A stretch of 64,000 nt of DNA from an uncultured Erysipelotrichaceae bacterium. GTDB taxonomy: Bacteria > Bacillota_I > Bacilli_A > Erysipelotrichales > Erysipelotrichaceae. The notes below the pieces were generated by a model, which made no database searches, had not been told where the DNA came from, and saw nothing but the letters and a program-made list of their open reading frames with translations. Both the position numbers and the translations under genes were made by a program. This document shows positions 1-64,000 of this stretch, in pieces; positions within the stretch are counted from its first letter, which is position 1; each line of letters begins with the position of its first letter. The stretch lies in the NCBI GenBank assembly GCA_927435855.1, contig CAKMJZ010000001.1, positions 9,297 to 73,296 on the forward strand. The letters run 5' to 3'.

Positions 1-2
1 CC

Positions 3-197
3 TATCTGGCATCAGATTTACCAGAAGATGTAGCTGCTGTATTCAATCGGTTAGCTTCTTCTTCAACTCATCACTTAGAAGCTTTCCAACGGCAATTGGA
101 CAATGATGGTTCAGGCGTTCAACGCGGTTCACAAGGACGTAATGTTCAACGAGGTAATTCTCGAAATACTCAAGCCGAAGATTGCATTGATAATTAA
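3..197 (+). CDS. 3' end of a gene cut by the window edge; ferritin-like/DUF2202-like C-terminus (tentative)
   Basis: Open frame from nt 3 to TAA at 195-197 (...DVAAVFNRLASSSTHHLEAFQRQLDNDG...). Family guess rests only on the HLxAFxRQL-type motif. A terminator follows. Confidence 0.4.
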   Translation, partial: YLASDLPEDVAAVFNRLASSSTHHLEAFQRQLDNDGSGVQRGSQGRNVQRGNSRNTQAEDCIDN

Positions 198-217
198 GCA
201 TCGAGAGGTGCTTTTTT
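198..217 (+). terminator. Rho-independent terminator
   Basis: gcatc-gaga-ggtgc hairpin followed by TTTTTT, immediately after the stop codon. Confidence 0.55.
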
Positions 218-246
218 CATAATGTTTGTTAGTACGAAATCTTCTT

Positions 247-1290
247 TTACTCTTTTTCAACCATACGAACGATTTGAATTAGTATTTGAAAACTGTTAGC
301 CATGTCTTGCATACTTCCCACATTCATCACATACGTAGCATGAGTTATGGGATCAAACCAAGCATGAACTCCGGTAACTCCTAAGTGGCCCTGTAATCGA
401 GGTAATGATTTCAATAGAAAGAAAAACTGTTCAAATCGCAGTTGCATCATGCCGAGTCCATACATGATTCCCTGACGAAATTTCTGATTGAATGTGGCCA
501 TATCTTCTATAGAATTTTCACTTATCAACTGAAAGCTGTGTAGCTGGCGAAGAAATTTTTGTAAATCTTCTGTTGTCGTCCACAGTCCGCCTCCGGAAAA
601 GTCGCAACTCAAACTTTTAAAGGTGTGAACGTCAGTCTTCCCAACGAAAAGTGGAGCGATCTCGGTTGGGTCGAATCCATCACTATAGAAACATAATCCC
701 GTGTTTTCCATTTCACAGGGAATTAATATATGATCGTCAAGCACTCTATGGAAAGCCTGGTCATATATTTTTTCGATCATCAATCCCAACAGAACAAAGC
801 CGGTATCTGAATATAGAAACTTCTCACCTGGCTTTGAAATACACTTCTGCTTTTCTTGAGTAAAGCGAATGAGATCCATCGGTCTCCAGAATTTATCTGG
901 TTGTCCAATAATTTCGTCGATAAATACCGTTCCATCGATGGTCTTGCCTTCAAAGTAATCGTTTACTCCGGAAGTGTGACTAAGCAAATGGCGTATAGTA
1001 ACCAGATCTCGATAGTCGACTCCTTGATAGTCGTACAAATGATTGAGTGCACTTGGTTCTAAATAATCATCAACTTTTGACTCAAGGGAAAGTTTTCTAT
1101 CTTCAATCGCCTTAAATATCAAAACCGTGGTCATGAGTTTGCCCACGCTTGCACTGTGAAATTTCTGGTGAGCGATCGTTGATGAGAATTCATAGCTTAG
1201 GTTAAGTTTTGGAAGGTTCATACTAAACTGTAAAGTTTTTAGTTTCTTTGCATGCTTGTTTAACAATGTGTCTATTTTGCCTGTTAGCAT
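247..1290 (-). CDS. Serine hydrolase, beta-lactamase/penicillin-binding-protein-like family
   Basis: 347-aa ORF. SxxK motif (FHSASVGKLMT) near the N-terminus. AGAGGTGA RBS 7 nt upstream of the ATG. Confidence 0.75.
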   Translation of the reverse strand: MLTGKIDTLLNKHAKKLKTLQFSMNLPKLNLSYEFSSTIAHQKFHSASVGKLMTTVLIFKAIEDRKLSLESKVDDYLEPSALNHLYDYQGVDYRDLVTIRHLLSHTSGVNDYFEGKTIDGTVFIDEIIGQPDKFWRPMDLIRFTQEKQKCISKPGEKFLYSDTGFVLLGLMIEKIYDQAFHRVLDDHILIPCEMENTGLCFYSDGFDPTEIAPLFVGKTDVHTFKSLSCDFSGGGLWTTTEDLQKFLRQLHSFQLISENSIEDMATFNQKFRQGIMYGLGMMQLRFEQFFFLLKSLPRLQGHLGVTGVHAWFDPITHATYVMNVGSMQDMANSFQILIQIVRMVEKE

Positions 1291-1382
1291 TTCGGTTTCA
1301 CCTCTATTTTCTTTTATGCATTCTTATAAATATTATACAATGAAACTCTTATCAGAAACATGGCATAGCCTCAATTAGATAT

Positions 1383-1880
1383 TTACTCATAAACAGAGCA
1401 TGTCATTACTTGGACTCTAGCCATTTTATCAACAAGGCGGTTATATTCATTGTCAGAGTGAGCCTTCACTTTAATAAATCTGATTTTTATTTTTTCTCTG
1501 GCACTATCGACATAATTTGCATACTCAATAAAGTTTGGACATGCCTTGTGTCGAATCTTGATATTTTCAGTATGTGAGAAAAAATCTTGACCGTTCCAAT
1601 CATGGTAAATCCTAATATGGGTGAACCCCTGAGAGATAGCTGCTTTTATTGCGGTCTTAACAGCCGTCATTTCAGCAATGCTCGATCCGTAGTTAATTTG
1701 TGATTTCAGTTTCTTTCCGAAAGCTATACGGTATGGTCGCTTACTTGTTCCATCAAATAATACAACAGCACAACCTATGACATATGTTGTTGGGTTGTAG
1801 CTACCGTCTATGTAAATTTTCGCAATTCTTATTTTCATCTTGATGTCCTGATGTATTGTAATCGATTTGTCTAGCATCAT
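1383..1880 (-). CDS. RNase H-like domain protein (RNase HI/RVT_3-type, no hybrid-binding domain)
   Basis: YIDGS...SSIAEMTAV...IYHDW...VKAHSDNEYNRLVDKMA matches the D-E-D-D RNase H layout. GAAAGGAAA RBS upstream of the ATG at 1880. Confidence 0.6.
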   Translation of the reverse strand: MMLDKSITIHQDIKMKIRIAKIYIDGSYNPTTYVIGCAVVLFDGTSKRPYRIAFGKKLKSQINYGSSIAEMTAVKTAIKAAISQGFTHIRIYHDWNGQDFFSHTENIKIRHKACPNFIEYANYVDSAREKIKIRFIKVKAHSDNEYNRLVDKMARVQVMTCSVYE

Positions 1881-1969
1881 TACAATATTTCCTTTCTTTT
1901 AATTTAACAAAGTTGTGAATGTGTGCTTCTTATGGGTTGTTCACTCAATTTTCATTGGGTCCTCCTAAC

Positions 1970-2022
1970 AAAAAAACCATCAGTCATCAGATGATTGTAT
2001 CAATCACCCAAAAACTAATGGT
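1970..2022 (-). terminator. Long hairpin plus U-tract in the 5' leader of the RNase H-like gene (attenuator, or the end of a small RNA)
   Basis: Minus strand: accattagt...(inner stem tgattg/caatca)...actgatggt, followed by TTTTTTT. Lies about 90 nt upstream of the start codon at 1880. Confidence 0.5.
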
Positions 2023-2209
2023 TACATGTAACATGCCAAGGTCAGACAGAAATATTCTTGCCATTAAACCTTGAAGAATAGGGACATAGTCTTGTCTATT
2101 CCGAACCGGTCGAACAAAATGTTTGCATATTTGTTTTTTTAATCTTATCACAAATCTTCCTAACAATAAATACTGCTTTTGTAAAATAGCAAAGCGATAT
2201 ATGAGTCAT

Positions 2210-2235
2210 AAAAAAAGCCTTAACACAAAGGCTTT
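2210..2235 (-). terminator. Rho-independent terminator of the DUF4230-like gene
   Basis: Minus strand: aaagcctt-tgtgtt-aaggcttt, followed by TTTTTT. Confidence 0.7.
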
Positions 2236-2287
2236 CACTTAATGATTTTGATAATACTGGTTTGACCGAAGGGAAGTAGTTGCTTTA

Positions 2288-2890
2288 CTATTTACCAAAA
2301 ACTATAATAATCTCTTCAAACCCCATAAAACTCAGTAAACTTTCCAACACAAGTTTTGCGTTGTCTTCAGCTTTCACTAAAATACCGCTATCAATTGCTT
2401 GCTTGTCTAGTCGAACCCTAAACTCATTTAAAGTCTTAAAGGTGTCTTCATTACTAACACGATTGAATAGCCCGTCTTTTTCATCATATGCACTATATTC
2501 CAAGATCTCTTTTGAAGTTATCTTTGCCTTGTTTACGTTCAATGTTATCTTCTTATCTACGATTTGAATGTCTTCCTCGGCAAGAGAAGCGAGATCAATC
2601 CCCGATTGGACCTTAGCTTTTATCACAAATATAAACGACTTCTCAGTAAACGGGATTTGAAAGTTATTGATTTTTATAGCCTCTCTGTAATCCAAGATTT
2701 CATTAAAATACATCTCTACCGTGTCTAGCTGTGAAATCAGTTTGATTTCTGTCAATACACCAGACACACCTATTTCGGATTCTCTAACCAACTTGATGTT
2801 GAAAAGGTTAAGCGCGAAGAGCCCAACTAAAATCGCCACAGCGGCGATGATCAATACTTTAATCATATTAAACAATGGTATTTTTCTCAT
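2288..2890 (-). CDS. Membrane-anchored protein, DUF4230-like
   Basis: N-terminal TM helix (VLIIAAVAILVGLFAL). Start moved to MRKIPLF (AGGAGA RBS 8 nt upstream). Family assignment is by overall resemblance only. Confidence 0.5.
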   Translation of the reverse strand: MRKIPLFNMIKVLIIAAVAILVGLFALNLFNIKLVRESEIGVSGVLTEIKLISQLDTVEMYFNEILDYREAIKINNFQIPFTEKSFIFVIKAKVQSGIDLASLAEEDIQIVDKKITLNVNKAKITSKEILEYSAYDEKDGLFNRVSNEDTFKTLNEFRVRLDKQAIDSGILVKAEDNAKLVLESLLSFMGFEEIIIVFGK

Positions 2891-3116
2891 AATATTCATC
2901 TCCTATTCTAAATTCATTATGTCACAGTTCACATATTTTGTATGTAAACATTTTCAATCACACATTATACGTGTATTTATAATTACATTGGGAAACCCTT
3001 TGAACTCTGTTTCAACTCCGCCTAATAACAGTTTTCTATCCATCATTTTCCCCTATGGTTGCCTTAGCATTGAATCCAACGACAAAACATGTAAAATGAG
3101 TATAGGAGGATTTGTT

Positions 3117-4280
3117 ATGGATAACTTTAAATTTCATGTATATACCGAGATTTTTTTCGGTAAGGGAGAAATCAAAAATCTACCTGCCACATTGAGTAAA
3201 TATGGTAAAAATATCTTATTTGCTTACGGTGGCGGAAGTATTAAGAAAAACGGGATCTATGATAAGGTGATGAGTTTGTTATCGGAGAAGTTCAATGTTG
3301 TTGAGTTTGCCAATATCGAACCTAATCCGAGTTTAGATTCGGTCAAACGCGGAGTTGAGTTATGTCGCACCCATGCCATCGATGTAATCTTGGCGGTTGG
3401 CGGTGGAAGTGTTATTGACTGTACAAAAGCTGTGGCTGCCGCGTTTTATTACGAAGGTGATCCTTGGGATTTAGTGTTGGATTCAAGAAAGATCACTAAG
3501 GCATTACCGATTGTCACCGTTTTGACTATGGCAGGTACCGGTTCTGAGATGAATCGCGGATCGGTCATTTCTAATAAAGATCAAAAGTTAAAGTTAGGCA
3601 TGGGAGCTCCGACAACCCTGCCTCAAGCGACATTTATAGATCCGACGTATTTGTATTCATTACCACCGATGCAAACAGCGGCAGGTGCAGCTGATACCTT
3701 CTCCCATGTGTTGGAGAGTTATTTTAAAAAGGGTGAGGATGCCTTTATTCAAGATAAGATGTCTGAAGCTGTGATGCTAACTGTCATCAAATATGCGCCG
3801 ATTGCATTAAAAGATCCGGAAAATTATGCGGCTCGTGCCAATCTTGCGTGGGCAAGTTCGTTGGCACTTAACGGACTGACAGGCAACGGTAAATCCGGAG
3901 CTTGGTCCGTACATTCCATCGAACATGAGTTAAGTGCTTATTACGATTTGACGCATGGAGTCGGATTAGCTATTATCATTCCAGCGTGGATGAAACACAT
4001 CTTAAATGAACAATCGGTCGATCGTTTCGTGTCCATGGGTGTCAACGTATTCAAGATTTCTGATCAACTCGATAAAATGGAAATTGCTAAAAAGGCCATT
4101 GAGGCTATGGAGCAGTTCTTTACTTCCTTAGGCATTCCGATGAAATTGAGTGAAGTGGGTGTCGATGAAGAGAAGTTTGAACTTATGGCCGAAAAAGCCG
4201 TAAAGTACGGCGCGTTGAAACATGCTTATGTTCCAATGACAAAGGAAGATGTCATACAAATCTATCAATTATGTAAATAA
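3117..4280 (+). CDS. Iron-containing alcohol dehydrogenase (butanol dehydrogenase/YqhD-like)
   Basis: GGGSVIDCTKA and TMAGTGSE motifs, plus His-rich metal site (HSIEHELS...THG). Start at MDNFKF with an AGGAGGA RBS. The longer ORF-track start (2721) is antisense to the neighbouring gene. Confidence 0.9.
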   Translation: MDNFKFHVYTEIFFGKGEIKNLPATLSKYGKNILFAYGGGSIKKNGIYDKVMSLLSEKFNVVEFANIEPNPSLDSVKRGVELCRTHAIDVILAVGGGSVIDCTKAVAAAFYYEGDPWDLVLDSRKITKALPIVTVLTMAGTGSEMNRGSVISNKDQKLKLGMGAPTTLPQATFIDPTYLYSLPPMQTAAGAADTFSHVLESYFKKGEDAFIQDKMSEAVMLTVIKYAPIALKDPENYAARANLAWASSLALNGLTGNGKSGAWSVHSIEHELSAYYDLTHGVGLAIIIPAWMKHILNEQSVDRFVSMGVNVFKISDQLDKMEIAKKAIEAMEQFFTSLGIPMKLSEVGVDEEKFELMAEKAVKYGALKHAYVPMTKEDVIQIYQLCK

Positions 4281-4303
4281 GCGGGTCTCCCCGCTTATTT
4301 TTA
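4281..4303 (+). terminator. Rho-independent terminator (between convergent genes)
   Basis: gcggg-tctc-cccgc hairpin followed by a T-rich run. Confidence 0.6.
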
Positions 4304-4792
4304 TTTGATCCACACTTCTTCGACTTCACCGATAATCATGGTATGAATATCTCCATTAGGATACATTTTTCGTTTGATATCATCTTCAATATTTTTTCCA
4401 TCCAGTGGTTGAACCATGATTTTCTTACATTTGATAATCAGATCGGCTTGCTCAAAATACAGAGCGCCGTTTTCAATGTGATACGGAATTCCGCATTCTT
4501 TGATTTTATCGCGATCCCGACCACTGATTGATCCTAGATAGTTCAATACTGGTCGGTGTTGTTGAGAGAAAAAAGATAGGGTAAAGTGATCGTCTTTTTC
4601 AAGTAACTCATGTGTGTATCGGGTCGGGCGCACGTAAATCGTTGCGATCGGGCGATTCCACAGCGTACCGATGGATCCCCAACTAGCCGTCATAGCATTG
4701 ACTTTATGTTTGGCCACACCAATCAGACACCACTGATAGTTAAATAGGGAGAAAGATGAGACATTAAGTTCAGATAAATGGATTTGTTTCAT
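4301..4792 (-). CDS. Flavin reductase-like (FMN-binding split-barrel) protein
   Basis: NAMTASWGS...SGRDRDK pattern typical of the Flavin_Reduct domain. Confidence 0.7.
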   Translation of the reverse strand: MKQIHLSELNVSSFSLFNYQWCLIGVAKHKVNAMTASWGSIGTLWNRPIATIYVRPTRYTHELLEKDDHFTLSFFSQQHRPVLNYLGSISGRDRDKIKECGIPYHIENGALYFEQADLIIKCKKIMVQPLDGKNIEDDIKRKMYPNGDIHTMIIGEVEEVWIK

Positions 4793-4844
4793 AGGTCACC
4801 TCTGATATATTCCTATTTTAACATAAAAAGGCACATTTCTGTGC

Positions 4845-5753
4845 CTAGGGTTGAATATTGAAAGTTACGATACCGCTAGTCATTGATACATTGTAATTGT
4901 CACGACCATTTTGATATTTATATGGTGAACTCGAGGATGCGTTTGGCCATTTGGCATTAAACATTCCTGAAGTCTTCTCGACTCGAACCTCAAAGTCCGC
5001 TTCTTTGACAAATGTCATCTCGATCATTCCTGAGGTCATATTTACATCGAGATCACCTGGAGCAACTTCCAATAGGTTTGCTCGAATGCGACCGCTGGTC
5101 ATATTCGCTTTCCAACGTTCACTCACCACACCATCAAACAAAACATCTCCAGAAGTAAGTTTCAACTGTAAAGTATTTGTACGGACTTGATCGATATCTA
5201 AGTCGCCGCTGGTTATGTCAATATACACATTCTCACTTGTCATTCGCAGTATATCGAAGTTTCCGGAAGTCGCTTTTAAGTCCAGGACTTTAACTTGAAT
5301 ATCTTCAATCACGTATTCACCCGAAGTAGCTTCCATCGCGAACTCTTCATACATCTTTTCAGGCAAGTACAATTCGAGGTAGCTGCTCGGAGTGAAGAAA
5401 GTAAAGATATTCCAGACGGATTTAATTCGGCTTTTGATGGTGAGCTGTCCATTGTTCACGGTAACATCCGCCCACTGATTCTCATCAAGATCAAACTGCG
5501 ATTTTTCGACTAATTGAAGTTTACCATCAGTTGCCTTTTTAACATGGACACCCCCAGTAATCCATTCAACGGAAATTGAAGTAACTTCATCATTAACGGT
5601 TTGTTGTTGTAATTGCTTCATATCCCCTTTTACTGGATTGAAGTTTGAAAATGGATTGCTGCCTTGGGCAAAGATGAAGAATATGGCCAGCGCACCGGCT
5701 AGAACGAATGTCCAGACAGCGGCGGTCAATAATGCAACGGCACGCCTACTCAT
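4845..5753 (-). CDS. DUF4097-type beta-strand repeat protein (putative adhesin fold), membrane anchored
   Basis: N-terminal TM helix. Repeated TSG(D/N/R/M) strand motifs (TSGNFDI, TSGDLDI, TSGDVLF, TSGRIRA, TSGMIEM, TSGIVTF). Confidence 0.7.
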   Translation of the reverse strand: MSRRAVALLTAAVWTFVLAGALAIFFIFAQGSNPFSNFNPVKGDMKQLQQQTVNDEVTSISVEWITGGVHVKKATDGKLQLVEKSQFDLDENQWADVTVNNGQLTIKSRIKSVWNIFTFFTPSSYLELYLPEKMYEEFAMEATSGEYVIEDIQVKVLDLKATSGNFDILRMTSENVYIDITSGDLDIDQVRTNTLQLKLTSGDVLFDGVVSERWKANMTSGRIRANLLEVAPGDLDVNMTSGMIEMTFVKEADFEVRVEKTSGMFNAKWPNASSSSPYKYQNGRDNYNVSMTSGIVTFNIQP

Positions 5754-6402
5754 CTTTTTGTCCCATTATATATAGAGCTTTGATAATGTTATAGATTGCG
5801 GCAGCAATTATGAATATAATCCATGAGTAATGAAAGGATGAAAAGTTGAAGCTGACGTACAAGTAAGTTGCAACAACGATCAACCAGTAAGCAGCGCTTA
5901 ACGCTCCATAGAGTGCACGATTTTTCGTATTTTTTGACTTCCATTCTTTAAACTCTTCGACTAACGTTTCCTCTTCTCTGATGTACTTCGGCTTCGAAGC
6001 TCCGTTGTAAATCAACAGACCAACACCGGTGGCGATGCTTGTAAACATCAAAGCGACTCCAACCGTTTCCAAGCCCAACCCCGAAAATAACACAACCATC
6101 ATCGGACTGATTATAAATAAACCAACAGCGATAGCCACAAACATTGCGCTTTTCTTACGCTCAGCCGGTGTAATTACGGAGAGCACATGACGTTCACGCA
6201 AACCTTCGGTCAGTTCACTCAAATCGCCAATTCCGGCGATAACGATTTGATAAGCTTCTTCTTCAGTTTTTCCCAATTTCAACTGATCATTAAACTTCTC
6301 GACAAGATTGCTGATCAGTTCTTCTTGCAATTCTGTCGACTTCTTGGTTTTTGGTACATCTTCAAATGCCCGTTGAATGTAATTTCTAATTTTTGCGATC
6401 AT
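5746..6402 (-). CDS. Membrane protein with a 'permease prefix'/DUF1700-like N-terminal domain
   Basis: N-terminal helical domain (YIQRAFEDVPKTKKSTELQEELISNL) followed by 4 TM segments. Overlaps the downstream gene by 8 nt. This is the typical PadR partner. Confidence 0.6.
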   Translation of the reverse strand: MIAKIRNYIQRAFEDVPKTKKSTELQEELISNLVEKFNDQLKLGKTEEEAYQIVIAGIGDLSELTEGLRERHVLSVITPAERKKSAMFVAIAVGLFIISPMMVVLFSGLGLETVGVALMFTSIATGVGLLIYNGASKPKYIREEETLVEEFKEWKSKNTKNRALYGALSAAYWLIVVATYLYVSFNFSSFHYSWIIFIIAAAIYNIIKALYIMGQKDE

Positions 6403-6416
6403 GATTTTATTCCTCC

Positions 6417-6737
6417 CTAAATCAGTGAATCAATGAAAAGTTTAGCCTCTTCCCATTCTTGTTTGGATTGGTGATAGTACTTACGTCCATCGTTGGTGAT
6501 TGAATAATAGCGACGTCGTGCACCGGTCGTCTCATCTCCCCAATAGGAGACAATGTGTCCGGCAGCTTCTAACCGTCGAAAGGCTGAATACAAGGTAGCT
6601 TCTTTAAGTTCGTAGAGATAATTCGTCTTTTCCTGTATGGTCTTATTGATCTCATATCCATAGCTGTCTTTTTCTAACAGATGTTTCAGGATGATGGTCT
6701 CCGTATGCCCTCGCAGGATATCGGATGTAATATTCAT
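6417..6737 (-). CDS. PadR-family transcriptional regulator
   Basis: ILRGHTETIILKHLL...DSYGYEI...EATLYSAFRRLE...RRYYSIT is a classic PadR wHTH. Start set at MNITSD (AAGGAGGG RBS). Confidence 0.85.
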   Translation of the reverse strand: MNITSDILRGHTETIILKHLLEKDSYGYEINKTIQEKTNYLYELKEATLYSAFRRLEAAGHIVSYWGDETTGARRRYYSITNDGRKYYHQSKQEWEEAKLFIDSLI

Positions 6738-6817
6738 GTCATCCCTCCTTTGCAATACCATAATATCAGTATATACCTCGCCTGTCAAGGTATATATTAT
6801 ACAAATGTAAATATTTT

Positions 6818-7081
6818 TTAGATATACAAAAACCGAGATAAATGTCTCGGCTCTTGCTGTTTATAAATTTTAATTTCATTCCCAATTTTGGGTCGATTTG
6901 ACTCAATCAGTACGGTAAGATAAGCGATGCTTCCAACTTGAACCAGTAACATAATGAATGCGATGATGATGAAGAATGTTCCTGATTCCGAAATTCCTTC
7001 TAACATAAACCCCAACAGATAAACAATAGCCAACGTGATTACAGCCCATAGAACTCCAATAGATAATGCTCTTTTTATCAT
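6818..7081 (-). CDS. Small hypothetical membrane protein
   Basis: 87-aa ORF with two predicted TM helices. No recognisable family. Confidence 0.4.
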   Translation of the reverse strand: MIKRALSIGVLWAVITLAIVYLLGFMLEGISESGTFFIIIAFIMLLVQVGSIAYLTVLIESNRPKIGNEIKIYKQQEPRHLSRFLYI

Positions 7082-7133
7082 AGTTTCTCCCCTTGCCTAC
7101 TCTATCTTACAACAAAATAAAAGGTAGTCAACA

Positions 7134-7158
7134 CAAAAAAAAGCCCCTTATAAGAGCT
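7134..7158 (-). terminator. Terminator at the end of the fab-plsC operon
   Basis: Minus strand: agctct-tataa-ggggct hairpin followed by TTTTTTTT. Overlaps the plsC stop codon. Confidence 0.6.
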
Positions 7159-7831
7159 AATTTCTGAGTTTAATGATTTTATCGAACACCAGATCACTTA
7201 ACTGCTGATGGGATAATCCTTTGTACTCATGAGGGAGAATGGGTTCGCCGATGGATACGACGATCTCTCTCTTAATCTTTGTTCTTTGATTCAAAAGATC
7301 AGCATTTATCAGAGCTACGGGAACAATCGGCACCTTCGCCAAAGTCGCCGGTAACAGCGCACCCACCTTAAACGGTAATAGTTGATCTGTTTTAGATCGG
7401 GTACCTTCTGGAAAGATCAAAATACTTCTTCCCTCTTGTAACTTTCTAGCCGCAGATCGCAACATCGCCACATTCTCATTGAAATCCGCACGGTCAAAGG
7501 CAATCATCTCAATATTCTTCGCCCACAAACGCACGACTGGCAATTTATTGTTCTCTGCTTTAGAGATATACGTCATCGGAAATGGAATCGCGGCAGTGAT
7601 TAAAATCGGATCAATGAAACTTTGGTGATTGCACGCATAAAAGACTGTATCTTGAGAAAAATGGTGTTTCCCAACGACCTTAAAAGGAATTTTGTTTGCC
7701 TTGATAAAAAAGACACACCAACGATGTAACCAACTGTACTTAATTGAGAAACTCTTATTCTTTAAGACATGTCCCATGATTTGAGCCGGAATCAACCACA
7801 ATACCCCAAGAAACCAATTAAAAATGGTCAT
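7157..7831 (-). CDS. plsC: 1-acyl-sn-glycerol-3-phosphate acyltransferase
   Basis: HxxxxD motif (NHQSFIDP) and FPEGTRS motif. Overlaps the fabZ stop by 4 nt. Confidence 0.85.
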
Positions 7832-8256
7832 GTCAGGTCGACAGCAAACATCAGTTCACCACTCGCTGCTAACTGATCCCCCACATAAGCCTTCGCACTA
7901 GCAAACCCAATCGCACCACGCTGTTGGACTAACTCAACCTCTAGACGCAGCACATCCCCCGGAACGACCTGACGTTTGAAACGGACTTTATCCATCCCCG
8001 CAAAGTAGGCGAGTTTTCCTTTGAACTGTTCTTGAGATAAAAGCAGGACGGCTCCGGTTTGAGCCAGAGCTTCCATTATCAATACCCCAGGCATGACATG
8101 CTTTTGAGGAAAGTGTCCTAAAAAGTGCATCTCATTGGCCGATACCGCTTTGATTCCCACGATTTTCTGACCTTCGATCGAAAGAATCTGATCGACCAAA
8201 AGAAACGGATATCGATGAGGAATGATTTGTTGAATCTGATCAGAATTATAGATCAT
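7828..8256 (-). CDS. fabZ: 3-hydroxyacyl-ACP dehydratase
   Basis: [10 protein letters not shown]...[20 protein letters not shown] hot-dog motif. Confidence 0.95.
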
Positions 8257-8259
8257 GAT

Positions 8260-9495
8260 TTAGCCCTCCCATTTCTTCAAAACAATGGACGCATTATGCC
8301 CGCCAAATCCCAGAGAATTTGACATAGCAACCTGAATGTTCTTTTTTCTGCCAACATTAGCCACCACATCCAAATCGCACAACGGATCTTGATTGACTAA
8401 GTTGATCGTTGCCGGGATGAAACCTTCTTGAAGCGCTTTGATGGAAATGATCGCTTCCACAGCTCCCGAAGCCCCCAACATATGCCCTGTCATCGCCTTG
8501 GTCGAACTCATCATTATTTGGTGAGCATGCTCACCAAACGCCCGCTTAACTGCAAGTGTTTCGGTTTTATCGTTCAACGGCGTACTGGTTCCATGAGCAT
8601 TGATATAATCGACTTGACTTAAAGATAGGTTGGCATCTTTTATAGCTAACGTCATCGCCAACGCACCCATCGAACCATCTTCCAATGGCGCGGTAATATG
8701 ATTAGCATCACACGTCGTTCCATAGCCGACAATTTCACCATAGATTTTTGCATTGCGTGCTAAAGCCGTTTCCATTTCTTCTAGCAATATAATTGCTGAG
8801 CCCTCACCCATGACAAATCCCGAACGGTTCTCATCAAACGGAATCGATGCATAGTTGGGATCCTCGCCCTCATGCAATGCACGCATGACCATAAATCCCG
8901 CAACACCTAACGGTGTAATCGAAGCTTCACTGCCACCCGCAATCATCCATGTCGCATATCCATCACGAATCTTATGAAATGCGACACCGATTGCATCGGT
9001 TCCGGCCGCGCAAGCAGTTACGATAGATGAACAATGTCCATTCGCCCCAGAATCGATCGCCACAGAACCAGCCGCAAGATTAATCAATGCCATTGGGATA
9101 AAAAACGGTGAGATACGCGTTGGACCTTTGTCATTCAAGTTATCTTTCGCATTTTCGATGGAAGCCAACCCGCCGATTCCTGATCCGACAATAACACCCA
9201 GTTGAGTACGATCAATCGACGTCAGATCCAGCATGGAATCAACGACGGCTTGCTTTGCGGCTACCCTTGCAAACATCGTAAAGCGATCATTAAACTTCAC
9301 ATCTCGCTTAGTAAAATATTGTTCGACATCCAAGTCCTTGACTTGAGCTGCCAGTTTAACGCGATACTCACTGATATCAAATGCGGTTATGGAATCAATT
9401 CCACATTTTCCTTCTTCTACACTGCTCCACAATTGTTCAACAGTATTGCCAATGGGAGTAACGGCTCCCATTCCGGTTATTACAACTCTACGCAT
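8260..9495 (-). CDS. fabF: 3-oxoacyl-ACP synthase II
   Basis: Active-site Cys (IVTACAAGT), HGTSTP and GHMLGASG motifs. Confidence 0.95.
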   Translation of the reverse strand: MRRVVITGMGAVTPIGNTVEQLWSSVEEGKCGIDSITAFDISEYRVKLAAQVKDLDVEQYFTKRDVKFNDRFTMFARVAAKQAVVDSMLDLTSIDRTQLGVIVGSGIGGLASIENAKDNLNDKGPTRISPFFIPMALINLAAGSVAIDSGANGHCSSIVTACAAGTDAIGVAFHKIRDGYATWMIAGGSEASITPLGVAGFMVMRALHEGEDPNYASIPFDENRSGFVMGEGSAIILLEEMETALARNAKIYGEIVGYGTTCDANHITAPLEDGSMGALAMTLAIKDANLSLSQVDYINAHGTSTPLNDKTETLAVKRAFGEHAHQIMMSSTKAMTGHMLGASGAVEAIISIKALQEGFIPATINLVNQDPLCDLDVVANVGRKKNIQVAMSNSLGFGGHNASIVLKKWEG

Positions 9496-9504
9496 TGTTT
9501 TACC

Positions 9505-10242
9505 TCACATAACCATTCCGCCATCAACATTGATGACTTGACCGGTAATATAGTTCGCGGCATCACTTGCCAGAAACAAAGCTACCCTCGCCACATCTTC
9601 CGGCTGACCCAAACGAGCCATCGGTACTTGACCTAAAATTCCACTCTTAACTTCATCGCTCAGCACATCGGTCATTCGCGTTTGAATAAATCCTGGAGCA
9701 ATGGCATTGCACGTCACATTGCGAGACGCCAATTCCCGTGCCACACTTTTGGTCAGTGCGATTATTCCGCCTTTAGACGCCGCATAGTTGGCTTGACCGA
9801 CATTGCCGATTTGTCCGATGACAGATGCCATATTGATGATCTTACCTTTACGCGCCTTCATCATCGGTTTAACCACCGCTTTGATACAATGAAACGTTCC
9901 TAACAGGTTTACATCAAGAACATCCGAAAAATCTTCACTTGTCATACGTAATAACAGATTATCCTTTGTGATACCTGAATTATTGATCAAAACATCAATC
10001 GAACCAAAGGTTTTCAATGTCAGATCGACCATAGCATCCACCTCGTCCTTTTTAGATACATCCGCCTTTACCGCAAATGCTTCAACTCCGAGTTGTTTAC
10101 ATTGTGTGGTTACGTCTATCGCTGCCTGCTGCGAATGACCATAGTTAACCACCACATTATACCCTGCTTGCGCAAAGGTCAGTGCACACGCCTTCCCGAT
10201 TCCCGAAGCTCCTCCGGTCACCAATACTGTCAAATTACTCAT
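9505..10242 (-). CDS. fabG: 3-oxoacyl-ACP reductase
   Basis: SDR motifs TGGASGIGKA, NNSG and YAASKGG. Position in the fab operon. Confidence 0.93.
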   Translation of the reverse strand: MSNLTVLVTGGASGIGKACALTFAQAGYNVVVNYGHSQQAAIDVTTQCKQLGVEAFAVKADVSKKDEVDAMVDLTLKTFGSIDVLINNSGITKDNLLLRMTSEDFSDVLDVNLLGTFHCIKAVVKPMMKARKGKIINMASVIGQIGNVGQANYAASKGGIIALTKSVARELASRNVTCNAIAPGFIQTRMTDVLSDEVKSGILGQVPMARLGQPEDVARVALFLASDAANYITGQVINVDGGMVM

Positions 10243-11159
10243 AGAAGTTCTCCTTTCAGCTTCACGATCGATGCTTCATCCTCTATCGCAAACACTCTTA
10301 CTTGTGGAGCGATCTTTCTAACGAATCCAGACAACACCGTTCCTGGACCTATCTCCACAAATGTATCCACACCATCGTTCACCATGTTCTCAATGGTCGA
10401 AACAAATTGTACGGTGCTGTGAATTTGGCGGGTTAACGCGGAGATGATATCCAACTCCGGTTGTCCGGATATATTGAAATAGACATCGATTAATGGCTTT
10501 TGAATTGATACTTCCACTAAGAGTTTATTCAGTTTTACTGATGCATCTTTTAACAACGAACTGTGAAACGCCCCCGAAACATTCAAAGGCATTACTCTTC
10601 GCACGCCTTTAGCAAGTAACAGTTCGGTCGCCTTTGCAAGCGCTGCGATATTGCCACTGATTACCGTTTGATTGAAACTGTTCTTATTGGCAATCTCACA
10701 GATTCCTAGAGCTCTGACTTGTTCATCAAGACAAACTGACTCAATCAAAGAGATATCATCAGAAAGAACAGCTGCCATGGAAGATGTTCCTATGGGTAAC
10801 GCAGATGCCATAATCTGACCGCGTTTGCGAACCAGAGCGACCGCATCTGAAAGCTGAAAAGCATTCGCAAAGGTTAGTGCAGAGTACTCACCCAGACTCA
10901 ACCCCGCAACGGCGCTGGGAATGACACCTTCCGCCACCGCCGCATGGGCAATGGCCAGTGAAGTCACCAACAAGCAGCTCTGTGTAAAGTTGGTATCATT
11001 AAGTTGCTCTTGGGGACCCTCGAAACACAGTTTCTTCAGGTCAAAATCCAAATCAACCGCATCAAACACTTTTCTTGCGGCTGGAAACTTCTGATAAACA
11101 TCCGACCCCATCCCCACTTTTTGAACACCTTGACCGGCAAACAGAAATGCTAATCTCAT
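10239..11159 (-). CDS. fabD: Malonyl-CoA:ACP transacylase
   Basis: FLFAGQG and GLSLGEYSAL motifs. Start set at the ATG of MRLAF (ATGA overlap with the upstream stop, GAGGTGG RBS). Confidence 0.93.
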   Translation of the reverse strand: MRLAFLFAGQGVQKVGMGSDVYQKFPAARKVFDAVDLDFDLKKLCFEGPQEQLNDTNFTQSCLLVTSLAIAHAAVAEGVIPSAVAGLSLGEYSALTFANAFQLSDAVALVRKRGQIMASALPIGTSSMAAVLSDDISLIESVCLDEQVRALGICEIANKNSFNQTVISGNIAALAKATELLLAKGVRRVMPLNVSGAFHSSLLKDASVKLNKLLVEVSIQKPLIDVYFNISGQPELDIISALTRQIHSTVQFVSTIENMVNDGVDTFVEIGPGTVLSGFVRKIAPQVRVFAIEDEASIVKLKGELL

Positions 11160-12220
11160 TTCAACCACCTCTTCGCCTCTTCAATTAACTCAACCATGAG
11201 TTCGTGAACACTGACTAATTTATCAAGGCGATAGCCATTGGAACCGGTAAATACCAAACCTTCCTCAACATTCCCCTTAACTGCTTCAATCAAAGCATCC
11301 GTAATGCAATACGGAGTATTTGCCGGATTACAAGGTTTTAAACAGTTGACACAACGCCGGACCGCAATCTTACCCTCCGCATTAAGCTTCTTGATAAACG
11401 TATTTTGAATTCCTCTGCCCGGAAACCCGGAAGGACTGATCACATAGTCAATATCTTCTTCTTTGGCATGTAACAATACTTGTTTGAAATTATGGTGTGC
11501 ATCACATTCGTGCGTCGCAATGAATCGCGTTCCCATTTGTACGCCATCGGCACCCAAGTCCATCACTTCCGCAATATCTTTACCGGTATAAATTCCCCCC
11601 GCCGCAAACAGTGGTACTTTCTTACCAAATGCCTTCATCTGCTCAATAACATCCGCCAGTATTACTTTTAAATCAGGTAACTGATTGTTTCGGATTTGCT
11701 CCCAAGAAAATCCTAAATGACCACCGGCCAAAGGACCTTCGATTACGATGAAATCTGGTAATCGGTTATAACGACTGATCCAACGCTTGCATAAAAGAGA
11801 GGCTGCTTTGCCGCTTGAAACAATTGGTGCAATCAAGGCTTTCGACCCTTCGACCAGTTCTGGCAAATTGAGCGGAAGTCCGGCTCCGGAAATGATCGCA
11901 TCAATATCCAATTGAGCAATCGCTTTGGCATATTCATCATAGCGCTCACCGGCAACCATGATATTAACACCTAACAATCCCTTACCTTTGGCAATATCCC
12001 GTGCTTTCTTAATTTCATTTTTAAGTGCCTCAATATTTGATTCAAACGGATTTCTGGCAAAGTTAGGATTGTCAAATCCCGGTTGTGCTGCCGAAATGAC
12101 ACCCATTCCGCCTTCTTTCATCACGTGACCCGCAAGATTACCTAATGAAACACCGATACCCATTCCACCTTGAATGATCGGAATGTCCAGGTTCAAGTTT
12201 CCTAATTGTACAGATTTCAT
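11156..12220 (-). CDS. Nitronate monooxygenase/FabK-family flavoprotein, long paralog with a Cys-rich C-terminal segment
   Basis: TIM-barrel NMO motifs (IIQGGMG, GPLAGGH, AAGGI..G, QMGTRF) plus RRCVNCLKPCNPANTPYC. Translationally coupled on both sides. Confidence 0.8.
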   Translation of the reverse strand: MKSVQLGNLNLDIPIIQGGMGIGVSLGNLAGHVMKEGGMGVISAAQPGFDNPNFARNPFESNIEALKNEIKKARDIAKGKGLLGVNIMVAGERYDEYAKAIAQLDIDAIISGAGLPLNLPELVEGSKALIAPIVSSGKAASLLCKRWISRYNRLPDFIVIEGPLAGGHLGFSWEQIRNNQLPDLKVILADVIEQMKAFGKKVPLFAAGGIYTGKDIAEVMDLGADGVQMGTRFIATHECDAHHNFKQVLLHAKEEDIDYVISPSGFPGRGIQNTFIKKLNAEGKIAVRRCVNCLKPCNPANTPYCITDALIEAVKGNVEEGLVFTGSNGYRLDKLVSVHELMVELIEEAKRWLK

Positions 12221-13158
12221 AATTGATCCAACTTTTCTTGGAGTTTGGGAAGCTGTTGCTTAGCATCCAAGACGATATCTTCAAATATTTTTTTCAACGG
12301 TTTGACCTCCTTGATCATCCCGGCAATTTGACCCATCATGACCGAACCGTTTTTGACGTCACCATCAAAAACAGCTTTACGTAAAGAACCCAACGTGAGC
12401 TTTTCTAACTCATCTCTGGTAGCTCCTTCTTTTTCCAAACGTAAATACTCTTGAGACATTGGATTGCGCATGATACGCACCGGAGCCGAAACACTTCTGC
12501 CCGTTACAACCGTATCGCTATCTTTTGCCTTAAGAACGGCATTCTTATAGTTTTCATGAATCGGACATTCCTCACTGGCAAGGAGTAACGTACCCATCTG
12601 AACACCGATTGCACCTAACATGAGTGCGGAAGCAAATCCGCGTCCATCCCCGATTCCTCCAGCCGCAATGACCGGAATATTAAGGTTGTCTACCGCTTGA
12701 GGAACCAGAGCCATCGTCGTCATTTCTCCGACATGCCCTCCGGCTTCCGTACCTTCAACAATGACCATATCTGCTCCCGCCTGTTGCATACGGATGGCCA
12801 GTGAAACCGTCGGAACTACCGGAATCACGATGATACCTGCTTCCTTCAGTTTTTCCATATATGGACCCGGATTACCGGCTCCGGTCGTAACAACGGCTGG
12901 TTTCAAACGATAAAGCACTTCAAAGATCTCAGGACTGTGATGATTCATCATCATGACATTAACACCGAAAGGTTTGTCTGTCAGACTGCGACAACGCGCA
13001 ACCGCATCTTCTACTTGTTGAGGATTCATCGCACCGGTCGCAATCACTCCCAAAGCTCCGGCATTGGAAACTGCCGAAGCAAACTCAGCGGTCGCTATGT
13101 TAGCCATCGCCCCTTGAACGATGGGGTATTTTATTTTTAAAATTTCATTTAATAGCAT
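12217..13158 (-). CDS. fabK: Enoyl-ACP reductase II
   Basis: 313 aa. Collinear by eye with streptococcal FabK (YPIVQGAM, DKPFGVNVM, VVTTGAGNP, GIIVIPVVP, EGTEAGGHVG, IPVIAAGGI, GSVMMGQIAG). Confidence 0.9.
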   Translation of the reverse strand: MLLNEILKIKYPIVQGAMANIATAEFASAVSNAGALGVIATGAMNPQQVEDAVARCRSLTDKPFGVNVMMMNHHSPEIFEVLYRLKPAVVTTGAGNPGPYMEKLKEAGIIVIPVVPTVSLAIRMQQAGADMVIVEGTEAGGHVGEMTTMALVPQAVDNLNIPVIAAGGIGDGRGFASALMLGAIGVQMGTLLLASEECPIHENYKNAVLKAKDSDTVVTGRSVSAPVRIMRNPMSQEYLRLEKEGATRDELEKLTLGSLRKAVFDGDVKNGSVMMGQIAGMIKEVKPLKKIFEDIVLDAKQQLPKLQEKLDQL

Positions 13159-13168
13159 AGTCGCTCCT

Positions 13169-14143
13169 TTACAGTTCTACAGTGGAAGCGGCCCAGGTCA
13201 GCCCTGCCCCAAATCCTACCATAATGATTCTTTGTCCTTCCTTAAGTATACCATTTGCCTTCGCTTCTGCCATCGCAATCGGAATAGATGCTGCGGAAGT
13301 ATTACCGAATCTTTCCAGATTGGTAATGAATTTCTCCTGCGGAATTTTCATTTTCGATGCGACATGCGCAATGATGCGCAAATTTGCTTGATGCGGGATG
13401 ATGTAATCGATTTGATCAAGAGTTATCCCTGATTGTTCGATGACCTGACGGATGCCATCACTGATCGCATCCACTGCAAACCGAAAGACCGCTTGACCCT
13501 GCATTTTCAGTGTGCCACTGGATAACGGCTGTGAATCGGATATATCCTGAAGCTTCAATCCCTCAGCACTCAACACATCTTCCAAATCCCCGCGACTGTT
13601 AGCAAAATGAGCAACAACACTTTCATTTCCTAGATTTGTACAAATGAATGCCCCGGCACCATCCCCAAACAACACACACGTTCCTCGATCATTCCAATCC
13701 ATAACCTTACTTAACGTTTCCGCTCCGACAATTAATGCCGTTTTTGTGCGTCCTGTCTCAATGAAAGCACTGACCGTTTGAAAGGCCATCACAAATCCGG
13801 TGCAAGCCGAGTTTAAATCAAAAGCCATGATCGGACAATCGTTTAATCCCAATTTTGCCTGTAAAATGGAGGCAACACTTGGCGTCAGCATGTCCGGTGT
13901 AAAAGTAGCGACAATGATCGTATCGATATCATGTTTGTCTATGTTGGCATCTTCAATAGCCAATAATGCGGCTCGAAGAGCCAGGTCAGACGTATTCTCT
14001 GTCTCTGTAACGTAACGGCTGTTAATGCCGGTACGAGAAGTAATCCACTCATCACTGGTATCCAACCAAGTGAAATCATTATTATCAACACGGCGTTGCG
14101 CTGTGGCATAGCCCATGCCCTTGATTTTTACGTGTTCGTTCAT
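13169..14143 (-). CDS. fabH: 3-oxoacyl-ACP synthase III
   Basis: LNSACTGF active-site Cys, HQAN and GNTSAASIP motifs. Confidence 0.95.
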   Translation of the reverse strand: MNEHVKIKGMGYATAQRRVDNNDFTWLDTSDEWITSRTGINSRYVTETENTSDLALRAALLAIEDANIDKHDIDTIIVATFTPDMLTPSVASILQAKLGLNDCPIMAFDLNSACTGFVMAFQTVSAFIETGRTKTALIVGAETLSKVMDWNDRGTCVLFGDGAGAFICTNLGNESVVAHFANSRGDLEDVLSAEGLKLQDISDSQPLSSGTLKMQGQAVFRFAVDAISDGIRQVIEQSGITLDQIDYIIPHQANLRIIAHVASKMKIPQEKFITNLERFGNTSAASIPIAMAEAKANGILKEGQRIIMVGFGAGLTWAASTVEL

Positions 14144-14937
14144 ATATTACCCATAGCGCGAAACTTCTCGTAGCGCTGTTGCACCAGATTCTTCACGCGT
14201 ATTTTCGTTAGTATCGCTAATTCACGACGAATGATCGAGCGAATCTGACCGTAGACTTCATCGCTTTGATGATCAAAACCGCCTTCCGGTTCCATGATGA
14301 TTCCATCGATGATTCCCTTCTTCGCCAAGTCCATCGCCGTACATTCCATCAGTTCGGCAGCCTCTTTGGCTCGGGTTTCATCTTTCCATAAAATACTTGC
14401 GAATCCTTCGCACGACAATATGGAATACACAGCATTTTCCATCATATATATCCGATCAGCTACACTTAGTGCCAAAGCACCACCACTGCCACCTTCAGAT
14501 ATTACTATGGCAATGACCGGCGTCTGAATCGTCGCAAACATTCTTAAACTAGAAGCAATCGCTTCGGCTTGTCCGCGTTCTTCCGCACCTTTACCCGGAA
14601 AAGCGCCGGCAGTATCAATAATCGTAATGATCGGACGATGAAATTTCTCAGCTTGTTTCGCTAAGCGCATTGCCTTACGATATCCTTCGGGATTCATCAT
14701 GCCAAAGTTACACGCCAGATTTTCTTGTAAGTCCCGACCTTTGCTCTGTGCAAGAATCGTGACTGGCATTCCTTCAAATCGACCGATAGCACCGATTAAT
14801 GCGGCGTCATCGCCATAACAGCGATCACCGTATAGTTCAGTGATTTCATCAAAAAGCTTAGGCAATATATCTCTGCTTTTCGGACGATTCTGACTGCGGG
14901 CAATGCATATGCGATCCCATGCGGTTAGATGGCTCAT
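14140..14937 (-). CDS. accA: Acetyl-CoA carboxylase carboxyltransferase alpha subunit
   Basis: IITIIDTAGAFPG...EERGQAEAIA...SEGGSGGALA motifs. Confidence 0.93.
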   Translation of the reverse strand: MSHLTAWDRICIARSQNRPKSRDILPKLFDEITELYGDRCYGDDAALIGAIGRFEGMPVTILAQSKGRDLQENLACNFGMMNPEGYRKAMRLAKQAEKFHRPIITIIDTAGAFPGKGAEERGQAEAIASSLRMFATIQTPVIAIVISEGGSGGALALSVADRIYMMENAVYSILSCEGFASILWKDETRAKEAAELMECTAMDLAKKGIIDGIIMEPEGGFDHQSDEVYGQIRSIIRRELAILTKIRVKNLVQQRYEKFRAMGNI

Positions 14938-15809
14938 ATCGATGCCTCCTTATGATATTCCAAAAGGGTGATTAAGGTGTTGCGCAATTGCTTACGAGCA
15001 ACGATGCGATCCACAAATCCCTTCTCTTTGACAAATTCTGCGGTTTGAAAATTATCCGGAAGTTTTTCGTTCATGGTTTTTTCGATAACTCGCCGACCCG
15101 CAAAGCCGATTAATGCGCCAGGTTCCGCAAGGATAATATCACCCAACATCGCAAAACTGGCAGATACACCACCGGTAGTCGGATGCGTTAGTACGGATAG
15201 ATAGAAACCGCCGTTATCCCCAAAGTGAGCCAAAGCAGCACTGGTTTTTGCCATTTGCATAAGGGAATTGATTCCCTCTTGCATACGGGCACCACCCGAA
15301 GCTGAGAAAATGATTAATGGCAGTTTCTTGCGATCCGCAAGTTCGATCAGCCGTGTGATTTTCTCACCGACCACTGAACCCATCGATCCCATCATAAAAT
15401 GAGCATCAAGAATGGCAATGGCTGTTTTATTACCACCAATCGTAGCGACACCGCAAACCACAGCTTCCAAATTTCCGGTACTTTCAACGCTCTTATTGTA
15501 TTTTGTTAGATATCCCGGAAAAAGAGCGACCGATGTGCTGCTCATCTTACGATTGGTTTCACGAAAGCTATTTTCATCGATCAATTGATATAGACGTTGT
15601 TGAGGGGTAAGTTTAAGATGATAATTGCACGATGGACATACAAAAAGATTACTGGCCATATCTTTCTTACTGCTTGCGCCACCACACGCATCACATACCA
15701 TGATGGCTGATTCATTAAATTCCCTTGGAATACTGATAGACTTGGGTTTTGACAAAAGGCTTTGAAAGAAGCCGAGTTGTTCTTTGCGTTTTTTAAATAG
15801 CTGATTCAC
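14934..15809 (-). CDS. accD: Acetyl-CoA carboxylase carboxyltransferase beta subunit
   Basis: N-terminal zinc ribbon (CDACGG...CPSCNYH) and SASGGARMQEG motif. Confidence 0.93.
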   Translation of the reverse strand: MNQLFKKRKEQLGFFQSLLSKPKSISIPREFNESAIMVCDACGGASSKKDMASNLFVCPSCNYHLKLTPQQRLYQLIDENSFRETNRKMSSTSVALFPGYLTKYNKSVESTGNLEAVVCGVATIGGNKTAIAILDAHFMMGSMGSVVGEKITRLIELADRKKLPLIIFSASGGARMQEGINSLMQMAKTSAALAHFGDNGGFYLSVLTHPTTGGVSASFAMLGDIILAEPGALIGFAGRRVIEKTMNEKLPDNFQTAEFVKEKGFVDRIVARKQLRNTLITLLEYHKEASI

Positions 15810-17160
15810 GTTCTTTCAACTCCTTTATCCACTCTTGGGCAAAACCTGTCGTATATTTACCTTCGATGAAGGTACTGTGATGCATGGTCATATAGTGAAA
15901 TTCGATATTCGTTGTAATTCCATCAATGATCAATTCTTCAAGTGCACTGCGCATTTTTTTAATAGCAGCTAACCGCGAATCTCCATAGACAATCAGTTTC
16001 ATGATCATTGAATCATAAAACGGCGGAATCACATAGCCGTTATAAATCGCGGAGTCGATGCGTACATCTTTACCACCTGGTGGATGGTAGAAATCAATCT
16101 TTCCGCCACTAGGAGCAAAATCTCTGCGCATATCTTCTGCGTTGATGCGACATTCAATCGCATGTCCGCGGATGACGATATCTTCTTGAGACATCGGTAA
16201 TTTAACGTTTTCTGCACTGCGAATCATATTGCGAATCAAATCAACACCCGTAATCATTTCGGTGATTGGGTGTTCCACTTGAATGCGTGTATTCATTTCC
16301 ATAAAATAATGATTTTGGTGTTGATCGAATAAAAACTCCACCGTCCCTACACTGTCATAACCGACGGCTTGTGAGACCTTAACGGCGTCTTCACAGATTT
16401 TTAAGCGTTGCTCATTGGATAGCATGTGACATGGAGCTTCTTCAATGACCTTTTGATGACGACGTTGAAACGAGCAGTCCCGCTCAAACAGATGCAACAC
16501 AGTTCCATGTTTATCGGCTAAAATTTGCACTTCAATATGTTTAGGATCGACAAACATCTTTTCAATATAGACAGTGTCGTCCCCGAAGTTGTTCTTTGCT
16601 TCTTGGCGCAAAGTATCGAAAACGGCACGAAACTGCGAATCATCATTTACGATCCGGATTCCGCGTCCCCCGCCTCCGGCAGCCGCTTTGATCATCAACG
16701 GATAACCGATATTTTTTGCTATGGTGATGCCTTCATCGATACTCTCAATGGCTCCAACCGACCCCGGAATGACCGGAACGCCAGCTTCAATCATCTTACG
16801 ACGGGCATTGATCTTATTGCCCATTAATTCGATGACATCACTGTTAGGACCGATGAAGATCAATCCGCAATCTTCAACCAAACGAGCAAAGGCTGCGTTT
16901 TCCGATAGAAACCCAAATCCCGGATGAATAGCGTCGCTTCCGGTTAAGAGTGCCGCACTCAATACATTATTTGTGTTGAGATAACTGTCTTTTGCGGATG
17001 GAGCTCCAATACATACGGCTTCATCGGCCAATTGGACGTGCAAAGCATCAGCATCAGCCGTTGAATAAACCGCAACCGTCTCGATTCCCATATCTTTACA
17101 ACTGCGAATGATGCGGACGGCGATTTCACCACGATTAGCGATGAGAATCTTCTTAATCAT
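15793..17160 (-). CDS. accC: Biotin carboxylase
   Basis: KILIANRGEIA and ATP-grasp (AAAGGGGRGIRIV, MNTRIQVEHP) motifs. Confidence 0.95.
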   Translation of the reverse strand: MIKKILIANRGEIAVRIIRSCKDMGIETVAVYSTADADALHVQLADEAVCIGAPSAKDSYLNTNNVLSAALLTGSDAIHPGFGFLSENAAFARLVEDCGLIFIGPNSDVIELMGNKINARRKMIEAGVPVIPGSVGAIESIDEGITIAKNIGYPLMIKAAAGGGGRGIRIVNDDSQFRAVFDTLRQEAKNNFGDDTVYIEKMFVDPKHIEVQILADKHGTVLHLFERDCSFQRRHQKVIEEAPCHMLSNEQRLKICEDAVKVSQAVGYDSVGTVEFLFDQHQNHYFMEMNTRIQVEHPITEMITGVDLIRNMIRSAENVKLPMSQEDIVIRGHAIECRINAEDMRRDFAPSGGKIDFYHPPGGKDVRIDSAIYNGYVIPPFYDSMIMKLIVYGDSRLAAIKKMRSALEELIIDGITTNIEFHYMTMHHSTFIEGKYTTGFAQEWIKELKERESAI

Positions 17161-17582
17161 GCCGCTTCTCCCAAGCGTACCAGTGGTTGATCGTAGGCGA
17201 CCATTTCACCATTACGCCCGATGATTTCTAAAACGACACCATCCACCGGTGCTTTGATTTCATTCATGACTTTCATCGCTTCAATCAGGCAAAGCACTGT
17301 GCCTACTGTAACAAACTCGCCCACTTGAACAAACGGCGCGGATTGCGGATTCACTGCCCCATAAAAGGTACCGACTAGTGGTGCTTTAACAACAGTGTCA
17401 GAATCTGGCTCAGACTGTACTACTGATAGTGGGGATGATACGTTTGGAACACGTACATAAGAGCCGGTGTCACCGACTTCTTTTTCAAGTTTAATTTTTA
17501 AATCACCGGACTCGATTTCCATCTTGGATACGGAGGAACGTTCGAATAACTTGATGATTTGTTCGATATTTTCAATTTTCAT
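17157..17582 (-). CDS. accB: Biotin carboxyl carrier protein
   Basis: Biotinyl-lysine motif IEAMKVMNEI. Confidence 0.93.
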   Translation of the reverse strand: MKIENIEQIIKLFERSSVSKMEIESGDLKIKLEKEVGDTGSYVRVPNVSSPLSVVQSEPDSDTVVKAPLVGTFYGAVNPQSAPFVQVGEFVTVGTVLCLIEAMKVMNEIKAPVDGVVLEIIGRNGEMVAYDQPLVRLGEAA

Positions 17583-17594
17583 AGTACTCCTTTG

Positions 17595-17620
17595 AAAAAA
17601 GCCAAGGCATCCCCTGGCTT
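17595..17620 (-). terminator. Intra-operon hairpin plus short U-run directly after acpP (partial terminator or stabiliser)
   Basis: Minus strand: aagccaggg-gatg-ccttggctt (9 bp), then TTTTCAAAGGAG (the accB RBS). Confidence 0.5.
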
Positions 17621-17850
17621 TAAGCCGCTTTTTTCGCGCTGACTGTATCGACGATGTCTTGAACGGTGATCAATTTGACAAGTTCAGCATCTTCGATTCT
17701 TACATCAAATGCGGATTCAAGTTCAAGGGCCAGTTCTACGGCAGATAAGGAATCAATTCCCAAGTCTTCTTTTAATTTCGCGCCTAGTGTAATCAATGCT
17801 TCGTCCACATTGATAGCGTCGACTAATACTTTTTTAATTTCTTCAAACAT
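17620..17850 (-). CDS. acpP: Acyl carrier protein
   Basis: LGIDSLSAVEL phosphopantetheine-attachment motif. Start set at MFEEIKK (GGAGG RBS). 76 aa. Confidence 0.93.
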   Translation of the reverse strand: MFEEIKKVLVDAINVDEALITLGAKLKEDLGIDSLSAVELALELESAFDVRIEDAELVKLITVQDIVDTVSAKKAA

Positions 17851-17887
17851 GTAATACCTCCAAATGCTCGTTTTAAGCATATGGGCA

Positions 17888-17916
17888 AGTATAACCACTT
17901 TGAATATCAAAGTAAA
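17888..17916 (-). promoter_or_regulatory. Candidate sigma-A promoter of the acpP-acc-fab operon
   Basis: Minus strand: TTTACT-17 nt-TATACT, about 40 nt upstream of the acpP start. Confidence 0.45.
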
Positions 17917-18016
17917 TATTGTTTCTGTGAAATTCCTGTGAAATGACGTGATTTAATTAGGTTTAATCGCTTTCATTTATCTTTTGTATGATTTCTTTTA
18001 ATTTTTGCGTTTTTTA

Positions 18017-18048
18017 TTGTAAACTTGAGTCGTAAACAAGGTTTACAA
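18017..18048. promoter_or_regulatory. BirA-type operator (inverted repeat)
   Basis: TTGTAAAC-N16-GTTTACAA perfect inverted repeat, 15 nt upstream of the birA ATG. Resembles the Firmicute BirA box TGT(A/T)AAC-N-GTT(A/T)ACA. Confidence 0.7.
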
Positions 18049-18062
18049 TGAGCTGAGGAATT

Positions 18063-19034
18063 ATGTTAAAAGAGAAAATCAAGTCTGCACTGATCGAAGC
18101 AAAAAATACATTTGTGTCGGGAGAAACATTGGCAAAAGTGCTTAATGTGTCGCGAACAACCGTAAACAAGGCTATCAATCAATTGCGCAAACAAGGGGTG
18201 GACATTGAGTCACATCCCAAAGTCGGCTATCGAATTAAAAACAGTGATGTCTTGGGTGAAGGTTACATCCGTAAAAATGTGCCAACTTTTTATCATGCTG
18301 TTAAAGTTAAGGAAACGACTGAATCGACCAATGATGATTTGAAAGCGATACAACACACTATTAAAGAAGGTATGGTATTAATTGCGGATGAACAAACCAA
18401 AGGTAAAGGTCGTAACGGACGCAGTTTCCATTCAAAAAAAGGTAAGGGTATTTATTTGTCGTTATTTCTTACCCCGCAACTCCCAGTTAATCAAGCCTTA
18501 AAGATTACCAGCGCTACCGCTGTAGCATGCGCAGAGGCTATCGAGATTACCTTTAGTGTCAAACCGGGTATCAAGTGGGTCAATGATCTGATGATCGAGC
18601 AGAAGAAGATTGGCGGAATCTTATGTGAAGCCGGCGTGGATATACATTCGGGCAATATTGAAACAATGGTCGTAGGACTGGGTCTCAATGTGTTCAGTCA
18701 AGAATTTGATGAGTCATTATCTGAGATTGCGGGAAGTATCGAGGATTTTGCACAGCGTAAAAATACACGTAACGAACTGATCATCGCTTTTTTAACTCGC
18801 TTTGATTATTGGTATAAAAACCTCAATCATCCATATCTGATCAAGCGATATAAACAGTATAGTAATATCTTGCATGTGCCCGTGACAGTGACGGTTAATC
18901 AGGAGAGCTATCTTGCCGTAATAAAAGACATCGATGAAAACGGTGCGTGTATCGCGGTTAAAAGTGATGGTTCAACGGTAACGCTTAGCAGTGGTGAAGT
19001 GACAATCCGCCGTAATTATCAATACACGATCTAA
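18063..19034 (+). CDS. birA: Bifunctional biotin-[acetyl-CoA-carboxylase] ligase/biotin operon repressor
   Basis: N-terminal wHTH (VSRTTVNKAINQLRKQG) plus GKGRNGR biotin-binding loop. 323 aa. Confidence 0.92.
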   Translation: MLKEKIKSALIEAKNTFVSGETLAKVLNVSRTTVNKAINQLRKQGVDIESHPKVGYRIKNSDVLGEGYIRKNVPTFYHAVKVKETTESTNDDLKAIQHTIKEGMVLIADEQTKGKGRNGRSFHSKKGKGIYLSLFLTPQLPVNQALKITSATAVACAEAIEITFSVKPGIKWVNDLMIEQKKIGGILCEAGVDIHSGNIETMVVGLGLNVFSQEFDESLSEIAGSIEDFAQRKNTRNELIIAFLTRFDYWYKNLNHPYLIKRYKQYSNILHVPVTVTVNQESYLAVIKDIDENGACIAVKSDGSTVTLSSGEVTIRRNYQYTI

Positions 19035-19053
19035 GAGACAGTCGTCTCTTTTT
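19034..19053 (+). terminator. Rho-independent terminator of birA
   Basis: agagac-agtc-gtctct hairpin followed by TTTTT. Confidence 0.65.
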
Positions 19054-19140
19054 AATTGATTGATATTTACTTGTATCAGGATTACAATGATATCAAAGAT
19101 GTAGCATGTGATATTGAGGGTATAACCCTAGAGGTGAATC

Positions 19141-20580
19141 ATGAAAAAATTTCGCTTAATCAATATTTGGGCTATCGTTTTGGCGTGTGTTTTGTTAGCA
19201 CCGATACCTGTACGGGCACAACCGTTGCAATCGCAATCGGTTATTGTCGTCTTTAGACACTCCGTTGATCACTCGTTGATCCGTAGTTTGAATGCCAATG
19301 TAGAAAAATCATACAAGAATTTCCCTATCGTCAAGATGACATTGAATGATAGATCAATTTTTGCGCTTTCGAAAAATCCCAATGTCCTATCTATTGAGTC
19401 AGAAGTTATTTTTACGATTAATGAAGATAGTATTGAATGGGGTATAGCAAGAGTCGAAGCACCGAAAGCTTGGACAGCAGGCTACACGGGTTTAGGTGTA
19501 AAGGTTGGTATCATTGATACCGGCATTGCACTGCACGACGATTTGGTCATTGTAGGTGGAGCTAACTTTGTGGATTCGGCTAGCAGTTACTATGACGACC
19601 ACGGTCATGGAACACATGTTGCCGGTACCGTTGCGGCTCTTGACAATGGGTTAGGCGTTATTGGCGTAGCACCGGGTGCTCATCTGTATGCTATCAAAGT
19701 CCTCGACAGTTCGGGTAGTGGATATCTTTCGGATATCATCGAAGGAATCGACTTTGCTATAAGTGAACAGTTGGACATCATCAACATGAGCTTAGGAACA
19801 TCTACTGATTCCCCTGCCCTACATACTGCTGTAGATTCAGCTTATAATTCTGGAATTTTGGTTGTCGCATCCGCCGGTAACAGTGGTAAACGCGTCACAA
19901 CCCTGGATAATGTCGGATATCCGGCAAAGTATGAATCGGCGATTGCTGTTGCAGCTACCGATAACAACAATGCGCGTGCTTCCTTTTCTTCGACAGGTCC
20001 AGCCGTTGAAGTTGCTGCACCTGGCGTTTCTGTTGTTAGTACATATCTGAATAACGGTTATGCTTCGATGAGTGGAACATCTATGGCTGCCCCACATGTC
20101 AGCGGACATCTGGCGTTGCTGATACAGGCATTTTCAGATAAAACGCCATTGGAAATCCGAACACTTATGCGATTGTATGTTTTGGATTTAGGTTCTGTGG
20201 GTAGAGATTGGGCTTATGGATATGGATTGATTCAAACTTTCCTTACCGAAGTTCAACCGCCTGTTACTAAGGAAACATACACTTCCATCATTACCAACAA
20301 GATCTCTTATACTGTTGGAGAAAAGATTACGATTACCGTATCTGTGGTTGATGAAATCAATCTGCCTGTTGCTGGTGCCAGTGTCAAACTGACCATTACA
20401 CCGCCTACAGGCAAAACGAAAGTTACGACTGTCAACTTAATTACAGGAAGTGATGGACGTACCATTTACACATATTCTACCAATAAGGTATCGACAAAAG
20501 GTGTGTATTCGGTTAAAGCCGAAACCAGTTCACTCAACTATACATCTAGCAGTGCAACCACAACTTTCTCATTAAACTAG
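19141..20580 (+). CDS. Secreted S8 (subtilisin-like) serine peptidase with I9 propeptide and a C-terminal Ig-like domain
   Basis: Signal peptide. Catalytic triad D (IIDTGI), H (HGTHVAG), S (SGTSMAAPHVSG). GAGGTGA RBS. Confidence 0.9.
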   Translation: MKKFRLINIWAIVLACVLLAPIPVRAQPLQSQSVIVVFRHSVDHSLIRSLNANVEKSYKNFPIVKMTLNDRSIFALSKNPNVLSIESEVIFTINEDSIEWGIARVEAPKAWTAGYTGLGVKVGIIDTGIALHDDLVIVGGANFVDSASSYYDDHGHGTHVAGTVAALDNGLGVIGVAPGAHLYAIKVLDSSGSGYLSDIIEGIDFAISEQLDIINMSLGTSTDSPALHTAVDSAYNSGILVVASAGNSGKRVTTLDNVGYPAKYESAIAVAATDNNNARASFSSTGPAVEVAAPGVSVVSTYLNNGYASMSGTSMAAPHVSGHLALLIQAFSDKTPLEIRTLMRLYVLDLGSVGRDWAYGYGLIQTFLTEVQPPVTKETYTSIITNKISYTVGEKITITVSVVDEINLPVAGASVKLTITPPTGKTKVTTVNLITGSDGRTIYTYSTNKVSTKGVYSVKAETSSLNYTSSSATTTFSLN

Positions 20581-20583
20581 ATT

Positions 20584-20606
20584 AACTCCCGCCAAGGGAG
20601 TTTTTC
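20584..20606 (+). terminator. Rho-independent terminator
   Basis: aactccc-gccaa-gggagtt hairpin followed by TTTTT. Confidence 0.7.
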
Positions 20607-20640
20607 TTTGTGATATACTAATTGCATTAGGAGTGATACT

Positions 20641-22224
20641 ATGCGAACAATATTACACAGTGGGAAAATTTACCAGGAAAAAGGGAAGTTCTGTGAGGCT
20701 CTTCTGATTGAAGATGGACTCATTAAAAAGACAGGTACTAGTGAACAAATTCTTAAATTATATGAAGATGACACCGATATCATCGACTTGATGGACTCGA
20801 CGGTTGTTCCCGGATTCAATGACAGTCACTTACACTTCTATTATCATGGTGTGACGATGGCATCAGTCAATGTGTATGGAAGCACATCGATTGAGGAAGT
20901 GATTGAAAAAGGAATAGATTTCTTGTTGCGCCACCCTGAACATAAAGGTTATCTGTGGGGTCGTGGCTGGAATCAAAATCAATTTACAGATGATAAGAGG
21001 ATGTTAACGAAGGAAGATTTGGACAAGATATCTATGGATATTCCCATCGTTTTGGGACGAGCATGTGGCCATGTTGCGGTATGTAACAGTAAAGCACTTG
21101 AATTAGCGAATATCAGTGAGGCTTTTTTTGTTGAAGGTGGCGAAATCTTGGTTGGTATGGATGGTAAACCGAACGGATTGTTTGCGGAAAATGCCATCGA
21201 CCTTTTAGAATGTCTTAAACCGCATTTAACCGTTGAAGATGTCCAACGTCAGATTGTGCAGATCGCAAGGATTGCTAACAGTCGCGGAATAACCTCTGTT
21301 TCAACCAATGATCTTCATGTCGGTGATGAAAACTCTGATATCATCGAGCAAGCGTATATCCGTTATACATCAAATCATCCGACAATTCGCATCAATCACC
21401 AAATCTGTTATAACACTCCGGAAATTCTGAAAATCCGAGTTGCTAAAGGATTCAATAATACTGACTTCTTACGGTATGGACCTTTGAAAATATTTACGGA
21501 TGGATCTTTAGGTGCTCGAACAGCTTTACTTAAAGATGTTTATGCGGATGATCCATCTACTCATGGGATTGCCTGTATGACGCCACAACAGATCGATGAG
21601 TACGTTCAAGTAGCTACTGAAAGTGGAATGCAAGTCGTTGCTCATGCCATCGGTGATGGGGCGATGGTAAATGTGCTGAATGCTTATGGTAAAGTTGAAA
21701 ATCTTGGCAAAGCGCTACGACATGGTATTATTCACTGTCAGATTACGGATCACGATATCCTGAAACACATGAGCAAACTTGATGTGCTTGCTTTGGTTCA
21801 ACCGATCTTCCTTCATGCTGATATGCATATCGTTGAAGATCGGGTAGGAAAGGATTTGGCTTTTAGCAGTTATGCTTTCAAGACCATGGAAGACTTAAAA
21901 ATCCATGTCAGCTATGGAAGTGATGCTCCGGTAGAAGATTTCAATGTATTTGAAGGGATTCATTGTGCTGTTAATCGACAAGACCTTAAAGGATATCCTC
22001 CAGAAGGGTTCAACCCAAAGGAGAAAGTTGACGTATTTACGGCCGTTGATAACTACACAATCGAAGGTGCTTATGCCAGTTTTGAGGAAAATAAAAAAGG
22101 CCGGTTAATAACCGGACACTTTGCGGATTTGATTGTATTATCAGATGATATATTTACGATTCCAACCCATGAGATTAAGGATTTGCGTGTACTAAAGACT
22201 ATGGTCAATGGAGTTTTCATCTAG
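20641..22224 (+). CDS. Metal-dependent amidohydrolase (Amidohydro_3/YtcJ-like)
   Basis: PGFNDSHLHF (HxH), HAIGD, and C-terminal GSDAPV...ADLIVLS pattern. 527 aa. Confidence 0.8.
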   Translation: MRTILHSGKIYQEKGKFCEALLIEDGLIKKTGTSEQILKLYEDDTDIIDLMDSTVVPGFNDSHLHFYYHGVTMASVNVYGSTSIEEVIEKGIDFLLRHPEHKGYLWGRGWNQNQFTDDKRMLTKEDLDKISMDIPIVLGRACGHVAVCNSKALELANISEAFFVEGGEILVGMDGKPNGLFAENAIDLLECLKPHLTVEDVQRQIVQIARIANSRGITSVSTNDLHVGDENSDIIEQAYIRYTSNHPTIRINHQICYNTPEILKIRVAKGFNNTDFLRYGPLKIFTDGSLGARTALLKDVYADDPSTHGIACMTPQQIDEYVQVATESGMQVVAHAIGDGAMVNVLNAYGKVENLGKALRHGIIHCQITDHDILKHMSKLDVLALVQPIFLHADMHIVEDRVGKDLAFSSYAFKTMEDLKIHVSYGSDAPVEDFNVFEGIHCAVNRQDLKGYPPEGFNPKEKVDVFTAVDNYTIEGAYASFEENKKGRLITGHFADLIVLSDDIFTIPTHEIKDLRVLKTMVNGVFI

Positions 22225-22833
22225 TTTACCATTTTCAAAATATACAAACCCGCCATCGTTGGCTGTGGAATCATACCACAACTTTAAATCGATGGTTTTC
22301 TTTTCGCCATTGTCTAAAATAATGACCATGGTATGACCGTTTTCATTGTCCAAATGACTTTCGATAATTAAGGTCCAATGCCATCCTTCCAGATTAGTAA
22401 CTCTTCCGTTGTGAAGATTGAGAAAAGCAATCGGACAATCATGTTTCAAAGCGTTGTTGATAAATCCAGTGATTTGATTGAAATTGGGACGATGATCTTT
22501 CTTTGGCACATTGAGATAGTGATATTCCATTGAATAATTGTTATTGGAAAAACAACGGGCCAGCCCCCGATAGTAAATACTGGTTCGGTTAACTCCGCCG
22601 ATCGTCGGTGTAACGTACTTTCGTACATCTCTCATCAGTTCGACATATTCAAAGCGTGTTGAATACTGTTTCTTAAGCATATAGATGACCATGTTGGTTG
22701 CTACAGTCGGTCCGCAACCTGACAATTGTTGCCATTTGGTCGTATACCAATCTTGATCGCAACCATAAAAGAGTCGATTGGTTTTCGAATCCATGATTTC
22801 AAATATTTCAGGATGTTGAAGAGTATAGGCCAT
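22192..22833 (-). CDS. Hypothetical protein, possible papain-like (C39-like/BtrH-like) fold
   Basis: QQLSGCGPTVATNMVIY (candidate nucleophile Cys) and a later GWHWTLII motif. Start set at MAYTLQ (AGAGGTGA RBS). 3' end overlaps the convergent gene by 33 nt. Confidence 0.35.
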   Translation of the reverse strand: MAYTLQHPEIFEIMDSKTNRLFYGCDQDWYTTKWQQLSGCGPTVATNMVIYMLKKQYSTRFEYVELMRDVRKYVTPTIGGVNRTSIYYRGLARCFSNNNYSMEYHYLNVPKKDHRPNFNQITGFINNALKHDCPIAFLNLHNGRVTNLEGWHWTLIIESHLDNENGHTMVIILDNGEKKTIDLKLWYDSTANDGGFVYFENGKLDENSIDHSL

Positions 22834-23116
22834 AGCATTCACCTCTATTTGAATTATGGTGGAACAAATCAAGAATTGCAATTAATTCGACTATAAGATA
22901 TGTATATCTTAACTGATATCCTCTTCGGTGTTTCGCATGATTATCTACGTATAAAAAAGATCGTCGTAATCGACAATCTTTCAATGATTTTCATTCCGTG
23001 TCCTTTACATAGGATACAGTCTAACATTCGCTCCACAAATATTTTAAACAAATTGAATAATCGCGTCAGCCTCGCTGAATCTCTTTACTTAGACGTCTAA
23101 ATCACTTAATGATCTT

Positions 23117-23668
23117 TTATTGATTTTGATCTGGATCTTTTGAAGTACCATCCGAGTTTACAGGATTCGTATCCGGATTATTGACTTGATGATTTTGAGT
23201 TTGGTTTGGATTATTCGTAGTAACATCCGAGTTTACAGGATTTGTATCCGGATTCTTCACTTGGTTGTATTGAGGTTGATTCGGATTATTCGAAGTAACT
23301 TCTGGATTTACAGCGTTGACTTGAGTTCTTTGAACTTGACTGGTTGAACTCGTTGACATCAGTTTCATAACTGCCCACGCAATCAGTCCTACAACGATAA
23401 TTGCTATTAACGTTGCTGGTTCGAAAATCGCTTCAGTTTCTGCTCCTGGGGTTGTCGATATTGAGAAAATTCCTTCAAAGATTCCAACGAAGAATTGGGT
23501 AAAGGAATAAAGTCCTTTAACAAAAACATTACCTGGATTTGCGCCTGTCAATTTGAAGAAAAATCTGAAAGCAAGGACGACTTCAACTACACTAAACAAT
23601 ACCATAACGATTCTTTTTGCCATATTACCTTCTGTAATAGTGTGACGTGTTTCTTGTTTGTTGCTCAT
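23117..23668 (-). CDS. YggT-like membrane protein with an N/P/Q-rich repetitive C-terminal tail
   Basis: VVEVVLAFRFFFKLTGANPGNVFV...FTQFFVGIFEGIF resembles the YggT repeat. The tail is encoded by 75-nt tandem repeats. Confidence 0.55.
   Translation of the reverse strand: MSNKQETRHTITEGNMAKRIVMVLFSVVEVVLAFRFFFKLTGANPGNVFVKGLYSFTQFFVGIFEGIFSISTTPGAETEAIFEPATLIAIIVVGLIAWAVMKLMSTSSTSQVQRTQVNAVNPEVTSNNPNQPQYNQVKNPDTNPVNSDVTTNNPNQTQNHQVNNPDTNPVNSDGTSKDPDQNQ
23149..23320. repeat. 75-bp in-frame tandem repeat (2 full copies plus a degenerate third)
   Basis: The copies starting at 23149 and 23224 are visibly near-identical (catccgagtttacaggatt(c/t)gtatccggatt...). They encode the NPDTNPVNSD..NNPNQ.Q units. 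Confidence 0.8.
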
Positions 23669-23940
23669 AGGGTCTGCCTTTCGTACTGTTAAAGTACATT
23701 TTTTTAAGATAAAAGTAAAAATATATACTAATCTTCGTAGAATCTTAATTCGAACGTTTGTGGTTAGCGTTTTGACAGCATCTTTAATAATCCTGCTGAC
23801 ATGTTGTGTCTTTTTGATAACATTGTCAAAATGATCTTCGATTTATCAATAATGAACTACGTAATAAGTCTCCTTATCATACGGATGTTCACGATAATTA
23901 AACCTTAAGAAATTTGAATATTTTCTTATGGCACTACTAA

Positions 23941-23969
23941 ATTATACGCTTATTATAATTATTTGTCAA
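23941..23969 (-). promoter_or_regulatory. Perfect-consensus sigma-A promoter
   Basis: Minus strand: TTGACA-17 nt-TATAAT exactly. About 265 nt upstream of the YggT-like start codon. Confidence 0.6.
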
Positions 23970-24065
23970 ATTATCATTATAATTATATGTATAATTATTT
24001 TTCTGTTCACCAATCATAGAGTCAATTTTGTAAGTTCTTGAGTTTCAAATGGTAAGAATTTCAAT

Positions 24066-24086
24066 TAAAAAAGGTCCGAAGACCTT
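24066..24086 (-). terminator. Rho-independent terminator of the CvpA-like gene
   Basis: Minus strand: aaggtc-ttcg-gacctt followed by TTTTTT. Confidence 0.7.
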
Positions 24087-24897
24087 AGTTGTTATACTCA
24101 TTCATGATTTCATCGATTTCATCTTCACTTAAGCCGACTTCTCTCATCATGTTGCGAATGTCTTCTTTGGAATAACCTTCTGAGATGATCCATGCCTTTA
24201 CTTTACTCATATCTTCCTGAGTCACTTCTACTCCGGTATAAGCCTTCGATAAGATTGTAGCAATTTCCTCAGGGATGCCCATGCGGATCAAAATATCAAT
24301 AAGAGAATCCGTGTCTTCTTCATTCAGCTCTTCACCGGATGTAATCTTTTCTAACATTCCATCAGGATCAACGTTATTAACAATGGATTGTGAAACACTA
24401 TCACCAATAGGTGATAACGGAGATAAGACTGAAGAAGATACGATATCTTTACCATTTGCAAATACCGGCAGGGATAGTACTGATACTATCAGTATGGCAA
24501 TAAGCATGGGAACTGTGATTGACAACGCTATTCCACCTAGTCGATCAACGTTTTTGTTCCAAGGCTTTTGGATGTGTTTGAACGCAACCATCCGTGCGAT
24601 ACCAACCAAAATCGTCAAAACGATAAACACAATAATAATCCAAACCGTACTGTTAACCATGTTTGTGACGATGTTGGAAATCACAGAGACTTCGCTGACC
24701 GTCAGATCAGATACAAGATTGACGTTCTTTGCAAATAAGGGACCCAAAAGCGTAGATAGCCAAGCTACTATAAGCAGTGATACCAGATCAACACCTTGTT
24801 TAAACAATCCCCTAAAATATCCATACACACCAAACCCAATGAGTAAAACAATAAATGTAACATTAATAATCGTTGCGTAGGACTCTGATATTTGCAT
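24085..24897 (-). CDS. CvpA-family membrane protein with a C-terminal soluble extension
   Basis: N-terminal pattern (IVLLIGFGVYGYFRGLFKQGVDLVSLLIVAWLS) and 4 TM helices typical of CvpA. Confidence 0.5.
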   Translation of the reverse strand: MQISESYATIINVTFIVLLIGFGVYGYFRGLFKQGVDLVSLLIVAWLSTLLGPLFAKNVNLVSDLTVSEVSVISNIVTNMVNSTVWIIIVFIVLTILVGIARMVAFKHIQKPWNKNVDRLGGIALSITVPMLIAILIVSVLSLPVFANGKDIVSSSVLSPLSPIGDSVSQSIVNNVDPDGMLEKITSGEELNEEDTDSLIDILIRMGIPEEIATILSKAYTGVEVTQEDMSKVKAWIISEGYSKEDIRNMMREVGLSEDEIDEIMNEYNN

Positions 24898-24910
24898 GGT
24901 TGCTCCTCCC

Positions 24911-25957
24911 CTATTCCACTAGTTCGATGGAATCTATCTTGCTAATCATGACCAACCTCCGTAGAAACGGAGTATATAGTACGATACTCTTTATCTGCTT
25001 AAGTAGTATCTTAACCTTTATTTTTCTGCACTTAAATTTATAATTTCGAATGACATTCTTCTTCTTCATTGCTTGTGCTAACGCCAGCGCACTATCCATA
25101 GCATAACTGATGCCTTCAAGCGAGCTAGGACTAATAAATCCGGCAGCCTCTCCGATTAAGAATATACTTTCTGTTCCACATTCGATTTCGTTGATTGACT
25201 GAGGAGAGTTCACTAAGCATGCTTCCGTAATTCGTGGGTCTTTGAGGTAAAAGTCAAATAAGGCACTTCTGTCTTTTAGTAACTCAAAATTCTTACGACT
25301 GTTTAGTAATGGCATCGCTGCCCCAAAAACAAACTCATCATCTTTAACCAATCCCCAACCATAACTATCGGTTAGCGTGTGATCGAAAAGTGATGCGTAC
25401 AGAGGTTTTATAGCGGACGCACTATAGAACTGTTGAATAGCCATGTACTGGCGGATTTTCCTGTTGAAGAACGTTTTGCGTACGATGGAATCTGCGCCAT
25501 CAGCACCTACAATCGTCAACGTCTGTTCAACCCATTCAACTCCGTCTTTAGTGTAAGTGACTTGAAATCCCATGTCAGTTTTTACAATACTAGTCACCCG
25601 AGCATCTTCGATGATATCCACATCAACAACAAGGGATAACATCCAACTGTCAAAACGATGTCGGTTCACATTGAGATAGAATCGTTGATAATGGGTGATG
25701 AGTTTGGATTGAAGATCGATAGTCTTAACTGCGAATATCTGCGGATTGGCGAGTACTTCCGTAGGTATTTGTAGTTGGAAGCGTGCCAGAGCCCGTTGGG
25801 CATCCGGAGCAATCAGTCCACCGCAAGGTTTTTTGAAAGTCGTTTTTGACTCATCTCTATTTTTCTTGTCAATCAACAGCACATTTAGTTCTTTACCGAT
25901 GAGTCGGGCTAGAGTCGATCCTGCCGGACCACCTCCGATTATAATTACATCTCTCAT
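24911..25957 (-). CDS. FAD-dependent oxidoreductase (geranylgeranyl-reductase-like)
   Basis: Rossmann motif DVIIIGGGPAGSTLA at the revised start (MRDV, AGAGGAA RBS), plus GADG and GEAAGFISP motifs. Confidence 0.75.
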   Translation of the reverse strand: MRDVIIIGGGPAGSTLARLIGKELNVLLIDKKNRDESKTTFKKPCGGLIAPDAQRALARFQLQIPTEVLANPQIFAVKTIDLQSKLITHYQRFYLNVNRHRFDSWMLSLVVDVDIIEDARVTSIVKTDMGFQVTYTKDGVEWVEQTLTIVGADGADSIVRKTFFNRKIRQYMAIQQFYSASAIKPLYASLFDHTLTDSYGWGLVKDDEFVFGAAMPLLNSRKNFELLKDRSALFDFYLKDPRITEACLVNSPQSINEIECGTESIFLIGEAAGFISPSSLEGISYAMDSALALAQAMKKKNVIRNYKFKCRKIKVKILLKQIKSIVLYTPFLRRLVMISKIDSIELVE

Positions 25958-26038
25958 GTCAGTTCCTCTGATTGAAATTGTATCACGATTGAAAGGATAA
26001 AAAAAGCGTATCCTTTTGGACACGCTTGTCTTAGAAAA

Positions 26039-26731
26039 CTACTTTCTGGTAGCACCTTCTAATGAATAAACTACATCTACACGGAATTCAGCTGTATCAG
26101 TGACCATCTTAGCATATTTGCTGTCTGTGAACTGGCCCATACCGCCAACGTTATAGATTTTGCTCATGTCATATCCGTTAGCTTCGAGGATTTGCATCAT
26201 CCAAACAACGCGAGCACCGGATTGACACATTAAGAATAGCGTTTGATCTTTCGGGAAGATTGCATTCAAAATTGCAACGGACTCATTGTAAACAGCTACA
26301 GGTTCTGTCGGTGATCCACCAAATAATTGAACCATAGTCGTATCTGTGTTTGCAGCTGCATTGAAGATAAATGCAAAATAAGGAATGATTTCAAAATTTT
26401 TGAAGTGTTTTTGAGTGTAATCTTTATAGTCTCTTATATCGATATAAACAACATCATCTCTATTCATAAACTTGTCTAAGTTAGCTACGCCAATACCTGA
26501 ACATGCAGCAGCATATGAGTTAGCAGCACAGTTTACTTCAGCTGCGCCTTGACTCGGTGTGAATTTTTTACTCAAATCACGAGCAGCCGGCAATTCTTCT
26601 TGGAAAACAAAGCCATTTTCCGTTGGGTTTTTAACCCATCCTTCAGCAACTAATTCTTCATCTGTTTTAGCTTTTGCACAACCTACCAATGCCAATGAAG
26701 CCAATGCAATAATTAATAATTTTTTCAACAT
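26039..26731 (-). CDS. Rhodanese-domain lipoprotein (active-site Cys present)
   Basis: Lipobox LALVGC at the revised start MLKKLL (GAGGGAGA RBS). CQSGAR (CX4R) rhodanese loop. Confidence 0.7.
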   Translation of the reverse strand: MLKKLLIIALASLALVGCAKAKTDEELVAEGWVKNPTENGFVFQEELPAARDLSKKFTPSQGAAEVNCAANSYAAACSGIGVANLDKFMNRDDVVYIDIRDYKDYTQKHFKNFEIIPYFAFIFNAAANTDTTMVQLFGGSPTEPVAVYNESVAILNAIFPKDQTLFLMCQSGARVVWMMQILEANGYDMSKIYNVGGMGQFTDSKYAKMVTDTAEFRVDVVYSLEGATRK

Positions 26732-26753
26732 TTTTTTCTCCCTCATTTGTTGA

Positions 26754-27464
26754 TTAATCAAAAAATTCATCTTCTAAGTGATACGTCATCAAAGCATTCA
26801 ACATCCGAATAATGTTATTCGTGGATACCGATGAACCTGTAAACGTATCTAGTTCATAATCTGCTCTGCCTTCTCCGGACTTATAATCGTTAAGATTAAT
26901 ATCATCCATCGTGCTTAAGGTTTTGATGTACGAATTCGTTTTGTTAACGAAATGCGGTACAAACTCATTTTTAAACTGGCCATAACCTACGCCGGCTGGT
27001 GTCGGGTTGCTATCGCCCCAGAATCCACCGAGATACTCACCGCTTGGATCTCTGTCGAAAGAGAAGAATTTAACAACGACATCATCCGCATTTTTGGATT
27101 CTGGCATTGTCAACTCAACATAAGCAGTTTGCCAATAGTTAACCGAAGCCGCACGACAAGTACATGACAAGTAAGTAATTTGATACTTAATGTAATCACG
27201 TGCTTTGTACTTAAAGTTAACAAAAGCAAAAAACTTCGATTCATTTTGCGGACCGTCGATATGAGCAATAGGAATAATTGCGATGGCATTTGCAATTGAT
27301 CCTGGACCCATATCTGCGCTGTTATTAAGAAATTCATTGATAATTTCCAATGTCAGCTCTTCGTCCTGGTTGTTGTTGTTATCATCGTTATTAGCTGCCG
27401 GAGCACATCCAAAGATGCTCAACATGAGAACTAACACAATAATAAACTTTGTGAACTTTTTCAT
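26754..27464 (-). CDS. Lipoprotein of unknown function with a C-terminal FMN_bind-like flavinylation-type motif
   Basis: Lipobox LSIFGC, N/D-rich linker, CTC motif, and LDTFTGSSVST resembling Dxx(S/T)GA(T/S). Confidence 0.45.
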   Translation of the reverse strand: MKKFTKFIIVLVLMLSIFGCAPAANNDDNNNNQDEELTLEIINEFLNNSADMGPGSIANAIAIIPIAHIDGPQNESKFFAFVNFKYKARDYIKYQITYLSCTCRAASVNYWQTAYVELTMPESKNADDVVVKFFSFDRDPSGEYLGGFWGDSNPTPAGVGYGQFKNEFVPHFVNKTNSYIKTLSTMDDINLNDYKSGEGRADYELDTFTGSSVSTNNIIRMLNALMTYHLEDEFFD

Positions 27465-27552
27465 TTATTACCCTCCAATTGTTATTATATAATTAACAGA
27501 AATTTTTCTCAATAGACTTTTCGACTATTATGAATATATTTTCACAAGTTAG

Positions 27553-27566
27553 TGAAAGCGCTTAAC
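27553..27566. promoter_or_regulatory. cre-like (CcpA) box
   Basis: TGAAAGCGCTTAAC versus the consensus TGWAARCGYTWNCW (one deviation), in the divergent lipoprotein intergenic region. Confidence 0.4.
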
Positions 27567-27654
27567 TTTATCACAAACCATACTAATCAAGCATTCTTTG
27601 CGTGTTCATTTTGATCAACTATGTAAATAAATCGCAATTTTTATTCGTTTAGAA

Positions 27655-27683
27655 TTGACATAGTTATTGGTCACTTATACTAT
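27655..27683 (+). promoter_or_regulatory. Candidate sigma-A promoter
   Basis: TTGACA-17 nt-TACTAT, 35 nt upstream of the ATG at 27718. Confidence 0.5.
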
Positions 27684-27717
27684 GAATACGAACTACTAAT
27701 GTCGTGGGAGGTGGATT

Positions 27718-28374
27718 ATGCCTAAAATTTTGCTTATGTCGTTGATTTCTTTTTTACTGATAGGATGCACTCCTTCCATTATTGATGATGATCCAATGAA
27801 AAATCCGCTTCCAGAAAAAACTAGTGAAAATAGCACATTGATGAGTGAGTCTCCTATCAATGTTTCTAATCTGGATGATTATCTTTTTAGAGAAGACACT
27901 TACTATGTTGATACTCGGGAGATCAATCAATGGCTTGAGGAAGGTCATGTTGCCGGATTTGTAAACATTCCTTTTTATCAGGCAATCGCAAACATAAAAA
28001 AAAGCACGGATGTGCTTTATAGTTTTGATCGTATTCGTGATGCCAGTGGTAGCGTAACTGTTTCACTTGGCGAACCCGGAAGTTTCACTGAGAATTATAA
28101 TGAATCACTGTTTATCCTTAATGCTATATTTCCGAAAAACAAAAATATCATCTTCCTGTCTACAGCGGGAGTTGAGGCCAGTTACTTGATTGCTCTTCTT
28201 ATTCAAGTGGGCTATGATGGCAGTAAACTGTACAATGCCGGACCGTTCAGTAATTCTGTGGGAAGTAATATTGCGTATCGGGATTATAAAGATGCAAAGT
28301 ATCTTGTTGAAGGCAATAATGCATATACCTTAGATTACAAGATAAATTATGGTGAATTAACCCCAAAGAAATAG
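27718..28374 (+). CDS. Rhodanese-like lipoprotein paralog lacking the catalytic Cys
   Basis: Lipobox LLIGC. Collinear with the 26039-26731 protein (NESxxILNAIFPK..., YDxSKxYNxG), but the loop reads STAGVE instead of CQSGAR. Confidence 0.65.
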   Translation: MPKILLMSLISFLLIGCTPSIIDDDPMKNPLPEKTSENSTLMSESPINVSNLDDYLFREDTYYVDTREINQWLEEGHVAGFVNIPFYQAIANIKKSTDVLYSFDRIRDASGSVTVSLGEPGSFTENYNESLFILNAIFPKNKNIIFLSTAGVEASYLIALLIQVGYDGSKLYNAGPFSNSVGSNIAYRDYKDAKYLVEGNNAYTLDYKINYGELTPKK

Positions 28375-28391
28375 CCGCTTCAAAGCGGCTT

Positions 28392-28841
28392 TTACTTGAA
28401 CCAAAGTTCTATTTCTTTGTGAGCACTCTCATCACTATCTGAAGCATGGATCAAGTTATGTACCAATCTTTGCTCTTCCTTAGCTAAATCCATAGAGTCA
28501 TCACTGTACTTACCGCGAATCGTGTCTTGACCAGCTTTTGAGGGGTCGGTTGCTCCAATCAGTTCTCGAACTTTTAAAACAACATTGTTTTCCTTTGATT
28601 CTATTTCAAATATTCGAACCGTTTTCCCAACGAAATACTTACGTATACGATTAGGAAAGTCTGGCATATTTAACTTCTCAATAACTTCTTGATAATGATT
28701 GATGATCAATGACTCATCTACGACGACTGAATTCCAACGCACGACCTCAATTCCATAGTCTTTAAAGAAAGCGAGAATGTCACTTTCCAAATTCTTTTCA
28801 ATTGCGTCTGGTTTTAACATAATGAACGTACGACTAGCCAT
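28392..28841 (-). CDS. ndk: Nucleoside diphosphate kinase
   Basis: RTFIMLKPDA and NLIHASDS (active-site His). Start set at MASRTF (AGGAGGTGG RBS). Confidence 0.88.
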   Translation of the reverse strand: MASRTFIMLKPDAIEKNLESDILAFFKDYGIEVVRWNSVVVDESLIINHYQEVIEKLNMPDFPNRIRKYFVGKTVRIFEIESKENNVVLKVRELIGATDPSKAGQDTIRGKYSDDSMDLAKEEQRLVHNLIHASDSDESAHKEIELWFK

Positions 28842-28966
28842 AAGCCACCTCCTATGTTTTGTTATTATTATACACATTCCATCGATAAAGGTTCAATCTT
28901 TGTTAGCAATATCGACAACAACTGTTATGTTTTGCGTTATAATTAAATAAACAGGAGGTCTTAATC

Positions 28967-30121
28967 ATGAAATTTGAATTTATGACGGCCAGCCGAATCA
29001 TCGTTGAGCGCGACGGATTGAAACAAATCGGAAAGTTAGCCAAATCATTTGGGCAACGCGTTTTATTGGTTGGGCGATTGGCATCTGATGACACAAAAAA
29101 AGCAATTGAATACTTGCGTAGTGAAGGGTGTGTAGTTACACCGGTCAATGTCAAAGGCGAACCCAGTATTGATTCTATAAATGAAATATTGGCGATTTCG
29201 CGTGAAAATCAATGTGAAGTCATCGTTGCGATTGGTGGTGGCAGCGTTTTAGATAGTGGTAAAACCATCGCGGCGTTGATGACCAACACTAATGACATTA
29301 TGGACTATCTGGAAGTCATCGGTAACGGTGTTGCGGTAAGTAAGAAGTCATTACCATTTATTGCCGTACCGACTACTTCGGGAACCGGTGCGGAAGCCAC
29401 CAAAAACGCCACAATCTTATCAGCCAAACATAAAGTGAAGGTAAGTATTCGCAGTCCGTATATGTTGCCTGATGTCGTATTACTCGACCCTCAACTTACA
29501 GTAAGTGTCCCAAAAGATGTGACAGCTAGTACCGGATTAGACGCTTTGACTCAAGTTTTGGAGCCCTATGTTTCCAAAATGGCCAATCCGATTACTGATG
29601 CTTTTGCGAAGGAAGGATTAGCTCGAGCTGCTCGCTCATTGAAGAAGGCATATGACCAAGGCGATGACATCGACGCTAGAGAGGACATGGCGATTGCCAG
29701 TCTGTTTGGCGGTATATCCTTAGCCAATGCTAAGTTAGGCGCTGTCCATGGCTTTGCGGGGGTCTTAGGCGGTATGTTCCCTATTCCTCATGGTGTAGTG
29801 TGCGCTCGGTTGTTACCATTTGTTACCCGTAAGAATATTGAAGTGCTCAATGCCCGTGATCCGCAAAATCCGGCCGTCAAACGCTATGAAGATGTCGCTA
29901 AGATTCTCACCGACAATCCAAATGCTAGAGCTTTGGATGGAGTAGTTTGGTTGGAAGAATTGTGCGGACATCTCGATGTTGACTCATTAAGTCACTTTGG
30001 TGTTAAAGAAGAGTTCTTTGATGAAATTATTAATAAATCCATGAATGCCAGCAGTATGAAAGGAAATCCGATCGATCTCACATTTGATGAGCTTAAGGAT
30101 ATCCTACAACAAGCACTATAA
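28967..30121 (+). CDS. Iron-containing alcohol dehydrogenase family protein
   Basis: GGGSVLDSGK and PTTSGTGAE motifs plus His metal ligands. AGGAGG RBS. Confidence 0.85.
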   Translation: MKFEFMTASRIIVERDGLKQIGKLAKSFGQRVLLVGRLASDDTKKAIEYLRSEGCVVTPVNVKGEPSIDSINEILAISRENQCEVIVAIGGGSVLDSGKTIAALMTNTNDIMDYLEVIGNGVAVSKKSLPFIAVPTTSGTGAEATKNATILSAKHKVKVSIRSPYMLPDVVLLDPQLTVSVPKDVTASTGLDALTQVLEPYVSKMANPITDAFAKEGLARAARSLKKAYDQGDDIDAREDMAIASLFGGISLANAKLGAVHGFAGVLGGMFPIPHGVVCARLLPFVTRKNIEVLNARDPQNPAVKRYEDVAKILTDNPNARALDGVVWLEELCGHLDVDSLSHFGVKEEFFDEIINKSMNASSMKGNPIDLTFDELKDILQQAL

Positions 30122-30147
30122 GAAAAAGGGTTGAGCGATTCAACCCT

Positions 30148-30909
30148 TTAAACATTTTTAGCCACAAATACAATGTGATTACTGTATCCCAGACACTCAG
30201 ATTTCTCACAGGTATGAAAATGGAAATTCAACCACTCTCCAAATTGATCCTCGGACATTGCATTAATCTTATCACCCAAAAGTTCCGAAAGTCCATCTGC
30301 GGCGAAGTGAGCGACCTTTTCAAGACCACTTTTCTTCATCAACTGACGCATTTGTCCAACAGTTATAAAACAAAACGGACCGTCCTTGACTCTGAAAGGA
30401 TTCTCGTAGTGCTCACTATTTAGAAATTTGGAATTGTAAAGCATCGTCTCCGTCACAAATACCATGTCATTACTTATATAGGCAAAGAAAATGATGCCAC
30501 CTTTTTTGCACACTCTTTTTGCTTCTTCAACACACTTCATTTTGCCCTGAACTGAAGAAAGATGATAGAGTGGCCCCAAACACAGAACCAAATCAAAACT
30601 ATGATCAGCAAACATGGATAAATCTATAGCATTACCTTCGAATATATCAATATTAGGAATCATGTATAAACTATTCTTCATCTTGATAACATTGGGTTTA
30701 GCCAGTTCGACTGCGCTGACATGATGTCCAAGTTCAGCAAACAATTTCGTATATACTCCGGTTCCCGCCCCGATATCCAACACTCGATCCCCGGCTTTAA
30801 TGTACTTTTTAATAAAGTTAAGTGTAGTATAAAACTCGATTCGACTTGCCCGATTTTTACTTAATCGCAATTCTTCATTAAACTGTGAGTATAGTTCATT
30901 CAGTTCCAT
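30148..30909 (-). CDS. Class I SAM-dependent methyltransferase
   Basis: Motif I VLDIGAGTGVYT, with an acidic residue at the end of strand 2 (AVE). Confidence 0.8.
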   Translation of the reverse strand: MELNELYSQFNEELRLSKNRASRIEFYTTLNFIKKYIKAGDRVLDIGAGTGVYTKLFAELGHHVSAVELAKPNVIKMKNSLYMIPNIDIFEGNAIDLSMFADHSFDLVLCLGPLYHLSSVQGKMKCVEEAKRVCKKGGIIFFAYISNDMVFVTETMLYNSKFLNSEHYENPFRVKDGPFCFITVGQMRQLMKKSGLEKVAHFAADGLSELLGDKINAMSEDQFGEWLNFHFHTCEKSECLGYSNHIVFVAKNV

Positions 30910-31055
30910 AAGCTCCCCCCGATTTCCGATGATTTTATTATCAACATTTAATCAGACAATGTCAAATATCGATGCGAAAAGAGTGCAAGTCGTAGTTAAA
31001 AGGTATACAATAAACATATATTAAATTGTATAAAATTTAAATTGGGAGAAAAACT

Positions 31056-31394
31056 ATGAAAATCGGGAAATTTATCGCAATATTGGGAATACTGGCTATG
31101 ACCGCCGCTTTAGTTTATGGTTTTACTGTAGGAGACTTTGGGGCAGATGGAGCATTGATACTGGCCAATCCATGGGGAATCGTCTCATTGGTCGATTTGT
31201 ACACCGGATTTGTCTTATTCTCTTTGTGGATTTACTTTAGAGAAAGTAATCTGATGATTGCTATCTTGTGGATCATTGCTATGATGGTCTTGGGATTCTT
31301 TACCGGAGCGGTTTATGTGCTCTACGCATTTTTGACAAGCAAGAACGATTGGCTCACTTTTTTCTTAGGTGCACGTAAGAATAAGCTTGTATGA
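31056..31394 (+). CDS. Small membrane protein (DUF1475-like)
   Basis: Three or four TM helices. ...NPWGIVSLVDLYTGF... resembles DUF1475. Confidence 0.5.
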   Translation: MKIGKFIAILGILAMTAALVYGFTVGDFGADGALILANPWGIVSLVDLYTGFVLFSLWIYFRESNLMIAILWIIAMMVLGFFTGAVYVLYAFLTSKNDWLTFFLGARKNKLV

Positions 31395-32059
31395 ACAAAG
31401 GAAAAGAAATACTAGAAGAACTGACATCGGTGTTATCCGGAAAAACTTTAGATGCTATCCTTCCACCTTTGATATTCGTTATCGTCAATTCTATCTATGG
31501 ACTGACAACAGCCATCATCGTCGCTCTTATCATATCAGCAACTTTCGGTATATATCGGTTAGTACGTAAGCAATCAGGATTATATGCATTGGGTGGATCA
31601 CTTGGAATCTTAATAGCAGGTGGCTTTGCCTTTCTTGCAAATAATGCCTCAAACTACTTTTTGCCCGGCATCGTAACCAATGCGTTTGTGTTAATATTGA
31701 CTGTTGTGACATTAATTATTGATAAACCCTTTGCTGCCTATGCCAGTCACTTAACTCGCGGATGGTCATTGGATTGGTTTTGGCGAAAAGATATAAAGCC
31801 CGCTTATCGGGAAGTGACTTATATGTGGTCTCTGTTCTTTCTGATTCGCACGATTATTCAAGTAACCTTATTCTTATCTGACAATGTCGATGCACTGGTA
31901 TGGGCAAACACGATCATGGGATTGCCTGTGACAGTTGCCGTATTGGTCTTGAGTTATATTTATGGAATTTGGCGGTTGAGGAATCTAAATGGTCCTGGAA
32001 TTGATGAGTATTTGGAAAATAAAAATGCCCCCTTTCGAGGGCAGACTAGAGGATTTTGA
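31391..32059 (+). CDS. Hypothetical polytopic membrane protein (possibly DUF3159-like)
   Basis: ATGA overlap with the upstream gene. 5-6 TM helices. No diagnostic motif. Confidence 0.4.
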   Translation: MNKGKEILEELTSVLSGKTLDAILPPLIFVIVNSIYGLTTAIIVALIISATFGIYRLVRKQSGLYALGGSLGILIAGGFAFLANNASNYFLPGIVTNAFVLILTVVTLIIDKPFAAYASHLTRGWSLDWFWRKDIKPAYREVTYMWSLFFLIRTIIQVTLFLSDNVDALVWANTIMGLPVTVAVLVLSYIYGIWRLRNLNGPGIDEYLENKNAPFRGQTRGF

Positions 32060-32067
32060 TTATTAGG

Positions 32068-32091
32068 AAAGTGGACGATTCCACTTTTTTA
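32068..32091 (+). terminator. Rho-independent terminator
   Basis: aagtgga-cgat-tccactt hairpin followed by TTTTTT. Confidence 0.7.
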
Positions 32092-32102
32092 TTTATTTTT
32101 AA

Positions 32103-32896
32103 CTATTCACCCGATGCTAAAGGGGTAGGTGAAATAACTAGATCCTGAGCATCTTTCAATATGACGCCTGCTTTTTGCAAGTATTTCATAAAGTATAAGA
32201 AGGCTAGTTCTACTACACCGGTTACTAGGCGAACACTTACTGAAAGGATAACCATTTGAACAATCTGATCCCAAGGTCTTACGCCAACAAATGCTAGTAA
32301 TGTAAAGATTAAAGCATTTACAGTTAATCCAACGGAAGTAGAAACAAAGACACGCAACCATAACATACTACCTTTCGTGCGTGCTTTTAGCTTAGCGAAA
32401 ATGTGTACATTCAATAAACCACCAATGTATGTTGCGGTGATACTAGCAAATGCTACACGCGGAACAATCCCCATGAGTTTGGCAAACATATCGAAGTTTT
32501 CTTGGCCATTTGCCGGAGCTGGTAAGAAGATGATCCAAATTAAGAATAAAGTTGATAGTACTCGGACGACCATTTGGGCAAATACCGAAGATCTGCGAGT
32601 TTTTTACCATAGAATTCATTAATATAATCTTCTCCGCAAGCCAATAGTGGATACATAAGTGATCCGGCAATGATGAAGAATGTTTGACCACCAAAGGTAA
32701 GTCCAACAAATTTCGCGGATGTAAAGGAGACCATGATTTGTAAGCCGGACATTAAGGCAACCAAGATGACAGGAGCATATCCTTTGCCATAGCGATCTGC
32801 CCAAACAGCGGCGATGACGATGATGATTAGGCCATACCCTAATGTAATAAGTAGATTAGGGACACCTGACCAAGGACCAGTAATAAAAGGTACCAT
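32103..32896 (-). pseudogene. VUT-family (YhhQ/DUF165, queuosine-precursor-type) transporter interrupted by a frameshift
   Basis: Two consecutive ORFs (32540-32926 and 32103-32573) are the N- and C-halves of one VUT protein. Adding one A to the A6 run (plus-strand T6 at 32600-32605) restores ...EFYGKKTRRSSVFAQMVVRVLST... Confidence 0.75.
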
Positions 32897-32929
32897 TTCT
32901 TTCTCCTCCTTAAGAGTTTTTATCAATAA

Positions 32930-33811
32930 TTATGTAACTAAGACTGCTTTTAATACTTCCATAGAAACTGTAAATATCGGGTTCACAACTTGTGCTATTT
33001 TTAGATTTCCCGTTTGTCCGACAAGAGCATAAGCCTCATCGAATGAACAGTTATTCTTATTTTGAACAAATGCGATTGCTGTTTTTGTTGCTTCCTTACA
33101 GGCTGTTAACAAATCAGCATGTGATGAAACAAATTCAAAGCTTATCGGAGTTTCAACGTAAGGAGCATCTAGTCTACGGTTTTTCTCAACAGTAACCACG
33201 ATTTCCACTGTACTGCCAATTTCTACACCCGTACCCAGAACTTCCCCTGCTCCCATCGCTGCGTGTACATCGCCTAAGGATAATAATCCACCTTCAACTT
33301 GTACAGGCAAGTAAACTGTGTTGCCGGTTGTTACTGCCGGAACATCCATATTACCGCCATGCAGTCCTGGGTATAAACATGCTATATCATCCCCTGCTGG
33401 TGCAACTCCGATAGTTCCTATCATAGGCATAATCGGAATCTTAATATTTTTACTGAAATTCACGAATCCATTTTCAACAGTAACCTTCTTCAAGAAACAA
33501 TGATCGACTTCATCCATCAGTAATCCCATCCACTGGCCCATCCACATCTTACCTGCGGAATCAAGATCTATACTTTGAATATCGATTTTAAGGACATCCC
33601 CTGCATTGCAGTCTTCAATATAGATTGGGCCTGTGATTGAAAGGATTCTTTTTGGAAACGGTTCCACGTTATAGTCTTTTGTAAAGACTTCATCAGGAAT
33701 CCCTGGTTTTGCGGTTTCAACAATGAGCTTATCTCCGCTTCTAGCTTTGATTGCTGGTTCATTGTTTTTAGACATAACATGAATAATATTTTGTGTTGTG
33801 ACTTTATTCAT
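32930..33811 (-). CDS. Acetamidase/formamidase-family amidase
   Basis: 293 aa. The N-terminal layout and the GGNMD / GDVHAAMGAGE motifs are typical of FmdA/AmdA. Confidence 0.8.
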   Translation of the reverse strand: MNKVTTQNIIHVMSKNNEPAIKARSGDKLIVETAKPGIPDEVFTKDYNVEPFPKRILSITGPIYIEDCNAGDVLKIDIQSIDLDSAGKMWMGQWMGLLMDEVDHCFLKKVTVENGFVNFSKNIKIPIMPMIGTIGVAPAGDDIACLYPGLHGGNMDVPAVTTGNTVYLPVQVEGGLLSLGDVHAAMGAGEVLGTGVEIGSTVEIVVTVEKNRRLDAPYVETPISFEFVSSHADLLTACKEATKTAIAFVQNKNNCSFDEAYALVGQTGNLKIAQVVNPIFTVSMEVLKAVLVT

Positions 33812-33818
33812 ACATTAT

Positions 33819-33917
33819 CTCCTTTCTTTAATCAAATCCAAATTCAATCCCTTTATAACTATCTTATTAACAACTCCTTTCTTTAATTAAATTCAAATTC
33901 AATCCCTTAGTAACTAT
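33819..33917. repeat. Tandem duplication (period 55 bp) of the acetamidase 5' leader, including its Shine-Dalgarno
   Basis: 44-nt units at 33819-33862 and 33874-33917 are identical at 40/44 positions. Each carries AAAGAAAGGAG on the minus strand. Confidence 0.85.
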
Positions 33918-33953
33918 TTCTATGCAACTTGCACTATGTTAATTGCATAGAAA
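33917..33953. promoter_or_regulatory. 11-bp perfect inverted repeat (operator or U-tract-less hairpin)
   Basis: TTTCTATGCAA-N15-TTGCATAGAAA. The loop contains ATGCAACTTGCAC, also seen at 37124-37136. Confidence 0.5.
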
Positions 33954-34037
33954 TACGACCTTTTTGTGCGAATTGAGTAACTCTTAAGCTGATTAATTAT
34001 TTTGAATCAACCTTTTCAATCTCTTTTACTTTGGTCT

Positions 34038-35906
34038 TTACGCAGGTACCATTGGTCCTTGTTTCTTCTTACGAGCAATCTGTAACAAAACAACTAAGAT
34101 AATCAACCCAAAACCGATCATATCTGTTGTAAAGCCAGAGAGAATTAACAAGATTGAGGCGACAACTAGCAATGCCCTGTCAAAATAGTTAGTAACGGTT
34201 AGCAGATATCCTTGCATAACGGCTGAGAATGCCAGAACACCAACCAGACTGGTCGTAAACGCCCAGAAGATTTGACCAGGCTCGCCAACCCATAGCAGAT
34301 AAGGAATATAAACGAACATTAATGGAACATAGTATATGGACAGTCCCATTCGTAGAGAGTACCAACCGGTCTTCCATGTGTCCGCACCGGCAATCGCCGC
34401 GGCAACGTAGGCCGATAGACATACAGGCGGTGTAATAACGGATAATTGACTGGTCCAGAAAACGAAGAAGTGAGCAGTCAATAGAGGTACGCCCATATCT
34501 ACTAATGCTGGAGCGGCCAAAGTTACAAGAACCAAGTAAGCAGAAGATACATTCATTCCCATACCCAAGACAAAGCTTGCAGCCATAACCAATACTAAGG
34601 CTATTGGCAGATTTCCATTGGCTAATTGAATGATGATTGAGCTAAATTTCATACCTAACCCTGGCAATGAAATTGCAGCTACTAAGATACCGACGGCACC
34701 GGCTGTTGTGGCTAAAGCCAAAGAGCTTTTTCCGCCATCCGCCAAAGCATTGAATAAATCTTTGAGTGACATGCGAGTATCTTTTCTGATCATTGAAGCT
34801 AAATAGCAACTGACTATTGCCCAGAAACCAGCCATCGAAGGTGAGAAACCATTGGACAAGAAGTAAATAATGACTCCGATAGGCAGGAAGAAATACCAGC
34901 CTTTCTTTAATACATCCCATGCTTTTGGAAGTTCATCTACTGGAATTCCTTTCAAATCTGATCGTTTTGCTTCAAGATAGACCATAAAGACCATACTGAA
35001 GAAAAATAGCAATGCAGGCAATAAACCAGCCATAGCGATGGTCAAATATGGAACACCGACAAAAGCAGCCATTAAGAAAGCCGCTGCACCCATGACAGGT
35101 GGCATAAACTGCCCCCCAATGGATACTACAGCTTCAATTGCTGCAGCTACATGTGGTTTGTATCCGCGAGATAGCATCATTGGAATCGTGACAGATCCAG
35201 TAATCGCTGTATTGGCTGTGGAAGACCCCAAAACTGAGCCTAACATCCACGAAGATACAACAGCCGTTTGTCCGGCACCACCGGTAAAACGTCCGACAGC
35301 CGCTTTGGAAAGTTCAACAAAGAAATCTCCTGCCCCAGAAGCTTTAATAAAACTTCCGAAAATGACAAATAAGAAAATAAAGGTAGAGAATACATAGACA
35401 ACCGATCCAAAGATACCTTCAGTACTTGCATACAAGACACTGATGATACGGTTGATGCTGTAACCACGATGGTAAATCACGGTAGGCATATATTTGCCAA
35501 AGTAGGTATAGGCTAAAAAGACGAGCGCAATAATTGCCAATGAATTACCGACGGTTCGCCGACTTGCTTCAAGGACAAGAAATACTGCCAGAATACCCAT
35601 TGATAATTCAATCGTCGTTAGTGGAATTCCTGCATTGGTTGTGAATTTATCAAAATTCATGATAAAGTAAGCGATTGTTGCTGTAGATAATAAGATCAAA
35701 ACATAATCTGATATTTTAACAGGCAGACTGGCTTCTTTTTTCCTATTGGGATTGATTAAAAAGGCCAATACCAAAGCAAACCAAATATATAATCCACGAG
35801 TGTACTGTACTTGCCAGAATCCAAAGGCAGCTTGATAGATAAACACAACCGAAAAAACAGCTGCCAATATACTTATTAAAAGCGCTTTTTTATTTTTTAC
35901 TTCCAT
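34038..35906 (-). CDS. TRAP transporter fused permease (4TM/12TM, TAXI-associated type)
   Basis: 622 aa and highly hydrophobic. The N-terminus (IYQAAFGFW...YTRGLYIWFALVLAFL) is typical of fused TRAP permeases. Confidence 0.88.
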   Translation of the reverse strand: MEVKNKKALLISILAAVFSVVFIYQAAFGFWQVQYTRGLYIWFALVLAFLINPNRKKEASLPVKISDYVLILLSTATIAYFIMNFDKFTTNAGIPLTTIELSMGILAVFLVLEASRRTVGNSLAIIALVFLAYTYFGKYMPTVIYHRGYSINRIISVLYASTEGIFGSVVYVFSTFIFLFVIFGSFIKASGAGDFFVELSKAAVGRFTGGAGQTAVVSSWMLGSVLGSSTANTAITGSVTIPMMLSRGYKPHVAAAIEAVVSIGGQFMPPVMGAAAFLMAAFVGVPYLTIAMAGLLPALLFFFSMVFMVYLEAKRSDLKGIPVDELPKAWDVLKKGWYFFLPIGVIIYFLSNGFSPSMAGFWAIVSCYLASMIRKDTRMSLKDLFNALADGGKSSLALATTAGAVGILVAAISLPGLGMKFSSIIIQLANGNLPIALVLVMAASFVLGMGMNVSSAYLVLVTLAAPALVDMGVPLLTAHFFVFWTSQLSVITPPVCLSAYVAAAIAGADTWKTGWYSLRMGLSIYYVPLMFVYIPYLLWVGEPGQIFWAFTTSLVGVLAFSAVMQGYLLTVTNYFDRALLVVASILLILSGFTTDMIGFGLIILVVLLQIARKKKQGPMVPA

Positions 35907-35948
35907 AGAAATATCCTCCCTCTAGAAAGCTTATCCAATCATAAGCAA

Positions 35949-35976
35949 TTTTAGTAGGGAGTGACCCCTACTAAAA
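35949..35976 (-). other. Intercistronic 11-bp hairpin between the TAXI SBP and permease genes
   Basis: ttttagtaggg...ccctactaaaa perfect stem with no strong U-tract. Likely an mRNA stabiliser or attenuator. Confidence 0.45.
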
Positions 35977-35988
35977 TTATTTCATTGA

Positions 35989-36966
35989 CTACTTAACGTC
36001 ACCAGTTTCCTTATAAAACTTTAGTGCACCTGGATGTAAAGGTAATGCGATTTTCTCGAAGCGTTCAATACCCGGAGACATTTCCCTGAATGCAGCTTGT
36101 ACATTTTTTAAATATTCTCTTCCGCTTGTACTAAACATTGTCTTTAACATCTCATAGATGACCCATTCAGGAACATCTTCATTTGCAACCCAAATTACAG
36201 AATAACCAACTGTTAATAGCGGTTGCTTAACACTAGTGTAAACACCAACCGGTACAGTATAGGATACATGATATGGATAGTCCGTTAAGAACTTGTCAAC
36301 ACGGGCTTGATCAACCGGAATTAAGCGCATCGGATGCGATGCTTCAAGTTCGATCAATGCAGGAATCGGAGATGTACCACCAATGATTAACGCATCAATG
36401 TGTCCATCGCGTAAAGAAGAAGCTGAATCATCGAAACTTAAGTACTCGATGGAAATCTTATCAAACAAGCCTACAGAAGTTAAGAATTCAGTAGCTACCG
36501 AAGCACTACCCGAACCTTTAGGTCCGATGGATACTTTTTTGCCTACTAAGTCATCAAGTGTAAAGATATCATATTTTTCTAAAGTTACAAAGTTAAGTGC
36601 GCCATCGTGAATATTAGCAACAGCACGTAGACCTTCGTATTTTTGATCTACAAACTCTGCTAAACCCCGTTGAATGTTGTAAGCTGTAGATCCGTAAGCG
36701 AATCCCATTTCGGTTTCGCCAGCAGCCATTAATCGAACATTTTCAACAACACCTTTGGTAACTTCTGCTGTGACTGTAAGTCCTTCGACTTCATTTGTGA
36801 CTAAGGATGAAATACCTGCTCCTGCAACATAGAATGTTCCGCCTTGACCACTGGTGGCAAAGGATACATCGGCTCTGCGGTCGCCCTCTTCGCCCGGTGC
36901 TCCGCAACCGACCAGCAATGAGGCTAGAAGAATTAAGCTGATTAACATTTTGGAAAAATTTTTCAT
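35989..36966 (-). CDS. TAXI-family TRAP solute-binding lipoprotein
   Basis: Lipobox LLVGC. GGTFYVAGAGISSLV...VTAEVTKGVVENVRLMAAGETEMGF matches the TAXI signature. Confidence 0.88.
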   Translation of the reverse strand: MKNFSKMLISLILLASLLVGCGAPGEEGDRRADVSFATSGQGGTFYVAGAGISSLVTNEVEGLTVTAEVTKGVVENVRLMAAGETEMGFAYGSTAYNIQRGLAEFVDQKYEGLRAVANIHDGALNFVTLEKYDIFTLDDLVGKKVSIGPKGSGSASVATEFLTSVGLFDKISIEYLSFDDSASSLRDGHIDALIIGGTSPIPALIELEASHPMRLIPVDQARVDKFLTDYPYHVSYTVPVGVYTSVKQPLLTVGYSVIWVANEDVPEWVIYEMLKTMFSTSGREYLKNVQAAFREMSPGIERFEKIALPLHPGALKFYKETGDVK

Positions 36967-37028
36967 TTTTTACCCTCTCTTTTCATAAAAGATTATGTTA
37001 TAAACATACTGCTAAACTTAGGAAATTT

Positions 37029-37042
37029 CGCAAGCGCTTTCA
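37029..37042. promoter_or_regulatory. cre-like (CcpA) box in the TAXI-TRAP leader
   Basis: Minus strand: TGAAAGCGCTTGCG. Lies downstream of the candidate -10. Confidence 0.45.
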
Positions 37043-37049
37043 CTTACTA

Positions 37050-37066
37050 AATGCAATTGCATTATA
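37050..37066 (-). promoter_or_regulatory. Extended -10 promoter overlapped by a 14-bp perfect palindrome (operator)
   Basis: Minus strand: TGATATAAT (-10 at 37061-37066), overlapping AATGCAATTGCATT (37050-37063). Confidence 0.5.
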
Positions 37067-37155
37067 TCATTGAGGTTTTTTAGATACATCAACCAAAATG
37101 CATAAATTTTCGCATTATTTATTGTGCAATTTGCATAATCTATACATTATCTTGT

Positions 37156-37980
37156 TTATATCCATTCTAGTATTGTTTGATACAGTTGCTCTGTCTCATC
37201 ACTTTCAATCTGATCGAATTCATGCTTATTTGACCATGATGTGTAAAGCACAGAATTACCGTATTTTTTTTTAATTTCTAACGAATTCTGATAACTAACA
37301 TCTTTGTCATAAAAGCTTGCTGCAAGAAAAGTGTCAGGAAATTCTATTCCCTCAACATATATATCCGTGTCTAACTTACTGTTATGAATCCCCAACAACT
37401 TTAACCAATTACCCGTTTGCCTTGCATATATGTACAACAGATATCGTTTTAGAAGACTGGTATTGAGAACAGGTTGTTTCTCTATGGAGGACTTCACATC
37501 ATCCCATGACAAATGCGGATATGTAGCGTAGTGTTCACTGGGCAGAATAAACTCTGAAACATTCAGATATTCATACCCGTAGAAAATAATCAGTTTCACA
37601 GGCTTTTTTTGTTGTAGCATGGCCATTCGCTTTGTAAGGAATAAAGCCAAAAAACCTCCAGCAGATCGTCCAAAGAGAATATAGTCATCCGATATACTCA
37701 TTTTTTCATGATTGTTTAAATACCAAATCAATTGATGCTCAACAAAATCACATATCTGAGATAGTGACAATTCCGGAGCTTTAGGATACTCCATGCAGAT
37801 TAAATCATACCCTGCGTTTGTTAGTTTTTTGATGGCATAAATCGGAAGGTCATCTTTAGATCCAAAGATGAACCCTCCGCCATGATAATATACGATCGTT
37901 TTATTTGCACGATTGCCCATCGCCCGGTGCAAGGAGACTTGATGATGAAATCCGCCTATTTCAAGATCGATCGTGTCCAT
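37156..37980 (-). CDS. Alpha/beta hydrolase (esterase/lipase, Abhydrolase_3 type)
   Basis: HGGGF oxyanion motif and GRSAGG nucleophile elbow. Confidence 0.8.
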   Translation of the reverse strand: MDTIDLEIGGFHHQVSLHRAMGNRANKTIVYYHGGGFIFGSKDDLPIYAIKKLTNAGYDLICMEYPKAPELSLSQICDFVEHQLIWYLNNHEKMSISDDYILFGRSAGGFLALFLTKRMAMLQQKKPVKLIIFYGYEYLNVSEFILPSEHYATYPHLSWDDVKSSIEKQPVLNTSLLKRYLLYIYARQTGNWLKLLGIHNSKLDTDIYVEGIEFPDTFLAASFYDKDVSYQNSLEIKKKYGNSVLYTSWSNKHEFDQIESDETEQLYQTILEWI

Positions 37981-37988
37981 AAGTTAGT

Positions 37989-39146
37989 TTACTCGAAAAC
38001 TACACCCGCACGAACTAAAAGTGCAGGTTGGCTTTGGTAAGCAATAACCTCATTGAAAGTTAAAGCTTCAAGAACGGTTATATCAGCTTTCCCTCCGATT
38101 TTTATTCCATAATCCTTAATCGAAAGAACCTTCGCTCCTTCGTTGGTAATCATCTTGAAAACCTGATCAACTTCTTCTTGTAAGAAGAAACGTTGTAAAT
38201 AACTCAATAAAAGGGCCACTTGCTTAACATCACCACTTCCCAACGGATTGAAGAAGTCGCGCATATTATCGCTTGCTAGTCCTACAGGTAATCCTGTCTT
38301 CAACAATCTCTTTACCGGTGCAATGTTGCGTGTGGATATAGCCGTAGGAGCGACAGTCACTCGAAGTTGAGCAACTTCAATATAGTTTATCGCTTCATCT
38401 AATTCTTCAGGTGACAAAGCGCTTAATGTACAAAGATGAATACCATTAACTTTGCCCTGTAGATTCTTCTCAACGATCTTTTTTGACAAATACGGAAGCA
38501 GATAATGTTCACGATTTCCGGATTCATCCAAATGGAAATCAGCTTCAACACTGTATTTCTGGGCTAAGTCCAAGATAAAGTCAATGTGCTTTTCTCCCTC
38601 GCCCTTAGCAATCGTATGTCCACCCACTAAATCAGCACCCATCTTCAAAGCTTCTTCAAGCAAGACTTCCGTTTGTCCATCCCAGAAAACACCTTCCTGA
38701 GCAAACGCTGCTACCTGAAGATGAATTTCATTCTCATACTTTTTCTTCAATTTCAATAAAGCTTCAACACCTTTTAAACCGACACTGCCATCAACATCCA
38801 CGTTGGTACGCCAATGCAATGTTCCAGCTTTGATCGCTCTTTTAATCATTTTCTCAGCACGGACAGTTATATCATCAACCGTGAAGTTCTTCTTCATTTC
38901 ATAAGTAAGAGCACCTTTTTGAGGACCTGTGCCCTCTTGATAAGGCTGTTGCTCATTCAATAAACACTTATCCAAATGTGTATGACAATCTACAAAGCCA
39001 GGAATCGTGACGCGTTTTTTTGCATCAAAAACGACAGTAGCATCTCCATATATTTGATTATCGATATCGACAACGACACCATCTTTGATAGCAATATCGA
39101 CAAGAGCACCGTTAACATTTGCTTTACGGATTAGTACATCCAACAT
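37989..39146 (-). CDS. Cytosine-deaminase/AtzC-like metal-dependent amidohydrolase
   Basis: FVDCHTHLD (HxH), GGH, and a late ASDN metal ligand. 385 aa. Confidence 0.75.
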   Translation of the reverse strand: MLDVLIRKANVNGALVDIAIKDGVVVDIDNQIYGDATVVFDAKKRVTIPGFVDCHTHLDKCLLNEQQPYQEGTGPQKGALTYEMKKNFTVDDITVRAEKMIKRAIKAGTLHWRTNVDVDGSVGLKGVEALLKLKKKYENEIHLQVAAFAQEGVFWDGQTEVLLEEALKMGADLVGGHTIAKGEGEKHIDFILDLAQKYSVEADFHLDESGNREHYLLPYLSKKIVEKNLQGKVNGIHLCTLSALSPEELDEAINYIEVAQLRVTVAPTAISTRNIAPVKRLLKTGLPVGLASDNMRDFFNPLGSGDVKQVALLLSYLQRFFLQEEVDQVFKMITNEGAKVLSIKDYGIKIGGKADITVLEALTFNEVIAYQSQPALLVRAGVVFE

Positions 39147-39147
39147 A

Positions 39148-40245
39148 TTAATCAGCCTTAACGATTGCGGCTACAAGATTTGCGCCTAAAGGGCCTTGAT
39201 GTTCAAATCCGGCAGAAGCCAAAATCATCGTATCACCAATCATAGAGCCAACGATTGCATTCACCACAGCTTTCGCAATGATTCCTTGATATCCGGCTAA
39301 AAAATCAGATCTCATCGTTGTACGACGACCGCGAATGGATCCCATAGCGTCTGCTCCGGCGTTGATAAATACGGTCGCAACGCGATCACGTTGATCTTGT
39401 GGGATCACTTCATCAAATAGAAGACCTGCGGATTTAAAGGCAGCTTTCGCACCATCGACATCCAATGTATCCTTCATGACACCTGAACCGATTTTATACT
39501 TACTGACTGAAGTTTTTGAGTTGCCCATAACAATAATCTTGCTTGCAATTTGTTCATTACCTGCTGAAGTCGACGCTACTTTCGAATACAGATTCCAATT
39601 GGAGCAAATCGCTTCATCAGTTACATCTTCATCTCTAATTTCACCTAATGCAAGAGCTACACCAAGAGCAGAAGCACCCTTAGACTTAGCACCTGCATCC
39701 GCAAAATTGGTTGAGACAACTTTCTTACCACGGCTTTGAGCATCTGCGACACGTGCTGCCGTTAAGTTTGGACACTTAACTTCAACACAATGGACATCAG
39801 CGATATCTTCAATACCGGCTTCTGCCATCGCTTTTCTAACTGCATCCGCAACCAATAGTACGTGCGTGCGTGTACCGTACTCTTCTGGCAACAATACGCG
39901 TGTCAATTGAATCCCTAATGACAGACGTTTTTCGGTAACTTCAACATCTTCCACTTCTCTTCGAGTAAATACGGTGTAGTGCGGGCTCATCAACCCACCG
40001 GTCAACCCGATCATCAACATTGGGATTTGGTCAGCGACTTCCTTACGCGAAACATTCAATTTTTCTGATAACATTAACTCAAAGCTTAAAGCACTGTAAC
40101 CGCGGGCATAACCATCCCCTTCGGTTTGGGCAATGATTGCACAAATCTCCTTTGGATCGACGGTGCCATCATCGATAAGCTTAGCTAACTGAGATACATC
40201 ATCCGGACCTGCCATCGGCAAGCGATATACATTAAAATCTTTCAT
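39148..40245 (-). CDS. Ring-opening amidohydrolase of the cyanuric acid hydrolase (AtzD/TrzD)/barbiturase family
   Basis: Collinear by eye with AtzD as I recall it (VYRLP...TEGDG..RGY...SPHYTVFTRR...VEVKCP...KGASALGVALA...EHQGP). 365 aa. Confidence 0.8.
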   Translation of the reverse strand: MKDFNVYRLPMAGPDDVSQLAKLIDDGTVDPKEICAIIAQTEGDGYARGYSALSFELMLSEKLNVSRKEVADQIPMLMIGLTGGLMSPHYTVFTRREVEDVEVTEKRLSLGIQLTRVLLPEEYGTRTHVLLVADAVRKAMAEAGIEDIADVHCVEVKCPNLTAARVADAQSRGKKVVSTNFADAGAKSKGASALGVALALGEIRDEDVTDEAICSNWNLYSKVASTSAGNEQIASKIIVMGNSKTSVSKYKIGSGVMKDTLDVDGAKAAFKSAGLLFDEVIPQDQRDRVATVFINAGADAMGSIRGRRTTMRSDFLAGYQGIIAKAVVNAIVGSMIGDTMILASAGFEHQGPLGANLVAAIVKAD

Positions 40246-40246
40246 G

Positions 40247-41656
40247 TTATTCCTCCATTTGTTTATATAGTGTCTTTATTGCTTCTTTAAACATTGGCAT
40301 AGGCGCGCGGGCAAGACCTGCACCAACCATGCCACCACCGGCTTTTTTACTTGCAATCGCCGTATTGATGACGGGTAGAGTTCCGGTTTCTACTACTTTG
40401 ATAATGTTAATCCCTAACGGTGATCCTCTGAAATTAAGATTTGGAATAGCGAACATCGCACTTTCACCTAAACAGATGTCATACATTTCATTGGTATAGT
40501 TAAGCGCATCGGAAACTGTGCCCGCTCCAAGGAGTTTAACGATAGCTGGTGCTGCGGCCATAGCGAATCCACCGACCCCACCGGTTTCCATGATAGCACT
40601 ATCCCCAATATCCGGATTAGCGTCTTCTACGGTATATCCCGGGAAATATAGTCCAGCAACTTCCGCGGCTGGCGCTATAAACCATTGCTCGTTCAGTCCA
40701 CTGACTCGAATTCCGATATTGACACCATTTCTTGCCATTGCCGTTACCATCGTTGAGTAAGGTATATTACTCGCTGCATCGGTAGATGCTTTCATCGCCG
40801 CCATCGCAAAGTTTAAGAAAAACTGATCGTTATTCGTTGTCAGAAATCTCGCTATTTCAGGTAACGTCTGAGCATCTGCACTTTCCGTTAGTGCGGCCAT
40901 GATTGTTTTTAGGAAAATCGACGTTGATGAGTTATTGCGCATATGCAACTCATCTCCCATATTCAATGCTTGTGATATCAGAACTTTTAAGTTTACAGGT
41001 CCTTTATCCACAATGTTTTTCATGGTTAAAGCGAGAACATTTTCAATCCACTTCAACCGACGAACGGTATTCTCTCCATATGCCCCAAAACGAGCCACAT
41101 CCCCGGCACCCTCATTAAATGTCGAATATGCCATATTTCCTTCTTCCGTATTCTTTACACAAAGCAAAGGCATAGAATAGGAAATCACGCCCGTCATCGG
41201 TCCGACACATCCGTAATGATGACAAGGTTCAAAGCGAATGCGCGTCAATGCTAATTGATGAGCTTGCTCATCATTATCAGCCAATCCTTCATACATAAGT
41301 GCCGCATACACAGCTCCTTGCATCGGAACACACATATCCTTAAATTCAATGGGCGGACCAGCATGCAAAAGCGTATACCGATCTAAATTTATCGCTTCAT
41401 GTGCCGGTTTGACATCAATCCAAACAGGCGCAGAAGCATTCAGCTTATTAAACGCCTTCTGATTTGCTTCGACTACACGAGGATCACTTGCCAGTGCATC
41501 AACGATTTTAACTAATTCCGGATCTCCTTGGGCACGCGGTTTCCACTCAACATGACCGGATTCGACGTTTTGTTGTTGCAATGTCAGATAAAACTGCTCA
41601 AGTCCGACATTGAGAACATTTAACTTTGATCCGAATAGATTATTAACTGAGCTCAA
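40247..41656 (-). CDS. DUF1116 (YlbE/AllG-like) protein, copy 1
   Basis: 469 aa. Paralog of the 44797-46209 protein. Shares HAGPP, GPMTG, FNEG.G, LKW, NDQFFLN, GDSAI(M/I)ET.G.GGFAM motifs. Confidence 0.8.
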   Translation of the reverse strand: MSSVNNLFGSKLNVLNVGLEQFYLTLQQQNVESGHVEWKPRAQGDPELVKIVDALASDPRVVEANQKAFNKLNASAPVWIDVKPAHEAINLDRYTLLHAGPPIEFKDMCVPMQGAVYAALMYEGLADNDEQAHQLALTRIRFEPCHHYGCVGPMTGVISYSMPLLCVKNTEEGNMAYSTFNEGAGDVARFGAYGENTVRRLKWIENVLALTMKNIVDKGPVNLKVLISQALNMGDELHMRNNSSTSIFLKTIMAALTESADAQTLPEIARFLTTNNDQFFLNFAMAAMKASTDAASNIPYSTMVTAMARNGVNIGIRVSGLNEQWFIAPAAEVAGLYFPGYTVEDANPDIGDSAIMETGGVGGFAMAAAPAIVKLLGAGTVSDALNYTNEMYDICLGESAMFAIPNLNFRGSPLGINIIKVVETGTLPVINTAIASKKAGGGMVGAGLARAPMPMFKEAIKTLYKQMEE

Positions 41657-41678
41657 AATAACACCTACTTTCTCAATA

Positions 41679-43142
41679 TCATTCGACAGGACGGATAAAT
41701 CTGTTCATGCCGATATCCTTCTTAATCTCTCTTAAATACATCTTTCTGTAATAGGGATACTGTTGTTCAAGACGCACAAACGCTTCTTTGGTCGTTGCTG
41801 AGAGTTTATTTGAAATCTCGATAGCTTCTTTTATAAGGGCTTGTTCATCAATCAACAATGATTTACCGTCTTTAACGACAGTCTCACCATCTACCATAAC
41901 ACGAACGATGTTTTGTCCGGTTTCCATATACACCAATTGCGTCATGATATCGCAAACAGGTTGCCACAGAATATTCATCGTGTCGATAAATACCAAGTCA
42001 GCCGCATATCCAACTTCTATCTTACCTATGTCATCACGCATCATCACTCTTGCGCCATTATCATAGCACATCTGTAAGGATTGCTTAGCCGACAGCCAGT
42101 GATCATAATCTGGCTGCGCCAAATTGTGCAAGTCAGCAGTCAAACGTATTTTCTCTAGCAAATTCAGATTTCCGGAATTTCCTCCATCAGTGCCAATAGC
42201 AACTTTATTACCATCTTTTACCAATTGATCGACCGGAGCTACGCCACTACCTAAATGCAAGGATGAACTTGGGCAGTGTACGATATTGACCTGATTCTTG
42301 CGAACCAATTCTTTTTCGATATCAGTAACCCAAATATAATGCACAAAGCTTGTTTTTTTGTTTAACAATCCTAACTCATCAATATACTCAATCAAACCTT
42401 TACCATAGCGGTTATAGGATGCAATAGCCTGAGTTTTCGTTTCCAAAATGTGCGTATGCCAACCGCAGTCATGTTCTTTAACAAAATCAGCTGTTTTATA
42501 CATAAGCTCATCACTGCAACGTTGAGGTCCATCAACTCCGACTACGAAATTCACTTTACTTTTTCCGTTGTACTTATCCATTGCACTTTTCATCAGTTCA
42601 AAATACTCTTCATGGCTCATGGATGATGGTAAACTGTGAAACTCTGAGGGTAACTCATTTTTTTCAAAGGGAATTGTATCTGTAAATGGTAAATCTGAAT
42701 ACTGTGGGGCGATATTCGCCTTGATCCCGCAATCCGTATACGCTAGCGCTGCCGATTCCATACCTTCCAACGTCGCTTTGGGTCTCATCATGAAATGATC
42801 GAAGGTTGAAGTTACTCCAAATTTTAGGAGTTGTAATCCCTCTAATTGAGTTGAAACATAAATTTCCCTTGGATTTCTTACTGTATTCCCCGCAAAGGCA
42901 TGTAACATATAAATGTCCAATGGCACATTATCGATAGTTCCCTTTAGAAAACTAGTATATGAATGAGAATGAGCATTGATTAGTCCAGGGATGACAATCT
43001 GCCCACTTGCATCAAAAGTTTCATCGACAACAACGTAATCACTGTCAAGTTGAGCAATCTTTCCATCTTCTATCAGAATATTCCCCGTTTGCCAAGTATA
43101 ATCTTTAGTCAAATATGTAGCATTGGTTATGAGTTTTTTCAT
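41679..43142 (-). CDS. Amidohydrolase of the deaminase/chlorohydrolase subgroup (COG0402: guanine deaminase/AtzA-AtzB/SsnA-like)
   Basis: INAHSHSY (HxH), HTHILET, VHC, and GTDGG metal/catalytic motifs. 487 aa. Confidence 0.8.
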   Translation of the reverse strand: MKKLITNATYLTKDYTWQTGNILIEDGKIAQLDSDYVVVDETFDASGQIVIPGLINAHSHSYTSFLKGTIDNVPLDIYMLHAFAGNTVRNPREIYVSTQLEGLQLLKFGVTSTFDHFMMRPKATLEGMESAALAYTDCGIKANIAPQYSDLPFTDTIPFEKNELPSEFHSLPSSMSHEEYFELMKSAMDKYNGKSKVNFVVGVDGPQRCSDELMYKTADFVKEHDCGWHTHILETKTQAIASYNRYGKGLIEYIDELGLLNKKTSFVHYIWVTDIEKELVRKNQVNIVHCPSSSLHLGSGVAPVDQLVKDGNKVAIGTDGGNSGNLNLLEKIRLTADLHNLAQPDYDHWLSAKQSLQMCYDNGARVMMRDDIGKIEVGYAADLVFIDTMNILWQPVCDIMTQLVYMETGQNIVRVMVDGETVVKDGKSLLIDEQALIKEAIEISNKLSATTKEAFVRLEQQYPYYRKMYLREIKKDIGMNRFIRPVE

Positions 43143-43155
43143 AAACCCTCCTTTT

Positions 43156-44763
43156 CTACAACACTTGAGTTATAAACAGTATCGCTCCTACAATAACTGC
43201 TGCTGTAACTGTGATCGGTAAAACTTTCTTCAGTACGACACCTTCTTGGCCAAGAATTCCAGCCGTAGTCGTGCCTAAGATAACATTACCTGGACAGATG
43301 GTATTACCGATAGCTCCTCCAGCCGTTTGCGCACCAAGAATAGCCGCTACATTAAGCGATAGAATTCTGGCGGTAGTCAACTGAAATTCACCGAACAGAA
43401 TATTGGATGCCATGTTCGAACTGGTCATAAATGCTCCTAACATACCAACGACCGGTGCGAATATTGCATAGCTTTTTCCTAAAGTTGATGCAATTCCTTG
43501 AGCTAAAATCACTGTTTGACCTGTGCCACCCATAATTCTAGACATAAGTATAAAACCTAACACAGCCAGTGCTGATGGTAATGTCTTTTCAAATGAGCGC
43601 CTCAAAACAGCTTTACCGCCTTCTTTTTGAATCCATCCATGTTTCTTAAAGAAAACATAGCCAATATATGCGGATAGAAGCAAAAACATTCCGGCATGTG
43701 TCAGTGGTGAAAACGGTGAAAACGAAGATGATGCTGCATTGACATATCCATACCCAGTCATCGTTTCAGGAAAAGCAAATCCGAATTTGATCTGACCTAA
43801 AAATTGTTTTATCGGCTGAATTAGCAATACAAACAGCGTGACAAACGTCAGAACATAATAGGGTAGAAAGGCCTGATGCATAGACATGTTTTTAGGATAG
43901 TCTTGAACTGCACCATTATTTTGGCGATTCATAACCTTGCTATCTTCAATCCGCCAAGCCTTTCCATACATTTTAGTTCTTCCTATCAACAATATTGCGA
44001 CCAAAGACAAAACCGCAGGGATAAACGCGGCCAAAGTTTGGTTAACTTGGCTAAGCAAAAGTTGCCCTCCACCTTGTATCAAAGAAATAACGATGACAAC
44101 CGGTAATCCGCGAATAAGACCTTCCTTTTTACCGTAAATCCAACTAATCGCAATTCCCGTAATGAAGTTCCAAACCCAGATGAAACTCGCTGCCCACATT
44201 GCGGTTTGAAGCAAAAGTGCCGGATCAGCCGCCAAATTTGTTTGAAGTACAAGTGCATCCCACGCGACTGCCAATGTTCCAAATGTGTTAGCCCAAGCAT
44301 GTCCGATTAATGGAATCAAAACTGCCCAAATAGGTGTGACACCAATACCGACCAATAGCGGAGCACCAACAGCGACCGGAACACCGAAACCCGTGATACC
44401 TTGTAAGAAACTCATAAATACCCAACCTAAAGCAATGACTTGTACCAACTCATTAGGTGTATATTTTTGTAAACCATTTCTAAACACTACAAAAGCCTTG
44501 GCTTCGTTAACAACTTCAAAAAGTAGTATCGCCGGCCACACTACGATAAGGACGACAATAGTACTCCAAACGCCTTTTAAACTTTCAATTAGAACCAAAA
44601 ATAGGTCTGCTTTATAAAAGAAAAGTCCTGTAACCAAAGCAATGGCAAATCCGATCGGTGCAGCTTTTGTTGCGCCCCATTGGGAGCCAACCATTAAGAC
44701 TAGTAAAACTATGATGGGTAATGCGGCTAAAAGCCACATCCCAATATTCAACGGAATATTCAT
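43156..44763 (-). CDS. LctP-family (L-lactate/glycolate-type) carboxylate permease
   Basis: 535 aa with about 12+ TM helices. The N-terminus (LAALPIIVLLVLMV...W.ATKAAPIG) is typical of LctP. Confidence 0.8.
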   Translation of the reverse strand: MNIPLNIGMWLLAALPIIVLLVLMVGSQWGATKAAPIGFAIALVTGLFFYKADLFLVLIESLKGVWSTIVVLIVVWPAILLFEVVNEAKAFVVFRNGLQKYTPNELVQVIALGWVFMSFLQGITGFGVPVAVGAPLLVGIGVTPIWAVLIPLIGHAWANTFGTLAVAWDALVLQTNLAADPALLLQTAMWAASFIWVWNFITGIAISWIYGKKEGLIRGLPVVIVISLIQGGGQLLLSQVNQTLAAFIPAVLSLVAILLIGRTKMYGKAWRIEDSKVMNRQNNGAVQDYPKNMSMHQAFLPYYVLTFVTLFVLLIQPIKQFLGQIKFGFAFPETMTGYGYVNAASSSFSPFSPLTHAGMFLLLSAYIGYVFFKKHGWIQKEGGKAVLRRSFEKTLPSALAVLGFILMSRIMGGTGQTVILAQGIASTLGKSYAIFAPVVGMLGAFMTSSNMASNILFGEFQLTTARILSLNVAAILGAQTAGGAIGNTICPGNVILGTTTAGILGQEGVVLKKVLPITVTAAVIVGAILFITQVL

Positions 44764-44796
44764 TTCCCTTATCCTCTCTCCATATATTCTAGACTA

Positions 44797-46209
44797 TTAA
44801 TCGTATTTTTCGCCAAAGGCTTCCAAAGCCTTAACGAAACAGTCCATTGGCGGATTTACGATTCCAGCCCCCACTTGGCCGATACCCGGCTTTTTGTGCG
44901 CCATGCCGGTATTGATGACAGGCAAACTGCCTGTTTCAACTACTTTGCGAATATCGATGGCCGTCGCTGTACCAACGAAATTCATGGTCGGAATGACGAA
45001 ATGCGGACTCAATCCGACACATATATCTTGCATTTCCTTCGAGTAAGCAATAGCTTCATCGACTGAACTTGCACCTACAAAGCGAACGACTGCCGGAGCA
45101 GATCCCATCGCGAAACCACCGATTCCGAAAGTCTCAATAATGGTGCTGTCACCGATATCGGGATTAGCATCTTCTGCGGAATAACCCGGGAAATATAACC
45201 CTTTGGGTTGATTGACCGGAGCTTCAAACCATTGCTCTCCTAATGCGCTAATCTTAATACCAAAGTTGGTACCGTTACGACTCAATGTCGTAACTACCGT
45301 ACTATTCGGCACGTTTTTTACCGGATCACAAATGGCTTTACCAGTTGCCATCGCAATATTAAGGAAGAATTGGTCGTTTCCAGTCACAAACTCGGTGATC
45401 TTGAACAATTCTTCTTTGTTATCAACTACTTGAACCAAGTACTTCATAATTTCCCGGACAAACAACGAACTTGCTCCGGTATTGCGTTGGTGCATTTCAT
45501 CACCCATAGCTAATGCTTTAGCAACGATAACTTTTAACGATATTGGACCGGATAATGCTAGCGCCTTCTTCATGGCTGGTCCCAATGATGTTTCCAACCA
45601 CTTCAATCGTTCAATGACATCAGGACCATTTGCACCAAAGCGCATAACTTTCCCCAATCCTTCGTTGAATGGGCAATACGCTTTATTTCCGTAGGAAGTG
45701 TTTGTCACTTCCCAAAGCGGCATCGAATAGGTAACCATACCGGTCATTGGACCAACAGCACCCATGCTATGATTGGGTCTAAATTTAATTTTACCGGCTT
45801 TGACAATTTCTTCAGATTCTTCTAGGCTGCTAGATAGACCTTCGTACATTATGGCCCCAAGGATTGCGCCTTGTAATGGACCACACATGTCTTCCCAAGC
45901 CAGAGGCGGACCAGCATGACCAATGGTATACTTATCCATTCCATCAATTACTTCATAGGCATATTTGACATCCGTTAATACCGGTTCAGCGTTATTCATA
46001 ATATCGAACGCTTTTTTGTTAGCCTCTTCGATTTCCGGAGTATTTAACTTCGCTAACAAAGCGGCAAGTTTCGGATTTCCTCCGGCAATCGGACGCCATT
46101 CGACATGCACAGCGGATACATTTTGTTCAACAACTGTTTGATAGAAAGTTTCCAGTCCGACATTGGTTACTTTAATCGAATGATTAAACAGTTCATTTAC
46201 TTTTGACAT
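44797..46209 (-). CDS. DUF1116 (YlbE/AllG-like) protein, copy 2
   Basis: 470 aa. Sits immediately downstream of the FdrA-like gene, as ylbE does in E. coli. Confidence 0.8.
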   Translation of the reverse strand: MSKVNELFNHSIKVTNVGLETFYQTVVEQNVSAVHVEWRPIAGGNPKLAALLAKLNTPEIEEANKKAFDIMNNAEPVLTDVKYAYEVIDGMDKYTIGHAGPPLAWEDMCGPLQGAILGAIMYEGLSSSLEESEEIVKAGKIKFRPNHSMGAVGPMTGMVTYSMPLWEVTNTSYGNKAYCPFNEGLGKVMRFGANGPDVIERLKWLETSLGPAMKKALALSGPISLKVIVAKALAMGDEMHQRNTGASSLFVREIMKYLVQVVDNKEELFKITEFVTGNDQFFLNIAMATGKAICDPVKNVPNSTVVTTLSRNGTNFGIKISALGEQWFEAPVNQPKGLYFPGYSAEDANPDIGDSTIIETFGIGGFAMGSAPAVVRFVGASSVDEAIAYSKEMQDICVGLSPHFVIPTMNFVGTATAIDIRKVVETGSLPVINTGMAHKKPGIGQVGAGIVNPPMDCFVKALEAFGEKYD

Positions 46210-46221
46210 GACCGTTTCCTC

Positions 46222-47766
46222 CTAAAGTCTTTCTAAAATAAGAGCAGCAAGTTGTGCGGCTTGTGCATTGGTCGGAAGAACGATAATACCAATATTTAAC
46301 AATTTTTCAACTTGATCACTCAGTACTTGAGGATCTTTTTCTGTTCCGCACACAGAAGCGATGTAAGTTATATGACGCTCCCCTTGCAAAGCTTTGGCTT
46401 GTTCAACTGCTAATGCGATAGAGCTTGCCGGGTCCGGATGACTTCCATAACCCAATACACAATCCAAGAGTATTACTGCTGTTTGTGGATCGGATGCTTC
46501 CTTTTTAATACGTTCAGAACGTAATTTTGGTTCGATCATTGGATGAGGCATACCATCTGTAAAGTAATCTTCCCCCATATCCAAGATTGTATTTTCTTGA
46601 CTGACTTCTACATCCTTTAAAGAGAGTTCTTTGTTTATAGCTATATTCGAGTAAACGTTTCCAACTTTTTTGTTAAGAATCAACATGGCTTCATAAGCTA
46701 ACGTACCGCCGGTATACAACCCCCGAAGATTCTTTTGGCCTTGAAATTTATCAACTTCATCAGCAACAAGAGCATTTAACTCTTCCTCCGTGAAACTATT
46801 CAAGTTAACTGATAACTCGCCTTTAGACAATGTCACTAACTGTTTAGCTGCTTCTTCAATCGTTTCAGAAGCGATGGTGTGGGTACCTTCGACTAAGCTA
46901 GGATCTCCACCCAAGAAACATGCGACTACCGGTTTGGAAATGTTTTTTACTTTATCTAAGATTTTAACCATAATTTCTTGTGCTGGTGGTTTAGATACGA
47001 TGCCGATGACTTGTGTTTCAGGGTCGTTGATCAAAGCATCAAGAGCAAACAACATCATTTTCCCACCGATTTCCTTTTTGACATCTCTGCCACCGGTACC
47101 GATGGCTTGAGAAATACCGCCACCGAGCTTATCAATGACTACTGTCAATTCTTGAAGGCCGGTTCCGGATGCTGCAACTAAGCCGATGTTACCTCTTCGA
47201 ACGACATTAGCAAATCCAAGGGCAACACCGTTGATAATGGCAGTTCCACAATCGGTTCCCATCATTAACAATTCATTTTTAATAGCATAGTCTTTAAGTT
47301 CATTTTCCTCATCAATGGTTATATTATCTGAAAATAACAATACGTTCATATTGTTCTTAAGACATTTCATGGTTTCAGCTGCAGCAAATCTTCCCGGAAC
47401 TGAAATAATGGCGAAATTCAAGCCTTCCATTTTCTTAACAGCCGCATCTACCGTTTTAACTCGAATAGCTCCGCTTCCTTCGCTTGACTTTGCTTTATTT
47501 TCAAATTGCTCTTCTAATGTCTTGATGGCCAAATCAATGACATCTTGAGACACTGCTTTGATACCAATGACCAAATCATTTGCGGACACCTTACCAGCCA
47601 GTTCTTCTGAAAGAATTCCCGAGCTTTTCATTAGTTCAATATTGTGATCAGTCCCCATCATTACGGCGGCTTCCGAAACACCATCAATCCCACCTAATTT
47701 GCTAGAGAATAACATTAGTGTTACAGAATCAAAGTATGCATTGTGTTTAATTACATTATGAATCAT
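46222..47766 (-). CDS. FdrA-like (AllF-like) acyl-CoA-synthetase/succinyl-CoA-synthetase-fold protein
   Basis: N-terminal YFDSVTLM motif plus CoA-ligase-like Gly-rich segments. 514 aa. Confidence 0.8.
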   Translation of the reverse strand: MIHNVIKHNAYFDSVTLMLFSSKLGGIDGVSEAAVMMGTDHNIELMKSSGILSEELAGKVSANDLVIGIKAVSQDVIDLAIKTLEEQFENKAKSSEGSGAIRVKTVDAAVKKMEGLNFAIISVPGRFAAAETMKCLKNNMNVLLFSDNITIDEENELKDYAIKNELLMMGTDCGTAIINGVALGFANVVRRGNIGLVAASGTGLQELTVVIDKLGGGISQAIGTGGRDVKKEIGGKMMLFALDALINDPETQVIGIVSKPPAQEIMVKILDKVKNISKPVVACFLGGDPSLVEGTHTIASETIEEAAKQLVTLSKGELSVNLNSFTEEELNALVADEVDKFQGQKNLRGLYTGGTLAYEAMLILNKKVGNVYSNIAINKELSLKDVEVSQENTILDMGEDYFTDGMPHPMIEPKLRSERIKKEASDPQTAVILLDCVLGYGSHPDPASSIALAVEQAKALQGERHITYIASVCGTEKDPQVLSDQVEKLLNIGIIVLPTNAQAAQLAALILERL

Positions 47767-48638
47767 TATTCATTTCCTCCCTTTAGTAATCCAAAATACA
47801 GTCCTGTCAGAAAATCAATTCCAGATGTATGACCGATATCGCGTATCTTTATGATCTCCGATGTAACATCAGTTTCTTCCTGACTTTTAATCAAAACATT
47901 TTTAACCATCTGACTGAACTTGCCATCGCAGGCATAAACGAGAAATTCTTTACTGATAATTGTCGTAGAATTGATGCGAGGTGTAATCTGTGAAATCAAA
48001 TGATTTTTCAATTCATCCGCATGCGAGTTGCCTCTCAAGTAAAATTGTGCTGCAAGCATTCCGCAGTTGAAGTCATCTCCTGATGGAGTCAAACCTTCAC
48101 CAACTCCGATAAGTTGTGCTGACAACGAACCAATCTCCATAACACTAGAGCTATTAGTCAATTTCAATAGAACGCTGGAAACATAATTCCCCGCAAATGA
48201 CAACGGAATAATTTCATTGTCCTTTAAGGATTTTGCGATACGTCCAAATTCGCCTTTTTCGATGTACTTCAGAATATAATCGGTTAATATTCTGATTTTG
48301 ACTTTATCTAATGGAACTGTTCCATCAGTTAAGTCACAATCAAATACTTCAGCATGTTCCCTCGTAAACATTGAATTAAATGCAACAAGACCATCTTTTG
48401 TAAACTGTACTTCATCTCCTCGATTGACACGAATCAATTCAAATACTCGCTTTGGAATATCTAAATTGATACTTAGCGGTGTAATCGGCATCTCTTGATG
48501 TTGTAAAGAGAAAATCCGATCATCAACGATGCAGTTAATCGTACTTTTATAGACAGAATGTACTACAGCACGGTTTTCATTCTCGAAAAGAGGCTTGAAA
48601 TGTTTACAATAGGATTTTATTCGGTCGATAAACATCAC
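47766..48638 (-). CDS. DUF2877 (YlbF/AllH-like) protein
   Basis: 290 aa. Stop overlaps the FdrA-like start. LTPSGDDF..G motif. Start codon uncertain (GTG/ATG at 48638/48635, weak RBS). Confidence 0.65.
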   Translation of the reverse strand: MMFIDRIKSYCKHFKPLFENENRAVVHSVYKSTINCIVDDRIFSLQHQEMPITPLSINLDIPKRVFELIRVNRGDEVQFTKDGLVAFNSMFTREHAEVFDCDLTDGTVPLDKVKIRILTDYILKYIEKGEFGRIAKSLKDNEIIPLSFAGNYVSSVLLKLTNSSSVMEIGSLSAQLIGVGEGLTPSGDDFNCGMLAAQFYLRGNSHADELKNHLISQITPRINSTTIISKEFLVYACDGKFSQMVKNVLIKSQEETDVTSEIIKIRDIGHTSGIDFLTGLYFGLLKGGNE

Positions 48639-48779
48639 CTCGCGTCCGTCTTCATTTTCCCACAGCAGCTAGATTGCAACAATGTTTAAATCGAATAAAA
48701 AACGCCCTAATGTATTGGGCATTTTGCACAAAATTCGTATATTGATATCGCATACTTTTATCAAAAAATGGTTAATTTG

Positions 48780-50447
48780 CTAGTTTACATCAATAATCTT
48801 ACCAATATGTAATGCTAACTGACAATTAAAGTTATATTCCGCATCCTTTAAGTCGTTTTGTAAAATTTGTTTGATCTTCTCAATTCGGTATATAAAGGTG
48901 TTTCGATGTATAAACATCGCCTTCGCTGCGATGCTCACGTTTCCATTGGCCAAATAATAAGACTCCAGCGTGCTCATTAGCTCAGCATTGTTATGTTTAT
49001 CATAATCACGCAAACTTCCAAGGGTTGAATCAAAGAAATTACGAAGTCTTACTTTATCAAGCGTGCTGTCTAGTAAGTGATAACTGATCAAGTCATTAAA
49101 ATAGAAAACTCCTTCACTGGTAGGTAGTTTTGCGGAAATACGCAGAACATCCTGAGCAAGCAAACACGATTTTCCGATAGCGAGAAAATCTGTGCAAACA
49201 TTGCTAACACCAATCCTATATACTAAGCCTTTGCAAGTGGAGTTGATGTTAAGTTCCACACGTTCAAGAAATCCTCGAACTTCAATGCTTGGCTCATAGC
49301 GACTCTCAGCTTCTTCAAGTTCTATAAACATGATCACATTATTTTCGCGAATGATCGACCTTACCCGCCGGCGACATTTCATGGCTACATCACTACATAT
49401 GTTGATGATTTCTTTTAGTGTATCTCGTGGTGCATCTTTTGTATTAATAACCGCACAAATATGGTTGCGCAATGGATTCATTCCGTGAATCTCTGCTAAG
49501 CTTTTTACAGCATTGACCGAAACGATTTTTCCTTGTAGTAAGTCATCATAGAAATCTTCTTTCATCTTATGCTGAGCTTCAATCATTTGTTTGGTCTTAA
49601 CTCTCTCCATCGCTGCCGATTGTGCAGCACTTTCAAGAGCTATATAGTCAATGCTTTCAAGTTTATGAGTGACTTCCCAAACTATGATGTATCCGTAAAT
49701 GATTTGGGAGTATGCAATTGGTATTACTCGACAAACGATACTTCCACTTTCATCTGGAAACTTACGCTTAATACTTAATGTAAACTTATTTGCACTCGTT
49801 GGTATTCCGTCGGTGAATTCCTTAGTAAAAACTTTTTCACGCTCAACCAACTGTAGATTATCTGTCAGTGTGTACGGATTGTTGGGTCGCTCATAGAAAC
49901 TTAGCAGGTTAAAGCCACTATCGAGCATGATTACCGGATTCTCGACCAGATCAGACGTAAGTTTGACAATCTCCCATAAGTTCCCACCATCGATAGAGCA
50001 TTTACTAAAAGCATTGTGAATATCCCTATACTTCTTGAAAACACTGTCCTCTCTTTGATGGACTTCCGCATTGATGATATTGGAAATTTGCGCCAGGCTA
50101 TAGGTAAATGGTATTTCTATGACCGGCAGTCCTCTTGAGTTTGCTTCATCAATGATAGCTTTGGGAATCTCATCCCAATATCTTTTCACTTTGATTCCGA
50201 GTCCTGCGCAATTTTGATCGGCTAACTCTTTAACAAGTTTTCGTTGCAAGGTCGTATCGTTAAGAAAAATATAACCGGTAGTCAAGATGAAATCTCCGGC
50301 CGTGAACCACTCAAAAGAATCCGGATTATCAATGATATTGGCATTAAAAATTTTATTCGTCAATCCTTTTCTTCCAGCTTTCAATTGTGCGCCAACTGGA
50401 CCTAAGTGTTGGATGAGTTTTTCAATAGTAAAGGAGTGCATAAGCAT
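48780..50447 (-). CDS. PucR/CdaR-family transcriptional regulator
   Basis: 555 aa. N-terminal PucR-type sensor domain (GLGIKVKRYWDEIP) and C-terminal HTH (MFIHRNTFIYRIEKIKQIL). GGAGGT RBS. Confidence 0.85.
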   Translation of the reverse strand: MLMHSFTIEKLIQHLGPVGAQLKAGRKGLTNKIFNANIIDNPDSFEWFTAGDFILTTGYIFLNDTTLQRKLVKELADQNCAGLGIKVKRYWDEIPKAIIDEANSRGLPVIEIPFTYSLAQISNIINAEVHQREDSVFKKYRDIHNAFSKCSIDGGNLWEIVKLTSDLVENPVIMLDSGFNLLSFYERPNNPYTLTDNLQLVEREKVFTKEFTDGIPTSANKFTLSIKRKFPDESGSIVCRVIPIAYSQIIYGYIIVWEVTHKLESIDYIALESAAQSAAMERVKTKQMIEAQHKMKEDFYDDLLQGKIVSVNAVKSLAEIHGMNPLRNHICAVINTKDAPRDTLKEIINICSDVAMKCRRRVRSIIRENNVIMFIELEEAESRYEPSIEVRGFLERVELNINSTCKGLVYRIGVSNVCTDFLAIGKSCLLAQDVLRISAKLPTSEGVFYFNDLISYHLLDSTLDKVRLRNFFDSTLGSLRDYDKHNNAELMSTLESYYLANGNVSIAAKAMFIHRNTFIYRIEKIKQILQNDLKDAEYNFNCQLALHIGKIIDVN

Positions 50448-50647
50448 ACCTCCGATCTCAGATTATTCTTTGTCTACTTGGAGTGTACGACAATAATTGA
50501 ACCATTGTCAAGTAGCTCAATGTGTACATAGATGAAGTTGAATATGAATAATGAAGAACAATTATCAATATAAACGATGAATATATTTTCAACATGTATT
50601 TCAATATGGAAATTATACGTGAAGTTGTGAAAATATTCAAAAGGTTA

Positions 50648-50676
50648 ATGACAAGAACGCAAAGTCATGCTAAAAT
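50648..50676 (+). promoter_or_regulatory. Candidate sigma-A promoter of the riboswitch-permease unit
   Basis: ATGACA-17 nt-(TGC)TAAAAT, about 15 nt upstream of the aptamer. Confidence 0.55.
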
Positions 50677-50689
50677 GACTCCATGCTAA

Positions 50690-50760
50690 ACACCGTATAT
50701 CCTTGCGAATAAGGCGCAAGAGTCTCTACCCGGCAACCGTAAACTGCCGGACTACGATGG
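50690..50760 (+). promoter_or_regulatory. Purine riboswitch aptamer, guanine/hypoxanthine/xanthine class
   Basis: CGUAUAUCCUUGCGAAUAAGGCGCAAGAGUCUCUACCCGGCAACCGUAAACUGCCGGACUACG matches the xpt-type P1-P2-P3 architecture and loops. The discriminator position is C (..CCGGAC-UACG). Confidence 0.9.
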
Positions 50761-50778
50761 AAGTCCACTTTTTCAGTG

Positions 50779-50809
50779 CTTCTGTCGAAACGGAAGTTTT
50801 TTCTTTTTT
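50779..50809 (+). terminator. Riboswitch expression-platform terminator
   Basis: cttctg-tcgaaa-cggaag hairpin followed by TTTTTTCTTTTTT. Confidence 0.8.
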
Positions 50810-50842
50810 GGCGGTGAGTAGCACATGAGAAAGGGGAACTAT

Positions 50843-52168
50843 ATGTTCGAAAAATTATTTAAGTTGTCATCCAAAGGCACAACCGTAAAAGTCGAATTGT
50901 TGGCTGGTTTAACGACCTTCCTTACGATGGCTTACATCTTAGCGGTCAACCCAGGCTTGTTGTCCAGTGAATTTGGGGCTGGAATGCCATTTCAATCCGT
51001 CTTCCTTGCAACAGCTTTATCTGCAGCATTAGCATCTATCATTATGGGATTATACGCAAACTACCCGATCGCTTTGGCACCGGGAATGGGCGTTAACGCA
51101 TTCTTTTCATTTACCGCGGTAAATATGCTTGGGGGCAGTTGGCAAGCAGGTTTAGCGGCTGTTTTTATTTCTGGTGTTCTATTTCTGATTATCTCCTTAA
51201 CTGGAATCCGAAAAATGGTTATCAATGCCATTCCTAAGAATTTGAAACTGGCTATTGGTGCCGGTATCGGTTTCTTTATTGCATTCATTGGCCTTCAAAA
51301 TGCTGGCATCGTTGTTAACAATGACGTTGTATTGGTCGGCTTAGGCGATCTGACTGCACCGACAGTTTTACTAGCTGTATTCGGTATCTTGGTTACATTC
51401 GCATTATTGGCTCGTAAAATCTCAGCTGGTGTATTCTACGGATTGGTAATTACTGCTGTAGTTGGTGTTATCGCTGGTCTATTTGGAATCGAAGGCATGC
51501 CTGCATTGCCGACAGCTGTTGTTTCCTTTAACTTTGATATGCCTACCTTCGGAGCTTTCATCGGTGGATTTGGCGAATTATTTGCTAGTCCTTCTGCTAT
51601 TCTGATTATCTTTACTTTCTTATTCATCGACTTCTTTGACACAGCAGGCACATTGGTTGCTGTTGCTGGTAAGACGAATCTGATTGATGAAAATGGCGAG
51701 TTGGAAAATGTTGATAAAGCGTTGATGGCCGATGCCGTTGGTACCGTTGCCGGTGCTATTTTGGGAACTTCGACCGTTACTTCTTATATTGAATCAGCTG
51801 CTGGTGTAGGTGTTGGCGGACGTACTGGTTTAACTGCTGTTACTACGGGTTTATTATTCATCTTGTCAATCTTCTTCTTCCCTGTATTAGCTGTTATTAA
51901 CGGAACCGTTACTGCTCCGGCATTAATCGTTGTTGGTGTATTGATGGCTCAACAATTGGGTAATATCGATTGGGAAGACTTCATTGCTGCTACCAGCGGT
52001 TTTGTCGCTATCATCACGATGATCTTGGCATACTCTATTGCTGATGGTATTGCTACTGGCTTTATTACTTATGGCGTCGTTATGGTTGCCAGCGGAAAAG
52101 CAAAAGAAGTCAAACCAGTTATCTGGGTGTTAATTGCTGTATTCATCGCTCACTTCATCTTTAAATAA
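50843..52168 (+). CDS. NCS2/AzgA-type purine permease (PbuG/PbuO-like guanine-hypoxanthine permease)
   Basis: N-terminus MFEKLFKL...ELLAGLTTFLTMAYILAVNP, as in PbuG/PbuO. Start set at 50843 (GAAAGGGG RBS). Under the purine riboswitch. Confidence 0.88.
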   Translation: MFEKLFKLSSKGTTVKVELLAGLTTFLTMAYILAVNPGLLSSEFGAGMPFQSVFLATALSAALASIIMGLYANYPIALAPGMGVNAFFSFTAVNMLGGSWQAGLAAVFISGVLFLIISLTGIRKMVINAIPKNLKLAIGAGIGFFIAFIGLQNAGIVVNNDVVLVGLGDLTAPTVLLAVFGILVTFALLARKISAGVFYGLVITAVVGVIAGLFGIEGMPALPTAVVSFNFDMPTFGAFIGGFGELFASPSAILIIFTFLFIDFFDTAGTLVAVAGKTNLIDENGELENVDKALMADAVGTVAGAILGTSTVTSYIESAAGVGVGGRTGLTAVTTGLLFILSIFFFPVLAVINGTVTAPALIVVGVLMAQQLGNIDWEDFIAATSGFVAIITMILAYSIADGIATGFITYGVVMVASGKAKEVKPVIWVLIAVFIAHFIFK

Positions 52169-52198
52169 ATCTATTCTTTCAGATTGATGTTTATAATG

Positions 52199-52222
52199 AA
52201 AGCAGGCCTGTCCTGCTTTTTT
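52199..52222 (+). terminator. Rho-independent terminator
   Basis: aagcagg-cctgt-cctgctt hairpin followed by TTTTT. Confidence 0.75.
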
Positions 52223-52706
52223 ACTCCCGATAATAATCATGAATTCCGAATTTTCCAGTGACTTCTTCGACATGACGTTCATTAACACATAAATAAACGT
52301 TCTTATCACTGTTAATCAATTTAAATAGAATCTCACAAAATCCCATACCGGATACTTCAACTGCACCAATTTCATCGATGAACACAGAATGAATTTTTGG
52401 ATTTTTAATGGCTTTCTCCATGATTCTCTCAGCATATCTTAAGGTCTCTGTCGAAAAGATATAGCGATCAAATTCAAAATATTCCTTAAATGAGTCATCG
52501 TAAAATTTTCTATCAAAGATAAAGATTGAATCTTTCATCGTACTTAACTGTCTTAACGTGTACCCAATAATTTCATTTTTACTATTACGCATTTTAATGC
52601 AAGCAAATCCATCAGCCTCACCTGTTTTTTGGCTATTGAAAATTCTGATTAAACGAGTCGTTTTCCCTGAGTCATAATCACCGGAAATCAGAGTAATTGA
52701 ACCCAT
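52221..52706 (-). CDS. Small P-loop NTPase (THEP1/DUF2478-like), last gene of the molybdoenzyme operon
   Basis: Walker A GDYDSGKT and Walker B VFIDEIG. Start uncertain (ATG 52706, or TTG 52742). Confidence 0.55.
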   Translation of the reverse strand: MGSITLISGDYDSGKTTRLIRIFNSQKTGEADGFACIKMRNSKNEIIGYTLRQLSTMKDSIFIFDRKFYDDSFKEYFEFDRYIFSTETLRYAERIMEKAIKNPKIHSVFIDEIGAVEVSGMGFCEILFKLINSDKNVYLCVNERHVEEVTGKFGIHDYYRE

Positions 52707-52710
52707 AATA

Positions 52711-53325
52711 TCACATGACTCGTTGTAATGCGACGGCAACAATGAGCAATCCCCAAGCTAATATAGGTTTTGGATCAAATGATTTTATACGAACTGACAC
52801 AGCAAGATAACCTTGAATCAAAAGTGCATTGAAAAAGCTTTCTAGAACCAAGAATCGAAGTATGACTCCCCAACCGTTAGTCACAAGACCGGCAGGCAAT
52901 GAGTATTTTGATATGACCCACATATATCCCAAAAATATGCCGCGCCAAAGAATTCCCATCAAAAAACTTTCCCGTAATCGGATACTTCGGTTGTGATGTA
53001 TTATGCTTGTGTATACGATAGCTACCGCACCTCCTTCCATAAGTAATGACAATGCCGGATTAATAATGTAAATCGGAATTATCCCACCAAATGCAAGATC
53101 TGTAAGTTTTATTAATGCTGCAATAACAGCGATGTGTAAAATCGACTTTGGATCATGTGTTGAGTCGTACACTTTATTCATAAAAATGAATGCTATTGGA
53201 AACATTAATAAGCCTGGTAACCCTGGCAGTGCCATAGAAAATAAATGAAGTACAAATCCTAAGGTTGCTTCTGTAATACCCCATAAAGACCCCCAGAAAA
53301 GAATGACAGTCTGATCTTTTCTCAT
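52711..53325 (-). CDS. Hypothetical polytopic membrane protein in the molybdoenzyme operon
   Basis: 204 aa with about 6 TM helices. ATGA overlap with the upstream FAD-subunit gene. No family recognised. Confidence 0.45.
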   Translation of the reverse strand: MRKDQTVILFWGSLWGITEATLGFVLHLFSMALPGLPGLLMFPIAFIFMNKVYDSTHDPKSILHIAVIAALIKLTDLAFGGIIPIYIINPALSLLMEGGAVAIVYTSIIHHNRSIRLRESFLMGILWRGIFLGYMWVISKYSLPAGLVTNGWGVILRFLVLESFFNALLIQGYLAVSVRIKSFDPKPILAWGLLIVAVALQRVM

Positions 53326-54170
53326 AAAATCACCTCCTTGGTTAAGAATGTTTTAATTAGATTACATGCCACTTTGCTTCTATAGATTTTTGTTGATCGA
53401 ACATCATCAATTGGCACGATTTTTTCATCATACATCCTCAGAAATCGATCAATGTCTAAGGTTAATTCTGATAATCTTAAGTCTATTATCGAAGATTCAA
53501 TTTTTTTTACACGGATAACAGTGGGACCGCACGATCCAATACAAATTCGAATATCATCTATTCGACTTTCTTTTATATCCGCAACTGAAAAAACAGATAC
53601 TTTTGAGATAGCATTCGCTTTGCGTGTGCCCACTTTACGATAGAATGTGCGATCATACGTCTTTCTAGGGATGATGATTCTAGTTACTATTTCATCATGG
53701 TTTAACTGAGTAGATCCTGGACCCGTGATAAAATCCGATATTTCTACAATTCTTTGACCTTTTGTTGACATAATTACGACCTTGGCATCTAGTGCATAAA
53801 GCATAGGCAAAGTATCTCCTGCCGGAGAAGCATTGCATATGTTTCCAACGAGTGTACCAATATTCCGAATCGCTACGGAACCGATCTGTTCGATAGGATG
53901 TTTAAATTCGATGGGAAGCCGAGAATCCTTTAAGAATTGCGCATAACTGACAGCCGCACCAATTATAATTTCCGATGGATTTATGTCAATTGACTTAAGC
54001 TCATTCAAATGACCGATATACAAGATGTCTTTGGGCAGATCAACAGATATACCAGACCAACACCGATACTTGACCATTAAATCGCTACCACCATTAAAAA
54101 TCATGACATTATGATTTTTTCGGATATCTAATGCTTCTGACAATGTCATAGGCCAAAATGAATTTACCAT
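53322..54170 (-). CDS. Xanthine dehydrogenase-family FAD-binding subunit (CoxM/XdhB-like)
   Basis: FAD_binding_5 pattern (FNGGSDLMV...IRNIGTLVGNICNASPAGD). Operon position. Confidence 0.88.
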   Translation of the reverse strand: MVNSFWPMTLSEALDIRKNHNVMIFNGGSDLMVKYRCWSGISVDLPKDILYIGHLNELKSIDINPSEIIIGAAVSYAQFLKDSRLPIEFKHPIEQIGSVAIRNIGTLVGNICNASPAGDTLPMLYALDAKVVIMSTKGQRIVEISDFITGPGSTQLNHDEIVTRIIIPRKTYDRTFYRKVGTRKANAISKVSVFSVADIKESRIDDIRICIGSCGPTVIRVKKIESSIIDLRLSELTLDIDRFLRMYDEKIVPIDDVRSTKIYRSKVACNLIKTFLTKEVIL

Positions 54171-54634
54171 AATCCTTTACCGACTTCTTTTGCAGCAAGA
54201 ATGCCATCAACAATCATTTGGTACCCGGTGCACCGACAAAGATTCCCTTCTATACCTTTTATAACTTCATCTTTACTCGGATTGGGATTGGATGACAAAA
54301 GCGCTTCTGCAGCCAAAACGAATCCGGGAGTACAGAAACCGCATTGAACGCTACCGCATTGTTCAAAACCTTGCTTGATAGCTTCAAATCGCTTGGTCCC
54401 TCGATAACCTTCTAACGTAACTATCTCACATCCAGAAATGTTCACTGCTGGAATCAGACACGAATTTACCAACATACCATTGAACAGAACACTACACGCA
54501 CCACATTCTCCCTCCGCGCATCCTTCTTTCACCGATGTCAAATTTAAATCATCTCTTAGCACATCAAGCAATCGCTTTGAATGTTCGACGTCGATGGAAA
54601 CAACTTGATTATTAAGTTTAAAATCAATTCTCAT
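54164..54634 (-). CDS. Xanthine dehydrogenase-family [2Fe-2S] subunit
   Basis: CAEGECGACSV...C and CGFCTPG...CRCTGY cluster motifs. Confidence 0.92.
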   Translation of the reverse strand: MRIDFKLNNQVVSIDVEHSKRLLDVLRDDLNLTSVKEGCAEGECGACSVLFNGMLVNSCLIPAVNISGCEIVTLEGYRGTKRFEAIKQGFEQCGSVQCGFCTPGFVLAAEALLSSNPNPSKDEVIKGIEGNLCRCTGYQMIVDGILAAKEVGKGLW

Positions 54635-56751
54635 TTATGGATCCCCCTTAAGATATCTTCCGGTATAACCGGAATTTTTGTTATCTTACATTTGATTGCT
54701 TGCTGTATCGCACTTGCAAGTGCCGGAGCAACTCCTACTAAAGGCATCTCTCCCAACCCTCGAGCCCCAAAAGGTCCGATGGTTGATGGATTTTCAACCA
54801 ACTCACTCATGATGGGTGGAATATCTAGTGAAGACGGGATGATGTATGTGGTAAATGTATCCTGAGACAATTTCCCGTTTCTCGACTCTAAAACCTCCAT
54901 CAAGCTATAACCCAATCCTTGAACGATGCCACCTTCAATTTGACCTTGGACGATTTTTCTATCAATTGGTGTCCCTATATCAAAAACCGCCCAAATACCT
55001 TTGACATCCACTTGGTAAGTATCGGGATCAACCTCAACCTCCACAACATTGGCTCCCCAAGAATAATCTGGATAAGCATTGCCTTGAAAAGTTTTACTAT
55101 CCCAACTCAAATGAGACGGATATTGATAGTGATGGATGATTTCAACAGATTCTTCATCCCAACGCTTTTTGAGTTTTAGTGCACAATCTTGCAAAAGACG
55201 TCCGACGATCAACGTTGTTCTTGATGCTACCGTCGGACCAGAATCCGGACACTCAAGTGTATCAGGGTAGTGATGCGCAACTTGTGCTACAGGTATGTCT
55301 AAAACTTTTGCAACGATTTTTCGCATCGTCGTTAATGTTCCTTGACCGATTTCAGTACTTGAGATGAATAACTCGACTTCCTCTTTAACTTTCTTAAGTC
55401 TCACTGAAGGTTTTATTAAGTCAGATTCCCCAGCCCCTGTAAATCCACATCCGTGAAAAAATACAGAACAACCCACCCCTTTAAATTTGCTCGCATCGTT
55501 GTGAGTTCGCTTGTTCCTATAATCGGACATCTTTAACACTTTATCTGTTATTACATTCAATACGATTGGATCAAAAAACTCACCTGAAGTCGAAGACAAG
55601 TCGCCTTGTTTGAAGAAATATTTTCTCTTCAACTCAACTGAATCTAGGTTAAGCTGATTTGCTATGTTCTCCATGTGCATCTCAATGGCAAAGAATGCTT
55701 GTGGGCCGCCAAATCCACGAAAAGCTCCTGTTACCACATTGTTTGTGGCATATACCGTACCGCGAACTCGAAGATTCTCGATATCATACACACCTCCGAT
55801 CGAAAGAATGGAACGTTGCAACACGACACTCGACAATCCCGCATAAGCTCCTCCATCAAGTTTGACATACATATCACGCGCAATAATTGTACCGTTTTCA
55901 TCTAAGTAACTTTCAATGGTAATCAATGACGGGTGTCTTTTAGTTGTGCATTGGATATCTTCTTGTCTTTCAAAAACAAGTTGTACCGGATGCTTCGATT
56001 TGATGGAAGCCAATGCAGCATGTACTCCAGGAATTGACGGATAGTCTTCCTTTCCACCAAATGCACCTCCGGTTGGCATTTGAACCACGCGAATACGATC
56101 TTCCTCCCAGCCTAAAGCAACTTTTAATGCTTCTACAATGTAATAAGGACACTGCATTGAGCCATAGACGCTAATGGTATGCCCGTCATACTTAGCAACC
56201 ATCGATTGAGTTTCTAAGTAAGCCTGCTCCTGATATCCGGTGCGAAACTCATCTGAAATCACTTTTTTCGCTTTCTTGATGCATTTATCTAAATCCCCCT
56301 TCGAATATTCATATTTGACAAAATACGGCTGATTTTTGAAAATATAAGGTGCTTTTGCTTGTTCGGCTTCTTCAATGCTCAAAACCGGCTCTATGATTTC
56401 ATAGTCAATATGTATGCTATTAATGATTTTCTGGATAATCTCTTTTTTTTCACCAACAACAAGCAAAATTGGTTGACCAATGTAATTAACTTCATCCACC
56501 GCAAAAATCGGTTGATCGTCAAAGACAACTGGAATATAGTTTTGTGCGGGCACATCACGATGGTCCACAATAAAGTATCCCTGGGGTATTTCTGGTGTAA
56601 TGATGTTCTTGATTTTCGCCCTGGGAACTGTTGATCTCAATGTTTTTGCATAGAACATACATTCTAGATGATAATCGGAAGTATAAATAGCTTTTCCTTG
56701 AATTTTATCATCGAAATCAAAGCGTTTAATTGAATCACTGATTGCTTTCAT
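54631..56751 (-). CDS. Xanthine dehydrogenase-family molybdopterin-binding subunit
   Basis: GGAFGGKE, AYLETQS, TGAFRGFGGPQ and GARGLGEMP motifs. The LET Glu and FRGFG Arg are the positions used for purine binding in xanthine oxidoreductases. Confidence 0.9.
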   Translation of the reverse strand: MKAISDSIKRFDFDDKIQGKAIYTSDYHLECMFYAKTLRSTVPRAKIKNIITPEIPQGYFIVDHRDVPAQNYIPVVFDDQPIFAVDEVNYIGQPILLVVGEKKEIIQKIINSIHIDYEIIEPVLSIEEAEQAKAPYIFKNQPYFVKYEYSKGDLDKCIKKAKKVISDEFRTGYQEQAYLETQSMVAKYDGHTISVYGSMQCPYYIVEALKVALGWEEDRIRVVQMPTGGAFGGKEDYPSIPGVHAALASIKSKHPVQLVFERQEDIQCTTKRHPSLITIESYLDENGTIIARDMYVKLDGGAYAGLSSVVLQRSILSIGGVYDIENLRVRGTVYATNNVVTGAFRGFGGPQAFFAIEMHMENIANQLNLDSVELKRKYFFKQGDLSSTSGEFFDPIVLNVITDKVLKMSDYRNKRTHNDASKFKGVGCSVFFHGCGFTGAGESDLIKPSVRLKKVKEEVELFISSTEIGQGTLTTMRKIVAKVLDIPVAQVAHHYPDTLECPDSGPTVASRTTLIVGRLLQDCALKLKKRWDEESVEIIHHYQYPSHLSWDSKTFQGNAYPDYSWGANVVEVEVDPDTYQVDVKGIWAVFDIGTPIDRKIVQGQIEGGIVQGLGYSLMEVLESRNGKLSQDTFTTYIIPSSLDIPPIMSELVENPSTIGPFGARGLGEMPLVGVAPALASAIQQAIKCKITKIPVIPEDILRGIHK

Positions 56752-57331
56752 GTTTCCCCTCCTTTGTTTGAATATAACTCATTGCATTCTGATAGTCTTC
56801 AGGAGTGTCAATATCCATCAATACACCTGGACAGTCAACATTGACGATTTGATACGGATGCTGACTGATGAATTCTCGTAAAGTCGAATGTTCTTTACTG
56901 ATTATTGACTGAATGGCTGATACGCTGAATCGAACGGGATGACCCATCACCCCTTGATAAGACGGTATGACAATATCATCGTCATGGTCAGACATCGCCT
57001 TATACACCGAATCATCCACAAAAGGACAGTCGGCCGGCAACAAAAAGGCATGTTCACCTTTCATCTGGGAAAGTCCCGCGACGATAGATGAAAACATGCC
57101 TTGCTGATAATTCAAATTGAGATGTACTTCGGTGTTTTCAATGTCACGTATATGTGCACTGATTATATCACTGTGATATCCGGTTACAACGACTATTCGC
57201 GAAACAAATGGCAACATCGAAAATATGCTCCTTCTTAAAATAGATTGACCATTCAGTTCAAGCAGGAGTTTAAGATGAGGGGTCATTCGTTTTGATTGTC
57301 CGGCAGCTACAATCACACCTGCTGTACACAT
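56735..57331 (-). CDS. MobA/MocA-like molybdenum cofactor nucleotidyltransferase
   Basis: VIVAAGQSKRM NTP-transferase motif. Start set at MCTAGV (AAGGAGGA RBS). Confidence 0.75.
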   Translation of the reverse strand: MCTAGVIVAAGQSKRMTPHLKLLLELNGQSILRRSIFSMLPFVSRIVVVTGYHSDIISAHIRDIENTEVHLNLNYQQGMFSSIVAGLSQMKGEHAFLLPADCPFVDDSVYKAMSDHDDDIVIPSYQGVMGHPVRFSVSAIQSIISKEHSTLREFISQHPYQIVNVDCPGVLMDIDTPEDYQNAMSYIQTKEGKHESNQ

Positions 57332-57429
57332 ATACGCTCCTCCTTTGTGTTGAGGGAATGTGTGGACAAAAAACGCACGCAAACGGGTGCTACCTTTACA
57401 TTTATGATTTTTCTTTTTTGGTTAATCTT

Positions 57430-57458
57430 ATTATATTCCTGTTACATAAAAATAACAA
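57430..57458 (-). promoter_or_regulatory. Candidate sigma-A promoter of the molybdoenzyme operon
   Basis: Minus strand: TTGTTA-17 nt-TATAAT, about 100 nt upstream of the mocA-like start. Confidence 0.55.
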
Positions 57459-57493
57459 TGAACCTTTAATAGTTACCAGTTACACAAAATAAG

Positions 57494-58351
57494 TCATGCG
57501 ATTAGGAGTGCATTTCTAAAGTACAGCGTTTCAGCGCTGAAGGTATCGAAGTCATCCAGGTTACCAGATTCGAAACCTTTCTTAAACCATCGAACTCTTT
57601 GTTCAGATGTACCATGAGTAAAGTTGTCGGGGTTTACTCTTCCTTGACTTTGCTCTTGTATTCTGTCATCACCAACAGCACCTGCTGCGGTAATGGCTTC
57701 TTGTAAATCGCCTTCTTCAAGATATCCCATACCTTGAATATGGTGTGCCCAAACACCAGCCAGATAGTCTGCTTGTAATTCGAGTCGGACCGAGAGTTCA
57801 TTAAATTCAATTGTGCTTACTTGAGATCGCAAATCATAAAACTTTTCCAATATACCCAATTGATATTGAATGTGGTGTCCAACTTCATGAGCGATTACAT
57901 AAGCCATCGCAAAATCACCTGGAGCATTAAATCGGGTCTTTAGATCTTTATAGAAAATCAAATCAATATAAATCGTTTGATCGATCGAACAATAGAACGG
58001 ACCGACATTTGAAGATGCGGTTCCACAACCCGAATCCGTGGTATTTCTATACAAAACCAATTTAGCCGGTTGGTAGACCTCGTCGTATTCTGCGAATACT
58101 TTCCTCCATACAACTTCTGTGTCAGCCAATATAACTGAAACAAAGTCTCCCATCTCGACTTCTTCAGCGGTTAGAGGCTCATTATTGTTTGACCCTCCGT
58201 TAAAAAGATTGCCTAGAAGTGCACTGGGATCTCCTGTGATTAGCGTGTAAATAAGTAAAACTGCAATTCCGACGCCGCCGATAGCTGTTTTACTGCCACC
58301 AATACGACGATCGCTTACATTTCCACTTTTTGTTCTGCCCTTCCATTTCAT
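57494..58351 (-). CDS. YpfJ-family neutral zinc metallopeptidase
   Basis: N-terminal MKWKGR..S.NV.DRR plus a TM helix. HEVGHH zinc motif. Confidence 0.85.
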   Translation of the reverse strand: MKWKGRTKSGNVSDRRIGGSKTAIGGVGIAVLLIYTLITGDPSALLGNLFNGGSNNNEPLTAEEVEMGDFVSVILADTEVVWRKVFAEYDEVYQPAKLVLYRNTTDSGCGTASSNVGPFYCSIDQTIYIDLIFYKDLKTRFNAPGDFAMAYVIAHEVGHHIQYQLGILEKFYDLRSQVSTIEFNELSVRLELQADYLAGVWAHHIQGMGYLEEGDLQEAITAAGAVGDDRIQEQSQGRVNPDNFTHGTSEQRVRWFKKGFESGNLDDFDTFSAETLYFRNALLIA

Positions 58352-58443
58352 GGCAAAAAGCCTCCTTGAACATTGTATGCTCTATAGGCTTATTATATCA
58401 CTTATACCTTAGTCAAAGACTTTTTATCTGTTTAAACACCGAT

Positions 58444-59484
58444 TCAACGGTCATTACACTTGATTGAAACGATTTCCCTCAAAATTTGAAGGTCATACAT
58501 CCTATGCTTTAGTGACTCGACATCAGAAATTTCAATGTCTTCGGACTCAAAATATCTGGCAATTTTCAATAAAATTCTCTTATACAACGGGTCTTGGTTA
58601 CTACCATCCTTAAGATTTGCGAGGGAATGAAAATATAAAAGAATTAATGTCGGAATAAATTCGAAACATGACGTTTCGATCCAAAAATCTACTTTCTTTA
58701 AAGGTGGATTATATTGTTCTAGTAGCTTTTCAATTATCAGAAACCCATCATCACCCGATTTCCATATATCAACAAATACATAATCAAACTGTTCAATAAA
58801 TGTTTTGTTGAAATAGTCGAATGCATCCCCTTCAATAATTCTGACTTTATCTTTGTTGGGAAATTGGGGCAGGATGAACTGTTTGAACATAGCGATTACA
58901 CTTGCGGATCTTTCTATTATTGTTACCGAATGTACTTTCGGATTAAGTAAGGACATAAACGCAAAGTAACCGATTCCCATTCCAAAAGTCAAAACATGAC
59001 CTTGAGCCTTTTTTGCATAGGGATCCATCGTATTGGATTCCGATGGTGCATCCAACATCCACACATCATCCCCTTGCCATAAAACCGCAGCCGGATATGG
59101 CTGATCTAGTGCGCGCAGTTGCATCCAATCATTGATCTCACGGTTTTGATCGAAGATGATTCCCGAGACATTGAACAATTGATTAGATGGTAATATTTCT
59201 GTAGAAAAGCGGAAATCCTCATTTTCAATCATACTTAACTTAATCGTGGAATTGTAGGCACTTTGAATAGCATCTAAAGAGCGAATGAAGAGTGAAGGCC
59301 ATTGTTCTTTTTGTTGCATGAATTCCTGAAAACCGGATCTTCCCATTTGTTCTTGAAGGAATCGCTCGTTTTTCTTAGAGACTTTCGCACCTAAAAAGCG
59401 ATTCTTGTCCTCTTTTTTAAGGTTGTCCAAACACCTCTTAAAAAAACTGTCTATTTCAGGGGTTCTTTGTATTTTCACATGCAT
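58444..59484 (-). CDS. Spermidine-synthase-like methyltransferase-fold protein
   Basis: VLTFGMGIGY...VTIIE...IEGDAFDYF...DYVFVDIW follows the SpeE-type motif order. Confidence 0.5.
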   Translation of the reverse strand: MHVKIQRTPEIDSFFKRCLDNLKKEDKNRFLGAKVSKKNERFLQEQMGRSGFQEFMQQKEQWPSLFIRSLDAIQSAYNSTIKLSMIENEDFRFSTEILPSNQLFNVSGIIFDQNREINDWMQLRALDQPYPAAVLWQGDDVWMLDAPSESNTMDPYAKKAQGHVLTFGMGIGYFAFMSLLNPKVHSVTIIERSASVIAMFKQFILPQFPNKDKVRIIEGDAFDYFNKTFIEQFDYVFVDIWKSGDDGFLIIEKLLEQYNPPLKKVDFWIETSCFEFIPTLILLYFHSLANLKDGSNQDPLYKRILLKIARYFESEDIEISDVESLKHRMYDLQILREIVSIKCNDR

Positions 59485-59597
59485 TCCTCACAGTCTTTTG
59501 TTTATTGTAACATATTCACGTTGAGGTTATATCTGCTTAGCGAAAATCGTCTTAGTATAAAAAAAGATCCGACATTGTCGGATCTTCGTTCTATTTA

Positions 59598-60518
59598 CTA
59601 CTTGTATGACGCGATAAATTCATCAACTTCTTTGTCTGTTGGTAAGGAAGGCTGTGCACCTACTTTTAAAGTGCTCAATGCTCCAACCGCATTTGCATAA
59701 CGGGCAGAAGCAACGATATCTTTAGTCTCAGCATATTTTTTGGCCAATGCTCCAGTAAATGCATCTCCGGCAGCCGTTGGATCAAGAGCAACCACTTTAA
59801 ATGGCGGAACCAATTCATCAATGCCTTCTCCGAAAATGTATGAGCCGCGATCACCTAATTTCAAGGCGACAAACTTACAATCATTGCGTTGTTGCAATAT
59901 TTTAGCGGCGGATCTGCAAGTTTCCAAATCTGCTGGATAAATACCAGTCAATGCTTTGGTTTCTGTTTCATTTGGTGATAAAATCGTTAAGCCTTTTAAT
60001 TTTTCTAGTGGATATTCCTGAGCAGGGCCAGCATCCAATACAGTAATGACACCTTTTTCTTGTGCCAGTTTAACAGCCGCAATATTTGCCTCAAGCGGAA
60101 TTTCCAATTGTAATAATAATGCATCAAAGTCTTCTTCAAATACTTCTTCCAAACCTTCCGGAGTGGTTTCCATATTAGCACCTGGACAGATGACCAAGCG
60201 GTTTTTCCCGCCTTTTTCCAAGAAGATAACTACGAATCCACTGTGAGAACCTTCTTTCAACTTTAGGTTTTTTGTGTTGATGCCTTCACTGGAAAGCATA
60301 TCTACCAAAACATCTCCATTACCATCTTTTCCTAATGTACCAAAAACTGAAACCTTAGCACCTAGGCGTGATGCAGCGACGGCAGCATTTGAGCCCTTGC
60401 CTCCACAGGCATTCCCATAGATTTCGCCCAAAACACTTTCGCTCAATTCCGGGGCTCTGTCCATAGTTAAAATAAGATCCATCATTACACTACCAACCAT
60501 TAGAATTTTTGTTTGCAT
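59598..60518 (-). CDS. rbsK: Ribokinase/PfkB-family sugar kinase
   Basis: GGKGSNAA and DPTAAGDAFTGA motifs. Start set at MQTKIL (AAGGAGG RBS). Confidence 0.8.
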   Translation of the reverse strand: MQTKILMVGSVMMDLILTMDRAPELSESVLGEIYGNACGGKGSNAAVAASRLGAKVSVFGTLGKDGNGDVLVDMLSSEGINTKNLKLKEGSHSGFVVIFLEKGGKNRLVICPGANMETTPEGLEEVFEEDFDALLLQLEIPLEANIAAVKLAQEKGVITVLDAGPAQEYPLEKLKGLTILSPNETETKALTGIYPADLETCRSAAKILQQRNDCKFVALKLGDRGSYIFGEGIDELVPPFKVVALDPTAAGDAFTGALAKKYAETKDIVASARYANAVGALSTLKVGAQPSLPTDKEVDEFIASYK

Positions 60519-60703
60519 TTCATTGCCTCCTTTGACAATTCGGTAATTTAATACTAGCACTCCCTTATCCGAAAAACAATGAAATTCGATTGATATTTTC
60601 ACAAGTTAGCATAAGATTCTGTTAACAAACATTAATCTCTTGCATGCTACTATCATGCGTGTTGGGTGGTATCTTGCTTAACTTCAGGCATATGTGTAGA
60701 TAT

Positions 60704-60721
60704 TATTTCGAATTCGAAATA
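60704..60721. promoter_or_regulatory. 18-bp perfect palindrome, likely MarR operator
   Basis: TATTTCGAATTCGAAATA, 30 nt upstream of the dioxygenase-MarR operon start. Confidence 0.55.
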
Positions 60722-60751
60722 TAATTACGATAACAACAAAGGAGATTATTT

Positions 60752-61741
60752 ATGAATCAACTAAAAGGTATCCATCATGTCACTGCCATCACAAGCAGTG
60801 CTGAGAAAAACTATGAATTTTTCACAAATATATTAGGAATGAGATTGGTGAAGAAAACGGTCAATCAAGATGATATCAATACTTATCACCTGTTTTTTGC
60901 GGATGATCGCGGAAGTGCCGGAACTGATGTAACATTCTTTGATTTTCAAGGATCCGCAAAAGCTGTAAAGGGAAACAATGAGATTTCAAGAATTGGTTTG
61001 CGTGTCAAAGACGATGCTTCACTTGAATATTGGGTCAAGCGTTTTAATCACTACGAAGTTAAACACGAGGGAATTGTGGGCTTTCTTGGAAAAAAAGTCC
61101 TATTCTTTGAGGATTTTGATGATCAGGAATATGCATTATTCTCAGATGAGAACAATGTCGGAATAGGTTCGGGAACCCCTTGGCTTAACGGACCTGTACC
61201 CGTAGAATTCGGGATTACCGGACTGGGTCCGATTTTCTTTCGAGTGAACAATATTGAACGCATGGACTTAATTTTAAAGGAAGTCATGATGATGCACTTC
61301 ACTTCAAATGAAGGAGCTTATCATTTATATGAAATGGGTGATGGAGGTAATGGTGCCAGTGTCATCCTTGATCTTCAGTCTTCCTTGCGCTCTGCTCTTC
61401 AAGGATACGGTGGTGTACATCACGTAGCCTTCAGAATTGAAGACAAAGTGGAATTGGACCAATGGATCGAACGTCTAAACTCTTTTAAAGCTGGGCACTC
61501 AGGATTTGTCGATCGTTTCTACTTTAAATCTTTATATACACGTCTGTATCCGGGAATTTTGTTTGAATTTGCCACGGAAGGTCCCGGGTTTATCGATGAT
61601 GAAGAACCGTATGAAACATTGGGTGAATTATTAGCGTTACCTCCGAAATTCAGAGGTCGACGTGATTATATAGAGTCTATTGTCCGTCCGATTGATACTG
61701 TTCGAAGTACGAAAGTATTTGAGAAGGAGTATTTTGAGTGA
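60752..61741 (+). CDS. VOC-superfamily ring-cleaving dioxygenase (MhqA/MhqO-like)
   Basis: N-terminus GIHHVTAITSSAEKNYEFFTNILGMRLVKKTVNQDD..TYHLFF, as in the B. subtilis Mhq dioxygenases. Two glyoxalase-type halves. Confidence 0.82.
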   Translation: MNQLKGIHHVTAITSSAEKNYEFFTNILGMRLVKKTVNQDDINTYHLFFADDRGSAGTDVTFFDFQGSAKAVKGNNEISRIGLRVKDDASLEYWVKRFNHYEVKHEGIVGFLGKKVLFFEDFDDQEYALFSDENNVGIGSGTPWLNGPVPVEFGITGLGPIFFRVNNIERMDLILKEVMMMHFTSNEGAYHLYEMGDGGNGASVILDLQSSLRSALQGYGGVHHVAFRIEDKVELDQWIERLNSFKAGHSGFVDRFYFKSLYTRLYPGILFEFATEGPGFIDDEEPYETLGELLALPPKFRGRRDYIESIVRPIDTVRSTKVFEKEYFE

Positions 61742-62151
61742 ATAAGGATCTAAAAACACTAACCATCTTGTTTCGGGCAACAAATTTCATTGAAGAAACT
61801 ATCAAGAATGATGTATCAAAGTATGGACTAAATTTGTCGGAGTTTGGAGCTCTTGAGGTCTTGTATCATAAAGGCCCCCTGCCTGTACAATCAATCTGCG
61901 AGAAAGTACTTATTGCAAATTCTAGTATGAGTTATGTTATTGAGAATCTGATTAAAAAAGAATTGATTGAGAAAGTGAAAGACGAAAACGACAGACGCAT
62001 ACACATCGTCCACTTGAGTAAAAAGGGTAAAAAGCTATTTGATGATGTATATCCCAAGCATCTAGAACATATGAGATCGGTAATTAATATTCTTGATGAG
62101 AGTGAAGAAAAAGAGTTGCAGAGTCTGTTGAAGAAACTTGGTAAACGATAA
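61738..62151 (+). CDS. MarR-family transcriptional regulator (MhqR-like context)
   Basis: GTG start overlapping the upstream stop. wHTH (LSEFGALEVLYHKGPLPVQSICEKV...DRR). 137 aa. Confidence 0.8.
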   Translation: MNKDLKTLTILFRATNFIEETIKNDVSKYGLNLSEFGALEVLYHKGPLPVQSICEKVLIANSSMSYVIENLIKKELIEKVKDENDRRIHIVHLSKKGKKLFDDVYPKHLEHMRSVINILDESEEKELQSLLKKLGKR

Positions 62152-62153
62152 GT

Positions 62154-62173
62154 AAGGGCGAGAGCCCTTTTCT
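62154..62173 (+). terminator. Rho-independent terminator
   Basis: aagggc-gaga-gccctt hairpin followed by TTCT. Confidence 0.6.
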
Positions 62174-62177
62174 GTTG

Positions 62178-62198
62178 AAAAAAAGGGCTTTCGCCCTT
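62178..62198 (-). terminator. Rho-independent terminator of the lipoprotein gene
   Basis: Minus strand: aagggc-gaaa-gccctt followed by TTTTTTT. Confidence 0.7.
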
Positions 62199-62203
62199 AA
62201 TGT

Positions 62204-62650
62204 CTATTCGATGTTGAATTCTCCGAAAGCCAGTACATCACCGTGCTCGGACATCATTTTCTTCTCGTAACGATAGAATCCTTTTGGAAGCTGATTATAG
62301 TAGAATGATAAGTCCAATCCACCATCGATCGTTTCACCAGGGTTGAGATTGTAAGCAATCATGATAAAGGCCATTTCTTCCTTCATTTCGACTTCTACCC
62401 ACTTTGCTCCGTCATATTGAAACAAGGTGAACATCAAACCGTAAGTATACACATTCTGAGTATTATTCTTAATCGTAAACACTAGCGGTACAGTTTGATC
62501 GGTAATAACGATATTCTCAAATTCCAAGTATACTGGCATAATACGATCACCATCCGCTAATTCAGAATTGTTCAGGTTGCCTGCAGCAGTTGTACAACCA
62601 GTAAGCACAAGCAATATAGATAACATGGCAATTAATGTTTTGAGTTTCAT
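62204..62650 (-). CDS. Hypothetical lipoprotein (Ig-like/beta-sandwich guess)
   Basis: Lipobox LVLTGC. 148 aa. No diagnostic motif. Confidence 0.5.
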   Translation of the reverse strand: MKLKTLIAMLSILLVLTGCTTAAGNLNNSELADGDRIMPVYLEFENIVITDQTVPLVFTIKNNTQNVYTYGLMFTLFQYDGAKWVEVEMKEEMAFIMIAYNLNPGETIDGGLDLSFYYNQLPKGFYRYEKKMMSEHGDVLAFGEFNIE

Positions 62651-62871
62651 AGAATCTCTCCTTTGATATTAATTATAGGTCAAGCTTGTGTAATTTCCAT
62701 AATTCTATGACAAGATGCATTTGGATGAGAGCAAGTTGCTAGCAACTACTGCTATATACTTAATTATAACATCACAGGATACTATTTAGCACATAGTCAT
62801 TAGTTAAAAAATATTACGTATTTAAATTTAGACTATAATCGAAACATAAGTAAAATATGAAATTTTCTAAG

Positions 62872-62892
62872 AAAAAAAGCACTTCAGTGCTT
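62872..62892 (-). terminator. Rho-independent terminator after tRNA-Leu
   Basis: Minus strand: aagcac-tgaa-gtgctt followed by TTTTTTT. Confidence 0.75.
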
Positions 62893-62901
62893 CAAATTCA
62901 A

Positions 62902-62984
62902 TGGTGCGCGTGAAGGGACTCGAACCCCCAAGGTTGCCCGCTAGATCCTAAGTCTAGTGCGTCTGCCAATTTCGCCACACGCGC
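62902..62984 (-). tRNA. tRNA-Leu (anticodon UAG), CCA encoded
   Basis: Minus strand: GCGCGTG acceptor stem pairing with CACGCGC-A-CCA. Anticodon stem-loop CTAGA-CTTAGGA-TCTAG. Long variable arm. GGTTCGAGTCC T-loop. 83 nt. Confidence 0.93.
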
Positions 62985-63020
62985 AATGCCAGTTTATTAT
63001 AACAACAACCGGCGTCAAAA

Positions 63021-63785
63021 TCAAGACTTCACTTCATCTTGATTCATGACAAAACGAAGCGCATCCGCAACTGTTTCAAAACATTGTGAAGCCACTTCTT
63101 TAACCGCGTCTTCACCACTGCACATTGCAAATCCATTAAATCCCTTAATCATCGGAATATCATTGAAAGAATCACCAATCGTGTAAATCGGACCATCAAA
63201 TTCATAGTAATCATTAATGTGAAATAATCCTGATTTCTTGGTGACTCCATAAGAAACAACATCTACCCCGTCGTAAAAAGGATAGGCTTTGATGATTCCG
63301 TTATATTTCTCATTCCAAAGGTTCGCATAATAATGAGATAAACCTTCCTGATTAAACTTAACGAAAATACCGACAGCCGTCTTCTCTTTAATAATATCCT
63401 TAATGTCGATTAGCTGATCCACAAAATCTTGTGTATAGGTTGCATCATGTAACCCAAACTTATATCCATCACTGATTCCGTAAAATGCGACTTTATCCTG
63501 AGGAATACTATTGACGATTTCCATACAAATCTCAAAATCCATAAGTTGGTAAAACAATTCCTCACGATGTTGATTCATCACGATACTGCCATTATTCCCT
63601 ACTAAAAAATCTACCGGAACCCCATATTTCTCAATTTCCGAAATTATTGATCCAATCGAACGACCTGTCGCAATACCAAAAAGGTTTCCCTCGTTGCGAA
63701 ACTTATGTATCATATCCAATGTATCTTTAGAGACCTCACCATTTAGATGCAATGTCCCATCATAATCTGAAGCAAACAATTTCAT
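63021..63785 (-). CDS. Cof-type HAD-IIB phosphatase
   Basis: DYDGTL motif I at the revised start MKLFASDYDGTL, plus GDSFNDIPM motif IV. Confidence 0.85.
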   Translation of the reverse strand: MKLFASDYDGTLHLNGEVSKDTLDMIHKFRNEGNLFGIATGRSIGSIISEIEKYGVPVDFLVGNNGSIVMNQHREELFYQLMDFEICMEIVNSIPQDKVAFYGISDGYKFGLHDATYTQDFVDQLIDIKDIIKEKTAVGIFVKFNQEGLSHYYANLWNEKYNGIIKAYPFYDGVDVVSYGVTKKSGLFHINDYYEFDGPIYTIGDSFNDIPMIKGFNGFAMCSGEDAVKEVASQCFETVADALRFVMNQDEVKS

Positions 63786-63832
63786 AACATCACTTCCTCG
63801 CCCTCTATTGTACACCATAAGTTCAAAAACAC

Positions 63833-63860
63833 CAAAAGAAAAGCAGATGTCACCATCTGC
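63833..63860 (-). terminator. Rho-independent terminator
   Basis: Minus strand: gcagatg-gtga-catctgc followed by TTTTCTTTT. Confidence 0.65.
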
Positions 63861-64000
63861 TATAAAATTGAAACAACTTTATATTCCTTTTCCTCAAGCA
63901 ATTTACGGACTCTGTTTTTATCGAGTTCATCACAACGCAATACCATTTCACTGATACCATTACGATGAGCCGCAAAATGGGTGATATTGATATTCTTTTC
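63860..64000 (-). CDS. 3' end of a gene cut by the window edge (ACT-domain-like C-terminus, tentative)
   Basis: Open minus-strand frame from the window edge: ...NITHFAAHRNGISEMVLRCDELDKNRVRKLLEEKEYKVVSIL*, with a TAG stop at 63860-63862. Confidence 0.4.
   Translation of the reverse strand, partial: EKNINITHFAAHRNGISEMVLRCDELDKNRVRKLLEEKEYKVVSIL

Follow-up and report, generated by a model that had tools for sequence, protein, structure and literature searches.

A PucR-linked gene cluster in an uncultured Erysipelotrichaceae bacterium as a candidate pathway for N-heterocycle catabolism with carbamoyl phosphate formation

Gene content and extent of the cluster

The window analyzed here is a 64,000-nucleotide stretch of a contig from an uncultured Erysipelotrichaceae bacterium. 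Nine minus-strand ORFs are packed between positions 37156 and 48638, where neighbours overlap by 1 nt at the tightest and lie 33 nt apart at the widest (Table 1); the coordinates and spacing given in a preliminary description agree exactly with the ORF list, and its nine family assignments were all upheld by Pfam and NCBIfam profile searches. The operon limits that it proposed are too narrow, however, since the conserved cluster spans about 18.4 kb. It begins with a PucR regulator gene (48780-50447), which shares the strand of the operon and immediately precedes it, and runs on through a TAXI-TRAP transporter and an FmdA-like amidase downstream to a frameshifted Vut_1 gene. The intact Vut_1 ortholog of locus L086 matches the latter in two frames (tblastn), with a 1-nt deletion in the window relative to L086. 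A hairpin followed by a T-run is likely the 3' end of the cluster. As had been claimed, no allantoinase, allantoate amidohydrolase or ureidoglycolate dehydrogenase was found by the profile searches, which covered the ORFs between 7156 and 59598 (all but about a dozen at the window ends), and no carbamate kinase was found by tblastn in the whole window. Genes for a molybdenum hydroxylase of three subunits, together with a MobA-like gene, lie 5 kb upstream.

Table 1. Features of the cluster in order of transcription
Feature	Position	Strand	Length	Evidence and remarks
PucR-family transcriptional regulator	48780..50447	-	555 aa	PF07905 9.3e-27, PF13556 8.5e-18, GGDEF_2
AllH/DUF2877-family subunit	47766..48638	-	290 aa	PF11392 3.6e-24; GTG start
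AllF/FdrA-like subunit	46222..47766	-	514 aa	NF004760 491 bits (cut-off 433); PF00549, PF02629
AllG1, first DUF1116 subunit	44797..46209	-	470 aa	PF06545 7.7e-87
LctP-family permease	43156..44763	-	535 aa	PF02652 9.1e-67
AmhA, COG0402-type metal amidohydrolase	41679..43142	-	487 aa	PF01979 8.5e-46
AllG2, second DUF1116 subunit	40247..41656	-	469 aa	PF06545 2.2e-83; TTG start
RingO, AtzD/TrzD-type Toblerone-fold ring-opening amidohydrolase	39148..40245	-	365 aa	PF09663 2.8e-125
AmhB, AtzC-like mononuclear amidohydrolase or deaminase	37989..39146	-	385 aa	best PDB AtzC, 204 bits
Alpha/beta-hydrolase-fold-3 esterase or amidase (Abhydrolase_3)	37156..37980	-	274 aa	PF07859 5.1e-13, PF20434
TAXI-family TRAP solute-binding protein	35989..36966	-	325 aa	PF16868 3.1e-65
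Fused TRAP permease	34038..35906	-	622 aa	PF06808 2.2e-88
FmdA/AmdA-family amidase	32930..33811	-	293 aa	PF03069 1.9e-23; best PDB 2ii1 'acetamidase', 192 bits
Vut_1 (YhhQ-family) transporter gene, frameshifted	32103..32926	-		PF02592 on 3' ORF
Terminator-like hairpin with T-run	32026..32043	-		7-bp stem, 5 G-C pairs, then TTTTTATTTT

The amidohydrolases and the FdrA-type proteins

RingO shows its best PDB match with the Moorella cyanuric acid hydrolase (CAH; 326 bits) and scores 366.1, marginally over the cut-off of 360, against the NCBIfam cyanuric-acid-hydrolase equivalog NF052395. Its earlier description as a barbiturase/cyanuric-acid-hydrolase type holds for the fold but not for the active site. 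RingO retains Ser227, Lys157, Arg48 and Glu231 (Ser231, Lys161, Arg52 and Glu235 in Moorella numbering), a set called catalytic and strictly conserved (PMC6557486, PMC4051656), with Ser227-Lys157 as its one intact dyad. Five residues, Gln40, Ile79, Asn295, Lys189 and Lys325, are divergent, and the changes (Gln40, Ile83, Asn299, Lys193 and Lys328 in Moorella numbering) are fixed in 218 of 232 homolog clusters; RingO belongs to a deep, monophyletic sister clade ('Q/I/N') in a neighbour-joining tree without support values. At four of these five positions published mutations lower or abolish cyanuric acid hydrolysis: canonical CAH mutants S79A, K40A, K285A and R188K are about 5x10^3 to 10^8-fold less active, and AtzD alanine mutants at Lys42, Ser85 and Lys296 are inactive (PMC4051656, PMC3758960). 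The fifth change is Arg328 to Lys, and Lys also occupies this position in barbiturase. Barbiturase, in contrast, keeps all three Ser-Lys dyads, and its signature Asn195, His321, Val345 and Ser346 corresponds to Lys, Gly, Ala and Gly in RingO. Moreover, the one protein of the sequence-similar 'Group V' that has been assayed, which may lie outside the Q/I/N clade, showed no activity on either cyanuric or barbituric acid (PMC3758960), and several cyanobacterial genomes retain a canonical CAH-type paralog next to the Q/I/N-type gene, which points to differing substrates. RingO therefore does not appear to be a plain cyanuric acid hydrolase, and its ring substrate is probably neither cyanuric acid nor barbiturate.

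Of the 'cytosine-deaminase/AtzC-like' label first given to AmhB only the second half stands, the match to cytosine deaminase being 116 bits versus 204 bits to AtzC. AmhB retains AtzC His60, His62, Lys65, Gln160, His217, His249, Asp303 and Asn304, and the ring-binding Lys65, Gln160 and Asn304 as well as the metal ligands are kept in all RingO-adjacent AmhB orthologs. AmhA scores under every equivalog cut-off; in the PDB it is most closely related to MTA/SAH deaminase, 8-oxoguanine deaminase/AtzB, AtzA and TrzN. Its gene is inside the operon in the nearest relatives only, and elsewhere within the Natronincola cluster. AmhA is a candidate accessory deaminase or hydrolase.

The FdrA set is at least as close to the uncharacterised YahEFG as to E. 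coli AllFGH, which has been shown experimentally to act on oxalurate (PMC11326118). AllF, a succinyl-CoA-synthetase-alpha-like protein, shares 45% identity with YahF and 38% with FdrA, and lacks the C-terminal tail of FdrA; AllG1 bears a homologous N-terminal module of about 55 aa (residues 7-56 correspond to FdrA 506-555). AllH shows about 32% identity to YlbF and also to YahE over about 115 aligned aa. AllG1 and AllG2, 51% identical, both fall outside the YlbE clade in the neighbour-joining tree and are not YlbE orthologs; AllG1 belongs to a Firmicute clade of its own, and AllG2 to a clade of orthologs whose genes directly precede that of the ring opener in most Firmicute loci, at a distance of 1 nt in the window. 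Two loci (L015 and L025) carry an additional YlbE-like AllF-AllG pair beside the RingO-linked set. The FdrA/DUF1116/DUF2877 proteins of the window thus show no clear orthology to the oxalurate enzyme; roles for the two AllG paralogs are guesses.

Conservation across genomes

The gene cluster is real and widely conserved among bacteria, and the co-occurrence of the ring opener with the FdrA set is strongly conserved across phyla. Among loci with enough flanking DNA (14 Firmicute and 12 proteobacterial, 26 in total), RingO is linked to AllF in 14/14, AllG in 14/14 and AllH in 13/14 Firmicute loci, and to AllF and AllG in 11/12 proteobacterial loci, where AllH is poorly detected by tblastn (1/12). 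AmhB adjoins RingO in all 14 Firmicute loci and in all four from Bacillaceae; PucR accompanies the cluster in 9/14 and 4/4, respectively, and also in L085 and L086. LctP, present in 9/14 Firmicute loci, scores below TIGR00795 and the lactate/glycolate equivalog cut-offs. Clustering placed the esterase gene in seven Firmicute loci; it is also the last gene of the Natronincola cluster, in which DctPQM takes the place of TAXI. The TAXI gene is found with the cluster in L005, L007, L008, L019 and L020, the fused TRAP permease co-occurring with it, and the FmdA-like amidase is paired with Vut_1 in L009, L015, L016, L025, L045, L056, L085 and L086.

The carbamate kinase missing from the window was sought in these neighbourhoods and found inside or beside the cluster at 11 of the 26 loci. 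Loci with the kinase include L008, L016, L019, L021, L038, L045, L059, L064 and the Natronincola isolate L085, and it accompanies the cluster in the cultured Natronincola ferrireducens and Liberiplasma polymorphum. The kinase is genuine (TIGR00746, 416.6 bits versus a cut-off of 358). In Bacillaceae, the RingO-AmhB core is kept and AllFGH is swapped for an isochorismatase-family hydrolase (BiuH/TrtA family), an amidase-signature enzyme and an FAA-hydrolase, a gene set predicted to be a hydrolytic alternative for ureide breakdown. The ring-opener clade also occurs without AllFGH, in Cyanobacteria and Bacillaceae, so phosphorolysis cannot be an obligatory step for it. The Q/I/N clade is widespread in anaerobic-digester, gut and cyanobacterial genomes. 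ORF calling was crude, and the genome scan used sequence patterns drawn from this clade, so its counts of gene context apply to the clade and not to the family as a whole.

Proposed pathway and alternative explanations

With moderate confidence, and from gene content and residue conservation, we infer a catabolic cluster under PucR control that acts on a six-membered N-heterocycle with amino or oxo substituents, proceeding by deamination, ring opening and phosphorolysis to carbamoyl phosphate and ATP; the ring would probably derive from a purine or pyrimidine. The substrate would enter via the TRAP and/or Vut_1 carriers, and AmhB, assisted by AmhA in some genomes, would remove the amino group of an amino-dioxo ring by hydrolysis and so leave the ring more oxidised. 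RingO would open this ring with its Ser227-Lys157 dyad and Arg48 to an N-carbamoyl (acyl-urea type) acid, from which an AllF-AllG1/AllG2-AllH carbamoyltransferase, similar in kind to the oxalurate-cleaving enzyme of E. coli, would form carbamoyl phosphate and a primary amide with phosphate. Carbamate kinase, encoded outside the window but within the cluster in many relatives, would then yield ATP; the presence of the genuine kinase in or beside relatives' clusters gives independent support to the energy-conserving logic suggested earlier. The FmdA-like amidase, possibly with the esterase, is a candidate for hydrolysing the primary amide left by carbamoyl transfer. That LctP may carry a small acid or amide, as product or substrate, is a guess, as is the role of the esterase. 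The results on family membership, gene linkage, the distinctness of RingO and the FdrA set, and the literature together support the deaminate-open-phosphorolyse reading of the preliminary description. A full-text literature search found no paper on the locus, pathway or substrate, so that pathway and substrate are apparently undescribed in the literature searched, as had been supposed.

The cluster could instead serve an s-triazine route from ammeline or ammelide to cyanuric acid, with AmhA as an AtzB/TrzA-like and AmhB as an AtzC/TrzC-like enzyme, RingO as a working cyanuric acid hydrolase, and AllFGH taking over from the usual biuret and allophanate hydrolases by phosphorolysis of carboxybiuret, biuret or allophanate. 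The three amidohydrolases are indeed homologous to three consecutive s-triazine enzymes, their closest characterised relatives being the AtzA/AtzB/TrzN group, AtzC and Moorella CAH, and RingO marginally passes NF052395; BiuH-family and AtzE/F-family enzymes accompany the Q/I/N clade in Bacillaceae, and in Nitrospira allFGH and carbamate kinase adjoin triuret and biuret genes (PMC12625717). We nevertheless consider this route unlikely, because four of the five fixed active-site substitutions have tested equivalents that cripple CAH or inactivate AtzD, a CAH-type paralog lies next to the Q/I/N type in cyanobacteria, the 'Group V' member (possibly outside the clade) is inactive, and PucR control and the spread over digester, gut and cyanobacterial genomes suit a natural metabolite over a xenobiotic.

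An anaerobic oxidative pyrimidine pathway is more doubtful still. Here the xanthine-dehydrogenase-family neighbour would hydroxylate uracil or thymine to barbiturate, RingO would be a barbiturase, and AllFGH would phosphorolyse ureidomalonate, an acyl-urea equal to oxalurate plus one carbon, to carbamoyl phosphate and malonamate, which the FmdA-like amidase could hydrolyse. The upstream hydroxylase and MobA-like genes would fit; however, of 39 loci with adequate flanks none has a molybdenum-subunit gene beside the cluster, RingO differs from barbiturase at the signature positions and in having one intact Ser-Lys dyad where barbiturase keeps three, and a route from uracil to barbiturate would leave the invariant AtzC-like partner without a function.

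Equally doubtful is mere co-location of an ordinary oxamate carbamoyltransferase, supplied with oxalurate from elsewhere, with an unrelated RingO and AmhB: oxamate, a pyruvate/lactate analogue, would suit export by LctP, and experiments in E. coli show AllFGH to act on oxalurate, but the tight linkage (1 nt between AllG2 and RingO) is repeated over orders and phyla, allantoin-pathway genes are absent from the profile-searched part of the window, AllF is closer to YahF than to FdrA, and neither AllG1 nor AllG2 belongs to the YlbE clade, while a separate YlbE-like pair is present in L015 and L025.

Gene content and conservation of the cluster

The preliminary description placed nine minus-strand genes in one operon, and our ORF list gives identical coordinates for all of them. 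Pfam and NCBIfam profile searches also uphold the nine families it named: DUF2877/AllH, FdrA (above the curated NCBIfam cut-off), two DUF1116/AllG, LctP, a COG0402-type amidohydrolase, an AtzD/TrzD-family ring-opener, a second amidohydrolase and an Abhydrolase_3 esterase. Its operon bounds hold for these nine genes, but the true unit is larger, with PucR upstream and transporter and amidase genes downstream. Gene content, order and packing are observed directly. Promoter and terminator scans tell little within the operon: shuffled sequence holds more promoter-like sites, and the terminator-like sites found there are weak.

Positions of the cluster and of neighbouring features in the window
Feature	Position	Strand	Remark
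acc/fab fatty-acid synthesis operon	7157-17582	-	
Terminator-like hairpin, good	32026-32043		3' of Vut_1 gene
Vut_1 (YhhQ-family) transporter gene	32103-32926	-	downstream of the nine genes
FmdA/AmdA-family amidase	32930-33811		downstream of the nine genes
44-nt direct repeat	33819-33862, 33874-33917		directly upstream of FmdA-like gene
TAXI-TRAP transporter	34038-36966		downstream of the nine genes
Hairpin	35946-35979		stem 13-15 bp
Esterase		-	
AmhB (AtzC-like amidohydrolase)	37989-39146	-	8 nt to esterase
RingO (ring-opening amidohydrolase)	39148-40245	-	1 nt to AmhB
AllG2 (second DUF1116)	40247-41656	-	1 nt to RingO
AmhA (COG0402-type amidohydrolase)	41679-43142	-	22 nt to AllG2
LctP permease		-	13 nt to AmhA
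AllG1 (DUF1116)	44797-46209	-	33 nt to LctP
AllF (FdrA-like)	46222-47766	-	12 nt to AllG1
AllH (DUF2877)	47766-48638	-	1-nt overlap with AllF
PucR-family regulator	48780-50447	-	directly upstream of the nine genes
Purine riboswitch (RF00167)	50673-50797	+	
Terminator-like hairpin	50778-50797		after riboswitch
Xan_ur_permease-family gene	50825-52168	+	447 aa
Xanthine-dehydrogenase-family stretch	52221-57382	-	
FAD subunit	53322-54170	-	
2Fe-2S subunit	54164-54634	-	
Mo subunit	54631-56751	-	

Window proteins were mapped onto 80 genome loci retrieved by means of the ring-opener alignment, neighbour ORFs were clustered without prior assumptions, and counts were restricted to loci whose flanks reach 8 kb or more upstream and 3 kb or more downstream. 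The scan patterns were taken from the RingO clade, and the counts describe this clade, not the whole family.

Genes linked to the ring-opener in well-flanked loci
Lineage	RingO identity	AllF	AllG	AllH	AmhB	Other
Firmicutes	61-96%	14/14	14/14	13/14	14/14	LctP 9, PucR 9
Alpha-/Betaproteobacteria	49-55%	11/12	11/12	1/12 (tblastn)	4/12	HbpS-like 12/12
Bacillaceae	47-51%	0/4	0/4		4/4	
Cyanobacteria	51-58%	0/9	0/9		1/9	

Conservation across lineages is directly observed as well, and the linkage of RingO with AllF and AllG, proposed earlier as a check, is kept in Firmicutes and Proteobacteria. The nearest genomes are Erysipelotrichaceae MAGs, with ring-openers 95-96% identical to RingO. In the Natronincola ferrireducens isolate, one strand carries PucR, AllH, AllF, a 57-aa ORF, AllG, AllG, LctP, carbamate kinase, RingO and AmhB, followed by MFS, DctPQM, an AmhA-like gene, FmdA, Vut_1 and an esterase. 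The accessory end varies, being esterase-FmdA-Vut_1 in the relative L086 and esterase-TAXI-TRAP in L020 and L005, and the window has both.

Cyanobacterial RingO genes pair with a GntR regulator, an HbpS-like protein, a phosphoribosyltransferase and an ABC transporter, and often with a canonical CAH-type paralog (CAH, cyanuric acid hydrolase). In L029, L033, L039, L041, L047 and L079 such a paralog (GKTEGN, SGGTEG, AKAEA), 35-39% identical to RingO, lies near the RingO-type gene together with the phosphoribosyltransferase, HbpS-like, GntR, NMT1-type ABC transporter and FmdA-like amidase genes. Two ring-openers per locus suggest two different ring substrates. The HbpS-like/GlcG (PF03928) gene, found in every well-flanked proteobacterial locus (e.g., L048, L049 and L064) and in many cyanobacterial loci, is absent from Firmicutes; in L048 and L049, where the order was mapped, it lies directly downstream of the ring-opener.

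The ring-opener and its partner amidohydrolases

RingO is a full-length match to PF09663 (2.8e-125, residues 6-362), scores 360.7 bits against TIGR02714 (cut-off 153) and aligns with Moorella CAH at E = 2.6e-96 (326 bits). Its closest solved relatives are Moorella CAH, TrzD, AtzD and barbiturase, all with three Ser-Lys dyads and three arginines. The central catalytic set (Moorella Ser231, Lys161, Arg52 and Glu235) is kept as Ser227, Lys157, Arg48 and Glu231, as are Ser347 (Moorella numbering) and the metal loop EHQGP (FEHQGP in RingO), and both the central set and the loop are essentially invariant among 232 homologs. The central dyad and Arg52 have been described as the strictly conserved catalytic set (PMC4051656, PMC3758960, PMC6557486). 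Of the three dyads and the three active-site arginines RingO retains one each, having Gln for Lys40, Ile for Ser83, Asn for Lys299, and Lys for Arg193 and Arg328 (Moorella numbering).

Published mutants at four of these five positions are severely impaired or inactive, with none for Arg328, where barbiturase also has Lys. In A. caulinodans CAH, S79A loses ~10^8-fold, K40A and K285A ~10^4-fold and R188K ~5,000-fold (PMC4051656), and Ala at any of the six dyad residues of AtzD gives an inactive protein (PMC3758960). Toblerone-fold clades without outer dyads have already been noted (PMC3758960). Two database searches gave 232 full-length homolog clusters, of which 218 carry the exact ten-residue signature of RingO; this argues that the altered pocket is under selection and not decaying. 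In a neighbour-joining tree this clade, termed Q/I/N for its altered residues, is monophyletic, and its sister group comprises barbiturase, all CAHs and the canonical paralogs of cyanobacteria. Moreover, at the barbiturase signature positions Asn195, His321, Lys325, Val345 and Ser/Ala346 (AtzD numbering; PMC3758960) RingO has Lys, Gly, Lys, Ala and Gly, Lys325 being the sole match. By its residue pattern, RingO departs from the canonical cyanuric acid hydrolases and barbiturases, and the active-site changes, whose weight the mutants support, make it probably other than a plain cyanuric acid hydrolase.

Two candidate relatives were set aside. AZC_3203 of A. caulinodans, the sole assayed member of the sequence-similar 'Group V', was reported inactive on cyanuric and barbituric acid (PMC3758960), and it is absent from the best 120 matches in two homolog searches seeded with proteobacterial members of the Q/I/N clade. 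The Frankia structure 5HY0 scores 206 bits to RingO versus 326 for Moorella CAH; being more distant, it does not belong to the same subgroup.

JGI and NCBI annotate members of the Q/I/N clade as 'cyanuric acid amidohydrolase'. Because of the active-site differences this label is probably wrong for the clade, an over-annotation spreading through metagenome function tables, and a wrong label would inflate estimates of triazine degradation in metagenomes.

AmhB scores 204 bits against AtzC and 116 bits against cytosine deaminase. It keeps the AtzC metal ligands His60, His62, His217 and Asp303, the catalytic His249, and the ring-binding Lys65, Gln160 and Asn304, which dock against the dioxo face of ammelide and separate AtzC from cytosine deaminase; these AtzC-type residues are invariant in RingO-adjacent orthologs. 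The aromatic position 309 is Trp in AtzC and Phe in AmhB. Neither His219 nor Asp188, which contact a substrate ring nitrogen in AtzC, is present in AmhB: the former site reads HLDES (an HxDE motif, like the HxxE of cytosine deaminase), and the latter falls in an alignment gap where HMMER puts Thr. Some proteobacterial AmhB copies retain the AtzC form at these sites. We infer from these residues that AmhB may deaminate an amino-dioxo six-membered ring to feed RingO. AmhA groups with AtzA/AtzB/TrzN/8-oxoguanine-deaminase and shows SsnA-like similarity; we regard it as accessory because it is in the operon in the nearest relatives only.

To our knowledge, cyanuric acid and barbiturate are the only substrates assigned to Toblerone-fold enzymes, and at least one subgroup of the family has been without an assigned one since about 2012. 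The cluster gives a large, strongly conserved subgroup a testable pathway context with an obligatory AtzC-like partner, which narrows the candidate substrates to amino-/oxo-six-membered heterocycles. In this natural pairing of AtzC-like and AtzD-like enzymes we may be seeing the pre-industrial role out of which the enzymes of the atrazine pathway were later recruited.

Proposed carbamoyl transfer and pathway

E. coli AllFGH has been shown experimentally to be the oxamic transcarbamylase (PMC11326118). In the window the genes for AllH, AllF and AllG1 are adjacent (44797-48638) and that for AllG2 stands apart. AllF shares 45% identity with YahF and 38% with FdrA; AllG1 and AllG2 are 51% identical to each other, with YlbE and YahG about equally distant from both, and a neighbour-joining tree without support values puts AllG1 and the AllG2 next to RingO in two Firmicute clades that are sisters to each other and lie apart from the YlbE and YahG branches. 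Neither the identities nor the DUF1116 tree place the set as orthologous to E. coli AllF/AllG/AllH, and it appears to be a paralog of the oxalurate enzyme, not clearly an ortholog. Two Oscillospiraceae MAGs (L015, ~17-20 kb; L025, ~2-5 kb) bear an extra AllF-AllG pair that groups with YlbE; since it coexists with the RingO-linked AllH-AllF-AllG2 set, the paralogs are apparently non-redundant. None of the allantoin-to-oxalurate genes (allB, allC, allE, allD) was found among the window's profiled ORFs or the annotated recurrent neighbour families.

A module of ~55 aa (VxNVGLExF...VxWxPxAGGNxKL) is seen in three settings: E. coli FdrA (L084) has it as a C-terminal tail, YahG, AllG1 (residues 1-56) and AllG2 (residues 1-55) have it N-terminally, and in Natronincola (L085:4024-4197) it makes up a free-standing 57-aa ORF. 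This distribution suggests that it is likely a docking element between F and G subunits.

Two E. coli gene sets are close counterparts. The allFGHK genes (fdrA-ylbE-ylbF-ybcF), encoding oxamic transcarbamylase and a catabolic carbamate kinase (PMC11326118, PMC9843812), combine the same three protein families, and the window cluster is predicted to share their logic, in which phosphorolysis of an N-carbamoyl amide gives carbamoyl phosphate and carbamate kinase then gives ATP. Unlike allFGHK, the window cluster lacks allantoin genes, has two DUF1116 paralogs instead of one, both outside the YlbE clade, carries the module on DUF1116 and not on FdrA, and joins the set in an operon with a ring-opening amidohydrolase. 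The one-strand cluster yahE-yahF-yahG-yahI-yahJ encodes DUF2877, FdrA-like, DUF1116, carbamate-kinase-like and amidohydrolase-family deaminase-like proteins, and its domain split (515 and 472 aa) matches AllF and AllG; however, it has neither a ring-opening amidohydrolase nor a second DUF1116 gene. YahJ is a distant relative of AmhB (28% identity, E = 3e-27) and begins MKESNSRREFLSQSG, a putative Tat-export-signal-like extension that AmhB lacks. The AllFGH transcarbamylase class, whose function was assigned only in 2024, appears here in a second, conserved non-allantoin context with duplicated DUF1116 subunits, which suggests that phosphorolytic 'ureide-to-ATP' enzymes form a family and offers a clue to the uncharacterised yahEFGIJ genes. 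In Nitrospira, a metagenomic study noted triuret and biuret genes next to allFGH and a carbamate kinase gene (PMC12625717), an independent hint that AllFGH enzymes have other carbamoyl-amides as substrates.

One of the unlabelled neighbour families, ~313 aa long, turned out to be a genuine carbamate kinase (TIGR00746, 416.6 bits; cut-off 358). It is in the cluster in 4 of the 14 Firmicute and 7 of the 12 proteobacterial loci and in Natronincola: inside the operon between LctP and RingO (L008 and Natronincola), directly after AmhB (Liberiplasma polymorphum and an Izimaplasma MAG), or beside AllF/G genes (L016 and the proteobacterial loci). The co-occurrence that the preliminary description proposed to look for is seen in many relatives. 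The 64-kb window itself holds no carbamate kinase gene, which must therefore be encoded elsewhere in the source genome. A step that forms carbamoyl phosphate and yields ATP draws its strongest independent support from this linked carbamate kinase.

On balance, we lean towards a scheme of deamination, opening and phosphorolysis of a ring that is neither cyanurate nor barbiturate. AmhB would deaminate an amino-dioxo ring, RingO would open the product to an N-carbamoyl acid, and AllF/G/H would cleave this phosphorolytically to carbamoyl phosphate and an amide; carbamate kinase would make ATP from the former and the FmdA-like enzyme would hydrolyse the latter, with LctP transporting an acid and PucR controlling the cluster. 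Bacillaceae loci (L055, L067, L069, L077 and L082) lack AllFGH genes and carry RingO-AmhB with an ABC transporter, an isochorismatase-family hydrolase, an amidase-signature enzyme, an FAA-hydrolase and PucR. The isochorismatase family is that of the biuret and triuret hydrolases (BiuH/TrtA), and the locus apparently encodes a hydrolytic version of the same pathway.

A triazine version, with cyanurate as the ring opened, is unlikely. The window has homologs of three consecutive steps of the lower s-triazine pathway (AtzB/TrzA, AtzC/TrzC, AtzD/TrzD), AmhB has ring-recognition residues in common with AtzC, and RingO marginally passes the NCBIfam CAH equivalog NF052395 (366.1 bits; cut-off 360), at odds with its residue pattern. 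On the other hand, AtzC His219 is replaced by the HxDE motif in AmhB, the downstream enzymes are AllFGH-type and not AtzEGH/AtzF or BiuH, and clusters of the window type are chromosomal, PucR-linked and widespread in anaerobes.

A more specific and rather doubtful reading is a third, previously unrecognised anaerobic route of purine or aminopyrimidine breakdown that keeps the six-membered ring until last. The AtzC-like enzyme would deaminate an amino-dioxopyrimidine, e.g., 5,6-diaminouracil or 6-aminouracil (the imidazole carbon having been lost) or a dietary aminopyrimidine, to a substituted barbiturate. The Q/I/N-clade enzyme would open this, and a two-specificity AllF-AllG1/AllG2-AllH transcarbamylase would phosphorolyse the acyl-urea, so that carbamoyl phosphate would carry off ring nitrogen and carbon and serve for ATP formation by substrate-level phosphorylation. 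If true, this would be the first function for an orphan Toblerone-fold clade and for YahEFG-like paralogs. The reductive urate and 2,8-dioxopurine pathways of gut anaerobes (XdhD-YgfM, YgfK, SsnA, HyuA, YgeW, YqeA, YgeY, YgeX) likewise break down N-heterocycles anaerobically and end in a carbamoyltransferase and carbamate kinase for ATP, as predicted here (10.1101/2025.05.19.654654), but with entirely different protein families, YgeW being an OTC/ATC-type transcarbamylase. Signature genes unique to them are absent from the window's profiled ORFs, in which an XDH-family enzyme is present.

Opening of barbiturate itself seems improbable. The Rhodococcus oxidative pyrimidine pathway (uracil dehydrogenase, barbiturase, ureidomalonase) is alike in that ring opening of a trioxo compound by a Toblerone-fold enzyme gives a ureido-acyl acid, which is then cleaved; however, that cleavage is hydrolytic where the one here is predicted to be phosphorolytic, RingO lacks the barbiturase signature, and a hydroxylase is not conserved beside the cluster. 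Mere co-location of AllF/G/H with RingO and AmhB is similarly hard to credit, AllF and AllG being kept beside RingO in Firmicutes and Proteobacteria.

The exact locus, a prior description of which had been considered, is not described in the searchable literature: full-text searches, whose coverage is incomplete and whose silence is no proof, found nothing linking the AtzD family with FdrA, DUF1116 or DUF2877, and two 2025 preprints on anaerobic urate degradation (including 10.1101/2025.05.19.654654) do not mention FdrA, DUF1116, ring-openers, cyanuric acid or barbiturate. It is well supported that the cluster is a conserved functional unit built from known enzyme kinds and undescribed in that literature. 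Its cultured hosts, N. ferrireducens and L. polymorphum, make direct testing feasible.

Regulation and flanking regions

The PucR-family protein has PucR N-terminal, GGDEF-like and C-terminal HTH_30 domains, and its gene lies beside catabolic genes as in a PucR-type regulon. A candidate operator palindrome upstream of the TAXI and allH genes (TGCAAWTTGCA, one mismatch) was rejected, with 4 matches versus 2.9 expected. The purine riboswitch (78.6 bits) has C at the specificity position, which places it in the guanine/hypoxanthine class. Together with its terminator-like hairpin and the permease gene, divergent from PucR, it looks like a salvage-type OFF switch lying outside the catabolic operon; a role in the control of that operon was discarded, since this guanine-class OFF switch is on the opposite strand and controls the divergent permease only. 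No other Rfam family was found in the cluster's untranslated regions at E ≤ 0.1.

The xanthine-dehydrogenase-family stretch encodes a three-subunit molybdoenzyme together with a MobA-like protein, an NTPase_1 protein and another of 204 aa without family, and its Mo subunit falls under every NCBIfam equivalog cut-off (best pucD, 397 versus 784). These genes were rejected as a conserved component: a Mo-subunit gene is beside the cluster in 0 of 39 well-flanked loci. The flanks of the closest relatives end before they pass PucR, so a link confined to this lineage may still exist.

Compared with the intact L086 ortholog, the Vut_1 gene has lost 1 nt and falls into two overlapping ORFs, which reflects either a pseudogene or a sequencing error. 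The copies of the 44-nt repeat are 91% identical at 55-nt spacing, and each holds the reverse complement of the ribosome-binding-site-like GAAAGGAG. The long, perfect-looking hairpin sits where 82 nt separate the gene for the TAXI binding protein from that for the TRAP permease, and may be an mRNA-stability or attenuation element setting the binding-protein:permease ratio.

A mobile element or island finds no support: GC content is even along the window, and the flanking housekeeping genes are syntenic in relatives. The other profiled genes of the window are housekeeping genes (fab/acc operon, biotin ligase, subtilase). The acc/fab operon has a GC of 0.43-0.455 versus ~0.40 for the window, and includes two adjacent NMO-family (FabK-like) enoyl reductase genes.

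Follow-up and report, generated by a model that had tools for sequence, protein, structure and literature searches.

The closest described relatives of the protein we analyze here are the cyanuric acid hydrolases (CAH) and the barbiturases. Arginines at the positions of AtzD R194 and R324 are the published criterion which separates CAH from barbiturase, and barbiturases have a signature of their own: Asn195, His321, Lys325, Val345 and Ser/Ala346 in AtzD numbering (Peat 2013). In ACAH, the mutations S79A and S333A cause a loss of CAH activity of about 10^8-fold and R188K a loss of 5,000-fold; the cost of the single mutants S79A, S333A, K40A and R188K is placed at 10^4 to 10^8-fold (Cho 2014). 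According to the same paper, the Ser-Lys dyad of domain 2 is the only one conserved in the whole family. Shi 2019 gives Ser231-Lys161-Arg52 as the strictly conserved set, and the role of the domain-2 serine as nucleophile comes from both papers.

A protein of B. cellulosilyticus DSM 2522 is listed in Group V or the 'Bacillus subgroup', to which the literature assigns no substrate (Peat 2013; Cho 2014), and this subgroup has Lys at Arg188 (Cho 2014). A single member of Group V, a heterogeneous group, has been assayed in the literature: AZC_3203, which was inactive on cyanurate and barbiturate.

Two other systems are related to the genes which surround ours. The oxamic transcarbamylase AllFGH of E. 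coli is accompanied by the carbamate kinase AllK (PMC11326118, PMC9843812); oxalurate, in E. coli, is the only substrate on which AllFGH activity has been demonstrated. The anaerobic 2,8-dioxopurine pathway is a published precedent for ring opening followed by a carbamoyltransferase, carbamate kinase and formation of ATP.

The gene and its operon

The window is the whole stretch of DNA that was analyzed, 64,000 nucleotides from an uncultured Erysipelotrichaceae bacterium. The following genes, given in the direction of transcription, are found around the target gene:

48780-50447, minus strand, PucR-family regulator, head of the operon (annotation)
47766-48638, minus strand, AllH-like protein, DUF2877 (annotation)
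46222-47766, minus strand, AllF/FdrA-like protein (FdrA profile NF004760, 491 bits, cut-off 433)
44797-46209, minus strand, AllG-like paralogue 1 (annotation)
43156-44763, minus strand, LctP-family permease (profile matches)
41679-43142, minus strand, TRZ/ATZ-type amidohydrolase (profile matches)
40247-41656, minus strand, AllG-like paralogue 2, DUF1116, the gene immediately 5' of the target (PF06545, 279.5 bits)
39148-40245, minus strand, the target: one-dyad ring-opening amidohydrolase of the AtzD/barbiturase family (Toblerone fold), 365 amino acids (matches to PF09663, TIGR02714 and 6BUM, AF2 model)
37989-39146, minus strand, AtzC-like amidohydrolase of the cytosine-deaminase type, the constant partner, beginning 1 nt past the stop codon of the target
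37156-37980, minus strand, alpha/beta hydrolase, accessory, recurs with the module
34038-36966, minus strand, TAXI-TRAP transporter, accessory, recurs with the module
32930-33811, minus strand, FmdA/AmdA-like amidase, accessory, recurs with the module

The target gene starts with an ATG at 40245, with a GGAGG ribosome-binding site 7 nt 5' of it. Its product is a full-length match to PF09663 (418.6 bits, cut-off 25) and to TIGR02714 (360.7 bits, cut-off 153.1), and HMMER matches it to Moorella CAH 6BUM with an E of 2.6e-96. The AF2 model (pLDDT 96, pTM 0.94) has the three-repeat Toblerone fold: Foldseek aligns it to 6BUM with a TM of 0.95, an rmsd of 1.4 A and 47% identity.

The AtzC-like neighbour is closer to AtzC (2QT3, E 5e-59) than to CodA (1e-32). 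It keeps H60, H62, K65, Y82, Q160, H217, H249, D303 and N304 of AtzC, while H219 is replaced by D and W309 by F. Homologues of AllF (FdrA), AllG (DUF1116) and AllH (DUF2877), the genes of an AllFGH-type carbamoyltransferase module, are all present in the operon, and two carbamate kinase genes are found elsewhere in the genome. The LctP, TRAP and VUT transporters do not indicate any clear ligand.

Active-site residues

Equivalent residues were located in HMMER alignments to solved CAHs and in a MAFFT alignment with AtzD of pADP-1; TrzD was also compared. The positions of interest are these:

40126-40128, minus strand, Gln40, replacing the Lys of repeat 1
40108-40113, minus strand, deletion of a 4-residue loop (CAH 'CVND') between G45 and Y46
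40102-40104, minus strand, Arg48 (Moorella Arg52), the sole active-site Arg retained, flanking the domain-2 'B' site
40009-40011, minus strand, Ile79, replacing the Ser of repeat 1, Ile in 121/121 clade sequences
39775-39777, minus strand, Lys157 (AtzD K162), putative domain-2 general base, retained, Lys in 120/121 clade sequences
39679-39681, minus strand, Lys189, replacing a CAH-defining Arg (AtzD R194, ACAH R188)
39565-39567, minus strand, Ser227 in VASTSAGNE (ACAH Ser226, Moorella Ser231), putative domain-2 nucleophile, retained, Ser in 121/121
39553-39555, minus strand, Glu231, +4 from Ser227, Glu in 120/121 clade sequences
39361-39363, minus strand, Asn295, replacing the Lys of repeat 3
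39355-39357, minus strand, Gly297, replacing the metal-ligand Glu of 'KAE' (metal site of Peat 2013)
39271-39273, minus strand, Lys325, replacing the second CAH-defining Arg (AtzD R324)
39214-39216, minus strand, Ser344, the retained Ser of repeat 3, without its Lys and with Ala345 (Gly in CAH) after it

An earlier note on this DNA had claimed, from an alignment by eye, that a single Ser-Lys dyad is left. Every motif string which it quoted is found in the protein, and proper alignments to Moorella CAH, TrzD and AtzD bear the claim out. In repeat 1, Lys is replaced by Q40, with a gap of four residues after it, and Ser by I79, while the Glu which flanks this Ser has become G83; in repeat 3, Lys is replaced by N295 and Ser is kept as S344. 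Repeat 2 is intact as had been stated (K157, S227 and E231), but not for the reason given: KGASALG is not the serine motif but contains the residue equivalent to AtzD Arg194, here Lys189. The serine in this motif, S192, was considered as nucleophile and rejected. It varies between S, C and A in the clade while S227 is invariant, so that, together with the numbering in the literature, the nucleophile should be S227. The loss of arginines had not been mentioned: the AtzD R324 position is K325, and only R48 is kept. An RGRR motif (305-308) was also tried as the third substrate arginine and discarded, since the equivalent of AtzD R324 is K325.

The domain-2 dyad and Glu230 (ACAH numbering), conserved family-wide according to Cho 2014, correspond to S227, K157 and E231. 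The strictly conserved set of Shi 2019 is exactly the set of residues kept here. From this comparison, the gene product appears to be a working ring opener with the Toblerone fold which keeps only the catalytic Ser-Lys pair, one of three.

Conservation and selection

The signature of these proteins is Q40 R48 I79 / K157 K189 S227 E231 / N295 K325 S344 (QRI/KKSE/NKS), and about 225 homologues carry it with practically no variation. In a first set, 120/120 homologues, some of them with only 56% identity, show the same dyad and Arg pattern, as do 104 of 106 further homologues. Among 106 representatives of the family, Lys at the AtzD R194 position is only found in this clade. The dN/dS of the gene, compared with four orthologues, is 0.023-0.034.

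A protein which has lost four of the six dyad residues, two arginines and the metal-ligand Glu might be considered a dead enzyme, a relative which merely binds a ligand, or the product of a decaying gene. We find this extremely unlikely: the whole B-site set (S227, K157, E231 and R48) is invariant across the clade, the dN/dS is 0.02-0.03, and the gene is translationally coupled within a conserved catabolic operon. The one-dyad pattern is due neither to chance nor to decay. The replacement residues are themselves invariant, which points to a new specificity and not to drift.

The clade and its relation to Group V

The protein was said to belong to a divergent subfamily, and the tree agrees: it is placed in a clade with an SH-aLRT of 97, nested in a larger group which lacks dyad 1 (SH-aLRT 99). 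None of the characterized AtzD, TrzD, Rhizobium CAH or barbiturase-type sequences is found inside this clade. Nor does our protein group with the Group VI barbiturases: the barbiturase types (L012-L018 and others) lie on the opposite side of the tree. The clade is widespread, its members coming from the gut (Clostridiales), groundwater (Firmicutes) and soda lakes (anaerobes) as well as from alkaliphilic Bacilli and cyanobacteria.

The protein of Evansella (Bacillus) cellulosilytica DSM 2522 (CP002394, our P0308) has the full signature. Its nearest sequence is P0123, with 63% identity; P0123 is within the clade on the tree, P0308 itself is not on the tree. Judging from this signature and from the Lys at ACAH Arg188, our protein appears to belong with Group V or the 'Bacillus subgroup'. 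The odd character of this subgroup was already in the literature, so the loss of dyads is in part prior art. Full-text literature searches found no paper on the function of the clade. A Frankia member of Group V (PDB 5HY0) retains all three dyads in our alignment, and the one-dyad clade is thus without a representative structure. The title of the 5HY0 entry is 'orotic acid hydrolase'. We know of no published activity behind this title.

Comparison with cyanuric acid hydrolases

The databases of JGI and NCBI name this protein as a CAH. In that case, the operon would serve for anaerobic use of melamine, ammelide or cyanurate, with carbamoyl phosphate arising by phosphorolysis of carboxybiuret, biuret or allophanate. 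The name has some basis: the closest solved structures are CAHs, several neighbours are similar to AtzC and to TRZ/ATZ enzymes of triazine pathways, and the score against the CAH equivalog of NCBIfam (NF052395) is 366.1 bits, above the cut-off of 360. Nevertheless, AtzD, a plasmid TrzD-like protein and Rhizobium CAH score 535-580 bits, while members of our clade score 325-372, on either side of the cut-off.

The residues also argue against it. Two of the three Ser-Lys dyads are missing (Q40/I79 and N295/S344, only K157/S227 being intact), and so are both CAH-defining arginines (K189 and K325) and the metal-ligand Glu. The CAH motif S-G-G-x-E-x-Q-G-P-x-G-G-G-P is replaced by SAGFEHQGPLGANL (S-A-G-F-E-H-Q-G-P-L-G-A-N-L), which differs at 4 of 10 fixed positions. 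The losses include positions where a single mutation is so costly in ACAH, and the protein is in a clade of its own, apart from the CAHs. A genuine CAH is therefore very unlikely. We think that the label 'cyanuric acid hydrolase' is probably wrong, given a large separate clade and neighbours which could make ATP from the opened ring. As the equivalog cut-off is straddled, members are inconsistently named 'cyanuric acid amidohydrolase' or 'ring-opening amidohydrolase', and surveys of cyanuric acid degradation will thus over-count the potential for it.

Related loci

The AtzC-like gene is found immediately 3' of the target homologue in 14 of 16 loci. All the anaerobe loci which we examined have AllF-, AllG- and AllH-like genes, and the AllG paralogue which adjoins the target is conserved in L002-L011, always directly upstream. 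A bona fide carbamate kinase is part of the operon in two cultured species, Natronincola ferrireducens (L039) and Liberiplasma polymorphum (L040). The set of alpha/beta hydrolase, TAXI-TRAP transporter and FmdA/AmdA-like amidase is also found in Natronincola, and in part in L010; the PucR-family regulator is found in L002, L004, L005, L010, L039 and L044. In aerobes, the companions of the AtzD-like/AtzC-like pair are a GGT-family protein, an AtzE-like amidase and an isochorismatase of the RutB/BiuH type. Two cyanobacterial loci have no AtzC-like and no AllFGH gene beside the target homologue. A link to the XDH-type operon and the purine permease which adjoin the module in the window was considered and rejected: neither recurs together with it in related loci.

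It might be argued that the ring opener pairs only with the AtzC-like deaminase, and that the AllFGH-like genes are a separate oxalurate module, from the allantoin branch, which happens to share the operon. Aerobic Bacilli and cyanobacteria do have members of the clade without AllFGH, and oxalurate is the only proven substrate of this enzyme. On the other hand, gut Clostridiales have a minimal module of five genes (AllH, AllF, AllG, AtzD-like and AtzC-like) alone between unrelated genes, the dedicated AllG paralogue is always immediately 5' of the target, and no allantoinase, AllC or AllD is found in the operon or in the annotated parts of related loci. We consider two separate modules unlikely.

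The gene cluster of the clostridial 'xanthinase pathway' of Tong 2023 is said to include a prFMN decarboxylase. No UbiD-type gene is found among the annotated genes around our clade, so we do not equate it with the xanthine amidohydrolase of that pathway. The sister lineages without dyad 1 (P0122, P0126 and P0128) have other contexts (amidase, DUF1989, isochorismatase, Mo-hydroxylase), which are of no help in naming a substrate.

Proposed pathway and substrate

Our preferred reading, which we consider fairly likely, is that the protein opens an asymmetric cyclic ureide through the domain-2 site and feeds the formation of carbamoyl phosphate and ATP. Lys157, stabilized by Glu231, would activate Ser227, which would attack the ring carbonyl held by Arg48; the acyl-enzyme would then be resolved by water, in the way suggested for the CAH 'B site'. 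Site A (Ile79/Gln40/Lys325) and site C (Ser344/Asn295/Lys189) would no longer mirror the B site, which suggests an asymmetric cyclic ureide as substrate and not the threefold-symmetric cyanurate. The earlier note had already proposed a substrate less symmetric than cyanurate, for example a barbiturate-like or fused-ring compound. The lower symmetry is a reasonable suggestion, strengthened by the loss of both CAH-defining arginines and of the CAH motif, by the Ser to Ala mutants of ACAH, and by a gene context which is not that of a cyanurate pathway.

Gene order suggests a first step in which the AtzC-like deaminase would convert an amino precursor to the oxo-ring. The ring opener would then give an N-carbamoyl product similar in type to oxalurate or ureidomalonate. 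Anaerobes could split this product with phosphate through their AllFGH-like carbamoyltransferase, and from the resulting carbamoyl phosphate carbamate kinase would form ATP. The linkage to AllFGH genes would in itself also be compatible with cyanurate or barbiturate. What the analysis establishes is the make-up of the active site and its conservation, clade membership, fold and gene linkage; reaction chemistry, step order and class of substrate are deduced from these.

A specific alternative is that the protein is the barbiturase of an anaerobe, with the same function as Rhodococcus Bar. Oxidation of uracil or cytosine would provide barbiturate or 6-aminouracil, and ring opening would lead to ureidomalonate, a homologue of oxalurate with a CH2 group, which the AllFGH-like enzymes would convert to carbamoyl phosphate and malonamate; the resulting amide could be hydrolysed by the FmdA-like, GGT-like or AtzE-like amidases which recur nearby. 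K325 corresponds to barbiturase Lys325, an XDH-type molybdoenzyme operon adjoins in the window, and the AtzC-like partner retains the residues which bind an amino-dioxo six-membered ring. However, this Lys is the only part of the barbiturase signature which is present: there is K189 and not Asn at 194/195, G321/Q320 and no His321, A345 and G346 and not Val and Ser/Ala. The barbiturase types hold three dyads (KRS/KNSE/KKS) in a different clade, the XDH genes do not recur with the module in related loci, and it is difficult to see how a trioxo ring would fit under a hydrophobic Ile that covers one of its carbonyls. Such an isofunctional barbiturase seems rather doubtful.

Within the preferred reading of an asymmetric cyclic ureide, our tentative first candidate is a trioxo ring of the barbiturate or 5-substituted barbiturate type. 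Almost as probable is a ring in which one position is not a carbonyl, whether uracil/thymine-like, 5-azauracil-like or carboxylated (for example oxonate). A five-membered ring of the parabanate type, which would give oxalurate directly, has a small chance, and a fused 2,4-dioxopyrimidine (xanthine- or lumazine-like) or some other type are just as improbable.

We give an even chance to a wider proposal: that the clade opens the ring of a common asymmetric N-heterocycle within a catabolic route which is new to the literature and would yield ATP in anaerobes. The ring would come from an AtzC-like deaminase, the B site alone would open it, and a specialized AllFGH would harvest the ureido group as carbamoyl phosphate. 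If true, the Toblerone fold would gain its third substrate specificity and the AllFGH class of enzymes a second substrate. The context of AtzC-like, AllFGH and carbamate kinase genes gives a concrete pathway hypothesis for a clade present in the family surveys of 2012-2017. The clade may also be seen as a natural mutagenesis experiment, in which the domain-2 Ser-Lys-Glu set and the Arg52 equivalent alone are kept. That the whole clade keeps only this set supports the domain-2 site as the nucleophile, against the proposal of AtzD Ser85.

Comparison with known systems

With Moorella CAH (6BUM) and AtzD/TrzD (EC 3.5.2.15), the protein shares fold, length, domain-2 Ser-Lys-Glu, the Arg52 equivalent and the EHQGP loop. 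It differs in dyad 1 (Gln/Ile), the dyad-3 Lys (Asn), Arg194 and Arg324 (both Lys), the 4-residue loop deletion, the metal-ligand Glu (Gly), D316 (L) and R321 (G), and its gene context is neither atzDEF nor one with biuret hydrolase. Rhodococcus barbiturase (5HWE, EC 3.5.2.1) and the actinobacterial types share with it the fold, the Lys at the AtzD Arg324 position and, as predicted, an asymmetric substrate; they differ in having all three dyads, Asn at Arg194 and a clade of their own. The likeness to Group V lies in the QRI/KKSE/NKS signature of its B. cellulosilyticus member and in the Lys at Arg188, but that group is heterogeneous, and its solved Frankia member keeps all three dyads.

E. coli AllFGH with AllK resembles the module in its FdrA/AllF, AllG and AllH homologues and in the carbamate kinase of orthologous operons. 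Unlike in E. coli, AllG occurs in two paralogous copies in the operon, genes of the allantoin pathway are absent from it, and the module is linked to a ring opener and a deaminase; its substrate is probably not made from ureidoglycolate. Finally, compared with the AtzC-AtzD steps of the atrazine pathway of pADP-1, the ring opener is probably not a CAH, and the deaminase has Asp for His219 (CodA has Glu217) and Phe for Trp309. Even so, an AtzC-type deaminase, with K65, Y82, Q160 and N304 kept, adjoins an AtzD-type ring opener in both cases.

Active site of the ring-opening amidohydrolase

The target is an open reading frame of 365 amino acids (39148-40245, minus strand). Its ATG start is located 7 nt past a GGAGG sequence and 1 nt past the stop of the upstream gene, and the next gene starts 1 nt beyond its own stop codon. 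The protein is a full-length match to the AtzD/TrzD/barbiturase family (PF09663, 418.6 bits; TIGR02714, 360.7 bits). The closest solved structure is the cyanuric acid hydrolase (CAH) of Moorella thermoacetica (E 2.6e-96); TrzD, AtzD, barbiturase, a Frankia enzyme and the Azorhizobium CAH (ACAH) are the other nearest ones. An AlphaFold2 model, with 58 sequences as input, has a mean pLDDT of 96 and agrees with the Moorella structure 6BUM (TM 0.95, rmsd 1.4 A, 47% identity).

An earlier note, based on an alignment by eye with the AtzD sequence, suggested that only one of the three Ser-Lys dyads is kept. We have aligned the target with Moorella CAH and TrzD using HMMER, and with a set including AtzD from pADP-1 using MAFFT. 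Five of the six motifs had been read correctly, and a single dyad (K157/S227) is indeed intact, while the others are broken. In repeat 1, GKTEGNG becomes AQTEGDG (Lys to Gln40, followed by a deletion of four residues, CVND in CAHs), and MSGGTEG becomes MIGLTGG (Ser to Ile79). In repeat 2, the Lys of VEVKCP is kept (K157). In repeat 3, KAE becomes NAG (Lys to Asn295) and the Ser is kept (S344). The exception is KGASALG, which had been taken for the repeat-2 Ser motif: It aligns instead with RGASALG, a substrate-binding Arg motif, and Lys189 of the target occupies the position of ACAH Arg188 and AtzD Arg194. The Ser of KGASALG is not an active-site residue, and S, C or A are found there across the clade. 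The repeat-2 nucleophile corresponds to Ser227 in VASTSAGNE, with Glu231. This is the nucleophile position described in the literature (ACAH Ser226, Moorella Ser231, with Glu230 at +4), so repeat 2 is intact, through these residues and not through KGASALG.

Other changes were absent from that note. The third Arg (AtzD R324) is Lys325, the Glu beside the lost Lys40 is Gly83, and Gly297 stands in place of Glu298, which alone among the side chains binds the structural metal (Peat 2013). D316 and R321, both invariant in CAHs and barbiturases, are Leu and Gly. Written as K1 R1 S1 | K2 R2 S2 E2 | K3 R3 S3, the target signature is QRI|KKSE|NKS, that of CAHs is KRS|KRSE|KRS and that of barbiturase-type proteins is KRS|KNSE|KKS.

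The features which define CAHs are Arg194, Arg324 and the motif SGGxExQGPxGGGP. Both Arg are Lys in the target, and the motif reads SAGFEHQGPLGANL. By these published criteria, applied to its sequence, the target is not a cyanuric acid hydrolase. In the Azorhizobium enzyme, activity falls ~10^8-fold in S79A and S333A, ~10^4-fold in K40A and ~5,000-fold in R188K. Barbiturase was also considered: The barbiturase signature is missing in the target, except for Lys at 325.

Conservation and phylogeny

All signature positions are the same in the 120 best homologues of a search of 5.8 billion proteins, down to 56% identity. A search from a Paenibacillus member gave 106 further sequences, and 104 of them have the same residues. 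Since the signature is nearly invariant and dN/dS is 0.023-0.034 (target against four orthologues), the replacement residues are, judging from sequence comparison, fixed and selected, not a sign of decay.

A maximum-likelihood tree was computed from 106 rows. An exhaustive HMMER scan supplied representatives of the whole family at 50% identity; AtzD, a TrzD-like gene of an enterobacterial plasmid, a CAH from Rhizobium and barbiturase-type genes of actinobacteria were also included. The target belongs to a 24-row clade (SH-aLRT 97) in which every row has QRI|KKSE|NKS, and which we call the one-dyad clade. It lies within a group of 32 rows (SH-aLRT 99) without dyad 1, where the repeat-3 Lys is mostly kept. 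No characterised enzyme of this tree falls in the clade or in the group, and we have found no solved structure representing them. The target is thus placed outside the characterised CAHs, and the divergent subfamily proposed previously appears as a separate, supported clade without characterised members.

The NCBIfam CAH equivalog NF052395 ("cyanuric acid amidohydrolase") gives 366.1 bits for the target, 6 bits above its cut-off of 360. True CAHs score 535-580 bits and members of the clade 325-372, so the cut-off falls in the middle of the clade's range (target and homologues P0029, P0078, P0112, P0108 and P0063). As a result, orthologues have two public names: "cyanuric acid amidohydrolase" in Natronincola, "ring-opening amidohydrolase" in Liberiplasma, Paenibacillus and Evansella.

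The clade has some history. Cho et al. found that the domain-2 dyad is the only one shared by the whole family, and noted a "Bacillus subgroup" with Lys at Arg188. Peat et al. 2013 assigned the proteins of Bacillus alcalophilus and B. cellulosilyticus to "Group V", a heterogeneous set whose single tested member, AZC_3203, hydrolyses neither cyanurate nor barbiturate. The full signature is present in the protein of Evansella (Bacillus) cellulosilytica DSM 2522, which shares 63% identity with P0123, a Paenibacillus protein inside the clade. Lys at the Arg188/R194 position is found only in the one-dyad clade among the sequences surveyed. The clade was therefore already seen a decade ago, as two sequences. 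The residues S227, K157 and R48, kept in the target, are exactly the set (Moorella Ser231, Lys161 and Arg52) described by Shi et al. as strictly conserved. The loss of dyads is itself partly prior art. Our literature searches found no paper giving the clade a function. As far as searched, its function, its misannotation and its conserved ATP-yielding context are undescribed.

Genomic context

The target is part of a closely packed operon.

Genes of the operon (all on the minus strand)
1. PucR regulator
2. AllH-like
3. AllF/FdrA-like (491 bits, cut-off 433)
4. 44797-46209, AllG-like 1
5. LctP-family permease
6. TRZ/ATZ amidohydrolase
7. 40247-41656, AllG-like 2
8. 39148-40245, target
9. AtzC-like amidohydrolase
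10. Alpha/beta hydrolase

Beyond gene 10 come a TAXI-TRAP transporter and an FmdA-like amidase. The two AllG (DUF1116) paralogues are diverged, with one AllF and one AllH; in the minimal modules of gut Clostridiales, only the AllG paralogue adjoining the ring opener is kept. An XDH-type molybdoenzyme set (Mo, FAD and 2Fe-2S subunits, MobA-like protein and NTPase) lies beside the operon at 52221-57382, and was not found in any related locus compared with the window genes. Three distant lineages carry, together with the module, an FmdA/AmdA-like amidase with a VUT (YhhQ-type) transporter after it.

FmdA/AmdA-like amidase and VUT transporter
Window: 32103-32896 and 32930-33811
Compared locus L010: 16579-18348
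Natronincola (L039): 19039-20758

The Vut_1 match in the window (ORF 32103-32573) is limited to the C-terminal part of the profile, in line with a split gene.

The AtzC-like protein is much closer to AtzC (E 5e-59) than to cytosine deaminase (1e-32). The metal ligands of AtzC are conserved, as are the AtzC-specific ring-binding residues K65, Y82, Q160 and N304; Asp is found at His219 (Glu in CodA) and Phe at Trp309. This pattern is consistent with a genuine deaminase whose substrate is an amino-dioxo ring.

We have compared 16 loci from Erysipelotrichaceae, Clostridia, gut Oscillospiraceae/Clostridiales, Natronincola, Liberiplasma, Evansella, cyanobacteria and a bacterium with a 10-Mb genome. 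The AtzC-like gene is directly downstream of the target homologue in 14 of them. AllF/G/H-like genes accompany this pair in all anaerobe loci compared; in gut Clostridiales, AllH, AllF, AllG, AtzD-like and AtzC-like form an isolated five-gene set with unrelated flanking genes. A bona fide carbamate kinase is found in the operon beside the pair in Natronincola ferrireducens (412 bits) and Liberiplasma polymorphum (379 bits; cut-off 358). The window's own genome, a 70%-complete assembly of 1.57 Mb with Erysipelotrichaceae MAGs as its nearest named relatives, has two carbamate kinase homologues on other contigs (C54:8038-8958 and C37:10929-11825), only one of them above the curated cut-off. In aerobes, the neighbours of the pair are a RutB/BiuH-like isochorismatase, an AtzE-like amidase and a GGT-family protein in some loci, and FmdA-like amidases with NMT1-type ABC transporters in others.

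A sample of 300 genomes from the class contained only a single further clade member (71% identity), and 28 genomes of the same family had none. This patchy distribution suggests that the module is an accessory, horizontally moving island.

Some other arrangements are worth recording. Leptolyngbya sp. (L034) has two AtzD-family paralogues within 7 kb (3407-4489 and 10001-11140), accompanied by an FmdA-like amidase, NMT1-type binding proteins and a phosphoribosyltransferase. L032 and L033 also have a small phosphoribosyltransferase gene close to their clade member. Many clinical enterobacterial plasmids carry a TrzD-like ring-opening amidohydrolase with three dyads; in the single plasmid examined (Serratia, NZ_OQ821180), it adjoins an IS5 element and an NCS2 nucleobase permease.

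Proposed function

Ser227, activated by Lys157/Glu231 and with Arg48 holding the carbonyl, would carry out the acyl-enzyme chemistry proposed for the CAH B site. Site A (Ile79, Gln40, Lys325) and site C (Ser344, Asn295, Lys189), together with the shortened loop, would form an asymmetric pocket. A substrate less symmetric than cyanurate, as the earlier note proposed, is plausible. Since the AtzC-like partner is constant, a deamination step would form the ring. The context, with AllFGH-like genes and carbamate kinase, suggests that ring opening gives an N-carbamoyl product, of the oxalurate or ureidomalonate type; phosphate and then ADP would receive its carbamoyl group. The small-amide hydrolases that recur nearby (FmdA-like, GGT-like and AtzE-like) would fit an acyl-amide remaining once the carbamoyl group is gone.

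Two unrelated genomes have a gamma-glutamyltranspeptidase-family gene close to their clade member (L033, 7528-9168; L044, 19566-21041). The Klebsiella oxamate amidohydrolase HpxW belongs to this family, which gives a hint of oxamate or a similar small amide as a downstream intermediate.

The Frankia "class V" structure 5HY0 has the title "orotic acid hydrolase" and the molecule name "Ring-opening amidohydrolase"; we know of no published activity behind this title. It keeps all three dyads, unlike the one-dyad clade. The carbamoyl transfer proposed here has a precedent in the anaerobic 2,8-dioxopurine pathway, where such a logic was recently shown for another carbamoyltransferase.
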